From: Eledone cirrhosa
Lineage: Eukaryota
Length of the DNA: 64,000 nt
Reading direction: 5' to 3'
Assembly: GCA_964016885.1 (NCBI GenBank)
Contig: OZ024743.1
Location: forward strand, 23,498,001-23,562,000
In this document: one piece after another, positions 1 to 64,000 of the stretch
Position numbering within the stretch: position 1 is the stretch's first letter
Layout of the letters: every line of letters begins with the position of its first letter
Made by a program: the position numbers and the translations under genes
Notes under the pieces: model-generated
What the model saw: the letters and a program-made list of their open reading frames with translations, nothing else
Told to the model about the DNA's origin: nothing
Database searches by the model: none

Positions 1-7
1 GCCATTC

Positions 8-272
<265 letters not shown>

Positions 273-1288
273 TAGAGTTAAACAAGATTCAATGATTACA
301 TCAAAGAATGAGTTTTACAGTAGATTGGAAGCACTCTACAAAAAAAATAATTTTACAAAGTTATTAATATTAAAATATAAATATTAATAAAATAGATGTT
401 CTTTGAGATTTTTATAGGTAATTTTCGTTAAAGATTACATTTAGGAAAATATTCAACAGTGTAAATTTTCCTTTCGCTGGCCAGGTAAATCCTTTAAATT
501 TTATCCTCATAAATTCAGAAGTTTAGAAATGTTAACACACATTTATAAAATTTATAAAACTAATAAATATAAATAACCATCAACTTTTAAAAAAACCTAA
601 AATCTTGATTCTTCACCCTTAAAATAACATAAATTAAATATTTTGAAACTTAACCGTTTAGCTTTTAGGGGAAAAAAATCTCTTTCTGCATATATTACTC
701 CCCTTTATCTTTCTCTCTCTTTAAATCCTCTTTCAGCGGCCTTCATAAACAGTTATAATTCCTAGATAACCATAACTTGTAGTATCCTACATTTTAAAAT
801 CTCTATAGCTGTCACATTAACCAACGTTTTTCTTACTCACACATTCTCTATTGAATTTATTACGTTTTCGCATTTTCTCATTATTAGGGTATAAACGTTG
901 AGGTTTCTCTTAGGTTAATCACTACCTTGATTAAATCTTAACCATTTAACATCTCAGGGTATGTCATGTATCATTATATTTTGTCAGGGCGGTGGATTGG
1001 CAGTATCGGTAGAGGGTCAGACACCATGCTTTCCAGCATAGTTACGTCCCTTTACGATCTGAGTTCAAATCCCGCCGAGGTTGACTTTGCCTTTCATCCT
1101 TACGAGGTCGATAAAATAAAGTACCAGTAATGCACTGGGATAATTGATGGCCTTGTGCCAAAAGTAGAAACAATTATATTTTGTCTGTTGAGGACGTACT
1201 GTTGTACCTCTGAAATATGTATAATAAAATTTAATTGATCAAAAGAACATCTATTTTATTAATATTTGTATTTTAATATATATATATA
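273..1288 (+). mobile_element. Penelope-like terminal (pLTR) remnant between (TA)n tracts, interrupted by a SINE
   Basis: About 367-405 is the reverse complement of about 1242-1279 (aaagaacatctattttattaatattt). A degenerate hammerhead-like CTGTTGA..GAAA lies at about 1185-1215, followed by AATAAA. Confidence 0.5.
986..1172 (+). mobile_element. tRNA-derived SINE, family 1 (central GCCTTTCATCC..GGTCGATAAAATAAAGTACCAG block), with 13-bp TSD
   Basis: A-box-like tggcagtatcgg and B box gagttcaaatcc. TSD attatattttgtc at 973-985 and 1173-1185. Further copies at about 24969, 31098, 59628 and 60986. Confidence 0.9.
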
Positions 1289-1289
1289 T

Positions 1290-1460
1290 CATTTTTTCAT
1301 CATTTCATTTTACGTCCGCTTTTTCCCTGCTTGCATGGCTGGGACGGGATACTGACTTGATTTCTACAGCTGGATGCCCTTCCTAACACCAACCTCATTT
1401 ACAGTGAGTGATGGGTGCTTTTTTTTGCCGTGGCACCTCCACGACCACTTTGCAGTGGAA
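1290..1460 (-). mobile_element. RTE-tail SINE / RTE 3' UTR repeat
   Basis: tttctacagctggatgcccttcctaacaccaacc motif shared with 3275-3545, 4490-4690, 6280-6515 and 8090-8365. Confidence 0.7.
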
Positions 1461-1479
1461 TGATATGGACCCCAGTCCC

Positions 1480-1630
1480 TATCATCTCATTTCTACAGCT
1501 GAGTAAACTGGAGCAATGTGAAATAAAGTGTCTTGCTCAAGGAAACAACACATCACCCGGTCTGAGAATTGAACTCACAACCTTTCGATTGCAAGGCCAA
1601 TGCTCTAACCACTAAGCCATGTGCCTCCAT
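1480..1630 (-). mobile_element. tRNA-derived SINE, family 2
   Basis: The minus strand has A box tggcttagtggttagagc, B box gagttcaattc and a downstream ttgagcaagacacttt block. Confidence 0.75.
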
Positions 1631-1896
1631 TGTATGTTTATTATAATATTGATTAACTGGTTATGAAGAGCTTTGAACTTCAACTGTCTGGTAATAACTT
1701 GTTAAGTTTTATCCGTAGTAAGCATCACATCATTTTTTTTATTTTTATTTCAGATATAAAGTATCTAGGACTACATTATTCAATATGTTCTTCCTTTTCT
1801 TGAAAGGCAGATGAAGTATGGTTTGAAGGTGATTTGGCTAATATTTCTAGCAGGTTGAGTAACTATATTGAGGTTCCCTCTTTAGATAAAGATTAA

Positions 1897-2100
1897 CCCT
1901 TTAGCATTTAAACTGGCCATATCCAGCCAGAATTCTCTCACCTCTGTCTGTTCAAACCGGCTGTAACTGGACACTCATACTGATGTTAAGGTATTGTTCT
2001 CAAAATAAATAACATCAAAATCTTATTGATTCAATATTATGTGAAGTAATTATGTGCGAAAATACAATAGTAAATATAGAGTTATGTGAATGCTAAAGGG
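1897..2100. mobile_element. piggyBac-type MITE
   Basis: TIRs ccctttagcatt / aatgctaaaggg with TTAA on both sides (1893-1896, 2101-2104). Confidence 0.85.
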
Positions 2101-2132
2101 TTAAGCCAATGGATATAAATAAATGTTCTTAC

Positions 2133-2231
2133 ATAATTGATATCTTCTGCTGTTATTGTAGTGCATAAAACAGATAGTATGAGTATCATTATACAGGCTT
2201 ATGTCTTCGCTGACATTACATTGGTGTGGCA
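2133..2231 (-). CDS. Host gene coding exon (phase 1 to 1): (V)PHQCNVSEDISLYNDTHTICFMHYNNSRRYQL
   Basis: Acceptor aattcttgtttcag, donor gtaaga, 99 nt. Only one frame is open. Three N-glycosylation sequons. Phase matches the exon at 3786-3894. Confidence 0.75.
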
Positions 2232-2327
2232 CTGAAACAAGAATTACAAGTTATATGTATAAAAACACTCATTTATCATCATTAGTTTGCAACAACAACC
2301 AACACTAATATCATTAACAAAAGTAGA

Positions 2328-2470
2328 AGGTGGTGATGGTGGTGATGGTGGCGATGGTGGTGGTGGTGTTGTTGGTGGTGGCGGTGGTGGTGGTGGTGGC
2401 AGTGGTGGTGGTGGTGATGGCGGAGGTGGCGGTGGTGGTGGTTTTGGCAGTGGTGGCAGTGGTGGTGGTC
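2328..2470. repeat. (GGT)n trinucleotide repeat
   Basis: Imperfect GGT/GGC run that produces the poly-G/P/H/T ORFs. Confidence 0.95.
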
Positions 2471-2599
2471 GTCGTCGTGAAGGAGCCTTGACTGGAAAGT
2501 AGGCTGCTTGACAAATGCGCAAAATGCTTTTCTTTGCCAAGAGACCTTCAATTAGTTTCAATGAATCACTCAGGGTATATTTACTGTGCAGCAGCCAGT

Positions 2600-3260
2600 T
2601 TTTTTAAGGTCCATAGATTCCATCTCTTGCATCAACCTACATGAAGACATCAGAAAATTCCTGATATTACTCCTTTGTAACTGTTTGTCCAACTGGTGTA
2701 TATTTGTTATGCATGCCATGGTAATCGAAGAAAATAGTCAGCATCACCTTTATTTTGCTCCACACGTGACATGCGTTTTTGGATCTTGACAACTTTGGAT
2801 GTTTCATTGTGATGACTGATCTTTGGTTTCCAGGTCATACCCATACATGCACATTTTATTTCCAATTATCATGCTACTCAGGAATTCCGGATCTTTGTGA
2901 GCAGTATTGGGTGAAATGAAAATGCAACAAGTAGCACAGCACTTTACACACTGGCTGCATGACAGTGATGGGTGCATCCAGCAAACCCACCAAAAACCAT
3001 GCATGTACATGAATGTATGCAACTCCACCTGCACAATTGTGTCTCCTTAATACCATTACTTCCCACAAGATAAAATAATGTCTGTTCTTTTCATCAGACC
3101 ACGTACATCAAATAAGAAGCAGTTGTTGCCTACATGAACATCATAGGTACCTTAATCATCATTTTTACTCACATTGGTTGATGGTTTCTTTTCCATACAG
3201 CATCTTGTCACATGTTGGATCTTGCTACAATACCAAATTTCCTAACTTCGGTATGTGTTA
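2600..3260 (-). mobile_element. Degenerate mariner transposase remnant
   Basis: DPEFLSSMIIGNKMCMYGYDLETKDQSSQ* matches the mariner ITGDETWVYGYDPETKQQSSQW block. It continues SKIKVMLTIFFD...GQTVTKE*Y. Confidence 0.8.
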
Positions 3261-3274
3261 GTTGTTTGGGACAA

Positions 3275-3545
3275 TCATCATCACCGTTTAACGTCCAATT
3301 TTTCATGCTGGCATAGGTTAGACGAGTTATCCTGTTGTCAGCAATGCTAGGTCAGGAGACCATGTCATGCTCATACAGAACCGATTTTGGCTTGGTTTCT
3401 ACAGCTGGATGCCCTTTCTCGCACCTACCTCATTTACAGTAAGTACTCGGTGCTTTTTGTCGCGATGCCAACTCGACCACTTTACAGTGTGGGCTGGGTA
3501 CTTTTGCCGTACTTGACGATTTTACAGCGTGGACTGGGTTTGATT
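3275..3545 (-). mobile_element. RTE-tail SINE copy
   Basis: (CAT)n tail, tttctacagctggatgccc motif and repeated tttacagtgtgg units. Confidence 0.7.
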
Positions 3546-3785
3546 TTATGAAGCTCAGATAAGAAAGCTGTAAAGAATGTCTATCTGATCTCCAGGTAAT
3601 GTAACTAATGATAAGCTCTCATTCTATCCAGGGTAATCAGTGGTTTATTAATGTTATTTTCTTAAAACTAGGAAAATACAGTGAAGCTAAATACTGAACT
3701 ATATGAGCAACATGGTGTCCCTGCAGAAACTTTAGGTTTTATGAAACAATTAAAATAAGTAGACAATATAAGAAATTTGTGTTAC

Positions 3786-3894
3786 CAGTTCCCGTGATTT
3801 CAAACTTTATTTCACATTTTCTTGATTGAAAAACTGAAATATTCACTGATGATGCAGTTATATTCTTTAGTGTTATATCTGAAAAGTTATTCCA
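3786..3894 (-). CDS. Host gene coding exon (phase 0 to 1): WNNFSDITLKNITASSVNISVFQSRKCEIKFEITGT
   Basis: Acceptor attcttttttcag, donor G|gtaaca, 109 nt open. Sequons NFS, NIT and NIS. Bridges the phase-0 end of exon 13024-13229 and the phase-1 start of exon 2133-2231. Confidence 0.75.
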
Positions 3895-3924
3895 CTGAAA
3901 AAAGAATATATATATGTATATATG

Positions 3925-4002
<78 letters not shown>

Positions 4003-4439
4003 TTAAAACAATGAAATAAAAAATCAAGTCAATACAAATATACTTTTGAAAACACCTGATGATATGCATGTAAGTAAATATTCTCTTTATCTGATATTTT
4101 GTAACTAACGTTACATAGATCGATATCGAAGTATAGTTACGATGTATTATCATCACCTAGAAACGATTGTAAAGCAGTGAAGTATATTTCTATTGACTTG
4201 ATTTTTTTTATTTCATTGTTTTAACTTATATCATGACTCTGTTTTCCTTTTAATGTTTTATTGTTTTTCCGGGATTTATTTTAACCTACAACATTTTCAA
4301 CATATGGATTACATTGAGTTCTTCATGCAGACTAGACCCCACAACTTACCGTGGATATCTCTGTGTGTATATATATATATATATATATACGTTATGTGGT
4401 ACCACAACATCCAGTCCGTAACAAATGAGGTCGTGTAGG

Positions 4440-4690
4440 TGTCACGACAAAAAACACACAGTCCACGCTGTAATGTGGCCGTGTAGGTAACACGGTAAAA
4501 CCTCCCAGTCCACACTGTAAACGTGGTTGGTGTTAGGAAGGGCATCCAGCCGTAGAAAACCTGCCAGACAGCCCTATGCGAGCAAGACAACCACTCTTGC
4601 CTCAAGTGGGAAAACTCCCGTCCAAACCCATGCAAGCGTGGAAGATGGACGTTAAACGATGATGATGATGATAATGATGATGATGATGAT
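4440..4690 (+). mobile_element. RTE-tail SINE copy with (GAT)n tail
   Basis: gttaggaagggcatccagccgtagaaa...ggacgttaaac followed by (gat)n. Confidence 0.75.
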
Positions 4691-5448
4691 ACATCTATCT
4701 ATATTTACATCTATCCACATTTAATGATCATAAATAACTATTCGCAATAACATTAACAACATTAATACTACTCTTATTAGTCTCTTCAACGCATTTATTT
4801 ATTTATTCTCATCTCTATGTTTCAGATATTATACCATTTTATATAACAATAGATGTAAATTGTTTATTTACTCATCTATCTGTTTATTTATTTATCTATC
4901 CTTTTATTTATGTATTTATTTATTTATTTGTTTCTCTGCTTAAATCTCTATTTTTACTTGCTTTCATTCTTGTATTAATGTATATTCGCCTGTCTGTTTA
5001 TCTCCCTTCCTCTCTCCATCCTATCTCTGTCTGTATTCATCAACAATTACTCATCCGGTCGCACGCCTTAATTCTTCTGTCTTCCACATGATGTCTCTAC
5101 CTGCTTTTCTTTTTCCTTCTTCATCTTTCTCTATCTCTTTCTCTTTTTCCTTATTCATCCTTCTTTTTCTTCCCTACCTTTACTACATCTATACCCCCTC
5201 TTTTCTTTCTATCTGTATCTTTATTATTAATATTATCTTTATTTTGATGTGATAGTTTGATATAGTAATTTTGCCGGTTATGCATTTAACTGTATTTTCG
5301 CTTTCTATTCCGTCTTTCTTTTTTCCTCCTCCTTTCCATCTGTCCCGCTTCCTTTATTTCTCTCTATATCTTTATTATTAATATTATTATTGATGTAGTA
5401 ATTTGAATTTATAAATTTACCGTTACGCATATATTTTGTATTTTTTCT

Positions 5449-5549
5449 CAGTTCTCTGACGAAATGATAGAGATTGCATGTATTTTAAATTGAGTACCAC
5501 TGTTTAGCAATTTTTAGACAACTCTATCATAGAAACAATTGTTAGACTG
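5449..5549 (+). ncRNA. Type I hammerhead ribozyme motif with long stem II
   Basis: cagttct-CTGACGA-a-atgatagag...ctctatcat-a-GAAA-c-aatt-g-TT-agactg. Palindromic loop III. AATAAA follows at about 5552. Confidence 0.7.
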
Positions 5550-5619
5550 TAAATAAATTTCCTTGTTTGTACTGTTGACTATGTTATTCTTCACTTTTTC
5601 AATTCAGCAACCGACCACA

Positions 5620-6520
5620 GGAAACAAGCACCACAAAACTCTGGGAGGGCTCTGTAGAAACAGTAGACAGCTTCTGCTACCTAGGTGACCGAATTAGCAG
5701 TGTAGGTGGGAGTTCGGAAAGTACAATAACTAGGGTAAGAACGGGATGGAAGAAGTTCAGGGAGCTACTACCACTGCTAGCTGCAAAAGACTTTTCCCTC
5801 AAAATGAAAGGCAGACTGTATGATGCATGTATACGAACAGCAATGTTACATGGAAGTGAAACCTGGGTGCTGTCTGTAGAAGACTTGCACAGATTAGAAA
5901 AAACGAAGCTTGCATGCTCCGATGGATGTGTAATAGTAATATACGTGAACGGCAAAGTATAAGCGATTTGAGAGAGAGACTGAGCATAAGAGGAATCAAA
6001 TGCTATGTGCAAGAGAGGAGGTTACATTGGTATGGACATGTGATGCGTATGAAGGATGACAGCTGCATAAAAAGGTGCAGAGCACTAGAAGTCGATGGAA
6101 GCCACGGAGTGGGGAGACCTAAGAATACCTGGGATGAGTTGATAAAGGCCGACCTTACACAATTGCACCTCTCAAGGGCAATGACACACGACCGTGACCT
6201 CTGGTGTCACGCAGTAATACAGAAGACCCGACTCCCCACAGGAACAAGCCAAAGTTGAAGCATATAGACAATATGCCCCCCCCCCCCCCACACTATAAAG
6301 TGGTTGTGGAGGTGCCACAGCAAAAAAGCACCCAGCCCACACTGTAAAGTGGACGTGTAGGCGCCACGGAAAAAAATCACCCAGCACTCACTGTAAATGA
6401 GGTTGGTGTTAGGAAGGGCATCCAGCCAGAATCAGTTCCTGTATGAGCAAGACAAGGTCAGCCGACTGTACACTGCTCACAACAGGACAACCCGTCTAAC
6501 CCATGCTAGCGTGGAAGAAC
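5620..6520 (+). mobile_element. RTE-clade LINE, 3' part (RT C-terminus and 3' UTR)
   Basis: VDSFCYLGD...MLHGSETW...RRLHWYGHVMRM...GRPKNTW motifs, with a frameshift. Confidence 0.9.
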
Positions 6521-8010
6521 GTGCAAGGCAATTTCCCTGAGGGGATCTGGGTTCTGTTTTCTCGTCTACTTACAAGGACCTTAGTCTTTGTCAGGTTGAC
6601 TTTGAGATCCTTTCTTTCTAGTCCCTGCTTCCAAGTTTGGAATTTCTTCTCTAGTTCTACCATAGATTCAGCTATAAGTGCGAGGTCGTCTGCATACAGG
6701 AGTTCCCATGGGCATCCGGTCTTAAACTCCTCTGTTATTGCCTGCAGGACTATGATGAACAGGAGCGGGTTAAGAACAGAGCCCTGGTGGACACCAACCT
6801 GTACGCTAAATTCCTCGCTATACTCATTGCTAATCCTAACTTTGCTGACTGTTCCCCTATACATGGTTTGTACAGCTTTCACAAACCATTCATCTACTCC
6901 TAGTTTTCTAAGGGCCCACCAGATTATAGCACGAGGAACTATGTCAAAGGCTTTCTCGAGATTGACGAATGCCAGGCAGAGTGGCTTACTTTTAGCTAGG
7001 TACTTTTCCTGTAACTGCCTCACAAGTAAGAGGGCATCAGTGGTTCCTCTTCCTGGTACAAACCCAAATTGCGTCTCATCTAGTTTCACCCAGTTCCTAA
7101 TCAACTGTGCTATAACTCTTTCTGTTACTTTGATGACCTGGTCCATCAGCTTTATACCTCTATAGTTTCCTCTGTCTAGTGCATCACCTTTACCTTTGTA
7201 GCAGTTGACAATGATGCTACTGCACCAATCCTTTGGTATGACGCCTTCTAGTATTACCTGGTTAACAATACGTGAGGTTATAGTGTCACCTGCCGACCCA
7301 GATGCCTTCAGCATCTCGGCAGCTATACCCGATGGACCGGTTGCCTTCCCCGTCTTCATATCTTTGATTGCCTTACTTACTACGCTGCTGCTGACTTGTA
7401 CTGCCGGACCCTCTATAGGGTCTACTTGAGGTAGGGTCTCTTCTTCCCATGCATTCTCCTCATTTAGTAATCTATCATAATGGCTCTTCCACGCATCTTT
7501 CTTCTCAGCACTTGTGAGGGCAAGCTCACCTTTATCATGCCGGATACACTTCTCTCCAATTACATCAATTCTCTCTGACACACTGCCTCGCAATCTTGAA
7601 CACCTCTTGTTTCTGGTCCTCACGTTACAAAACATGCTTGAATTTTCTATCCTCGGCTTCCCTCCTAGCTAAGTATACTTGTTGCCTAGCTTCCCTCTTG
7701 GTCTCTATGTAATGTACCCTGCTCCCCCCATTCTTCCATTCTTTCCATGCCTGTCTCTTGGCCTTAACTGCCTCATCTACCTTATTGTTCCACCACCAAG
7801 CCACTCTCCTCCTGCCTGTGGTCTTACTCTAGCCACAGATCTCATCCGTCGCCTCTAATAAGTTATTTTTTAGGAACTCCCAGTGCTCTTCTACATTGAA
7901 TGTCACTATATGTTCTTCTTTACTGTCGTAGGCGTTGAGTAAAATATCTTTAAATCTGTTACTGGCTGAGGGGTCTTTCAGTTTCCAGATCTTTCTTCTC
8001 CCGGTTGGCT
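6521..8010 (-). mobile_element. RTE-clade LINE, RT core
   Basis: ORF 6496-7635 has KATGPSG, YKGKGD..NYRGIKL, QFGFVPGRGTTDA, EKAFD, GVHQGSVLNP and LLYADD. Upstream is a WWNNKV motif. Confidence 0.95.
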
Positions 8011-8089
8011 TCTATATCTACAAATATGTTTATATATATATATATATATGTATATGTATATGTACATATATATACATATGTATATATCA

Positions 8090-8365
8090 TCATCATCAAC
8101 ATCACCATTTACCATCCATTTTCAACGCTACCATGGGTTAGACAAGTTGCCTCGTTGTAAGACAAGCCAGGTTAGATGACCATATCTTGCTCACACAGAA
8201 CTGATTTCAGCTTGGTTTATACAGTTAGATGCCATTCCTAATGCCAACCACATTTACAGTGCGGACTGGATGCCATCTATCATGACATCAAAATGACGAC
8301 TTTATAGTATGGGCTGGGCGCTTTTTGTAACAGTACCAAAATGACCACTTTACAATCTGGACTGG
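8090..8365 (-). mobile_element. RTE-tail SINE copy
   Basis: Same motif family as 3275-3545. Confidence 0.65.
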
Positions 8366-8639
8366 AGGCTTGGGTGGGGGAGGTAGATCTAGGGTGGGAG
8401 TGGGGGACTTATCTGGTGAGGGCTGGGGTGTTAGGTCATGGGTGGAGTGTTGGGACATGGGTGAGGTGTTATAACATGGGTGGAGCAATAATGAAATAAA
8501 GAATAAGGATGAAAGAATACAATAGTGAGATTTAAATACCTTGGTTATGTTAAAAAAAAATTACAAAAACAAGAATGTATGGTCAAGGTGGGTATATGTC
8601 TATGGGATGCATGTTTTTACAATAGCATGGTATTTGATT

Positions 8640-10375
8640 TCTCTACACAGGACCATAATTAAAAAAGTAAAATTTAATGAACATACTAATAAGTTCCAAG
8701 ACCTCAAGGAGCAACTACTCCTTTGCAAAAACTCAAGGAATCTACTCGTATGGGCCAATAAAACCAGGAACATCTACAAATTAGATAAATTTGCATATGA
8801 TTCACTACTGCCCAATAACATCACGGATACCTACAAAAACACCAATCACAGTGTGTACAACAACATCAACAATGAAACGAAAACGCTTGCTACACAGCTA
8901 GAAATAGCAGACAGTTGAACGACTCGAACCCCTACCACTTGCTGAAGGACCATAAAGAAAATGTTACTGCAAACCCAAAATTTCGTCTAATCAACCCCAT
9001 GAAGATTGAAATGGGTAAAGTCAGCAAGCAAATTCTCGATAATATAAACACCACAATCAGGGGATCTACCAATCTCAAGCAATGGAACTGCAGCAGTGCC
9101 ACCATCAAATGGTTCAACAATATAGACGACAAACATAACTGAAAGTTCATACAATTCGACATTATCGATTTCTACCCATCTATCTCTCTCAAGCTACTCA
9201 TCCAGTCCCTGGAATTCGGAAAAACTACACCACCATAACAGACAACGACATACAAATTATTTTAAGTACGAGCAAGTCATTGCTGTACAACAAAGACACT
9301 TTCTGGGTTAAGAAACACGGTGACGAGCTCTTCAGCATTGCAATGGGTAGTTTTGACAGTGCAGAGGTGAGTGACCTAGTCAGTCTATACCTGTTACACA
9401 CCCTGAAGAATGAGCTCCCAGGAGTTGAACTTGGTCTGAACAGAGAAAATGAACTCGGTATAGCCTGCAACTGTAATGGAAAGGATATGGTTAAGCTGAG
9501 AAAAACCCTAATTGGCAGTGAGACAGCTAAGCCTAACATCTACTGTTATAACCAACCTAAAAATTGCAGATTTCCTGAATAAACCCTGGATCTAAGCACG
9601 GGCCTACACCGACCATTTCACAAAACAAACAGAGACTGCAGCTACATCAACAAAGGCTCCAACCATCCACCCAACATTACGTACCAGATAGTAAAGAATG
9701 TGAGCAGGCGGATATCCAGCCTATCTTCCAATAGACAGATATTCAACACGGCTTCGCCCTACTTCAACCATGCATTAAAAAAATGGTTTTAGTGGGAGGT
9801 TAACATATATCCCACCCACCCATACCAACAGAACACACAGAACCAGGAAAATCATTTGGTAAACCCCCCTACAGTATCAATGTATCTACCAACATAGCCA
9901 GATACTTCCTTTCCCTTATAAGAAAGCATTTCCCCATCACGCACCACTACTATATGATTTTCAACAAGAATACAATTAAGGTGAGCTACAGCTGCCTCAA
10001 TAGTATAGGATCCCAAATCATGAACAAGCATGCCACACAAACTAACAATGCATCTCAGACATCCCAGGAGTGTAATTGTAGAGACCAAACTCAATGCCCA
10101 CTGAAGAATAAATACCTGACCAGGGAGCTCGTATACAAAGCAGAAATACAAGGGAAAATCTACATTAGACTGACTAAAATTACATTTAAATCCTGCTTTT
10201 CTCAATATCTGTATACATTCAATAACAGACAATTACAGAATACAACATCTGTCAAAATATATTTGGCAATTGAAAGGCAGCAGGATGACAAACACTACAA
10301 TCAAATGGAGTATTGTGACAAAGGTGAAAGCCTACAATGGACGAGGCACGAGATGCCACTTATGTACCACTATCA
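8640..10375 (+). mobile_element. Degenerate Penelope-like element (RT and GIY-YIG, CxCx5C linker)
   Basis: NPKFRLINP, FDIIDFYPSIS, AMGSFDSAEV, SNHPP, NPP and CNCRDQTQCPL..LVYKA..IYIRLT. Many stops and frameshifts. Confidence 0.88.
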
Positions 10376-10384
10376 ATTTTGATA

Positions 10385-10910
10385 GTTGGTTTCTCTGTTG
10401 GGTTGACTAGGAGTAGTCTCTCTTCCTCCCATTCATTCTCTACATTCATCAACATCTCATAATAGCATTTCCAAGCCTACTTCTTTAGATTGTCATTTTC
10501 AACACACTTTTCCCCAACAAAAGCCTGGTTTTCACTGACACACTGCTTACAATGCAGAATGCCTCAAGTTTCTGTTCTCCACATTGCAAGACATTAGCAA
10601 ACCTCCTGCTTTTAGCTTCTTTGCATGCTATGCATACCTGCCATCTAATTTCTATTTTAGCTATCTGGTGCTATCTGTCCAGCCTTTACATGCCTTTTTT
10701 TTTAACATGTCTTACCACCAGGTCACTAGCCACAAGTTTCATAAGTAGCGTATAGTAGGTTGTCTCATAGTAACATTCAATTGTCCTCTATGTTATATGT
10801 ATCTAACTCCCTCTACCTTTTGTCATATGCATCCCAAAGAGCTTTTCTGAGACTATATTCAACAGAGTTGCCCTTTAGTTTCCATACACTCCTTCTCCAT
10901 ACTTGTCAGC
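10385..10910 (-). mobile_element. Old RTE LINE fragment
   Basis: Minus strand reads AWKCYYEMLMNVENEWE, homologous to AWKSHYDRLLNEENAWE in the 6521-8010 element. Confidence 0.7.
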
Positions 10911-11090
10911 ATTTCTTGTTCTGTCTTGTATTTATTATGATGTCATGAATAAGTAATATACCGTATACCCTCTTATTTAAGCCAAAACATATGTAACATA
11001 AAAAAAAATTGATGATAAAATGGGGGTCAACTTATATTCAATGTCAAATTCCACGTAAATGGGGTACTAAAATATTTTTGCTTTGGAGAT

Positions 11091-12302
11091 GAAAATTACA
11101 TCGATTTCACTTTGGATGTGAATATTACACTGGTTTCACTTTGGCAGTGAATATTACACTGGTTTCACTTTGGCAGTGAATATTACACTGGTTTCACTTT
11201 GGAAGTGAATATTACACTGGTTTCACTTTGGCAGTGAATATTACACTGGTTTCACTTTGGAAGTGAATATTACACTGGTTTCACTTTGGAAGTGAATATT
11301 ACACTGGTTTCACTTTGGCAGTGAATATTACACTGGTTTCACTTTGGCAGTGAATATTACACTGGTTTCACTTTGGAAGTGAATATTACACTGGTTTCAC
11401 TTTGGCAGTGAATATTACACTGGTTTCACTTTGGAGATGAATATTACACTGGTTTCACTTTGGCAGTGAATATTACACTGGTTTCACTTTGGCAGTGAAT
11501 ATTACACTGGTTTCACTTTGGAAGTGAATATTACACTGGTTTCACTTTGGAAGTGAATATTACACTGGTTTCACTTTGGAGATGAATATTACACTGGTTT
11601 CACTTTGGCAGTGAATATTACACTGGTTTCACTTTGGCAGTGAATATTACACTGGTTTCACTTTGGAAGTGAATATTACACTGGTTTCACTTTGGAGATG
11701 AATATTACACTGGTTTCACTTTGGCAGTGAATATTACACTGGTTTCACTTTGGCAGTGAATATTACACTGGTTTCACTTTGGAAGTGAATATTACACTGG
11801 TTTCACTTTGGAGATGAATATTACACTGGTTTCACTTTGGCAGTGAATATTACACTGGTTTCACTTTGGCAGTGAATATTACACTGGTTTCACTTTGGCA
11901 GTGAATATTACACTGGTTTCACTTTGGCAGTGAATATTACACTGGTTTCACTTTGGCAGTGAATATTACACTGGTTTCACTTTGGCAGTGAATATTACAC
12001 TGGTTTCACTTTGGAGATGAATATTACACTGGTTTCACTTTGGCAGTGAATATTACACTGGTTTCACTTTGGCAGTGAATATTACACTGGTTTCACTTTG
12101 GCAGTGAATATTACACTGGTTTCACTTTGGCAGTGAATATTACACTGGTTTCACTTTGGCAGTGAATATTACACTGGTTTCACTTTGGAAGTGAATATTA
12201 CACTGGTTTCACTTTGGAAGTGAATATTACACTGGTTTCACTTTGGAAGTGAATATTACACTGGTTTCACTTTGGAGATGAATATTACACTGGTTTCACT
12301 TT
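11091..12302. repeat. 29-bp minisatellite, about 41-42 copies
   Basis: Unit gaatattacactggtttcactttgg(cag/aag/aga)t, head to tail, with no unique spacers. Confidence 0.97.
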
Positions 12303-13023
12303 CGACATGAAATTTGTTTTATGTATTGCTTTTGATGTATTTTGAATGAATATGACCTTCAAAATGCTCAGAATTGTTTGTTTTTTTTTTAGTTAACTGA
12401 ATGAGGAGGGGGCATACTAGCATAAGACGTATGTAATTGTAAAAATCTACCTAAAGCTTTAAAACTTGTATGATGTTAAATTATTTCCAAGATTTTTAAG
12501 ACACATTTCATTTGCTGTGTATGTTAAAAACAAACCTGTTGCATTCAGGAGATGGAATTATTGTTGTGTGCGAAAAGAAATGTAAGAAGCAACTTGTTAC
12601 CAGCATTTGAGTAACCAGAAGTAAACAAAAATTAAAGAAACATTTTGAAACTTTATATTACGGGTGAAATGGTAAAGAAAATCATTACCTAATGGAGTTG
12701 TGAAACAAAAGTTATACTCCAGATGACTCTAAAAACATTTTAAATATCAAAATATCCAAAATCCATAAATATATATATTCAAAAATATGCAATATACAAG
12801 CTGGAATAATATCAAGTTCAGCTTTCGTATTTAGGATTATGCCAAAACTGTGTTTAAGCAAGAGTTCCACACATTTTACCTAACCAACAGGCAACTAGTA
12901 AATACACTCAGATGTTAACCCACCCTATCTATTGTTTTAAACATGGAAAAGAAAGTATGATTAAAAATGAATATAAAATGAGAATTTAAACAGAAATATG
13001 AATTCAATGAAGAATGTACTTAC

Positions 13024-13229
13024 ATGAATAGCACTATTGTGATCAAATTTGACAGTTTTTATTTTTGATCCATTACAGATAGTCTGATTATTTATGATGA
13101 TATATATTTTATGGACGTTGTAAAAGCTGAGAAATGTATAGTCATATACATAAGAATCAGTTGATTTTGCATAATACTTTTCATAAGGTGAGTGGGTTGT
13201 CTCATTTACTAATAACTTGGTGAAATTGA
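13024..13229 (-). CDS. Host gene coding exon (phase 1 to 0): (V)NFTKLLVNETTHSPYEKYY...NNQTICNGSKIKTVKFDHNSAIH
   Basis: Acceptor atcttctttttttgcag, donor CAT|gtaagt, 206 nt open (inside ORF 12961-13311). Sequons NFT, NET, NQT and NGS. Confidence 0.8.
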
Positions 13230-14123
13230 CTGCAAAAAAAGAAGATATGTTTGGTTCATAACTAATACATTTGATTTGTAACCTCCACATACTGACAAAC
13301 AAACACCACACCTTCAGTCAGCCAACCATTCGAACACACACACATACACTTACACAATTTATGCCATTCAAAGGATCCTTAAAGCTGATAAGGCCAAGTG
13401 GGTAAGACATTAGTCTCCTAGTTCATTAATAGCAAGTCAATTTCATTTACTTATCCTTGTCAGATATAAAGAAATGGAATAAATAATCACTGATATTCAT
13501 TACTCAAAGATGTCTTATCTATGAAACACAAATGGTCAAGACAATGTTAACATCTTTAATGTAGTGAATTAACATATCTGAATTATGTTAATGTAGTTAA
13601 ACATATTTGAATTGTGCCAGTGTTAAGATGTCCTATATGTGTAGTTGGTGTTGCATAATTCCAGGTCAGTCTACTGAATTATCGAATGTGTCCTTCCCAA
13701 TTTTCATTTTAAGATGATAGAGCTTGATTTCAGGAAAATTTGGCTATTATTTCTACTATTTCATGTACTATCACTAAATAGGTTTAATAGCACCAAAACT
13801 TGACCAGAGTTGCCAAATAACATACCAAAGATCAGTTTCACCCCTCAGTGCATGCCTACATTCAATGTCAATTTATCTAAATGTTATAGTTATCTCCCCT
13901 ACTTTTCTTGACCAGAGTTCATTTACAATCTTAAGCTAAGGATTACCTTCTCACTATAAGTGGCTCATCACATTGTGTATGTTATCACTGACTTATGATA
14001 ACATATGTTTGATATGATGACAGATCACAGTTCTGATATAATGACACTAGGTCTCTAGGTTGACAGAGTTCTTGCATGTACAGCCAATCCTATTATATAG
14101 ACAAAGCTTGAATCAAGAAAAAA

Positions 14124-14246
14124 AGAAGGAGGAGGAGAAGAAGAAGAAGAAGAAGAAGAAGAAGAAGAAGAAGAAGAAGAAGAAGAAGAAGAAGAAGAAG
14201 AAGAAGAAGAAGAAGAAGAAGAAGAAGAAGAAGAAGAAGAAGAAGA
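14124..14246. repeat. (GAA)n trinucleotide repeat
   Basis: Long pure GAA run. Confidence 0.97.
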
Positions 14247-14677
14247 AACACCAGCATTTTAACTAACCTTTTAAGAAGTCATTTATAAATTCAATAGGAT
14301 TGCATATCAGATTTGGTTGGTGTTCTGTGTACAACCAATTGCAAGAGCCAAAATATAGAGTTGCAAATGAGTTAGGCTGTAATGGGCAATTTTCTGAAAT
14401 ATATAGCAAATACGTTTAAAGTACATTACAGCTTTTTATCAAATCCATATTCAAATAAATATTATTCTTCAGTCAAAGCTAAACACATTTCTCTACATAT
14501 CTTCATTGTATATTGTAATGTCAGCATAGGTGTATGGTTCTTTCCTTAGAGAGCATCTCACTAGGTGCTGTATAGTTTGTGGCTATGTACCACAGTCACA
14601 CATGGGGCATTGTTGGTAGAGATATATTCTAATTTGTTGAGTGTCAGCTTAGCTCAGTCACCTTCACAGTCAATTAA

Positions 14678-14915
14678 CCCTTGTGATACCTGTCTGATTG
14701 AAACCACCCCTGGTTCTATAATACAAAATTGTTTATTTTAAAGTGTTTTTATTTATCTAAAAACCTTCCATCATAATTTGATCTAAGAACCATTGTTAAG
14801 TTATGTTCTAAATACCAACTTAATATTACTAGATCTCTCCATATTCTTGGTTATTTTCAAAATAATTTGAAAACCATTGGTAGTGATTTTCATTAGAAAT
14901 ATGGTAACAAAGGGG
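14678..14915. mobile_element. piggyBac-type MITE (second family)
   Basis: TTAA-cccttgtgatacc ... ggtaacaaagggg-TTAA imperfect TIRs. Confidence 0.7.
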
Positions 14916-14934
14916 TTAAGACATTTCCACTTTT

Positions 14935-15570
14935 CCCAGCTTCAATTACATCTGAATGGAGTTCCACTGAAGCAGGTAAAGAAGTATCTTCAGCCCATGT
15001 TCACAAGTGATGGAAGGCAGGAGGCTGAATTAAGTCCAAGAATTGCTGGAGCTGGTGCAGTAATGTGCCAACTTCAACATTCAGTAATCAGAAGAAAGGA
15101 GATAGACGTAGAAGCCAAACTCACTACCTTCAATTTGGTATCTGTGCCTTCCCTTACCTATCATCATGAATCTTGGGTAATGACCGAAAAATTATGATCA
15201 CAAATACAAGTGGCTGAAATGGTGTTCCTCCAAAGGGTCTTTGGAGTAACGTTACTTGATAGAGTGCATAACTCAGAGATCAGAGAGTCACTCCAAGTAG
15301 AGCTGCTACTTCTCTGAATTGAGGGATCACATCTTACAGGTAGGTGGTTAGAATGTCTTAGGAAAGACTCACTGGACAGATTTTATGGGCAAAACCAACC
15401 AGCAGGAGACCCAGGGGTAGACCCCCAAGCAAGATGGTTGGATAACATTCATGAGCTTTGCTGGTCTCACTTGAAGATCCGGCCTGATCTGTTGGAGACA
15501 ATTGCTTCTGACAAGACCTGCTGGAAGGAGTGTTTGAGGACTCTGCCCCAACAACTCTCTCAGGAATAAG
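14935..15570 (+). mobile_element. 5'-truncated RTE-clade LINE (second family)
   Basis: GVPLKQV..FTSDGRQEAEL..LTYHHESWVMT..RRPRGRP. Homologous to 18790-19470 and 58510-58940. Confidence 0.85.
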
Positions 15571-16269
15571 TGGGCGAAGAAGAAGACATGGTGGTTGCTG
15601 TTCACTTGCCACTAGTTCTCTTAGTGTTGAGGATCAAGGGCTGTTGTTTTTTTCCTTCTGTATTTCCACAAAATAGTTCTTGCTTCATTTGGTATGGTGT
15701 CAGCCTAAAGGGGAATAACACATTTAGAAAAGCTTTTCCTTGACATTAGGCAACTCTGAACCTGTGTTTGTTCAAACATAGAATGACATTAATTTCTTTC
15801 TTTACACTGATGTTTCTTATTACTGCTTGCTGATCTCCTAATGACTAACAAGACTATGGCTGTCAGAATATAGAGCATATTATATAATACCATGTTATAT
15901 ATTATATCATATTATAGCATTGTTACCTTTGTAAATTCTTAAGTGTCTGTTGTTGTTTTCATGTGTGAGTCAGAAAGGGAGGAGACAGCGCTTATATTCC
16001 TTGCAGAGGGGTCTCTCTTATACAAATGAGATTGGAGACACAAACCATGCATTTTGTGTGAGAGAATCGAAGATTAGATCAACTCTAGTACTTGATTCAT
16101 TAGTTATTTTATTCACTCTAGAAAGAATGAAATGAGAATTCTTCATTGGTGAAATTTGAACTCATATCAGGATGAAACTGTGACAATTGCAAGGTATATT
16201 TTGTTGGACACTCTACTGATTCTACCATGCTACTGCCCTACCTTAATAATAAAATGGTAGAATAATGGA

Positions 16270-16390
16270 TAAAATACCATTGTGGTATTTGTTCTGGCTC
16301 TTTACATTATGTGTTTAAGTCCTGCCAAAGTGAACTTTGCTTTTCATCTTTCTGGGGTTGATAAAATAAAATACCAGTAAAGTACTGGTG
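16270..16390 (+). mobile_element. Degenerate SINE family 1 copy
   Basis: aactttgcttttcatctttctggggttgataaaataaaataccagt. Confidence 0.6.
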
Positions 16391-16987
16391 TGAAATAATA
16401 TTCAACAACTTACTGACCTAAAGTGTTCAATGCTTGTATATTCAGTTGATTTAACTGTGCACCTTCCATAGCTGAAAATAAATATTCTATTGCTTTAAAC
16501 AGTTGAAAGAAGCTTTGTTTGTTGGTTTTTTTTTGGGGGGGGGGGGGGTCTAAAAATAACAAAATTAAGTAATTTACAAAATCAAAACAAAAAGAATATT
16601 ATATGAAGACAAGATGTCCCACTGATAAATGGAATATATATATATTTTTTTTTAGTTTGTTGGTTCTAGTTTATTTTATTATTGTTTAGCCCCAGTTCAA
16701 CCCTGATAGAATAGACATTCCAGCCTTTATATATATTTAGGTCTACATTGTTCAGAATATCCTTGGTTAGGTATTATTTGAAGTGAGATTTAACAGCTAT
16801 TTTTAGCAGTTCAAGCAAGCATGTAAAGGCTCTCTTATTGGCTCAGTAGATGCTCCCTTGTTGGCTCAGTAGAGACTCCCTTATAGAAACTACCTTATTG
16901 AATCAATAAAGCCTACCTCAACAAAAGGTTCTCTTGTTGACTTAGTAATGGCTCCTTTTAGTTAGTTCAGTAGATGCTCTCTCATTG

Positions 16988-17092
<105 letters not shown>

Positions 17093-17329
17093 ATTTATAT
17101 CTTGCTTCTCCTGTAAATTTCTGTGTATGTTTACTTTTATCTACATATGTGGTGTATTTGTGTATGCTCTAGTTATCTCCCACCAACATTCATATCTTTT
17201 TACTATATGCATGTGTATACACTCATTTACATGTCTATGCTTGTTGCTATGACTGTGTGTTCATTTCTATATCACTCATCACTATGTTGTTACTATTCTA
17301 TTCATGCTTTCTTTTGATGGTAGGTTTAT

Positions 17330-18720
17330 GTCTGTGCATTCCTGTGTATTTATTCCTATGTATTAACACTTTTGTTGCCTGGTCGTAAGGTGGTTGCTAT
17401 TCCATTCCTGCTTTCTATTGAAGCTGAGTTTTGTTTCTGTTCTACTAGTCTGTATGAGCATTGTGTTGGCCTTATGATTGGATATGATTTTACCTCAATG
17501 TTTTCCAGTGAGCTGCCATATTCTAATTTGGCATATTGATAAAACACTGAGAATTTTTACTTGTCTTTGTGTTATTGCCAGTGTTCCCTCATCCTTTCTC
17601 CTACACTATAAGTTGTTTTTCCTATATCCATAATGGTCCCTCTGTGCATCTTATGTTATATACCACATTTCTAGTTTTACAATTTATCTGTGGGCTTACC
17701 TTACAGACTACACAATTTCTGTTAATACAGGGAAGTTTTCTTAAATGGGTGAGTCTTGTTAATTAGGAATTTGATTGAGATGTCTGGTTTTTCTACTGCC
17801 TTAATTTTAAGTTCTAGTTTATCTAAATACCTTCTAAATTCATGAGCTAGTTCACACTGGTATGTTTTGTTGTCATATTATGAGTTGACATTATCTCCTT
17901 TCTCCCTTATCCTCTGTATTCCACTCTATTATTGCTCTTATACATGGAGCATACTCCATTTGCATTGTTTTTCATGATAGTTTTCAATTTTGCACTGGCT
18001 TCTTTGTATATTTTGATCCTCTCTATTTCATTGTATCTGGAGAAATGCATGCAGGGGATGAAGTGTTGTGTGTGTTTCTGTAGTTCTTTAGGATTGCTCA
18101 TGCAGGTCACATTCTTCATTACCCATACTTGGTCAGCTATTAGGATATTATTTTTTATGTTGTCTGAAACTGCTGAGCTATGATGGATCAGATATTTAGT
18201 GCAATGAGAATGAAGGGTTTGTTCATTACTGTTTTAGGTTTCCAGACAGAGTTCTCTGTCTAAAACAGGCTGTCTGTGGTTGGGATGTTTACTTAAGTAG
18301 TCTGTGGCTACCCTAATACACAGATAGGTGGAGTTGGCTATTTTCTGGATGTTTTCCATGGTTTTTATTTCTAATTCCAGGGTGTTATCCTATGGGGGTA
18401 CCTTAACTGCTATATTGATGTCATTTACATAGAAGGAGTACATAGTTACAGCTATGGAGTTCTCTGCTAAGCATTTCTTAAGTCAACCTGTCCTACCATA
18501 CCATAGAGAGATTGGCCATGTCATCAGTGATGCTGATTTCAATGGCTGTTCCCTCTTCCTGGGCATGTTTTGCTATTGAACTTGAATATATAGTCTTTCA
18601 GTGTTGTTCTTATACTGCCTCTAAATGCATGTTCAATCATTTTCTTCAGCTGGTCATGGTGGGATCCGAATGGCTCTGGTTCAAAGTTCAATCTTTCTAT
18701 GGAGTTCTTTTTTGCCATTG
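17330..18720 (-). mobile_element. Degenerate Penelope-like element, same family as 45093-47730
   Basis: Minus strand is homologous to the 45093-47730 element: SKHPNHRQPVLDRELCL, MKNVTCMSNPKEL, INCKTRNVVYNIRCTEG, YQYAKLEY. Confidence 0.85.
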
Positions 18721-18789
18721 AATTTACGATTGACGTGCACTACTGGGTTGCAACTTATGTATAAAAACCAGCAGGTGTAGGATCATTCA

Positions 18790-19470
18790 GCTAATATTTG
18801 CCAATGCCATGGTGCTACTTAACTCACCAAAAGTTGATCTCCAGCATGCATTTGATATGTTTACTGCTGAGAGCTGCACAGCAGGAAAGAAAATCTGCGC
18901 TACAAAGACTGAGACATTCATCCTATTGAGAAAGCCTGTGCAACACGCTCTGCATGTAAATGAAGATACACTAAAGCAGGTAGAGAAGTTCAAGTATTAC
19001 ATGACAGTTTTCATTAGTGATGGAAGTCAGAAGGCTGAATTATATGCAAGTATTACACCAGCTTCAAAAGATCGTCATCAGTAGAAGGGAGGAAGATGCA
19101 AAAGCCAATTTTGAAATCTTCAATTCATTGATTGTGCCTACCCTTACTTATGGTCATGAATCTTGTATAATGATCGAAAGAAAACGATTGTGAATACATA
19201 TGTAGGAGTAACATTCCTCGATAAGGTACATAGCTAGATCAGAGAGTTGTTCCAGGTAGAATCGCTACTTCTCCACATCAAGACATCACAGCTCCATTAC
19301 TATAGATATGTCATTTGAATGTGTTAGAAAAGAATCGCTGGATAGATTTTTCAGGTCAAGCCAACCAGCAGGAGACCCAGAGGTAGACCACAAGCAAAAT
19401 GTTGGGTAACACCTATGAATTCAATTAGTCTCACTTAGGGATCCAGATGGATCATTTAGAGATTGTTGCC
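18790..19470 (+). mobile_element. 5'-truncated RTE-clade LINE (second family)
   Basis: DLQHAFDMF..LKQVEKFKY..FISDG..LTYGHES..RRPRGRP. Confidence 0.8.
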
Positions 19471-19648
19471 ACCACGACAATTTATGTATCAGCTGTACTA
19501 GGGTGAGAAATAAAATTCTAATTTTATTTTTGATATTCGGCAAGGTCAGCTGGAACTCACTTGGTATGCAAATGAAGCTACTTAGCCGATGTATATTTAA
19601 GAAAATACTATATATTTTCAACCATTCAACAGATTGGTAGAGAGGTAT

Positions 19649-19691
19649 ACAGACCTGATGACAGGTAATGACCCAGAAACATGTTGTTTGT
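19649..19691 (+). ncRNA. Minimal type I hammerhead ribozyme motif
   Basis: acagac-CTGATGA-ca-ggt-aatg-acc-ca-GAAA-c-at-g-TT-gtttgt. Stem I is 6 bp with one G.U pair. Stem III is the palindrome ACATGT. Confidence 0.75.
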
Positions 19692-19824
19692 TCCTCAAAG
19701 CCAATGTTGACCAAACGGGTGGCGATTAGTCACCGGCATGGCACAGCTTCAAATCGGGCCATTTATTTACAAACAAATCAAACATTATTATTAATGTTCG
19801 ATATAACCCATATATATATATGCA

Positions 19825-19892
<68 letters not shown>

Positions 19893-19897
<5 letters not shown>

Positions 19898-20052
19898 GTA
19901 ATAATAAATGTGAAGACTAAAATCCAAAGCGGGCTCAATAAGGATAAATATATATCAAATATATAAGAACCGTAGAGCAAATATTTATTAAAATAACAGA
20001 TTAAAGTTTAAGCAAAGAATTGCTGCTTTCACTCTTAACAGGATCTTTCGAA
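19893..20052 (-). mobile_element. Solo terminal repeat of the Penelope-like element at 47962-50113, in (TA)n
   Basis: Near-identical to about 47962-48113 and flanked by TA repeats. Confidence 0.85.
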
Positions 20053-20477
20053 ATATATATATATATATATGAAACACAAATTATATTTTGAAAACAAAAC
20101 AATGCATTAGAAAGAACATTAAATCGCCAAGATAATAAAAGAATCTTACCTTAGCAAATTTACTGATCATAAAATTTGCTAAGGTAAGATTTAATGTTCT
20201 TTCTAGTGCATTGTTTGGTTTTCAAAATTTAATTTGTGTTTCTTATTCAACAATGCTTCAAGCAAACTACAAAACTCTGTTATATATATATATATGTGTG
20301 TATGTGTGTGTTTGTACGTTTGCATACTTACATTTATATATGAATATATATATATATATATATAAATATTCATATACACATCTATATATATGTGTTTACA
20401 TATTTACACACAGGCACACATGTGTGTGTGTGTGTGTGTGTGCGTGTGCTTGTGTGTATATATGTGTGTGTGTGCTC

Positions 20478-21371
20478 CAGGTTGAGTCAAAAGTGTTTTT
20501 CCTACTTTCACTGATGATTTTTAGCAACTAGTATCTCCATGTTATATCATTAATTTAATACAACTTGTTATTCAATCGTTGCTGAATTGTTGATTCCTTA
20601 TTCTCATATATAACATATAAATATTAATTATTTATTCTTTATTTTATAGCTTTGATGAAATATGGTGAAAAAATCGCAATTAAAACCATTTTCGCTACCT
20701 GTGGAGAAAAGAATTGAGTGCAAGGGCAATGGCAAAATAAATTAATGATGTGGAAGGCCCAGGAGCAGTCGATGAACGTGTGGCACAAAACTAGTTCATA
20801 CGTTTCAACGAAGATGAAACCAGTCTCGAAGACAAACCAAGGTTAGGGAGACAGTCTGTTATGGACGATGTAACTTCGCTTGAAATGTATAAACAACAGC
20901 CAGGCACAAGCACTCGTACATTGTTGACAGATCTTGGTCGTCCACGAAGCACTATCAATCAACACTTCCATAAGATCGACCTTGGGAACAGACGCTCTCG
21001 AGAAGTTTCCCATGAACTTACCAATGACCAGGCTCAATGTAACCAAGCGCAAACATGAGGAACTTGAGGGGCTGGTACTCCAAACATTGTACCAGCAGAT
21101 TACCACATTTTCAGAGCCATAGCTCATTTCCTGTGCTGGCGGAGATTTAACAATGTGGATGAGATTGAAAATGAATGCAAGGAGTTTTTTTGTTTTTTTT
21201 GCTTCTAAACCAGCCAAGTAGTATAAGCGTGGAATTGAGCTGGCATAGCGATTGTAACAGACAATAGAATATGATGGATATATTTTGATGAATAAACACT
21301 TTTCGTGTGTAATTTGTTTGAACTATTAATTAAAGCTTAAAATCCAAAAAAAATCTTTGAGTCAACTTAAT
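20478..21371 (+). mobile_element. Internally deleted mariner element
   Basis: Imperfect TIRs caggttgagtcaaaag / ctttgagtcaacttaa. N-terminal remnant FIRFNEDETSLEDKPRLGR...REVSHELT and a C-terminal remnant. The DDD core is missing. Confidence 0.8.
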
Positions 21372-21380
21372 ACGGATATA

Positions 21381-21637
21381 TGTAGCGAAACCTGTACACG
21401 CCTTGAACCATGGGTGACACCTAGAAGTCAAATTCTAGGTCACCATCCTTTTCGGCGTGGACAGGTTCATGCGTGGTCGATCTCTCGAGGCGAGAGACAG
21501 AAAGCGACAGGCATATAAAGCCTGTATCATCCCACGTTTAATTGACAGAGAGATCGGAACAGTACGCTATAGACAAGCTATGTAAAGATTCACTGCTACC
21601 TACAGGCTGCAGAGGTCTACAGACAACCACAGACCAT

Positions 21638-21706
<69 letters not shown>

Positions 21707-23463
21707 GGTCTCAGACTACACCAGCCTCATGAACCAACAACAAAATAACATCGTCAACCTTCGCGACTCGTGGTAACTTGTTTATTGTTCTTTTTGACTG
21801 AAGTAAACCTTTTTATATATAAAGTAAATCAACTATTCTTGTTATTTCATCTAACAACTACCACTAATACCCTTCGTTACATTGGTGACCCAGACGCGGG
21901 AACGAACAGGTTCCTTCTAAAAAAAAAAATACGAAGTGGTATTTTAAAAAAAGAAAAACAACACGCAACCTTTCTTCTGATCATGGCTTCCATTTCCAAC
22001 TTCAACAACTTTCTCAACAGCAGCTTTCACAGCAATCTCTAATTACCAAGCTTCTCATCTATATGGTACGATATGATAAAACTTCACTTGAAATTATTCA
22101 CTAAACTTCGATTCTACGGAATATTTACAGTGACTTCGCTTTGATGTTTCGATTCATTACCAAACACTTCACCACGTCCTTATTAATCTCCAACAACAAC
22201 AACAACAGCAACAACAGACAATACTACTAGCTTCCTAGCAAGAAAACGATATCATTAAGAAGAGAAAAACTGAACTTTTTTTACAAACAATTATTTTTTA
22301 TTTTTTTTTTTTACAAACAATGTTCGAACATTTATTTCTTTTAAACTGAATATATGAACATTCATTTTCTTTTTTTTTTATTATTGTATATATGTCTGCA
22401 TACGCACATTTTTTTAAAACTGTATTACATGCCTGCATACGCACACACATTTTTTTTTGTCACACACCAACATGTTGTTGTCTATGGTATGTTCTTGATT
22501 CGGTGAGGATTTTGCGAGATCACTTTTCAACTGGTCGAGGTATGGCAACAGCTATAAAACACATGAGAAACACCCACGGGGAGTACACACCTGGACTCAC
22601 TCAGGCACGCAACTCAAAATTGCACACACTCATGTCATAGCGTAAACCTCGACTAACTGGAAAAGCATCTTACGTATGATAATACATCGAGAGAAATAGT
22701 CCTCTGTATTGTCATATCGTAATCCGATACCGCAACCCCGAACGTTCAGCCATCCATACACAACAGTTCGAAATACATGATCACAACTTTGTATAATTAC
22801 AGTTTCTTCTATATGTTACACACACATGCATACACAGTTATACGATATTTGTTTTTCTCTCTCCAAATTTCTCTGCACTCGAAATACGGGCGCAGTACCC
22901 ACATTTTGTGTGTTTTGGGATACGCTTCTGGAATCAGATTTCGCTACCCCTTTTGTAATCGATCGCTGCTCCTGCATCGATCTGGGTAGGAAACTAATGT
23001 AGCGAATTTCTGTTCATGCCTTGAACCATGGGTGACACCTAGAAGTCAAATTCTATGTCACCATCCTTTTCGGCGTGGACAGGTTCATGCGTGGGCGATC
23101 CCTCGAGGCGAGAGACAAAAAGCGACAGGTATATAAAGCCTGTATCATCCCACGTCTAACACACAGAGAGATCGGAGCATTACACTATAGCTAAGCTCTG
23201 TAAAGATTCACCGCCACCTACAGGCTGCAGAGGTCTACAAACAACGACAGACCATTACTCTCTCTCTCTCTCTCTCTCCTGGTCTCAGACTACACCAGCC
23301 TCATGAACCAACAACAAAATAACATCGTCAACCTTCGCGACTCGTGGTAACTTGTTTATTGTTCTTTTTGACTGAAGTGAAGTAAACCTTTTTATATATA
23401 AAGTAAATCAACTATTCTTGTTATTTCATCTAACAACCACCACTACTAATACCCTTCGTTACA
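21381..23463 (+). mobile_element. Non-autonomous LTR retroelement (LTRs 21381-21881 and 22998-23463; tRNA-Trp-like PBS)
   Basis: Two similar TG...CA direct repeats, each with TATAAA and (CT)n. PBS tggtgacccagacg at 21883-21896. Purine-rich gggtaggaaa before the 3' LTR. The 1.1-kb interior has no gag or pol. Confidence 0.9.
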
Positions 23464-24059
23464 CACACACATATATATATATATATATATGCACGGGTAC
23501 ATGGAAATACTCAGCTTGGTGTCCAAGCTTGCGGTTAGCCCACCAGGATTGAGAGAGCTCAGGTCTTTGGTAGGACATCATTCTAGAAAAAAGAAAAAGA
23601 CTGATATAAAACCTACGACTATATGACTCCCAAAGACGTTATCTGTTCTTCTTTTGGGATACCTGCCACCGTTGTTCAGTGAAAGGAATTGGTTCAGTGC
23701 AAGGCCTGTCTTCACGTTAAAAAGCAAGCACAAATATTACTTGACCTAAACATCTTTCATGTGTTTTGCATTGGCGTGGCTGTCTGTAGCTGAAGGTATA
23801 TATATAGAGAGAGAACCTGCTTTCAAGCATTGTGTTTTAACGTTTGCTGTAGTATCTACAAGCATAAGGATGACGTCAATTACCGTATGGATAATCTAAT
23901 CAAAGCAAATTTCTTATGTAAATTGCTGTGTTTAGGTTACGTGTGTGTATGCGTGTGGGTATGTCCTTTTATGTCAAGTATTGTGAGCTGAGTTTCATTC
24001 TGTTGTTTATTTGTGGATTGAGCCTATGTATTAGTAGTGCTCCCTTTATTTTCAAGTTA

Positions 24060-24936
24060 CCCACATTGTCGTTCTATAGAGGATTAGTGGAGGGGATGAG
24101 CGACGACGTCCTTGGCGAGACTCTGGGCGTCGATGAAAATCAACTAGCCAACCTCTTCGGGAGAACTTTTGGGCCGCGGGGCCGATGGACAACTTCCAGA
24201 AATCCCTGGCCTGGCAGTGCTACCGAGGGGCTTTGCCAGTTCGGGATAAACTCTACAGGCATGGAAGTGCCGTCAGCCGGACCTGTCCTGCACGCACTCG
24301 TCCAGTGTCCGAGCATTGCTGACTTGCGGGTTTATGTCGAACACCTGCTGTCGCGTGTAGGACAGATCCGGCTATCAGCTGAGTCCATTGTGAGGATTGC
24401 CCCGCCCTCTTCCTTTAGCCGGGTAGGGCAGGCAGTTTTTATTTGTCTGGTGGCCATGGCGAAAGAGATAGTGTGGTGGACGCGTTTGAAAGGGCTGAAG
24501 ACGAGCACTTAACTCTTCCGTGATGTCCTGATTAACTTTTTCAAATTTCATTTGAAAAGGAAAATCAGGGTAGAGAGGGAAGTGCTCTCTTCCCAACATT
24601 TTGTTGAAAGATGGGTGAGAGATAGCCCGAGTGAATAGGCCTGCTCTGAGTATGCGCCTGTAAATTGAAGGTGGAAAACTGGGAGAGGCCACTTGCTCTG
24701 GTGGTCAGGGTCACTGTAGCTTTTTTAACGGGATTTCTCCACGAATGTCCCTCGGAAGTCTCCCCACTATTGGGGAATTTTTTCATTGTTTCTTTTTTTG
24801 TTACATCCTCTGTTTTTTTGTTTTTTTTACACGCAGAGATGTCCATTTGTACCGTCCTGTATTGTCCTGTATTGTCCTTAACGTTTTACTTTGTGTAAAC
24901 CCTTGTGGTTAATAAAGAAGGGATTATTATTATTAT
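24060..24936 (+). mobile_element. L1/Tx1-like LINE copy A, 5'-truncated
   Basis: Closely matches about 40375-41250, with an internal deletion in the zinc finger. Ends aataaagaa-(att)n. Confidence 0.92.
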
Positions 24937-24968
24937 AATTCTTATTTTCTTTCATTATTGTTTCTGAG

Positions 24969-25153
24969 GCGGTGGATTGGCAATATTGGTAGAGTGTCGG
25001 ATGCCATGCTTTGGCGCATAGAGCTACGGCCCTTGCCATTCTGAGTTCAAATCCCGCCGAGGTTAACTTTGCCTTTCATCCTTACGTGGTCGATAAAATA
25101 AAGTACCAGTAATACACTGGGTAATTGCTGGCCTTGTGCCTAACGTAGAAACA
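24969..25153 (+). mobile_element. SINE family 1, full length, with 15-bp TSD
   Basis: TSD attattgtttctgag at 24954-24968 and 25154-25168. B box gagttcaaatcc. Confidence 0.92.
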
Positions 25154-25299
25154 ATTATTGTTTCTGAGATATATGCCGAGTGTCTTCCTGACACCTAGGG
25201 TTAATAAATTCACAGTGTGCATTGGTAAGCCAGTTAATACAGCACATTGATTATAATTTTAAAAAATAACAGTATACATATATACACATGTGCATATGC

Positions 25300-28200
25300 A
25301 TATGTAAATACAAGGAGGGGTATCCATCTTACAGAGATAGTGCTCTTCTCAATACGTGTGCAGTACCAGTCAAAACAATTTTTTGCACCTCGTGCAGAGA
25401 CGGTAAACCAGGAATCATTCGCAAATACTGTTCTGTTCCTTTCTTGATCATTCCAAGTCCTCCCACAATCACTGGTATTGTAACGGCCTTGAGGCGCCAC
25501 ATTTTCTCAATTTCAATAACCAGATCTTTATATTTTCGTAGCTTGTCAAACTCTTTTGCCGCGATATTGTGATCACATGGGATGCTCATATCTATCATTA
25601 AACAAGCCTTGTTATGTTGATCTTTTACAATAATGTCAGGTCTATTTGTTTTTATGGTCCTGTCAGTATGTACAGGAAAGTCCCAGAGAATTGTTACTTT
25701 TTCTCCTTCAGTTACAGCCTCAGCGTGATGATTGTACCACTTCTCTTCAGCTTTGATTTTCTAATGCCGAGATATTACCCAGTGTAGATATTGGCCAACT
25801 CTGTCATGTCTATATTTGTATTCTACTTTAAATCCAGAGACTAAGTGATCCACTGTTTCAACCTCAGCATTGCAGAATCGGCACTTTGGGTTTATTCCGT
25901 TTCTCATCACATTGGCCTGGTAATTACGAGTCAATAAGCTTTGATCTTGGGCAGCTAAGATGAAGCCTTCACTCTCCGCCTTTAGCCCTGAACTACGTAG
26001 CCACTGATGGGTGTGCTTTTGGTCAACATCAGCTTGTTTGCTACGGGCCACATATTTGCCATGCAGAGGTTTCTGCTCCCACTTTGATGCTAATTGTCCT
26101 TGCCCTTTTGCTTTTGCCAGTGATTTTATGTGCCTAGCAGCATCAGTTGCAACGGTTTCTTTAGTCTGTCCAGCCTGGGTATCAAGCATGAGATCAGTAG
26201 CATATTTTTTGCTCTCCTTCAAGATAGAATGAAGCTTCTTACTTCTCTCATGCTTTTCAACAAGTTTCAGCATACAGTCGTTAGTTGTTTCAAGGTATTT
26301 GGCCAGTCCAATGATGGTGATCTTGTAAGCAAGTTCAAACGGGATCAAGCCACGGCCTCCTTGAGTTCTAGGAAGGTAAAGACGATCCACATCTGCTTTT
26401 GGGTGGTTCATCCTATTACAGGTCAGTAGCTTACGGACTTTGGTGTCGATTCTTTTGATTTCACTCATATTCCAGTTCAACACACTGAAGCTATAAGTGA
26501 CAACTGGGACTGCCAAGGAATTTATGGCTAGCACCTTATTACGAGCGTTTAGTTCTGATCTCAGAACTGCACGTACGGTCTTGTAACATTCTTTCCGTAT
26601 GCTCTCTTTCATACTTGCATGCTGAATGCCAGAGCCCTCATTAATCCCTAAGTATTTATAGGTTTGTTCCTGCTCAAGTTCCTTTATGATTATTTCAGCA
26701 TCCAATTCAACTGAGACTGAGTTGACAAGCTTCCCCTTCTTGAAAGTGGCTTTTGCACACTTGTCAAGTCCAAACTCCATCCTGATGTCATCACTAAATG
26801 TTTTTACTGTCCGCAAAAGGCCTTCCAGTTCGTCATTATCTTTGCAATATAGCTTCAAATCATCCATATAAAATAGGTGACTTATTTTTTTGTTGTCAAT
26901 TCTATAACCGTACCCTGTTCTATTAAGTTCGGATGTAAGGGGTATTAAAGCTATGCAGAAAAGCAAGGGTGAAAGTGAGTCACCCTGGAATATACCACAG
27001 TTCATCTTTATATTCCTAGAGCACAGTACCCCAGTGGAATGAGACAATTGGAAATTTGTGTTCCATAATGATATATTGTGTTTCAGGAAGTTTGAGATCA
27101 CAGGTGAGATTTTGTAGATGTCCAGTGATCTCAGAATCCATGAGTGTGGTATGCTGTCAAGGGCTTTTTTTTATAATCGATCCATGCAAAACTGAGATTT
27201 CTGTGTTTATTATGACAGTTCTCAAGGATCATACGATTAATCAAAAGTTGATCTTTGCCTCGTCGGCACCCTTTTTGTTCAATGGGGAAAAGATTGTTCT
27301 CCTCCAAAAACACGTATGCTTTTTCCATGAGAATAGAGGTTAATAGTTTATAAGTGGTGGACAAGCAGGTTATGGGCCAATAGTTTTTTGGATCTTTGGT
27401 TTCGTTGTTCTTTGGTAGAAGGTAGGTAATGCCACTTGCTATCCAATCAGGTGTATTTTTGGATCTTTCATAATTCCATTAAACAGCTTGACCAATATAT
27501 TGTGAGTGCACGGGAGTGAGGAAAGCCAGAAATTTGGCACCCTGTCTCTACCAGGAGATTTTCATTTATGAGATTTATTGAGTGCTGTCCTTAAGTCTGC
27601 TATATAGATGTCTTCCCACGCCTGTTCTTCTAAATTTGTGTAGGATGTTTCCAGGCGACTAACCCAATCTACATTAGCATTATATGTCTTCTCATCACTC
27701 CAAATCTTACTCCAGAAGTTTTCAACTTCTTTTATGGACGGGGGGGGGGGGGGGGGTGTCTTCAATCATTATTTTTTTCTTCCCTACTTCTCTATAAAAT
27801 AACTCGGCATTGGATGAGAACAACTTATTTTGCCTGTAGAAGTTGTTTCGCTTCTCGAATCTACGAATTCGTTGGGCTTTTACTTTAACTTTTTGTTTCA
27901 GAGATTATTTTGTTGAAACTATTGCTTCTCTAGAAGACAGTCCATATTTTCTCTTTAGCTTTCTTACCTTCTTGGCTCTATATACCATTTCCAGCGGTTA
28001 ACTCACTCAATAAATATATTTCTCCTCTCATTACGTCAACCTCCTTTTCGATTCTACTCCTCCAAACTGGTTTACCTCGAAGGTTCGACTTTTTTTGTTT
28101 TTTTTGGTGGTAAACAACTTGTTTCAATTACTCTAGCAGATGCATAAATGATTTCATTTAACTCAGCAAGATCAGGTTCTAGTTCTATGACTTCTTTTGT

Positions 28201-28965
28201 CACAGGATTACCAATCATTATTTGTTTTCTATTTTGGATTGTATTTGGGAGTTTTTGAAGTGGTTCTCTACCATTTATACTAGAATGTCTTACTACTGCA
28301 AGCTCATTCAGTATTTTTTGCTTTAATTCCTTCATAGTCTCCCTGTGTTCTTCAGCAGATGTTTGGTTTTCAATTACTGTTTCTAAGTCCCTCTCCTGGC
28401 TATTATGAGCGGGTTCAATAGGGCTTCTCATTTCTACAAATCTATTTGTGATTTGGTCAGATGGAGGTCTTTCAGTAAAGACTTCTGCCTGGTTACTATC
28501 TCCAGGAGATTCTTCAGTTCTTTCATCATTTATATTTATGTCATTCTCCACAGCCTGCTTGATCGCAGTTAGTTGAGTGTCTGTGAGTCTATTATTTCGG
28601 AAGATATACCTCCTTACTTTAGCCAACTTATTTCCATCCATATCACGTCTGCTAGCTTGATTCAGAGTTTTCCAGATTTTGTAGGAGTTTAAAGTGTGTC
28701 TGTCTGGTGATGGCTTACCTAATGCATAGTAATATGCATATATTACTTCTTTATACTCTTCTCGGGTCCATTTCATCCTTTTAGGTTTTAATTTTTGAGG
28801 TGGTTTGGGTGGTGGATCTGGAGGGCTCGAGTTGGGGCAATCCCCAATCAAGTGACCATCCAGGTCCATAATTGGAGAAGAGTTTGTGCCAGAGGAGGAC
28901 TTTTCGATCTCAGGTTGACACCTTCCTGGGGAAGGCGCTTCCTGATTAACCATAGGAAAAGCGAT
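25300..28965 (-). mobile_element. Near full-length R4/Dong-like (RLE) non-LTR retrotransposon, frameshifted
   Basis: N-terminal RMKWTREEYKEV. RT motifs EQKGCRR, AWIDYKK, GIFQGDSLSPLLF and LFYMDD. CCHC region CRFC..ETVDH. RLE motifs RHDRV, RPDI, IDMSIP and KLRKYKDL. Confidence 0.93.
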
Positions 28966-29044
28966 TTGCTATTGTGTATTAATTTTTATTTGTTCATCTC
29001 GCAGTACATGCTTGCGTTACGCATGGTATTGGACGTACATTATT

Positions 29045-30677
29045 GTCCAGATACTTGGCACCGCTCTCAAGGAATACGAAGCGGTGACAAGAGCAAAGAT
29101 AAACCAGGAAAAGTCGGTGGGCTTGCAGCTCGGCACCTGGAGAGGCAAGTCCATGCCGTCCGACAGCGTTGTGGGGCGTTGGACGGAGGACCGGTTAAAT
29201 TGCTCGGGGTCTGGTTCGGACCGCACTTCCAGATAGAGAAAAACTGGAACGCGATGACGAGCAGGGTGGCCTCCCTCACCCATAAATGGGCCGAGAGGAA
29301 GATGTCCCTGAAAGGCCGGGCGGAGGTGGCGAATGCGTACATCGCATCCGTCATCTGCTACCGCCTCACCGTCGTCCCTTGCTCCAGCCAAACTCTCACC
29401 AAAATGGAGCGCCTCCTCTTCCGCCTTTTGTGGAAGGGACGCGCTCCCATGGTCAGACGATCCATCTGCTGTCAACACCCGTTGCGTGGAGGACTGGGCA
29501 TGCCATGGCTGATAATGCGCAAACATGCGCTGAGGCTGCGACATCTCTGGTGCTTCCTTGATGGTGAACGGGTGTGGTCGCCGTTCGCCAGGCACGTTTT
29601 CCCACAGCTTGTCTCCTTGACGGAGCTGCAGTCCTGGGTCAGAAAAAGACCGAGGGATAGCGCTTGGAAACTGGAATGTCTCCAGGCGCTCACTGCCCTC
29701 TGCCAGCTGGGTACCAGTATCGGTGGAACATCCACCTCGGCGTTCTATAGAGGACTAGTGGAGGGGAAGAGCGACGACGTTCTCGGAGAGATCCTGGGCG
29801 TCGAAGAAGATCAGCTGTTTGCTCTCTTCCGCGGAACATTCAGCCCAGGGCCTATGGATAACTTCCAAAAATCCCTGGCCTGGCAGTGCTACCGGGGAGC
29901 GCTGCCGGTTCGAGATAAGCTCTACAGGCACGGAAGTGCCGTCAGCCGAGCCTGTCCGAGATGCGCGCAGAGCGACGAAACCGTCGTGCACGCACTCGTT
30001 CAGTGCCCGAGCATTGCTGACTTGTGGAGCTATGTCGAACAGTTGCTGTCGCGTGTAGGACTGATCCGGTTATCGACTGAGTCCATTGTGCAGATGGTCT
30101 CGCCGTCTTCCTTCGAGGAGGAAGGGCAGGCGGTTTTCATCTGCCTGGTGGCCATGGCGAAAGAGATTGTGTGGTGGACAAGGTTGAAAGGGTTAAAGAC
30201 AGACACTTTCTTCTTCGGCGAATCCCTAATTAACTTTTTCAAGTTTCACTTGAAGAGGAAAATCAGGGTGGAGAGGCAAGTGCTGCTTTCTAGCAAGTTT
30301 GTTGAAAGGTGGGTGAATGTAGCGAGAATGGTCCGAGTGAACGGGACCACTCTGAATATACGTCTGTAGTTTGAGAAATGGAAAAATTGAGAGAGGGCGC
30401 TTGTCCTGGTGGTCAGGGTGGCCGTAGTCTGTTGTGTGGTTTTCGCCACGAGTAACCCTCGGAGGTTTCCCCCTATTGGGGAATTTTTCATTGTTTCAAT
30501 TTTCATTTTTGTTTATATATATGTTTCTGTCTTTTTTTTCTTTTCTTTTATAAATAATAAAAATAGTTACACGCACAAAACCCACATCGTACCGTCCTGT
30601 ACCGTCCTGTGCCGTCTATAATGTTGTTCTTGATGTCAGCCCTTGTGGCCAATAAAGAAATCATTATTATTATTATT
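29045..30677 (+). mobile_element. L1/Tx1-like LINE copy C, 5'-truncated
   Basis: RT C-terminus (INQEKS, KLLGVWF, LSLKGR-like MSLKGR, GGLGMP) and zf-RVT CPRC..ETVVHALVQC. Ends aataaagaaatc-(att)n. Confidence 0.93.
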
Positions 30678-31097
30678 GTTCTTTGAGTCTCAGTCATTGA
30701 TGTTAGTTAACTGGAAAGTTTGTTGAAATGAATATCAAGCCACTACCTGCAGCCTCAGATATTCAGGACGTATCGGAGGGTTCTTGCTGTTCCCAGCTAG
30801 CATGCCTTTTGAAGCGTTCCAAAAAGCGTGGCGGGGCCAATTTTCTTTAACCATCCCTGGAAACTTTTTGAGATAGTACCTAGTGCGCCTATGACAATCG
30901 GGACCACTTTGACTTCATGGCAGTTCCAAATCCTTTTTACCTCCTACTTTAAGTCCTGGTATCGGTTAATTTTCTCCCTAACCTTCTCTTGCACTCTCGT
31001 GTCGAATGGGCAGGCCACATCCACAATCAGGCACGATCTTATTTCCTTGTCCAAAACCACCAGGTCAGGTCTATTGTGTTCCAGTTTCTTTTCCGTC
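30678..31097 (-). mobile_element. R4/Dong-like 3' fragment D (RLE domain and 3' UTR, (AAT)n tail)
   Basis: Near-identical to 34065-34480. NRPDLVV, IVDVACPFD and INRYQDL motifs. Confidence 0.9.
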
Positions 31098-31286
31098 TGG
31101 CAGTATCGGTAGAGGGTCGGACGCCATGCTTTCCAGCATAGTTATGTCCCTTTACGATCTGAGTTCAAATCCCGCCGAGGTTGACTTTGCCTTTCATCCT
31201 TACGGGGTCGATAAAATAAAGTACCAGTAATGCACTGGGTAATTGCTGGCCTTGTGCCTAAAGTAGAAACAATTATTATTATTATT
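31098..31286 (+). mobile_element. SINE family 1, slightly 5'-truncated, with (ATT)n tail
   Basis: Matches 986-1172. Confidence 0.9.
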
Positions 31287-31287
31287 G

Positions 31288-34063
31288 TTGGTGAAGCCAC
31301 GCTTCTTATCGCCTCCAGTTTTTTTCAACGTTTTACCTCGTTTTCAACCGTTCTAAACCTTTTATTCAAGTTTTAAATTTGATAAAAGTTTAGAAGAAGT
31401 GACCCACCGAATACAGGGGTTCACTCGTAAATAATACGGCACCCCTTTACGGGGTGTCGTATTCGTATTTGTGTAAAAATATATTTTGAAAAAATTTCAA
31501 CATGGATAACACAAGAAAGAGAGAGAGCGCTGTCACACTACACAGAGAGAGGGAGACTTTATCAGCATGTCAACAAGACAGCGTTCCAGCGGAGGTAAAT
31601 ATAAACGAAAATATTACAAAGGAAAAGAAGATTGTTACAGATTTAAAATTAACAAATATTTCTAACACAAACAACACCAACAATAACACCAACAACAACA
31701 CCAACAACAACACCATCAATAACAACAGCAACAACAAAAATAACAGCGGTAAAGTCGAGAACGACAATAACAAAAATAACAGCGGTAAGGTCGAGAACGA
31801 CAATAACAACAGCCACAACAACAATAATAGTAGGAACAGTATCAACAAAAACAACAATAATAACAACAGCCACAATAACAGTAACAACAGCAACAGTATC
31901 AACGAAAACAACAACAACACCAACAACTGTACCAACGAAAACAACAACAATGACATCGATACCTGTAATAGCGACCTCAGTAAGACCAGTAGCGGCAGCA
32001 ATAGTGGTGCTGCTGAAAAAGGGACCACTTCTTTTGCAGGTGTCGCCCGAAATATCGAGACAGTGTTAGTCACAGAGGAGGAGATGGCAGTCGCAAGGGC
32101 CATGGTGACAAGAAGCGCCAATAGAGTCTCCTTGAAACCTCCACCCGATTTTTTCAAGGACCAGCAGCTATGGACGGTGACTTACCGCACCGTAAGCAAA
32201 ATCTCACATCGGGTGGAGAGAGCCACGGAGGCTCAAATCCAAAAGGCCTTCGAGCGCGTCTGGGCACGCAAAACCCACATCACCCGAGGCAGAAAGTACG
32301 CCACAGTAGACGTACTTTTCGCCACCCCCCAGAAAGCAAAGTCTCACTCTTTGGTAACCCTAAAGAGTGAGGAGATAGTCTTGGTGCCCTCCTACTGCGG
32401 GCAGAAGATTGTGAGGGTCAAAGTGTCCCAGGTCCTACCCGACGTGCCCATACCTTGGCTGGCCGCGTCTGTCCTTGCTGGAATAGAGAACAGGACGACC
32501 ATGCTGCAAGTAGAAAAAATAGGGAGAGAGAACTGGTCAGGTATAGGCATGCAAATGCTTATACAAACTGACCAGGAATGTATCGACTCCAACTCCCTAT
32601 AAGTGTAGAAGGAAGACGGCCAAAATGTTATCTCTGTGGGTCGAAGGGTCACCTCAGGGCCTTTTTCCCGCAGAAGACAGCAAAGAATAAGGCCCCTCTC
32701 CTTCCAATACCTGGTCCGCTGCTACCAAGAGCAGGGCAAACAACAAACGAAGAAGCCCCTTCCACGGTGAGTAGGAGGGCAACGTCTGTAGCAACCGTAC
32801 CAAGGCCACGGACAACTAAAGCAGCATCATCAGTGGCGGCAACACCAATAGCTACATTTGAAGTAGCTACACCAGCAACAAAATTGTCGAAGAGGGCTCC
32901 ACTACCACCACCAACATCCGTGGAGCACATACCCCTCCCAGACGCCACAGAATCCAACATGGAGTTTGAGGCGGGAGTGAAGTGGCAAACGGTCTGCCAC
33001 AAAAAAAAACAAAAAAGAAAAACCCCTTAGATTCACCCTCCAAAAGCGAAGGCATACAAAGAGGGGTAAAGGCGGCAAGGAAACTTGCAGCAACACCACC
33101 ACCATCACCACCACAAGCACCACTGACAACAACAACCACACCACCACCAGCATCACCAAAAACACCAACAACGCAAACACAAGACACACATACCAAACAG
33201 CAACAAGAAGAAAACAGCAACAAAATCACCCCTCCCCCCAAAAAGTACACAGCCATAAACATGGCAAAAAAAGAACTCATACAATATATAAAGCAGCACA
33301 CAGACATCACAGAAAAAAACTACTACACCCCACTAACACCAAGAACTCTCCCGACAAACATAAGCATCATCGAAATCTCAATAGAACAGTACAAATCTTT
33401 AAAACAAAAATTCCCCAACGCAGTTGGAGACTTCAGAGGGTCGGTTACCAAGAGGATATACACTGACATCCTCTTGGAAACACCCATGACCAGCGAAAGG
33501 GATGGTTCTACTGTCCCTTCACCACACGATCAAGGTAAGTGACCCTTTCTCACTTGCCCCGTTTCTCATCCAACATGGCCGTACTCAGAATAGGCAGTAT
33601 AAATGCACGTGGCCTGGGGTCATCTTGGAAGCAGGGTCACCTGCTCAACGACCTCAGGTCACTAAACATAGATGTGGTGGCCATCAGTGAGACCAGAATC
33701 TCCGAAGCACAAGCCTTCGCACCGATCTTCGGCGGCTACGATGTATATGCATCTCCCAGCCGTCCAGGATCGGGGGGGGAGGAGTTGCCGTCCTTTTTCG
33801 GAGTGGCTTGGATCTCGCGATACGGGCCATCTTCCTAGACCTAGAAGGTAAGTCGGTGGTGCTGGACGTGACCGGCAGCGAAGGAAATGCTTTCAGGCTA
33901 GTAGCCGTCTACGCCCCAACAGGGGCAGGACGGCCAGATTTCTTCAGACGTCTAGAGACCTTTCTTGGAACATCCCGCTCTTTAGTGTTAGTGGGCGACT
34001 GGAACGGTATCTTGGATGCACGCTGGGATTGTGTGAGGCTACTGGATAGGGGAGGAGGGTGCA
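31288..34063 (+). mobile_element. L1/Tx1-like LINE copy E: 5' UTR, ORF1 (31502-33542, frameshifted) and start of ORF2 (APE domain from ATG 33575), 3'-deleted
   Basis: ORF1 is homologous to copy G, with an RRM-like region and zinc knuckle CYLCGSKGH. ORF2 has LRIGSINARGL, ISETR, VAVYAP and LVGDWN. Confidence 0.92.
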
Positions 34064-35335
34064 ATGAGTCTCAGTCATTGATGTTAGTTAACTGGAAAGT
34101 TTGTTGAAATGAATATCAAGCCACTACCTGCAACCTCAGATATTCAGGACGTATCGGAGGGTTCTTGCTGTTCCCAGAAAGCATGCCTTTTGAAGCGTTC
34201 CAAAAAGCGTGAAGGGGCCAATTTTCTTTAACCATCCCTGGAAACTTTTTGAGATAGTCACTAGTGCGCCTATGACAATCGGGATCACTTTGACTTCATG
34301 GCAGTTCCAAATCCTTTTTACCTCCCACTTTAAGTCCTGGTATCGGTTAATTTTCTCCCTCTCCTTCTCTTGCACTCTCGTGTCGAATGGGCAGGCCACA
34401 TCCACAATCAGGCACGATCTTTTTTCTTTGTCCACAACCACCAGGTCAGGTCTATTGTGTTCCAGTTTCTTGTCCGTCTGTATCCTAAAATCCCACAGCA
34501 CCTTCACCTGATCGTTTTCTATCACTGCCTCTGGCTTATGCTCATACCACTTCTCAGAATGTGGTAAATTGTTTACTTTGCATAGGTGCCAGTGGATCAC
34601 CCTGCCCATCACATCATGTCTCCAGCCCTTATAGTGAGTCTGGGCTAAGTGTTTACACTCGGATACAATGTGAGCCACAGTCTCCTCTCTCTCTCTCCAC
34701 AGATCCTGCACAGTGGGCTAGCCTCCTCCTTGTAAATATGGTGTTTCAACCACTTCGTTTTGAGGGCCTGCTCCTGCGCAGCCATTAACATTCCTTCTGT
34801 AGCCTTTTTAAGGTCTCCTCTTCTCAACCAGTTCCATGTCTGTGGATCTCTAAATTCAGTTTTCTCAAAGAAGGTACTATGAAGGGATTTTTCCTGAAGG
34901 CTGCTCTTTCTCCTTGATGTTATTTCCTCCTTGGACATCCCCTGGCCTATTGTCTCCTCCTTCAGTACAGTTCTGAGCATTGGCTCCTTACTATCAGTCA
35001 CGTATTTGTGTAGGTTGTTTTTCTCCATCTGAACACAGTCCTCTATGCTGATAAGACCTCTTCCACCTTCAGATCTCCTTAAGTAGAGTCTATCGACATC
35101 ACTCCTCTTGTGGAACATGTTGTAGATAGTCAATAGCTTCCTAGTCTTCCTATCCATTTCTTTTTGTTCAGCAACATTCCATCTCAGAATTCCCGCACTG
35201 TACCTAATAATAGACACAGCTCGGGAATTTACTGCACTTATGGCATTCCTACTGTTCAGATGTGACTTTAATACGCTCCTTACTCCCCGAATGTATTCAG
35301 TTCTTATCAATTCCTTCATTTTTTTGTTCTTGATG

Positions 35336-35337
<2 letters not shown>
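34064..35337 (-). mobile_element. R4/Dong-like 5'-truncated element F
   Basis: RLYLRRSEGGRGL, AAQEQAL, CRIC..ETVAHIVSEC, RHD, NRPD, DVACPFD and KINRYQDL. Its 5' end abuts an (ATT)n tract. Confidence 0.93.
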
Positions 35338-35374
<37 letters not shown>

Positions 35375-35578
35375 GGCGACCTACGTAGTAAATCGTATCA
35401 TCGTGTGCTCCGCAAAGGTTTGTTATTTCCGTTTGTTAAAAATTATCATTTATGGAAAATTTTATTAACTGTTTATAAGCGCACATACATTGTTTTCCGA
35501 AAAGGACACCCAAAAAGATTGGGGCCTTGTGCCCAAAATTTAAACTTTTATTATTATCAAAAAATTTCTTTGAAAAAA

Positions 35579-37556
35579 ATGGCTAATTCACCTCTGCACC
35601 AAGCAGCTGAAAGCCTTCCTCACAAATTAACACCTCACACCGACACCACCATTGTAAATGTTACTACGTTTGCCAACACAAAAAAAAAATATAAGCAGTA
35701 GCAATATTTTAAATTTGTCTCAGGCAGACATTCATTTCCCGCCATTACCAATGACTGCAGGTGTTAAAGCCTCCACCACCACCACCACCGCGACAACAGA
35801 AACAAAAGAAGAAAAAAATAAATTAACTCGTGATGTCGAAATGAAATCAAGCAAAATGGACTCTTCCCCACCAAAGACGACTGACGTCACCACCACCACA
35901 ACTGAAACTAAAATTAATATTAACACAAATAACGATAGCAACAACAACAACAATGACATTATAAAAACGACCCTCAGTTTTGCAATAGTAGCAAAACAGT
36001 TCGAAGCATTTACGGTAACTCAGGAGGATTTAGAAAATGCCAAACAAATGGTAAAGAAAGATGGGTACAGGGACAGCCTCCCCCCCCCCCCCCACACCTA
36101 ATGAAATGGAGCATCGGCGCCTATGCACCGTGTCGTATCGAACGATAAATGTAAAATCGCGCCGAGTGGAACGGGCATCCGAGTCCCAAATCCAAAAAGC
36201 TTTGGGACATGTGTGGGCAAGAAAAACCCACATCAGACGTGGGCAGAAGTATGGAACCGTGGACGTGTTCTTTGAAACACCAGAGGAGGCTAGAGAACAC
36301 TCCATGGCCCCATTAAGAAGTGACGACTTCACACTCGTCCCAAGCTATTGTGGCCAGAGACTCGTAAAGATCAGGGTGACCCACGTTCCACCGGCCATCG
36401 AAATTCCCTGGCTAATAGCGGCCGTCCTCGCCGGCATCGAAGCCAACACAAAAATAATAGCAATAGCAAAAGAAAAGCAGGAGAACTGGTCCGGATCTGG
36501 GATGGAGCTCCTGATCCAAGCGGACCAAAAAAGCATTGAGGATATCCCAGAGGTAATAGACCTCACTGACGGCAGCCACCTCACGGTAATTGTCGAGGGC
36601 AGAAGACCTAGGTGTGTCGTTTGTGGTGAAGGAACCCACCTAAGGGCTTTCTGCCCTCAGGCTAAAAGGTTGAGGCCACCTCTCCTACCCACCCCAGTGA
36701 CACAACCATCAACACCACCAGTAGCAGAGATGGCAGCAACAACTGTAGCAGCAACAACAGAAGCAACTATAACAGCAACAACCCCAGCAACAGTAGCAAA
36801 ACCAACACCACCACCACCACCACCAGCAAAACCAACACCACCACCACCCAACGCTTCAGAACTAGCACCAGCGCCTACACCATCCACCACGCCACAACCA
36901 AAACTAACGCCTGTGGAGGATTTTCCACTCCCCGGCCTATCACAACTGGAGACAGATTGTGACGACGAGGAGTGGGAAACGATATCCGGAAAAAAAAAAA
37001 GAAACCAAAAAAGAAAAAATTCTCTTCCTTCCCCTCCAAAAACAAAATACAGAGGGAAACAAATAAACTAAGAAACAAAAAAGTTAGGACAGATATGCCA
37101 CCATCCACACCAGCATCACCAACCCCATCAACCCAAACACCAACACCATCACCATCATTAACTCCAACACCACCATCACCTACACCACAAAAGTCACCAA
37201 AATGCGAAACAGAAACAAATCCACAACAAACGCAAACAAAACAAAACAACCAAAACGATACACACTACACAGCATTAAATTTGAACAACAAGCAATTATT
37301 ACACTACATCCAACACAACACCAGCATCACAGAAAAAGACTACACAACAACCCCAAAATTCACACCACCTCCACACATACAAATCACTCGCATCACACAG
37401 AAAACGTACATGACACTAAAACAAAAATTCCCCAAAGACATCGGAGACTTCCGACAAGCACTCTCCAGGAGGATTTATAAGGACATCCTTCCTGAGGAGG
37501 CCACAAGCAGTGAAAAGGATGGAAAAACCGTCCTTCCCCTACGAGAAGTAAGGTAA
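35579..37556 (+). pseudogene. Tx1-like ORF1 (RRM-like region, CCHC knuckle, P/T-rich linker, C-terminal domain), broken by frameshifts
   Basis: CVVCGEGTHLRAFC knuckle. Segments 35658-36101, 36061-37071 and 36972-37556 each align with ORF1 of copy E. Confidence 0.8.
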
Positions 37557-37590
37557 GTGGTCTTTCCCATCTTTTCCACTCCTTTTCAAC

Positions 37591-40500
37591 ATGACCTCAC
37601 TCAGAATAGGCAGCATAAATGCGCGTGGCTTGGGGTCGTCATGGAAGCAGGGCCACCTGCTCAACGACCTCAGGTCACTAAACATAGATGTAGTGGCCAT
37701 CAGCGAGACCAGAATCTCCGAAGCACAGGCTTTCGCACCGATCTTCGGCGGCTACGATGTGTACGCATCTCCCAGCCGTCCGGGATCGGGGGAGGAGTTG
37801 CTGTGCTTTTTCGGAAAGGTTTGGATCTTGCCATACGGGCCATCTTCCTGAACCCAGAAGGTAAGTTGGTGGTGCTGGACGTGACCAGCGGAGACGGGCA
37901 AGCTTTCAGGTTAGTGGCCGTCTATGCCCCGACAGGAGCAGGGCGGCCTGATTTCTTCCGGCGTCTGGAGACCTTTCTTGGAACGTCCCGCTCTTTAGTG
38001 TTAGTGGGCGACTGGAACGGGATCTTAGATGCACGCTGGGATTGTGTGGGATTAGTGGATATGGAAGGAGGGTGCAAGAGTCTCACCAACCTGCTCAGAC
38101 GTTTTGAACTGTCTGACAGGTACCGAATGGATTTCCCGAATGTACCAATGTGGACTTGGACAAATCGCATAGGGTCATCCAGATCATATCTAGATAGAGT
38201 ATTTTGTAGGGAAATAGATAGGTCTAGCATAGGCTGTCCACAATTCAAGATAGTCAGCTACACGGACCACAAATTCGTGATCTGTGTGCTTGACTTAGAT
38301 AGGCTTCATAGGCGAGGACCCGGCTACTGGAAGCTAAACGCGTCCTTACCAGCGCGCAAGGCCTACAGAGACCGGATTAGCGAACTAGTTAAGCGGGCGT
38401 TGATGGGGGCCATCGTCAACAACAAGTGGTGGTTTGCTCTGAAAAGAGCAATTAGAATAGAGTCCATTAGGTTTAGTAAGACTTTAGCAATAGAGAAAAA
38501 TAGAGCAGAGGGAGAACTAGTTAGAAAATTAGATGAGGCGCTTAGCAAAGGCATCGCGACCGACGTACTTGCGGCGAAATTGGCCCTTGACCAATTCTTC
38601 AATGCAAAGCACGAAGGCTGCGTTGTCAGAGCTAGGGTGCGTGCTCTCAGACACGAGGGGACGAAAGCCGTTCAATGGGCCCGAGTGGCGGAGGCGCGTC
38701 GTGGCAACAAAGCCACGATCCGGTTTATGGTGGACCACGACGGGCACATGCTACTCGATCCCGGGCAAATGTGTGAAACTTTTCAGCGACACTTCGCTCA
38801 ACTGTTCGGGGGCAGTGGCGAGCCGGATCGAGGGATGGACTTTAGTGTCTACCTCGACGGACTGCCGCGGCTTTCGGCCACTGAGGCGGAGTGTTGCGAA
38901 AAGCCGATAACAACCGCTGAAGTACGGGATGCAATGACTAGTTGCACAAGGGGTAAATCGCCTGGTTTGGATGGTCTGCCCTATGAACTTTACGTACAAA
39001 TGCCAAACTTGTTCGGAGGCCTCTTGGCGGACGTCTACTGCAACTGGCAACAGAACGGGAGAATTCCCAGCTCTGTGAGCCGAGGAGCGGTGGCGCTGCT
39101 GAGAAAGGATCCGAACAAGGGGGATAACATAGATAATTTTAGGCCCATAACTCTGCTAAACACAGAGTTCAAGATTTTGGCCAAGGTGCTAGCAAAGAGG
39201 TTGGCGCTTGTCGTTGGTGGTCTGGTGGGAGAGGCACAGACATGCGCCATTCCCGACAGATCCATCCACGACAATTTCCACCTCATACGATACATCGTAG
39301 AGAGGGTAGCTAGGGAACCTGGCACGGGTGGGTCTTTGATCAATTTAGATCAGTCGAAAGCCTTCGATAGGATCGACCATCGTTACCTAGAGGCAGTCCT
39401 GAGGGCGGCTGGCTTTGGGCCCGTCTTCAGAGGCTGGATCGCTGCCATGCACAGCAACATCTGCTCTGTAGTGAGAGTGAACGGTCACCTTTCGGAACCG
39501 TTCAACATCATGCGCTCGGTCCGCCAAGGATGTCCCCTCTCGTCCCTATTGTACGTATTGACTCTCGAGCCATTACTGCACAAACTGGAGACGTTGAGGG
39601 GGATCCCGCGCGAACTAGGATGCGGAAGATCCGTGTCAGCATATGCCGACGATGTCACCGTAGTGGTGTCGAACGCCAAACACATCGAGGCGATCGGCAC
39701 TACACTAAGAGAATACGAAGCGGTGACAGGAGCAATGATCAACCAGGAAAAGTCAGTGGGCCTGCAGCTCAGCACCTGGAGAGGCAGGTCCATGCCGTCC
39801 AACAGCGTCGTCGGGCGCTGGACAGACGGACCGGTTAAATTGCTAGTGGTCTGGTTCGGTCCAGACCTCCAGACGGACAAAAACTGGGACGAGGTGACGA
39901 GCAGGGTGGCTTCTCTCACCCAGAAATGGGCCGAGAGGAAGCTATCCCTGAAAGGTCGAGCGGAGGTGGCTAACGCGTACATCGCGTCTGTCATCTACTA
40001 CCGCCTGACCGTCGTACCTTGTCCTAAGCCCCGCCTGACTGCGCTGGAGCGTTTGCTCTTTCGCTTCTTGTGGAGGGGACGCGCTCCGATGGTCAGGCGG
40101 TCCATCTGCTGTCAACACCCGCTACGTGGAGGGCTGGGCATGCCGTGGCTGATGATGCGCAGACACGCGCTCAGGCTACGACATCTCCACCTCTTCCTCG
40201 ACGGTGATCAGGTGTGGTCGCCGTTTGCTAGACACGTTTTTCCCCAGCTCGTCTCCTTGACGGAGCTGCAGTCCTGGGTCAAGCGAAGACCGAGAGGGAG
40301 CGCTTGGAGACTGGAATGTCTTCAGGCGCTCACAGCCCTCGACCAATCGGGCAATGTGATCGGTGGAAACTCCACCTTGGCGTTCTATAGGGGATTAGTG
40401 GAAGGGAAGAGCGACGACGTACTTGGAGAAACTCTAGGCGTCGACGAAAATCAACTAGCCAATCTCTTCGGAAGGACTTTCGGGCCGGGGCCTATGGACA

Positions 40501-41009
40501 GCTTCCAGAAATCCCTGGCCTGGCAGTGCTACCAGGGTGCTTTGCCAGTTCGGGATAAACTTTACAGGCATGGAGGTGCCGTCAGCCGGGCATGTCCGAG
40601 ATGCGCACAGGGCGACGAAACCGTCCTGCACGCACTTGTCCAGTGTCCGAGCATTGCTGACTTGTGGGTTTATGTCGAACACCTGCTGTCACGTGTAGGA
40701 CGGATCTAGCTATCAGCTGAGTCCATCGTGAGGATTGCCCCGCCCTCTTCCTTTAGCCGGGAAGGGCAGGCAGTTTTTATCTGTCTGGTGGCCATGGCGA
40801 AAGAGATAGTATGGTGGATACGTTTGAAAGGGCTGAAGACGAGCACTTACCTCTTCGGTGATGCCCTGATTAACTTTTTCAAATTTCATCTGAAAAGGAA
40901 AATCAGGGTAGAGAGGGAAGTGCTCTCTTCCCAGCATTTTGTTGAAAGATGGGTGAGAGAAGCAAGTATGGCCCGAATGAATGGGCCTTCTCTGAGTATG
41001 TGTCTGTAA
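37591..41009 (+). pseudogene. Tx1-like ORF2 (APE endonuclease, RT, zf-RVT), with one frameshift near 37790 and one in-frame stop at 40707-40709
   Basis: SINARG, GDWN, SYLD and TDH (APE). KSPGLDG, FRPITLLN, DQSKAFD, VRQGCPLS and AYADD (RT). CPRC..H..C zinc finger. Confidence 0.93.
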
Positions 41010-41758
41010 ATTAAAGGTGGAAAATTGGGAGAGGGCACTTGCCCTGGTGGTCAGGGCCACTGTGGTCTTTTAATAGGCTTTCTCCACAAATGTCCCTCGG
41101 AAGTCTCCCCCCTATTGGGGAATTTTTCTTTGTTATTTTATTTCATCCTCTGTTTTTTTTACACGCAGAAATGCCCATTCGTACCGTCCTGTATTGTCCT
41201 GTACTGTCCTTAATGTCTACTTTATGTAAACCCTTGTGGTTAATAAAGAAAACATTATTATTATTATTATTATTATTATCATTATTATTATTATTATTAT
41301 TAAGTATCTCGAAACGTGGCACAGATCAGCGGATTAAGTTTATTTTTGTTTACGTGCTTCTAAAACATTTTTGACAGAACATTTCATATTGTTTTCTGGC
41401 CTAAACCAACCATCTTCCGCGGCAGCTGGTTGGTTTCCCTCATTAAGAGCTAAATCTGTGTTTTCTTTTTCACAAACACGCTCCTCAATTTAAAAAAAAA
41501 AAGACATGATGGACAAGAAAAATTCGTTTTGACACCATTAGTTGACAATTCAATCCATCCTTAGTGGGGAACTTGCGCGAACAAAGCCACGGACGTTGAA
41601 GTTGTCTGCCCCCTCCGGCTTTCTTCTTTCTTTTTCAAAATTGTGTTTTGGAGAACCTTGCTGACGAGGACGAGGCATGAGGCTACCGACAAAAAAAACG
41701 CCGGCAAAGCCAGGGAGATCGGGGACCGGAGGCCAATGAATATATTATATATTATATA

Positions 41759-43908
<2,150 letters not shown>

Positions 43909-44046
43909 TATATATATATATATATAAGTAAAGTTTGGTTTTAAAAGTATTGCCTTCTCCATTTATTCTGCTTACATATATATATATGTATATATGTATG
44001 TATATGCCTATATATATATATATATAATACTAACAATATATATAAT

Positions 44047-44127
44047 GCTCTCTGATGATCCGAACATTTCCATTGGAAGTCCCTAGGGATCTCCAATCTT
44101 TTGTGAGGTGAAACCGTCGGTAAAAGC
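44047..44127 (+). ncRNA. Type I hammerhead ribozyme motif with long stem II
   Basis: gctct-CTGATGA-(about 50 nt)-GAAA-ccg-t-cgg-TA-aaagc, in a short unit between (TA)n tracts. Confidence 0.65.
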
Positions 44128-44214
44128 AAATGGAATAGGTAAATATTTAAATTATATTTTTTAATTTATTTTAAAAAATTGTTTGAATTTTGCTTGCTCC
44201 GCTTATTTCAAATA

Positions 44215-46893
<2,679 letters not shown>

Positions 46894-47612
46894 CAAGACA
46901 TACCCGTTCCAAAGACCCTCATGTATAGATAAGAAATGTATAACCTGTAAAATAAGCCCCCATATTAACTGTAAAACTAGAAATGTAGTGTATAGCATAA
47001 GATGTACTGAAGGACAATGTAGAAACAAAAATATAGTGTACATAGGTGGGACAGCTCGTAGTATAGGGGAACGAATAAATGAACACTGGCGAGACCTCCA
47101 AGATAATAAAGAATCATCTGTGCTCTACCAACATGCTAAGATAGAACACAGGGGTAGATTAGAGAGCATAGAAATAAAAATAGAATCCACACACTGAAAA
47201 GACGCAATGTTTAGGCAAATTACAGAGGCAGTAAGCATAAAAGAATTAAAACCAAAATTAAATAGAAAATATGAGTGGAACAGCAACATCACAACTTACA
47301 ATTAAGGACAAAATGAAAACACACACACACATAGAACAAACAACTTACAATTGAAAACACACACAAAATGAAAACACACACAGGACAAAATGAAAACACA
47401 CACACACATAGAACAAACAACCAACCAACAATAAATAAATAAATAAATAAACAAATAGAAAAATAGAAATAGAAAAATAGAAAAATGAACACAAACACAC
47501 ACAGACACCCGGATGTGGCGCATGCGCAAACTGAGCACACAACACACACACAGAAACAAAATGGCGTAGGATAGAAGAAAGGAAAGGCACAGAAATGAAG
47601 AAAGGAATCCCC

Positions 47613-47657
47613 AGTCACTGAAGAGGTCACAGAGTGTGTGACGAAAGGACTATGACT
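47613..47657 (+). ncRNA. Minimal type I hammerhead ribozyme at the Penelope 3' end
   Basis: agtca-CTGAAGA-g-gtcac-agagtgt-gtgac-GAAA-g-ga-c-TA-tgact. Stems I and II are perfect 5-bp helices. Confidence 0.8.
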
Positions 47658-47871
47658 ATATATATAAACAACTATCTGGTTGTGGAACCAACCAACCAAC
47701 CAGAAATTTATAAGTTTGTAAATTTGTAAATTTATAAATATATAATAAATTGAAGTGAAAGCAACTGGTGCGTGTGTTTCTTATTGGCAACATGACCCTC
47801 CCAAAGTATAACAATATCGGTTTCAACACACGATTTCAGATAAAGAATCTTGCTAAACAAATTCAGAAACG

Positions 47872-47961
<90 letters not shown>

Positions 47962-47965
<4 letters not shown>

Positions 47966-50108
47966 ATAATAATAAATTTGAAGACTAAAATCCAAAGAGG
48001 GCTCGATAAGGATAAATATATATATAAGAACCGTAGAGCAAATATTTATTTAAATAACAGATTAAAGTTTAAGCAAAGAATCGCTGCTTTCACTCTTAAC
48101 GGGATCTTCTGAAACTGACAAAGTCAATCTGTAAACGCAGAAGTCAATATTTCAAAAAAGGTTGCAACTGGAGGAAAACACGAAGACGATACTTTGGTTC
48201 GTGGAAACGTTCCCTGGCAAAGAACGGGAAAAAACGAATATAATACGTCATTCTTTGGAGCGGTGAAAAACAATTACACGCAAAGACAGAACCACGTTTA
48301 TGGTATAAAAGAAGTCGTAGACTAATATTCTCTTAGGTGGTTCATAGAGACGTTCTCTGGCAATGAACGGAATAAACGAAGATAATACGTCATATGTGGA
48401 TCGTGGAGAACAATTGCACGCAAAGACAAAACCACGTAAATGGTATAACTGAAGTCGTAGACTAAAATTCTAACTAGGAAACCGAATGATTCTCCGCTAC
48501 AGAGTTAAGAATAAAGTAAATAAAATACAGAGGTAATTGAAATTAAATAAATACATACACGCATCCAAATACGTACATACACAAGCATACGCGAAAACAC
48601 TCGTCATAGGTATACAAAAACACGCACATATAAATATGTGTGTGTATACAAATAATTAAATAAACGTATATAAATAAATAAATACGTATATAACAAGCGC
48701 ATACACATACCTACATGTAAATACACAAATGTTCGGAGACGTACGTCAACCAAAACACGAAGTACACATATACACACACCCTACATACGTACGAACCCGC
48801 ATACTCGCACAGACGCCAAACTCACGTATACACATAGCCAAAAGCGTATGTACCAGAATATATAAAAAATATACGCCAAAACATATACAATCAAATATAC
48901 GTACGAGAAAGTATACGTACCTTCACAAAATATACAGGTAATAAATACTTACCTATGAAAATAAGTAATGGTATAAACATAACATATACTTAGCTACCAC
49001 ATCAAGACGTAAAATATCCACGTATAGATCGTACTATCCGTTAGGGTATAATGTGGGGCTGTAATACAGGAAAGTTTTGTGCAATTTATGTTTACAAGCC
49101 GAAATTGCCTCAGATTTTTTGTTTAAGATGTGGTCTGTGGCGTAGAGTATGTCCAGGGCTTCAGCGGCGCAGAGGTCACATGGTCTTTTATTTCCGTTAT
49201 ACGATCTAGCCCTAGCTAGGATCTCCTAGTGTAACTTATATTGTGTGTGGTTGTCTTTTAGACTCCAGATATAAGCTGAAAGTGACGTCATATTCTTTCT
49301 TAGAGGGTAACGAAAAGAATGGGTATGCATGTAAAGACGCTGCTTGAATCTATTGGCGGTTAACCCTATGTAGACCCTACGGGACGTGGGTGTTTCAACC
49401 TTACATTTGTAGACAATGTTACTAGAGAGGCATTTCCCGGATAGGGGCAATCAACTCGATTCCTACAATTACAGTTAGTACTAACTACAGGGTTGCACGT
49501 GTTCCTACGGCTAGGTAGTTTAGCTAAATTTGAAGCTGTGATGTTATGTGCAAGGTTAGGAGTCGTAGGGTAAGACATTTTAATAGTATTTCTATTAAAA
49601 ATGTTACTATATGTATGTGTAGGGGAAAATGCTTCGTAATAAGGGATAGAAAGATCTTAGCTAATGGTGTGGCCACCTCCATATTATATGGTGGGTTATA
49701 CCATATAATGTGTCGGGATCTATTTCTTCTAGGTCTATTCTCGTACTCTGTATATGCTACCTTATCGACAAATCCACTCCGAGCAAGAGCTTCATTGTAA
49801 TATGTGGAATGGTCGTTGAAAATATGCTCGTTAGTAGAAAGACGGGAAAGCCTCAACGAAACGTTTCTTACCAGGTTCTTGGTTATGCTGGCAGGATGGT
49901 TGGAATGCTTACTTATGTAATTAAGCGTATCATTCGACTTTCTATACAAGCCATTCGATAAATTGAGGGTAACTGCGAGGTAATTAACAACTGAGAGGTT
50001 GGCCTCAACCTGTATAGAGAGGCTGAAGCATTTAAAGAAGGCTGTGAGTTCTTTTCTGAACCTTTCGCAACGATTCTTTGCTTAAACTTTAATCTCTTAT
50101 TTTAATTA

Positions 50109-50113
<5 letters not shown>
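47962..50113 (-). mobile_element. 5'-truncated Penelope-like element (CxCx5C linker type) with a short inverted terminal repeat, in (TA)n
   Basis: SNHPA, IIWYNPPY and CNCRNRVDCP..GKCL..IVYKC..VYIGLT. About 50070-50105 is inverted against about 48047-48083. Confidence 0.9.
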
Positions 50114-50197
<84 letters not shown>

Positions 50198-50260
50198 TAC
50201 TAACAAAATTATAGATGTCATGTCTGAGAAAATCACAAACATGCTATATATATATATATC

Positions 50261-50298
<38 letters not shown>

Positions 50299-50408
50299 TG
50301 TCTAAGCATACATACACATACGCGCGTGTGGCCTCGGTGTGTGTTTGTGTGTACATGGCTGTTTTTGTACATGTAACAGAAAACAGACAGAAAATAAGAT
50401 AGTCTTAC

Positions 50409-50460
50409 CTGCATTAATATGTGTTGCTATAAAAAGCAACCATAGAATACATTTCTCCAT
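50409..50460 (-). CDS. Host gene first coding exon, a signal peptide: MEKCILWLLFIATHINA (phase 1 end)
   Basis: ATG in an aagATGG context, a hydrophobic core ending I-N-A, and a consensus donor CAG|gtaaga. Phase matches exon 13024-13229. Confidence 0.7.
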
Positions 50461-51114
50461 CTTGTCCTCTCCTTGAAACAAACTCTTTTACACCTGATTA
50501 TTGACTGCACAGTAAATATGTGTCTTTCATGGATACCTGAGCTGTTGTGCAGTGTTTATATAATTGTCAGGCATTTAAGCAAAACACTGTTTTCTCTATA
50601 CATTGATCCATGAAATATTATGAATAATATACTAAATATCGGTTCCTTCATCTTCTTCGGTATATATTGTCATTGTCTTAATTCATCAACATAATAACAT
50701 TGATTTTTATTTAAGACAACAAGCTGTAACTAGTTTAAACTTATCTTTTAATGATTGATATGTGTTTTTTGAAGATAGCTGTTGATGTTAAAGTCCAAGA
50801 TAGTCTTGTTGAACAGACTTATGATTAAATGTATTCCAGCGATGGATATCTTCCTTTTACTTGTCCCGGGCATACTGTATCTAAGATAACATTATCCAAC
50901 GTATCATGCATCCAATGATGTAGACCAGTTCTACTTTTTGGGTAAATGCATTCGATGTTCAGAGACTGGGATTGGCCCCGTGCAAAGCCTTTCCTCACTG
51001 TGTTGTTATTCTCAGAAGAATAACAACACAACCAGGAGCTGAACATATCGATGTATGGACGGAGTAAAACACACTTCAACAACATGTGTACCTGTCTTTC
51101 CTACACCAGTTCGG

Positions 51115-51169
51115 ACTGCCTGAAGAGGTCACACCCAATGATGGCTGTCACCGAAATATATATAGCAGT
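51115..51169 (+). ncRNA. Minimal type I hammerhead ribozyme motif
   Basis: actgc-CTGAAGA-ggtcacaccca-atga-tggctgtcacc-GAAA-t-atat-a-TA-gcagt, followed by AATAAA. Confidence 0.8.
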
Positions 51170-51497
51170 ATATCTATAATTTATAATAAACGAAGCCAAA
51201 TTTTACACATTTGACTTAATTATTTTACATTACTCCGGAGTAAATAAACCAACCTGCGAATGTACAGATACAAAGCATATACACATGCACACATATAACT
51301 CAAAACATCCACATCCACACATACAATAACATCTATATCTACACATGCATACATAATCTACCTAGTTGATGTTGTGTAAATTCCAATGAGAGAGTCTTGT
51401 GTCTATGTTAGAAACCGGCTCTCTCTTTATTGGGAAAAAAATTTGTGAAATTATAAAACCATACATACATACATACATACATACATACATACATACA

Positions 51498-51528
<31 letters not shown>

Positions 51529-51724
51529 TTATACACACACATATACATACATATATAATTATATATATTAGAAAGTGAGGTTTTTTTAGAAAATGAAAAA
51601 AAAAACGAGGTGTCACGTGAACAAGTATAAGAAAAAAAGATGAAATCGAAAATGCAACTGGAGTCTTTTTTTTAAATATATATTTATTTGGTTCCTTTAC
51701 CAGTTTCGCAGTTCTTGTGTTTTT

Positions 51725-51759
<35 letters not shown>

Positions 51760-51828
51760 AAAAAGGGATGAAATCGAAAATGCAACTGGAGTCTTATTTT
51801 TTTTTTAAATATATATATTTATTTGGTT

Positions 51829-51866
51829 CCTTTACCGGTTTCGCAGTTCTTCTGCTTTTCAAAAGG
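51829..51866 (-). ncRNA. 38-nt minimal hammerhead with a U3:A8 variant core
   Basis: Minus strand cctt-TTGAAAA-gcag-aagaa-ctgc-GAAA-c-cg-g-TA-aagg. Confidence 0.75.
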
Positions 51867-52718
51867 TGAGTTGAGATGGAGGGTCTGTGGTTTTTCTCAC
51901 ATCTGGTTGGTCTCTGAATGTTACTTGTTTTATATGGAAAAAGTGGCTCGAAATGCCAGGTTTTTCGAGAAGTAATTTGATTGGTTTGTCAATAATTATA
52001 ATAAATTTCGCGCCAGTTCGCGTTACAATAGTTCTTCAAATAAGAGGGGGGGGGGGTTGTCACAGGTTGTTTTTTCATATATGAGTGTTTGAATTTCTTT
52101 TTACTTGAAAAAAGGGGCTCACGAAGGTTTTTTTTTTGGTTGGTTATAAATGAAATTATGGCTGTCACGTGAACAAGTTTTCATTAAATTTTCGTGTCCT
52201 TATTTGGAAATCCATACTGTAGCCTTTTTAGAGAATTTTATAAGTGAAAGATAATGGTCAAGAGAAAGGGATGGGAGAATTGTTCTGGTTCAGTGAATAT
52301 GGTTAGTTCGCTGGGGTGTCAGAATTCAGATTTTCTATTGAATAAAGAAAGTAAAGATATGTATGTTTATTTGTGTGCTTGTGTGTGTGTGCGTGTGTGT
52401 GTGTGTTGTGTGTGTGTGTGTTTGAATTTCTTTACTTAAAAAAAGGTGGCTCACGAAGGCTTTTTTTTAATAAACGTGATTTGATTGGTTATAAATGAAA
52501 TTTGGCTGTCACGTGAACAAGTTTTCATTACATTTTTGCGCCCTTATTTGGAAATCTATTCTGTAGCCTTTATAGAGAATGTTATGACAAGGGAAAGATA
52601 GTGGTCAAGAGAAATGGGATGGGAGAATTGTTCTGGTTCAGTGAATATGGTTAGTTCGCTGGGGTGTCAGAGTTCAGATTTTCTATTGAAGTAAAGATAT
52701 GTATGTTTATTTGTGTGC

Positions 52719-52812
<94 letters not shown>

Positions 52813-53076
52813 TGGAAGATGATTCTATTAGTAGAAATGGGGGAGGGAGTTGTGTGTGTGTGTATATGGGTGTTATGTGTGTGTGTGCGAGTATGTTAAG
52901 ATGGAGGGAATATATATTTTGTGTGTGTGTATATATGTGTGTAGGAAAGTGGTTCTATTAGTAGAAATGGGGGAGGGAGTTGTGGGTGTGGGGGTTGTTA
53001 TGTGTGTGTATGGGTGTTATGTGTGTGGTAGTATGGTTAGCATGTTAAGATGAAGAGAATATATATATATATATAT

Positions 53077-53217
<141 letters not shown>

Positions 53218-56136
53218 GAAAATGATTCCTTTAGTAGGAATATTTTTGAATGAACATATTTTCCTTACTTATTCGTATTTGTTCTGTTGTATTGTCAGTG
53301 CAAACGTATGTTAAGGTTTATTTAGTTCGGGTTTTTATTTTCTAAAGTAGAAGGTGTTATGTGTGTGTGTGTATGTCATATTATGGTGTTGACATAATGT
53401 ATATTAAACCATATTTAATGCTGGTCTATATTTTTGAATAAACATATTTTCCTTATTTATTCGTATTTGTTCTGTTGTATTGTTAGCGCAAAGGTAAAAT
53501 GGGAAGACTTGGAATTTGGGTGTCTTATTACTTGCGCAAATGTCTAGATGTGCACTTAGTGGTATCTGTCTCGTGGTTGGATCTCGTAATTGTTGGCGAT
53601 GAACTGTCATTCTGTTTCTGAGTGTGAGTTTAGTTTGTCCTATATAATCTTCATTGCATCCTTTACATTTAATGGCATAAATTAGATTTTTTGATGAGCA
53701 AGTGAAGTGATTTTTTACAGTAAAATTTTGTCCTGATTTAAATGTATACGTGTTGCCTTCAATGAGGTGGTGCAGGTTCCACAATTAGAGCGACCACATT
53801 TTTTGATACTTGGTTGAGGGTTTGTGGTAGGTAATTTGGCATTGGTGAGTAATGTTTTCAGTGATTTTGGTTGTCTTTTGCTTTTGATTATTTTGTGTGT
53901 TTCAAGGGCTTTTTTCATTCTTGGGTTTTGTTTTAGTAGTGGGATGTTCTTGTGAATAGTGTTGTAAGCTTCCGCATTTCTTGGGTTGTGTGTTGAGATA
54001 TATGATAGAATATTGGACGTACCTTGAATTTGTTTCTGTGTTTCCGTAATTCATCAATGCCTATTGCTTTAGCCCTTTCTATTCCATTATTTATTAGTAA
54101 TAGTGGGTACTCTCTCTCGAGTAGAATTTCCTTTAATTCTTGAAGTCTTTTATTTCGCGTTTCATAATTGGAGACAATTGTGCAAATTCTTCTTGCTAGG
54201 TTAAAAAGAATGTTCGTCTTCGTGTGCTTTGGATGGTTGGAGGTGAATAGCAGATATTGTTTGGAATCTGTTGGTTTGTAGTGTATGTCAGTTTCGATAT
54301 TTGTGTCTTTTTTTAAGATTAAGATGTCCAGAAATGGGAGTTGATCTTGGCTGTATTCCATTATGAATTGGATGTGGTTATTGATGCCGTTTATTAAGTT
54401 TTTGAAATCCTTCAGTTGGTCGAGTGTGTGGGACCAAAGAATGAGGCAATCATCCAAGTAGCGTTTCCAATTCTCTGATAAATATTTGTGGAAGTTCAAT
54501 CCGTATTTTGATTTGGACTGTTCATATATCTGGACTTCTAAGTATGCCATGACTAAGTTGGCATAAGTTGGAGCGGCTTTTGTACCCATCGCAGTCCCCG
54601 ATATTTGCTTGTAAGTATTGCCATCGAAATCAAAAAAGTTGTTCTATAAGATGAATTTTAATCCCTCGGTGATGAAGCTTTTTTCTATTCTGTCAGGTAT
54701 CTCATTGGGATATTTCTCTAGCCAGAATCCTATTGCTTCTAGTCCGTATTGGTGTGGGATCGTTGTGTAGAGATTCACTACATCGAAAGACACAATAATA
54801 GTGTCGTTGTTGACATGTTTGGGGAGGTGGTTTAAGAGGTCCAGATCGTCTCTTACAAGGCTTGGTATGTGTTTCAGTATTGGTTACAGTAGTATGTCTA
54901 TAAAGTTGCTCAGTCTGTGTGTTTCACATTGTGGGCCCGCTACAATTGGTCTTAATTTAAGGTCTGTGGGGTATTGTGTGTTCACGCAGGCTGAGGTGGA
55001 TTGTTTACAGGCATCGTTGATTATTTTACACTTGTGGATCTTCGGAAGTCCGTAAAGGTTGCTGGTTTTGTATTCAAAATTTGTTAAATAATCGCGTTCC
55101 TTTCTAGTTAGGTCTTCCTGGTATCGATAAATCAGTGTGTTTAATTTGGTCATTATTTTTGATTGCTGGTAGTTTTTTACTCTTTCATAGTAATTAGTAT
55201 TTTGTAAGAGAGAGAACATAGAATTTTTATATTATTCAGCCTCCATAATGACAACAGTACTTCCCTTGTCCGCTTCCTTAATTATAATGTCCGTATTGTT
55301 TTTTAGTTCATGGATAATCTCCCATTCCCTTCGACTCGTGTTGGGTTTGGGTTTAGGTTGCGGTAGTTCATGGTATGGGAAGGTAGCTATGTGGTCACAA
55401 AATTTGTCCAGAACTCTGTTTCTACCTTTTGTTGGGTTGTAGCTGCTTTTATTCCGTACAATTGATTCATCGTTATTCTCCTTGTCAAAGAATTCCTCTG
55501 TGAGACGTAATTTTCTACAGAAGTGTGAGATATCGTCATTTATCTCATTGGGGTTAGAGTATTGTGGTGTTGGTGTGAATTTCAGTCCTTTGGAGAGAAT
55601 GTTTACTTGTTGGGCTGAGAGGTTTGTATTTGAAAGGTTAATTATTTTCGGTTTTTCAAAATCGGTTAGTGCCACCGGGTGTCGTGAGTCCTGTAGCCTT
55701 GGTCTAAAAAAATGATTTTTCTGGAATGTTTTTTCAATGGTATTATTATATATCTAATGGTATTTCCCCTGTTGTTGTGTGGTCTTGTATAGAAGTTTCG
55801 GACGTATTGAGATTCGGTTTGTTGATAGTCCGGGTTGTAGATTTTGTTCCTTTGTGTGGGTTGGGATCTACGGTTTTGGAACAGGCCCTGTGTGGGCAGG
55901 GGTATACGGTTTTGGTATAGGTTTTGTGTGGGTTGTGATCTGCGGATCACATATATATATATATCACATATATATATATATATCACATATATATATATAT
56001 CACATACATATATATATATCACATATATATATATCACATATATATATATATATCACATACATATATATATATCACATATATATATATCACATATATATAT
56101 ATATATATATATCACACACATATATATATATATCAC

Positions 56137-56281
<145 letters not shown>

Positions 56282-56311
56282 AAAAACCACAGACCCTCCA
56301 TCTCAACTCTA

Positions 56312-56347
56312 CTTTTGAAAAGCAGAAGAACTGCGAAACCGGTAAAG
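56312..56347 (+). ncRNA. Second copy of the U3:A8 minimal hammerhead, in the inverted pLTR
   Basis: ctt-TTGAAAA-gcag-aagaa-ctgc-GAAA-ccgg-TA-aag. Confidence 0.72.
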
Positions 56348-56484
56348 GAACCAAATAAATATATATATTTTTTTTTAAATAAGACTTCAGTTGCATTTTC
56401 GATTTCATCTTTTTTTCTTTATACTTTCACTCGTGTAGGACACCTCGGTTATTTTTCATTTTGTAAAAAAAACCTCACTCTCTA

Positions 56485-56523
<39 letters not shown>

Positions 56524-56549
56524 TATATACATATATACATATATATATA

Positions 56550-56886
<337 letters not shown>

Positions 56887-57043
56887 AAAGGTGAAGTTGG
56901 AAATAACGCGTAAAATATATTTTAGGGTCTGTTTTTCTTTTTTTTCTTTGATTCGTCAAAGTGACATTATTGAAAATATGAGAGGGATAATTCTTTTTAA
57001 AAAAAGTTTTATAATGTATATATAGTATATAAAAGTATATAAA

Positions 57044-57089
57044 GTATTACCCGTTTCGATGTATTATTAAAATTCATCTTATCAAATGT
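57044..57089 (-). ncRNA. Hammerhead-like motif with a UUGAUAA (U3:A8) core and weak stem I
   Basis: Minus strand at-TTGATAA-gatg...catc-GAAA-c-gg-g-TA-at. Confidence 0.55.
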
Positions 57090-57304
57090 TGAGTATTACA
57101 ATTAAAAAGAATTAATAGGAATTAAAAACTAAAAATTTAAGATTTAAAATCAATTGTTGGAGTAAGTTTATTTCCCATCTTCCATTCCACTTCTGAGCAA
57201 GGAAGATGGGGAAAAAACTTACTCCAACACTTAATTTTAAATCTTTAATTTTTAGTTTTTTTAGTTTTTTTAATTCCTTTTTTAGTTTTTAATTCCTATT
57301 AATT

Positions 57305-58495
57305 ACAACCAGGACTATCAACAAACCGAACCTAAGTACGTCCGAAACTTCTATACAAGACCACACAATAACAGGGGAAATGCCATTAGATATAGTATTA
57401 CCCATGAAAAAATCAATTCAGAAAGATCATTTATTAGACCAAGACTACAGGACCCACGACACCCGGTAAAACAAACTATTTTTGAAAAACTGAAAATAAT
57501 CAATCTTTCAAATACAAACTTTTTAACCCAACAAATTAAAATTCTCTCAAAAGGACTGAAATTCACATGAACACCACAATACTCTAACCTCAATGAGATA
57601 AACGACGATATTTCACACTTCTGTAGAAAATTACGTTCAACATAGGAATTTTTTGACAAGGAGAATAGTGATGAATCAATTGTACGGAATAAAAGCATCT
57701 ACAACCCAAGGGCAGGAACAGAGTTTCAGACAAATTTTGTGACCACATATCAACTTTCCCATACCATGAACTACCACAACCTAAACCCAAATCCAAAACG
57801 AGTCGAAGAGAATGGGAGATTATCCATGAATTAAAAAACAATACTGACATTATAATTAAGGAAGCGGATAAGGGAATCACTGTCGTCATTATGGATGCTG
57901 AACATTATAAAAACTCTATACCCTCTCTCTTACAAGACACTAACTACTATGAAAGAGTAAACAACTACCAGCAATCAAAAACGATGACCAGATTAAATGC
58001 ATTTATTTATAAATACCAGAAAGACTTAACTAAAAAGTAACACGATTATTTAACACATTTTGAATGCTAAACTAGCAACATTTGCGGACTTCCGAAGATC
58101 CACAAGTGTAAAACAATTAACGATGCCTGCATGGAATCCACCTCAACCTGCGTAAATATACAACACCCCACTGACCGTAAATTAAGACCAATTGTAGCGG
58201 GTCCACAATGTGAAACATAGAGTGAGTAACTTTATAGACATACTACTAAAACCAATTCTCAAACACATACCAAGCCTTGTAAGAGACGACCTGGACCTCT
58301 TAAACTACGTCCCCAAACATGTCAACAACGACACTATTATTGTCTTTCGATGTAGTGAACCTCCTCACGACTATCCCACACCAATACGGACTAGAAGCAA
58401 TAGGATTCTGGCTACAAAAATACTCCAATGAGATCCCGGAAAGGATAGAAAAAAAGCTTCATCTCGGAGGGATTAAAATTCATTTTACAAAACAA
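57305..58495 (+). mobile_element. Degenerate Penelope-like fragment, same family as 53404-55950, in opposite orientation
   Basis: Colinear with the reverse complement of about 54640-55845 (LSKGLKF, IKEADKG, LPKIHK, FDVVNL). Contains stops. Confidence 0.9.
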
Positions 58496-58509
58496 AAATG
58501 TGTCCAGCG

Positions 58510-58940
58510 ATTATTTACTGAGACATTCTAACCACATGCTCATAATATCGGATTTGTGATCTCTCAATTCGGAGAAGTAGCGGCTCTACTAGGAGTGACT
58601 CTCTGGTCTCTGAGTTATGCACTTTATCGAGTAACTTTACTCCAAAGACCCTTCGGAGGAATCCCATTTCTGCCGCTGTTATTTGCAATTGTATTCTTTT
58701 GGTCATTACTCAAGATTCATGATCCTCAGTAAGAGTTGGCAGGAATACCAGGAAGACAGTGACTTTGGCTTTTACACTTACCCCCTTCATCTGATTGCTG
58801 AATGCTGAGATTGACGCATTACTGCATCATCTTTTGCAATTCTTGCACTTAATTCAGCCTCCTGCATTCCATCACTCATGAACACGGCTCCAAGATACTT
58901 GAACTTCTCTAACTGCTTCAGTAGAACTCCACTCACATGT
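58510..58940 (-). mobile_element. RTE-clade LINE fragment (second family)
   Basis: LKQLEKFKYLGAVFMSDG and AAEMGFLRRVFG. Confidence 0.85.
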
Positions 58941-59129
58941 ATATAAATTTGAGAGACTTCTGTCCACCCGTCCATCACACAATGTGTATGTGTGTTTGTG
59001 GGAATGTATGTGTGTGTAAAAGGCAGGAAAGGGATACACACATATATGTCTCTAGCTTAAAAACAGTGACACACACACATGTCTCTTATTTAAGAACACC
59101 GACAAACTCGCAGGAGCACATATACACAC

Positions 59130-59560
59130 TGTCTTATTACCACTCAAGAGCTTTGGCCCGGGCAAACATCCCCTCAATTTGGAACCGTCTGGGTTGTCCA
59201 GAATTGATGGGAAAAGACTTGACGGTCTTACTCTGTGATCCTGGTCAAGAGGTAGGTAGGTGCCTTACGTGAGACGTCACAGTTAGTGACTCTTTTGCTT
59301 CTTCCCACACTCTGGATGCAGCGGTAAGGGCGAGAGCTACAGCATCCGCAGCTGAACGGAACAAAATCCTAAAATACCGTGTTCTGTCAGCTAACTACAT
59401 TATCCAGCCTGTGGGGTTCGAGACGTTTGGAGGAGCCGGGCTACTGACAGCGAGGTTCCTATCTTCACTGGCGGCTCGCCAAACAGAGGGAACTGGTGAT
59501 GCTCGTGAGGGCACTTGGTTGTTCCAGCACCTCAGCCTCGCCATTACCCCAGGTTCACCT
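59130..59560 (+). mobile_element. CRE-like RLE retrotransposon 3' fragment
   Basis: RALARANIPS..EPSGLSRIDGKRLDGLT..DVTVSDS..AAERNKILKY..PVGFETFG..WLFQHLSLAI. Confidence 0.8.
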
Positions 59561-59627
59561 GAGTGAGCATTCGATGCGTAATTTCCAGTAAGTATAAAGA
59601 TGTAGTACTAAGCAGAGTGTAATTATA

Positions 59628-59808
59628 ATTGTTTCTACTTTAGGCACAAGGCCAGCAATTACTCAGTGCATTACTGGTACTTTATTTTATCGACCCCGTA
59701 AGGATGAAAGGCAAAGTTAACCTCGGCGGGATTTGAACTCAGATCGTAAAGGAACGTAACTATGCTGGAAAGCATGGCGTCCGACCCTCTACCGATACTG
59801 CCAATCCA
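59628..59808 (-). mobile_element. SINE family 1
   Basis: Reverse complement of 986-1172, with attataat flanks. Confidence 0.9.
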
Positions 59809-59930
59809 CATTATAATGATAAAAGGGACGATCTGTTATGCCTTCATTACGTTTGAGTAGTGACACGTGTTTTGCTATTGATCAGCGCTCAAGTTTCGAT
59901 CTGGCCTGGCTCTGTTATGGCAATGGCAGA

Positions 59931-60061
<131 letters not shown>

Positions 60062-60363
60062 TGTGTGTGTGTGTGTAACTAAATATACAAGGCTCAAAGG
60101 TAAATAGAGAATTATATAACCATTGTATACATCTATAAGCGTGGAAATATTCAATTCTAGATATATGTGTGTATAGGCGTGTATGTTTACATGCATATGT
60201 TTGTCTGTATACATCTAGGTATAGGTGAATGTGTATGTATGCACGTGTATATATTTATACGTATATATAAGTATATATATGTGTGTGTGTGTGTGTATGC
60301 ATCTGTAAGTATATAGGTATATAAGTGTGTGTATGAACATCTATGTGTGTGTATGAATATATA

Positions 60364-60415
<52 letters not shown>

Positions 60416-60985
60416 TATGCAGGTGTGTCAGTGAGCCTATATAAGTATATGTATATCTGTGTGTGTAGATGTGTCTCTATATATAAATGTGTGTATAAGT
60501 AGATAAATGCTGTTTATAACATTTTTAAAACATATATAATTATATAATTTTCATGAACGTTTTTTTAACAATACAAGATTTATTTATCAAAATTTGAACA
60601 AAAAAATTCAGAGGGATGCAAATGTTGTCATCCGACCTAGGTTAATAATATGAAGTACCACTCAAGTACTGGGGTTGATTTAATCAACTTTGCCCTTCCC
60701 TAAATTTGCTGGCTTCGTGCTTTAATTACAAGTAAATAAATAAATAAGTAAATATTCTCTCTCTTTCATTCACTGCCTCTCACTATTATAAGCAGATGGG
60801 GCCCATGCGCTGGCCGACAGAATAGAGAAGGCGTTTCCCCAAGGATGGTGAGGGAGACGCGTTGGAAGAGCCATTCCAGCTCGCGAGGCTCACACCTTCA
60901 GGTCGCCAACTCCGTAAGGGGAGTAGGGAGGTAATCCTAGGGCCAAGGACACCAGAAGTCTCATGAATTATTTCCCTTTAAAATA

Positions 60986-61146
60986 ATTGTTTCTACTTTG
61001 GGCACAAGGCCAGCAATTATCCCAGTGCATTACAGGTACTTTATTTTATCGACCCCCGTAAGGATGAAAGGCAAAGTGATTTGAACTAAGATGGTAAAGG
61101 GCCGTAACTCCATGCTGCAAAGCATGGCATCCGATCCTCTACCGAT
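60986..61146 (-). mobile_element. SINE family 1, with a small internal deletion
   Basis: Reverse complement of the family 1 consensus, with taaaataat-like flanks. Confidence 0.85.
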
Positions 61147-61496
61147 AAAATAATCTTGTTGATTTTTTGTTTGCTTTTGAATAAATTTTGTTGTTTTTTT
61201 AACGCTAGAAAAATAGCGTTATGAGAGAGTGTAGAAAAAACCGCTAGTTTTCATATTATGCGCTCTCGCCATTCCAATGGATCGTCTTATAAGGTTCTCC
61301 ATCTTATCGGACACATTTTGCTTGCTTCTATTTAATAGGGTTTTTTTATTCTCTCGTTGATGGGGAGGTGCAAAAATTTACCTATATAGCATGGAATATG
61401 TACAGATATTGATTATACGGATTTTCACCCAACATTATTCGAATAATTGGATGTACAACTGTCTTGAAACATGTGTAAGGAAATATATTATATATA

Positions 61497-61551
<55 letters not shown>

Positions 61552-61565
61552 ATATATATATATAA

Positions 61566-61653
<88 letters not shown>

Positions 61654-61662
61654 TATATATAT

Positions 61663-61716
<54 letters not shown>

Positions 61717-61955
61717 ACGTAAATATATATATATATATGTGTGTGGGGGGGGGTGTAATAGTAATAAACGAAAGATTATACTTTATATCATCTCTATTTA
61801 TTTCATTATATATATTTCGAAGATGTAAAGTTTTATGTATAACATAAACAAAAACCTGTTCTCTTCTGATAAAATACATAGAGAAAATGTATAATTTTGT
61901 TCATGATATGCTGGTAGACAAACGAGCTGGACAGATCGATGACCACCGAGCATTG

Positions 61956-62018
<63 letters not shown>

Positions 62019-63055
62019 GAAAAATGGCGAGCTGTGTTGTTGCAAATAGGATATATATAAAAATGAAGAATTAGAAATAGAAGCCAGGACTATCCGTCAT
62101 CAGTGGTCTACTAGCCATCATAGGTATTTCTTCGTATTACAGACCATATACCTCCAGCTAGGGAAATGCAATAACTAAAATAAGTTATTGGGATAAAAAG
62201 AGTTGGGTGGAGAAAGAGAGACAGGTAAACAAACACGAATGGTGAGGCAACGTAAAGAGAGAAAAAAAGGGGAAAATCAAGTCAATAATTCATTTTGAAC
62301 ATAAGAACTTGCGAATATTGACGAGAAGACGAAAGACACATCTTGGCCGTGCGGATGTGAGCGAGGACAGAATTTCGTACGGTGTGGGACGATGGAGGAA
62401 GGGAGAGAGAGGGTGAGTAGCAGAGAGTGAGTGAATGAAAGTGTGAGGACGAGGCTAGCCGAGAGAGGGTGACTAGCAGAGGGGGTGAGTGAAAGTAAGG
62501 GGGAGAAGGAGAGAGACGGGGGAGAGAGAAAGAGGATAGCAGTAAGGGAAGAGAAAAACACAGGTCACAGCGAAGGGGAAAGCATATAGGAATGAAAAAT
62601 GACAACAACAACAAAATGAACAAACAAGAGGATACAATACCATAAAGTGTATTAATTTCACGTTTGGAGGAAGAAGAGTGAGTTACATATACGACCGTAC
62701 ATTAACTAAGCATGTAGCTTACGGCGTTAGTTTGTTCGGGTTTATCGGTTCAGTTTAAAGAGCCTATGGTTTATTTCGGATGATGGTTATAGGTTGGGTA
62801 AGCTCAGAGTGTGTAGAGCATAGCCAATTACACAATTCGTTCGTAGTGGCTGCAACATTCTCATATCAGTGACTGGCATGGGTCGGTGCTTGGTTTACCG
62901 GAAGGTGGGGACATAGAAGAACGTACATGATTTAGCTCATACTTGAACGGTGTGGTTTGGGTGTCTAAAGTTGAGTGTGGAAGTATGGTTGCTTTACTTC
63001 AGCTTGGATTGTTAGTAACTTTGATTTAATCAAGATACATTTACGTTCGATTTAA

Positions 63056-63137
<82 letters not shown>

Positions 63138-64000
63138 CAAATTTACAGATAAATGTAAATATAGAGAGAGAAAGAACCATATATCTTATGAGAACACACA
63201 GTATTTTGTAACCATGCAAAGTACATATATCAAGGAAGACTATATACTTTAGACTGAAAAAGTTCTTATTCCTTATAACGCTATTTCATGATTTGAAGAA
63301 CCATAACTCAAAATAGATAGATCATCGATCATCAACTATCGATTTTGGTTAGGTTATGGGAGTCGCGAATCAATCATCAGAGGAATTCGTCAATTATATA
63401 AATTAAAATAAATATAGTTGGAATATAGTATATAATACAAAATATCTGTCTATATCTACTAGGATCCAACGATCAGTCTCCATGCGAAAAGCAGCATTGT
63501 GTAACAACGTTTAACCCATGGCTACAGATACAAACAAAACTAGACGTCATTTCCGCTAGAAAGAGGTACGAAAATTTTAGTCACAGCAGCTTGACAAATA
63601 TAGGATTTGGAGCTGTCAGATACAAATTTAAGGTATCAAAATATATCAATTATGTTTGATATTTGTGCTTATGCATACATCATATTTTCTTTCTCTGGCT
63701 GCCTAGTCTTTGTTATCTAGTATGAGACATGTAGTATGAGCGGTGAGTGGAAGTGACAAGAGATGTAGAGTCACAGTCTGGCCATGTATTTTTTCAAGCA
63801 CCATTCAAAGTTGAGGGTTTCACTTCATCTTATAACTCGACTATATTATCCACAGAGTATATAATATTGATGTTTTTAACTATAGATTTATCCATACCGT
63901 TAATTACATTGATACTTTGCTTCAAAGTTTTTCTCAGATAATATCAGTTAGCTATCACACTTTTATCCAAATGACCGCTGCTGATATATTCAACTCTCAC

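What the first reader, a model, noticed from the sequence alone, without database searches (positions are those of the whole stretch)
24060..41301. 17-kb array of opposite-strand Tx1 and Dong/R4 elements sharing the same (ATT/AAT)n landing pads
Seen: four L1/Tx1-like copies, all on +, alternate with three R4/Dong-like elements, all on -, plus two SINEs. Most junctions are (ATT)n tracts (24923, 30663, 31273, 35338, 41253). Tx1 copy C and Dong D sit tail to tail on one shared (ATT)n. Dong F and Tx1 G sit head to head on another. Known: Dong targets (TAA)n, and some Tx1 families target microsatellites. Inference: an APE-type and an RLE-type element and a SINE each regenerate the triplet target the others use, giving a self-amplifying, strand-polarised hotspot inside a host intron.
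Basis: partly seen in the sequence, partly recalled or inferred. Interest (0 to 1): 0.7.

Follow-up and report, generated by a model that had tools for sequence, protein, structure and literature searches.

The report
Two LINE kinds share ATT repeats
In this probably octopus genome, two unrelated kinds of jumping gene sit in the same ATT repeats, almost always facing opposite ways, and stack into mixed piles like this 17-kb one on several chromosomes, likely because their enzymes cut opposite strands of the repeat and each landing leaves a usable repeat on both sides.

Summary
The array is real: four Tx1-like LINE pieces (+) alternate with three Dong/R4-like pieces (-) and two SINEs at 24,059-41,302. 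Copies are 74-86% alike (Tx1) or from two distant Dong families, so it is not a tandem duplication. Three of ten junctions lack ATT, and one of these is unconfirmed by reads. It is not a special locus: the genome holds about 21,700 Tx1-type and 10,700 Dong tail motifs; 30 of 30 full-length Tx1-G copies start on (ATT)n; 94 of 94 classified neighbours across a tract obey the polarity; 487 of 2,972 Tx1-G tails face a Dong tail (0.5 expected at random places, but only about 13% expected from shared use of long tracts). Seven more such arrays were mapped on C1. Best reading: shared-target accretion, each enzyme likely nicking its own strand and each insertion leaving two tracts. The SINE has a relaxed ATTAT target and adds only a short duplication; the host intron is unproven. 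Known parts: Dong in (TAA)n, Tx1 in other microsatellites, antiparallel TRAS/SART at telomeres. Not found in print: an (ATT)n Tx1 and APE/RLE co-targeting. This scan noted the same system many times elsewhere in this genome.

The parts
24059..24922 (+). A: 5'-truncated Tx1-like LINE (end of ORF2 and 3' UTR), no ATT at its left end
   Evidence: 86% to G 3' end; left junction bridged by a unique 623-nt contig in three runs of one sample
24923..24959 (.). (ATT)4 plus degenerate ATT-like stretch between tail of A and tail of B
   Evidence: sequence
24954..25168 (+). SINE1 (24969-25153) with a 15-bp target duplication (24954-24968 and 25154-25168) that includes the last 9 bases of B, so it landed on B's tail after B
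25160..29038 (-). B: full-length but frameshifted Dong/R4-like element (N-terminal domain without zinc fingers, RT, CCHC, PD..D-type nuclease), AATAAT at both ends on its sense strand
29039..29044 (.). ATTATT, head-to-head junction of B and C
29045..30662 (+). C: 5'-truncated Tx1-like LINE of another subfamily (82% to G)
30663..30677 (.). (ATT)5 shared tail-to-tail by C and D
30678..31099 (-). D: 3' piece of the young, abundant Dong family (96% to F)
31098..31271 (+). SINE2, first bases missing, fused to the 5' break of D without ATT or duplication
31272..31286 (.). (ATT)5 between SINE2 and the head of E
31287..34064 (+). E: 5' half of a Tx1-like LINE (5' UTR, broken ORF1, start of the APE domain)
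   Evidence: the same head follows a G tail at another locus
34065..35337 (-). F: 5'-truncated Dong, tail lost; joined to E through an 8-base microhomology (34066-34073)
   Evidence: junction not bridged by listed reads
35338..35374 (.). (ATT)12 shared head-to-head by F and G
35375..41253 (+). G: full-length Tx1-like LINE (ORF1 with a CCHC-type knuckle; ORF2 APE, RT, zf-RVT), with frameshifts and a premature stop
41254..41302 (.). ~(ATT)16 tail of G, open to further insertion
50409..50493 (-). candidate host exon (17-codon signal-peptide-like start, GTAAG donor); unconfirmed
   Evidence: seen by eye, printed
13024..13229 (-). candidate next host exon, phase-compatible with the one above; no convincing homologue; unconfirmed

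Best explanation
The array is one of very many mixed stacks in this genome in which Tx1-like (APE) and Dong/R4-like (RLE) LINEs lie in the same (ATT/AAT)n tracts on opposite strands, likely built by repeated independent insertions in which each enzyme nicks its own strand of the tract. Shown: both ends of full-length Tx1-G copies and most 5' breaks of Dong copies abut the tract, with Tx1 sense on the ATT strand and Dong sense on the AAT strand. Inferred from target-primed reverse transcription: Tx1 would nick the (AAT)n strand and prime on an RNA end reading AUU, Dong would nick the (ATT)n strand and prime on an RNA end reading AAU; this fixes the polarity. Inferred: each insertion splits one tract into two and duplicates a few units, so an array with n elements offers about n+1 targets and grows faster than a bare tract; both orders of insertion occur, Dong onto Tx1 tails more often. 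The alternation in this window is then largely chance within that rule. The SINE likely borrows a Tx1-type enzyme with a looser ATTAT target and is a passenger. Secondary deletions (E|F, D|SINE2) likely trimmed the stack.
For: Tails: 30 of 30 best-matching G 3' ends run into ATT; heads: 30 of 30 best-matching G 5' ends are preceded by (ATT)n in the same phase. Dong 5' breaks: 60 of 86 abut 3 or more AAT units. Polarity: 94 of 94 classified neighbours of 134 tract sides examined; 64 of 70 neighbouring motifs within 15 kb concordant, against 11 of 22 at 15-100 kb; 81 of 87 annotated tract sides in seven chosen clusters plus the window. Clustering: 70 of 148 gaps at most 15 kb, against a mean of 11.8 and a maximum of 24 in 2,000 uniform draws. 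Counts: 21,684 and 10,687 tail motifs; 487 of 2,972 G tails face a Dong tail, 0.5 expected at random places. 13 of 21 tracts of 20 nt or more in 790 kb of evenly spaced sample abut these elements (counted by eye). Both G-flanking tracts are as long as background long tracts. Raw reads of another study show (ATT)n directly against the Dong 3' end (25,251 reads). Both age orders seen among facing pairs.
Against: No empty site was seen, so net gain of ATT per insertion is not measured; long flanking tracts could reflect choice of the longest targets. Only 12 of 32 apparent 5' breaks of Tx1-G abut 3 or more ATT units (many misses look like internal deletions or alignment breaks, judged by eye). 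Three of ten junctions in the window lack ATT. The youngest G copies face Dong more often (13 of 29; 9 of 17 by exact motif) than even the upper null share of 21.7% allows (p about 0.005 each), which two-way insertion may or may not explain. Age ranks are crude (nearest-neighbour distances; Tx1 values inflated by subfamily diversity). Strand choice of the nucleases is untested.
Confidence: 0.8

Rival explanations
1. Beyond the shared tract, the young Tx1-G and Dong families prefer each other's ends (recognition of the tract-element boundary, or local chromatin left by the other), so alternation is selected or directed.
For: 13 of 29 and 9 of 17 young G tails face a Dong D/F tail against a 13% (at most 22%) null; G tails meet a Tx1 head in only 1 of 29 and 1 of 17 cases; ages of facing partners correlate (Spearman 0.43, p 0.0025, 46 pairs).
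Against: Over the whole G subfamily the share is 16.4%, inside the null range; Dong-Dong (8) and Tx1-Tx1 (3) junctions are common in the clusters beside Tx1-Dong (8) and Dong-Tx1 (4); tail tracts are longer than head tracts, which alone biases the counts (inference).
Confidence: 0.13
2. The elements insert loosely; the ATT tracts are only tails made by slippage, and the stacks arise from passive accumulation, recombination or segmental duplication in tolerant regions.
For: The SINE behaves this way (dispersed, ATTAT target); some arrays contain duplicated units (L013/L014, L138); E|F and D|SINE2 look like deletion joints.
Against: Tails cannot explain (ATT)n at the 5' side of 30 of 30 full-length Tx1-G and of 60 of 86 Dong breaks at many different positions, nor the strand rule that fades beyond 15 kb; copies in the window are not duplicates.
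Confidence: 0.04
3. The array is a mis-assembly across long repeats.
For: Contigs of short words could not bridge the interior; E|F had no depth on its E side at 99% likeness.
Against: Each copy has its own divergence and break point; hundreds of equivalent junctions with different tract lengths exist; reads of another study show the Dong-(ATT)n boundary. A single joint (E|F) could still be an assembly error.
Confidence: 0.03

Closest known systems
Dong (R4 clade; B. mori Dong, DongAg, DongBg, Darwinula Dong1/2) - PMC3812793, PMC7998251, passages read
   Same: Single ORF with RT and restriction-like nuclease, N-terminal domain without zinc fingers, insertion into (TAA)n; stated to hold for most insects, molluscs and cnidarians.
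   Different: Here at least two distant families, over 10,000 copies of one, sharing the tracts with an APE element; the D/F family has a 1.4-kb leader whose start resembles Tx1 5' UTRs.
Microsatellite-specific Tx1 families: Kibi (TC)n, Koshi (TTC)n, crocodilian (TTCC)n/(TTTC)n - PMC4494074, passages read; its figure 3 and supplement not seen
   Same: Two ORFs, APE-RT-CCHC ORF2, strict microsatellite flanks, T-rich repeat on the side named (sense, by inference).
   Different: Target (ATT)n was not found in the passages or searches; thousands of copies; target shared with an RLE element; sister families here end in (TATC)n or (TA)n.
TRAS and SART in (TTAGG)n telomeric repeats of Bombyx mori - PMC10088271, passages read
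   Same: Two families insert into one simple repeat in opposite orientations and form mixed arrays.
   Different: TRAS and SART are both R1-clade APE elements confined to telomeres, where telomerase supplies the target; here the two have unrelated nucleases and the arrays are interstitial and genome-wide.
Tandem stacks by repeated insertion at a duplicated target (R1 tandems, SINEU-3 tandems) - PMC5932611, PMC4494074, passages read
   Same: Target duplication keeps the site usable and yields arrays.
   Different: Those are one family head-to-tail; here two clades, two strands.
L1-Tx1 and Dong-R4 LINEs of Octopus vulgaris and other coleoids - PMC13282606, PMC8967140, passages read
   Same: Same two LINE groups, listed as recently active and abundant; TE hotspots reported.
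   Different: The passages read give no target sequence, polarity or co-insertion.

Membership tests
Tx1 clade (L1 group) | ORF2 with N-terminal APE, RT and C-terminal zinc-binding motif | tested here: met
   Pfam Exo_endo_phos, RVT_1, zf-RVT on G; best solved match human L1 ORF2p, E 1e-47, against R2 at 6e-21
Tx1 clade (L1 group) | Separate ORF1 upstream | tested here: met
   Frameshifted ORF1 with a C-x2-C-x4-H-x4-C motif in G and E, read from the translation; no Pfam family passes
Tx1 clade (L1 group) | RT phylogeny inside Tx1 rather than L1 proper | not testable with these tools
   No named Tx1 protein among hits or cluster members; nearest named hit is an unnamed-function Argonauta protein, 70%. 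The label Tx1 rests on architecture, target specificity and recall
Tx1 clade (L1 group) | Target-sequence preference (over 20% of flanks of one type, criterion of PMC4494074) | tested here: met
   30 of 30 heads and 30 of 30 tails on (ATT)n
R4/Dong clade | Single ORF, RT followed by CCHC and PD..D restriction-like nuclease, no APE | tested here: met
   Translations of B, D, F and of a full-length D/F-family copy; only R2 proteins match a close relative in the PDB
R4/Dong clade | N-terminal diverged Myb/SANT-like domain without zinc fingers (PMC7998251) | tested here: inconclusive
   B's N-terminus aligns to a Pediculus RT protein, E 1e-18, a species used in that paper's alignment (same accession not checked); no zinc finger seen; Myb fold itself not tested
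R4/Dong clade | (TAA)n target | tested here: met
   60 of 86 5' breaks and the tails abut (AAT)n
R4/Dong clade | RT phylogeny with named R4/Dong references | not testable with these tools
   No named reference among hits
SINE mobilised by Tx1 | 3' end shared with the partner LINE | tested here: inconclusive
   Last 40 bases align to C-type tail (1 of 2,000 shuffles reach the score), to two other Tx1-type tails (5 and 18 of 2,000), not to G, A, a fourth Tx1 tail or either Dong tail; eight comparisons
SINE mobilised by Tx1 | Same strand and start of target as the partner | tested here: met
   55 of 64 3' flanks begin ATTAT; 24 of 42 near-full-length copies have a duplication of 10 nt or more
TRAS/SART-type telomeric arrays | R1-clade APE elements in telomeric repeats at chromosome ends | tested here: not met
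   Interstitial (ATT)n, one partner is RLE-type; works alike, not a member

The most novel reading that the evidence does not exclude
An APE LINE and an RLE LINE form a mutual niche: each makes and prefers the other's ends, Dong took a Tx1 leader by living next to it, and together they create most long ATT tracts and thousands of self-growing polarised arrays that account for part of octopus TE hotspots and genome size.
Probability: 0.2. Interest if true: 0.65.

Novelty: new variant of a known kind. Interest (0 to 1): 0.4.

Why it matters
It gives a concrete, testable cause for retrotransposon clusters in a 3-Gb cephalopod-like genome: target sharing between two unrelated nuclease types. It adds a target, (ATT)n, to the short list for Tx1, with sister families on other repeats, which is a natural series for asking how APE specificity changes. 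It also warns that (AAT)n markers in such genomes sit on mobile-element ends. Every component habit is already known, so the surprise is moderate.

Tried and rejected
Tandem duplication: rejected. Read support for the interior: contigs of three runs of one sample (possibly the source) and reduced-representation reads were swamped by other copies; the E|F test gave no bridging record; a hole proves nothing. No RNA holder listed, so nothing on expression or on the host gene. Host gene: exon scan gave nine candidates, one phase-compatible with an exon seen by eye; its 68 residues found no Pfam family, four weak multi-stretch hits that look compositional and no paralogue. Named Tx1 or Dong references: none. 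Target duplication of Tx1-G: hidden inside the tract; in one copy a variant unit next to the head was not repeated at the tail (L066), so its length is unknown. ARAGORN found no tRNA in the SINEs. The tail counter was faulty and was redone. The 17-base Tx1 motif also catches sister families with other tails (5 of 30), so 21,684 overstates the ATT-targeting copies. Three of 20 fetched G tails were not found and were dropped; one sample stretch did not exist. Supplement of PMC4494074 not available.
Full report
1. What is in the window. Self-comparison, ORFs, Pfam and the sequence confirm nine pieces between about 24,059 and 41,302: Tx1-like A, C, E, G on +; Dong-like B, D, F on -; two SINEs on +. 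G has APE, RT and zf-RVT domains and matches human L1 ORF2p best among solved structures; B, D and F carry RT, CCHC and a PD..D-type nuclease region. Five junctions have 4 or more ATT units, two have ATTATT, three have none. SINE1's 15-base duplication contains the last nine bases of B, which orders it after B. E|F is an 8-base microhomology joint found once in the genome. Tx1 copies are 74-86% alike and B does not match D/F at the nucleotide level, so the array is not a tandem duplication. The closest named protein hits for G are from Argonauta, which points to an octopod; this is an inference.

2. Genome-wide flanks. The window lies on contig C4 of a 3.0-Gb assembly. Of the 30 best-matching G 3' ends fetched (40 scored of 681 candidates; the window's own included) all run into ATT; of the 30 best-matching G 5' ends (40 scored of 1,291) all are preceded by (ATT)n in one phase. 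Among 5' breaks inside the fetched loci, 60 of 86 Dong breaks abut 3 or more AAT units, but only 12 of 32 apparent Tx1-G breaks abut 3 or more ATT units; many misses look like internal deletions or alignment breaks, judged by eye. Pattern counts: 21,684 Tx1-type tail motifs (5 of the first 30 belong to sister families ending in TATC or TA repeats or unique sequence), 10,687 Dong D/F tail motifs, 592 joined within 8-38 bases, 2,972 G-subfamily tails of which 487 face a Dong tail within 92 bases.

3. Polarity and clustering. In the first 27 Mb of C1 (100 Tx1 and 49 Dong motifs), neighbours were concordant in 17 of 17 pairs within 150 bases, 47 of 53 within 15 kb, 11 of 22 at 15-100 kb and 34 of 56 beyond; 70 of 148 gaps were 15 kb or less against 11.8 expected. 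Across five sets of loci, 134 tract sides were examined, 94 could be classified, and all 94 were Tx1 +, SINE + or Dong - (the sets overlap in a few loci and include a likely segmental duplicate). Seven clusters on C1, chosen because they held several motifs, show the same architecture, one of about 28 kb, including runs of three full-length Tx1 head-to-tail and runs of Dong; there 81 of 87 annotated tract sides were concordant.

4. How much is more than shared targeting? Random placement predicts 0.5 facing pairs against 487. The fairer null uses long tracts: 79 evenly spaced 10-kb stretches held 21 tracts of 20 nt or more, about 80,000 genome-wide (49,000-122,000), so about 13% (9-22%) should have a Dong D/F tail on one side. 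The observed 16.4% fits. The youngest G copies exceed it (13 of 29; 9 of 17 by exact motif; p about 0.005 against the upper bound). Insertion in both orders would raise the share; this is inference. Of the 21 long tracts, 13 abut these elements (by eye; five come from one locally duplicated stretch). Relative ages of facing partners (nearest-neighbour distances, 63 of 88 raw pairs kept after removing duplicates and short pieces): in 46 unselected pairs Dong was younger by over one point in 30, Tx1 in 2, equal in 14; in 11 pairs picked for young Tx1, Tx1 was younger in 7 and Dong in 1. Both orders likely occur; the measure is crude.

5. Is the target renewed? For 20 other full-length G copies with both ends in hand (17 of 20 fetched plus three from earlier loci) the left and right tracts have medians 40.5 and 41 nt, not different from background long tracts (median 33, p 0.22), and their sum is 81.5. 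So one insertion leaves two usable tracts. Net synthesis is not shown, since no empty site was seen. The SINE shows what the duplication looks like outside tracts: 24 of 42 near-full-length copies have a direct repeat of 10 nt or more, 55 of 64 3' flanks begin ATTAT, and only 5 of 64 have 4 or more units. It is very abundant (about 200,000 by a motif count in the sample) and dispersed. Its 3' end resembles some Tx1-type tails and neither Dong tail, modest evidence that Tx1 enzymes move it.

6. Mechanism. Shown: target, strand rule, clustering, two tracts per insertion. From established target-primed reverse transcription (own knowledge): the 3' end of the element joins the nicked strand, so a sense-strand (ATT)n tail implies a first nick on the (AAT)n strand and the reverse for Dong. 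Inferred: splitting and duplicating tracts makes arrays grow in proportion to their size; decay of old tracts limits this, consistent with the age correlation of partners (Spearman 0.43). Confidence 0.8.

7. Assembly and host gene. A unique contig bridges the left edge of A in three runs of one sample, possibly the source. The interior could not be bridged, and E|F showed no depth on its E side; inconclusive. Raw reads of a second study show (ATT)n against the Dong 3' end in 25,251 reads, which supports the association but not this locus. Two phase-compatible exon candidates on - (50409-50493, 13024-13229) would put the array in a 37-kb intron, but no homologue supports them.

8. Literature. 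Passages only were read: PMC3812793 (Dong in TAA; Kibi, Koshi), PMC4494074 (Tx1 targets; figure 3 and supplement not seen, and they may list further repeat units), PMC4640811, PMC13282606 and PMC8967140 (octopus Dong-R4 and L1-Tx1), PMC10088271 (TRAS/SART antiparallel), PMC7998251 (Dong domain and target), PMC5932611 (double insertion), PMC4758252. Ten searches listed no paper on an (ATT)n-specific Tx1 or on APE/RLE sharing of one microsatellite; Repbase and Kojima and Fujiwara 2004 were not searchable or read. Earlier notes of this scan describe the same system at many other places of this genome (272 notes fit 'Dong Tx1'); they are not independent evidence. One gave a lead that I tested: the first 300 bases of a full-length D/F-family Dong align to Tx1 5' ends (0 of 500 shuffles reach the score for G, E and one other head, 3 of 500 for a fourth), while B's leader does not.

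9. Verdict. Real and genome-wide; a new variant of known habits. Interest 0.4.

Noticed in passing
L096, L100, L105, L110, L112: Tx1-type 3' ends with the same 17-base motif but (TATC)n, (TA)n or unique flanks: sister families seem to use other microsatellites.
   Followed up: no
L199-L200 (G000:C1:11275639-11280546): A full-length D/F-family Dong has a 1.4-kb leader whose start aligns to Tx1 5' UTRs; B in the window has a short leader without this likeness.
   Followed up: partly
L121, L017, L128; window 19895-20053 and 47963-48114; L162, L182: Two other repeat families carry an internal ATT run, and Tx1, Dong or SINE copies sit on it at some loci: they may seed new arrays.
   Followed up: no
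L138, L119, L292, L148: At least two further Dong-type families with different 3' ends occupy the same tracts in the same orientation.
   Followed up: partly
L076, L103/L104, L023: Short duplicated Tx1 3' ends separated by ATT units (very short truncated copies stacked on tails).
   Followed up: no
L209-L210 (G000:C1:24834700-24838000): A Tx1 copy broken into alternating + and - pieces, one of the few breaks of the strand rule.
   Followed up: no
window 11081-12302: 29-bp minisatellite, 42 copies, 96% matches.
   Followed up: no
window 21380-21881 and 22997-23463: Two 85% identical direct repeats ending near a primer-site-like motif, 0.6 kb left of the array; look like LTRs around a short interior.
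   Followed up: no
window 45094-47300, 17521-18721, 53400-55840, 57300-58495, 6496-7950: Penelope-like and RTE-like RT remnants outside the array, without ATT tracts; one starts on a long (AT)n run (family names recalled).
   Followed up: no
window 50409-50493 and 13024-13229 (-): Phase-compatible exon candidates for a secreted protein with several N-x-S/T sites; no homologue found.
   Followed up: partly
window 20067-20246, 44254-44574, 57104-57281, 3996-4231: Palindromic elements with long inverted arms.
   Followed up: no

Follow-up and report, generated by a model that had tools for sequence, protein, structure and literature searches.

A 64,000-nt stretch of the Eledone cirrhosa genome, hereafter the window, contains bicistronic, Tx1-like LINEs in which a 5' splice-site consensus overlaps the stop codon of ORF1. 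Our preferred reading, held with about even confidence, is that this donor likely binds U1 during transcription and is then masked, by a predicted helix, by the element's own 3'UTR; completed transcripts likely remain unspliced, with translation of ORF2 likely starting at its own ATG. We base it on the motif and its conservation in two phases, on the complementarity of the 3'UTR from which the helix is predicted, on the lack of intron-less copies and on the junction of a hybrid subfamily.

The reference element, copy G, is full-length and lies on the forward strand, as do all features below (35375..41301, end approximate), with 5'UTR, ORF1, spacer, ORF2, 3'UTR and an (ATT)n tail that is preceded by an AATAAA signal (41242..41247). 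ORF1 (35579..37556) contains a P/T-rich linker and, by eye, a CCHC knuckle, and a Pfam search matched it to no family; in intact relatives it is about 700 aa long. ORF2 (37591..41009) encodes an APE endonuclease, a reverse transcriptase (RT) and a zf-RVT domain, and its start codon (37591-37593) lies in a Kozak context (37587..37594) that is kept in 14/14 subfamilies. Copy G is damaged by frameshifts in ORF1, another frameshift near 37787 and a premature stop at 40707-40709, upstream of the family stop at 41007-41009. The second element, copy E (about 31290-34065), is cut at about 34065 and lacks its 3' end.

The Pfam domains of ORF2 (Exo_endo_phos, RVT_1 and zf-RVT) represent the combination of APE, RT and C-terminal zinc-binding domain that characterizes L1/Tx1 elements. 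Consistent with this class, the elements have a separate ORF1, no LTRs, a 3' poly(A) signal, a simple-repeat tail and many 5'-truncated copies. ATT repeats flank copy G, and the 5' ends of all three elements looked at (G, E and L137) follow such repeats. We presume that these LINEs belong to the Tx1 clade; the label Tx1-like, as opposed to L1 proper, derives from domain order, repeat targeting and octopod relatives. A metagenome scan returned no distant relatives.

As the earlier note had pointed out, both copies carry AAG/GTAAGT on the ORF1 stop (GT at 37553 in G and 33535 in E), followed by a pyrimidine-rich spacer and CAAC-ATG (ATG at 37591 and 33575). A given 60-nt stretch would contain the donor 8-mer by chance with a probability of 0.0012. 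In G the consensus occupies 37550..37558 in phase 2, with the TAA stop (37554-37556) inside the donor; in E the donor, spacer and ATG span 33532..33577, the donor is in phase 1, and the stop TGA (33540-33542) follows G-K. This phase difference is family-wide rather than copy-specific. The consensus overlaps the ORF1 stop in 14/14 Tx1-like subfamilies (ORF2 55-97% identical to G in amino acids), in phase 2 in nine and phase 1 in five, on TAA, TAG or TGA stops and with 25-52 nt between GT and ATG. Six of the 14 are represented by one copy, and the count leaves aside L143 with its 30 old relatives, L067 (deletion) and one unrelated L146 match.

Within the motif, -2 A, +5 G and +6 T are each found in 13/14 subfamilies, while positions -1 to +3 are forced by the alignment anchor. 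No flanking position (-30 to -3 and +7 to +22) exceeds 11/14. For comparison, four-fold sites of ORF2 show 42-53% identity when G is set against distant subfamilies, and 18/84 are invariant over 9 lineages. Positions -3 and +4 (A/G) vary freely and +5 G and +6 T are fixed, which is the pattern of a 5' splice site, and in 13/14 elements scanned the donor ranks at or near the top among sense-strand matches to U1. The old relatives of L143 retain a recognisable donor in roughly a third to a half of cases, judged by eye. L143 itself, a lone old copy whose next best match is 76%, lacks donor and spacer, and was rejected as a clean splice product, as its deletion is imprecise. Since nucleotide-level conservation of the donor extends far beyond copies G and E, sequence comparison upholds the suggestion that the family may keep a U1 site for regulation.

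Several neighbouring signals were considered and set aside. Within ORF2, each copy repeats the 9-mer of the donor (GT at 37861 in G and 33848 in E), but most other subfamilies do not keep it, so it is no conserved second donor. An upstream AATAAA near -355 occurs in 6/14 subfamilies and likely reflects codons. Against a guarding role of U1, no conserved cryptic poly(A) signal was found in ORF2. A frameshift or readthrough signal at the ORF1-ORF2 junction was rejected because the ORF1-to-ATG frame takes all three values.

The donor and spacer of G (37552..37580) are complementary to a purine run and anti-donor located just past the ORF2 stop (41016..41043), 3.4 kb away. These arms are predicted to form a helix of -41 kcal/mol; duplex energies of this kind are inflated by purine-pyrimidine complementarity. 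The element's own 3'UTR window is the best of 181-281 windows in 12/13 families. Shuffle z-scores are -2.3 or lower in 11/13 families, whereas MAML and MADI fail to beat shuffles (z -0.6 and -1.0). In lineage-matched comparisons, the cognate partner ranks 1-3 of 13 in 11/13 families, and MAML and MATI show no preference for their own partner (ranks 12 and 7). The test excludes L125, L126, L129, L139, L146 and L147, which have no ORF2 end, L152, which has mixed ends, and L143. A separate E-type 3' fragment in the window has a 3' arm (30360..30425) that scores -47.6 with the E 5' arm versus -34.4 with that of G, and for both E and G arms pairing with the own tail type is favoured by about 10 kcal/mol. 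Copy E, being cut before its 3' end, would itself lack the predicted helix lock.

The helix is retained in co-folding of 350+350 nt, and in most families the start and stop codons of ORF2 mark where it closes. An alignment of 9 families yielded no inter-arm helix. Two-sided changes number 1-5 per lineage group, and these counts represent few events because related families share ancestry. The predicted helix of the MAI group leaves bases +2 to +4 of the donor unpaired. The anti-donor is more variable than the donor; pairing alone therefore does not account for the invariance of the donor. Both this partner strand and the hybrid subfamily described next were missed in the earlier note.

The hybrid subfamily G2 (2,412 matches) follows the ORF1 sequence of a parent from a sister family, termed E', up to the exact exon end of the E' donor and resumes with G sequence, at 96% identity, just after the CAG at 37508..37510, likely a cryptic acceptor used once. 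E' is the ORF1 parent at 19/25 loci, about 90% identical over 1.2 kb where intact. The breakpoints coincide exactly with a GT donor and the position after an AG in the two parents, as in SpIREs, the spliced retrocopies of human L1. The acceptor has no pyrimidine tract. From these sequences, G2 likely represents a retrotransposed, spliced read-through RNA from two elements, and its junction makes it likely that the donor is splice-competent. Template switching is a possible alternative origin, because the hybrid is one event and its junction contains 2-nt AG microhomology. Neither intermediate of a two-step origin was found.

Among 17 G-type copies diverging at +1 to +3, none has a canonical spliced join; such searches miss about a quarter of arbitrary exon-2 sequences. 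The odd donor junctions were identified as one deletion with GG microhomology, one inversion, one chance match and one 28-nt fragment. Runs X1-X3, which look like genomic DNA, have no joint at the donor among the 15 listed of 145 joints. In X5 and X6, whose kind is not on record and which are not counted as evidence, contigs run through the donor unspliced, and none of 4 joints is at the donor. Conserved acceptors inside ORF2 (+83 and +415) are explained by codons and have no retrocopy.

We propose that U1 occupies the donor while the RNA is being made and that this may confer protection from premature termination across 3.4 kb of ORF2, similar to the Arabidopsis element EVD. Once transcribed, the 3' arm would release U1 and mask the donor through the predicted helix; the full-length RNA would stay unspliced, and ORF2 would be translated from its own ATG and not as a spliced fusion. 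An unlocked donor, in a 3'-cut copy or where transcription reads on into the following element of a tandem array, could splice, and one such splice may have founded G2.

A tentative alternative is that ORF2 as a whole is a regulated 3.45-kb intron whose removal leaves an mRNA for ORF1 alone, just as copia elements make one for Gag, with the helix switching between the two RNAs. The stop codon of ORF2, a TAG, would itself act as the acceptor, or in G the 3'UTR CAG at 41168 would. A donor sitting on a stop codon fits this arrangement, as does the ORF2 stop, which is TAG in 10/13 family representatives, mostly followed by G; joining donor to TAG gives a stop within one extra codon in 7/10, versus 4/20 in other-frame tests. 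The G lineage lacks the TAG (the stop is TAA in copy G) and instead has a strong acceptor-like T-rich tract ending in CAG (41136..41168), present only in the G and H131 lineages. However, other explanations exist for these features, since the Kozak context and spacer are paired with the TAG-G and nearby stops, and conserved C-terminal residues are encoded by the pyrimidine tract. MATI, MTRL and H131 do not fit, and by lineage the agreement is about 4/6, near chance. Four pattern searches, which covered the MAI, MAVI/MADI, E and G types and had no positive control matched to each pattern, found 0 ORF2-less retrocopies; these could be rare, since an ORF1-only RNA, having no ORF2, would depend on copying in trans. 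A more speculative idea is that the whole RT gene is held as a self-locking optional intron: the helix between spacer and 3'UTR would decide between full-length and ORF1-only RNA, and a donor without its lock would splice into the next element and exchange ORF1s among families, by which new active LINE lineages could arise.

It is unlikely that the helix itself is what selection maintains, for translation or stability, with the motif read by a protein or at the DNA level and donor activity as a side effect. Such a helix could place the ORF1 stop and ORF2 ATG beside the 3'UTR and poly(A) tail, which would help reinitiation or spare the RNA decay on account of a 3.7-kb faux 3'UTR, and it agrees with this that in most families the helix closes at the start and stop codons of ORF2. 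Motif variation nevertheless tracks the 5' splice-site pattern, and the G2 junction falls exactly on the motif. Precedents for both roles appear in the portions consulted of two papers: CU-rich elements after a stop shield RSV RNA from decay (PMC9143442), and human L1 keeps its donor because this is a site for RUNX3 (PMC5860796).

The earlier proposal that a 52-59-nt mini-intron fuses ORF1 to ORF2 is highly improbable and already largely refuted: 0 copies precisely lack the spacer, versus 2,303 intact G copies that keep the 52-nt segment, and 0 among the first 100 listed of 629 E matches. Removing 37553-37604 (52 nt) does, as claimed, place G ORF1 in frame with ORF2, and copy E does need a second acceptor, the TAG ending 33593 (59 nt), its first CAG (54 nt) being out of frame. 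The proposed acceptors in G (37602..37609; CAG ending 37604 and TAG ending 37609) are codons 4-7 (L-R-I-G) of the endonuclease, downstream of ORF2's own ATG, which is conserved with its Kozak context within the would-be intron. G, G2 and MAVL each offer an in-frame YAG (at 52, 53 and 58 nt), and the other phase-1 families have a second or third YAG in frame; yet the first downstream YAG is in frame in 5/14 subfamilies, about what chance gives, and among these five, one gives a 27-nt intron and one would delete 27 endonuclease residues. MATI (29 copies aligned) contains no in-frame AG near the ORF2 start, and for MADI the intron would have to be 39 nt long and end in AAG. Across the subfamilies the GT donor is conserved, in two phases, and an in-frame YAG acceptor at a workable distance is not. 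For comparison, spliced human L1 copies amount to about 2% of full-length ones, according to the part of the source consulted (PMC5860796).

The guarded donor touches on three open questions: how one RNA gives high ORF1 and low ORF2 protein, how that RNA stays both unspliced and stable, and how new ORF1s and 5' ends are gained. The U1 site of 9 nt and its 30-bp partner at a distance of 3.4 kb make all three open to point-mutation and compensation tests. If true, a hybrid joined by splicing that ranks among the most numerous subfamilies would make splicing a creative means of ORF1 exchange.

The literature searched, with most subscription papers and Repbase reports outside its coverage, contains no account of such a donor-helix LINE; the comparisons below draw on partial texts of the cited papers. 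The Tx1 clade of L1-group non-LTR retrotransposons includes a microsatellite-targeting Kibi/Koshi type (PMC4494074), and Octopus vulgaris has 13 recently active L1-Tx1 families (PMC13282606). The elements described here share with the Kibi/Koshi type two ORFs, an APE-RT-zf-RVT ORF2, simple-repeat insertion and tandem arrays, but their target is probably (ATT)n, and the portions consulted mention neither a donor on the ORF1 stop nor an ORF2-enclosing helix (PMC4494074, PMC13282606). In the Arabidopsis Ty1/Copia element EVD, U1 makes a Gag-only RNA possible and keeps the unspliced RNA from terminating prematurely (PMC5580714). EVD likewise has a conserved U1 donor between structural and catalytic genes, a precedent for a dual-use donor; unlike these LINEs, it is an LTR element with a single ORF and a local intron with a conserved acceptor, and the text consulted describes no 3'UTR lock (PMC5580714). 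The negative regulator of splicing of RSV harbours a 5' splice site that is a decoy and binds U1 without productive splicing, as proposed here, and the RSV stability element is pyrimidine-rich and follows the first stop, as does our spacer; RSV is a retrovirus, however, and 3'UTR pairing is not described in the sections consulted (PMC9143442). In L1 and SART1, ORF2 is produced by termination-reinitiation; as in the elements here, it would come from an unspliced bicistronic RNA across a spacer, but no splice donor is involved, and looping has been suggested for L1 (PMC5972666). Finally, human L1 also has a conserved, rarely used donor and spliced RNAs that retrotranspose; that donor lies in the 5'UTR and is kept as a RUNX3 site, whereas the donor here is on the ORF1 stop, and SpIREs are dead ends, whereas the G2 hybrid grew to about 2,400 copies (PMC5860796).

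Judged by domain order, repeat targeting, and octopod relatives, the element represented by copies G and E is a Tx1-like LINE. Copy G (35375 to about 41301), which carries APE endonuclease, RT, and zf-RVT domains, is full length but broken and belongs to a young family (all of its best 40 genomic matches are near 100% identical); its nearest named relatives are proteins of Argonauta hians and Octopus sinensis (two of five matches), which points to a probable octopod host. Copy E is a member of a sister subfamily, cut at its 3' end. Their ORF2 proteins are 96% identical over codons 1-69 (37591-37800 in G, 33575-33781 in E) versus 77% beyond; either a recombination event or an RNA element lying just past the start codon may underlie this difference. 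The window also holds two plus-strand 3' fragments of this family (24061-24962 and 28792-30683), two minus-strand RVT_1 fragments of other RTs (25761-27170 and 6496-7668), and a plus-strand 597-aa frame with a weak RVT_1 match (44824-46893), which we take to be Penelope-like. Elsewhere, LINE copies form head-to-tail arrays (e.g. L100-L103) spaced by ~5.8-6 kb, often of mixed subfamilies, consistent with insertion of elements into one another's ATT tails. One short sequence recurs next to several element ends (at about 30680-30710 and 34066-34090 in the window, and beyond the tails of loci L132 and L150) and is probably the end of a different repeat whose ATT tail serves as target. Locus L152, with a MAVL-type ORF2 start and a G-type 3' end, may be a further recombinant or a nested insertion.

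Rereading the sequence confirmed the 9-nt splice donor consensus AAG/GTAAGT on the ORF1 stop (GT at 37553 in G and 33535 in E), as well as the pyrimidine spacer, the CAAC-ATG start of ORF2 (37591 and 33575), and the AGs at 37604 and 37609. Loci drawn from 6,632 and 2,006 matches to degenerate ORF2-start patterns defined 14 subfamilies, eight as consensus of 4-35 copies and six as one copy each. The donor overlaps the ORF1 stop in all 14, 25-52 nt upstream of the ATG, and its phase varies (phase 2 in nine, phase 1 in five). The alignment anchor fixed positions -1 to +3 beforehand; outside it, A at -2, G at +5, and T at +6 each occur in 13/14 subfamilies, compared with at most 11/14 for flank positions. 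By chance, the donor 8-mer is expected in a given 60 nt with a frequency of 0.0012. ORF2 proteins are 55-97% identical to that of G. At four-fold sites, distant subfamilies share only 42-53% identity with G, and across nine lineages just 18 of 84 such sites are invariant. Because two phases and three different stops (TAA, TAG, or TGA) occur under the donor, codons do not account for its conservation.

In G, the donor and spacer (37552-37580) are predicted to pair with the 3'UTR (41016-41043) at -41.0 kcal/mol, compared with -11.7 for a U1-like duplex. Among 13 representatives having both ends, the best of 181-281 windows was the one following the ORF2 stop in 12, the helix outperformed shuffles in 11 (z -2.3 to -5.8), and the element's own partner arm ranked 1-3 of 13 in 11; the MAML subfamily failed all three tests, MADI the shuffle test, and MATI the ranking. 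Within the window, each arm is predicted to pair better with tails of its own type: -47.6 for the E arm with an E-type tail versus -36, and -44.5 for the G arm with G-type tails versus -34.4. Lineage alignments contain 1-5 two-sided changes, and a nine-family alignment yielded no inter-arm helix. In most families, the predicted helix closes at the start and stop codons of ORF2, which is looped out. In the co-folded model, a T-rich 3'UTR tract (41097-41204) pairs in addition with the A-rich end of ORF1 (37406-37454), possibly extending the clamp outward.

The 3' arm facing the donor varies more than the donor itself, from which we infer a reader acting in trans, most simply U1. The favored arrangement, which we regard as an even prospect, is that U1 would occupy the donor while ORF2 is being transcribed, and that the 3' arm, once made, would mask it; the RNA left unspliced would serve translation and copying, and donors lacking this lock would be able to splice. 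The leading alternative, though an unlikely one, is that ORF2 is a regulated intron, removed whole from the donor to its stop TAG or to a 3'UTR acceptor. ORF2 ends in TAG in 10 of 13 representatives, and in 7/10 of these a donor spliced to that TAG would regain a stop within one codon (other frames, 4/20); the G lineage has TAA, but offers a 3'UTR acceptor at 41168. However, few lineages stand behind this pattern, the ORF2-stop bases also pair in the predicted helix, and four genomic pattern searches returned no retrocopies lacking ORF2, a result of little weight given that an RNA of this kind depends on ORF2 supplied in trans. Less probable still, the helix might serve translation or avoidance of decay, with a reader other than U1 for the donor motif, for which RSV elements, as described in the available part of PMC9143442, provide a parallel.

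The earlier proposal of a 52-59-nt mini-intron fusing ORF1 to ORF2 is very improbable, as no intron-less genomic copies were found at either acceptor, versus 2,303 copies with the segment between identical flanks. For comparison, 131 of 6,609 full-length human L1 copies are spliced retrocopies (PMC5860796, available text). E-type searches allowing any gap gave 629 matches, with the spacer present in all of the first 100. None of the 17 G-type sites diverging at +1 to +3 (sensitivity ~75%) is a canonical splice product: they carry point mutations or other small changes, apart from one deletion at a microhomology, one inversion, one fragment, and one chance match. Only 5/14 subfamilies have their first YAG in frame, including one 27-nt intron and one case losing 27 endonuclease residues, and the single AG option in MATI (29 copies) is AAG, out of frame. 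In an older subfamily (L190-L218), a CAG 5 bases upstream of the ORF2 ATG would be in frame with a phase-1 donor, yet the introns would measure only ~32-45 nt. Since the ATG and its Kozak context are conserved in 14/14 subfamilies inside the would-be intron, ORF2 is likely translated from its own ATG, as reported for L1 (PMC5972666, available text).

Use of the donor is suggested by the hybrid subfamily G2 (2,412 matches; loci L137, L062, L063, L072, L081-L083, L088, and L090), in which two homologous ORF1 ends lie side by side in tandem. The upstream part matches the parent family E', a sister family of G, and ends exactly at the exon end of the E' donor; the downstream part is 96% identical to G and begins directly past CAG 37508-37510, with one extra G restoring the frame to the stop of G. 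Of 25 loci (L219-L243) examined among 102 matches, 19 were the E' parent and six G2 variants. The junction is a GT-AG join of two elements, as expected from read-through RNA of a tandem array, and G2 probably arose through splicing. A template switch at the shared AG is possible, and for two-step recombination genome searches found neither intermediate. Copy E, upstream of G in the window and without the 3' lock, exemplifies such a tandem arrangement. SVA_F1 is reportedly a precedent for a subfamily founded by splicing.

Our literature search, which covered main texts, identified no LINE with both an ORF1-stop donor and an ORF2-enclosing helix, nor did the available portions of PMC4494074, PMC13282606, PMC11203168, and PMC8770142 describe this combination. 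A model for the proposed U1 role at the LINE donor would be EVD, whose donor, according to the accessible part of PMC5580714, prevents premature termination.
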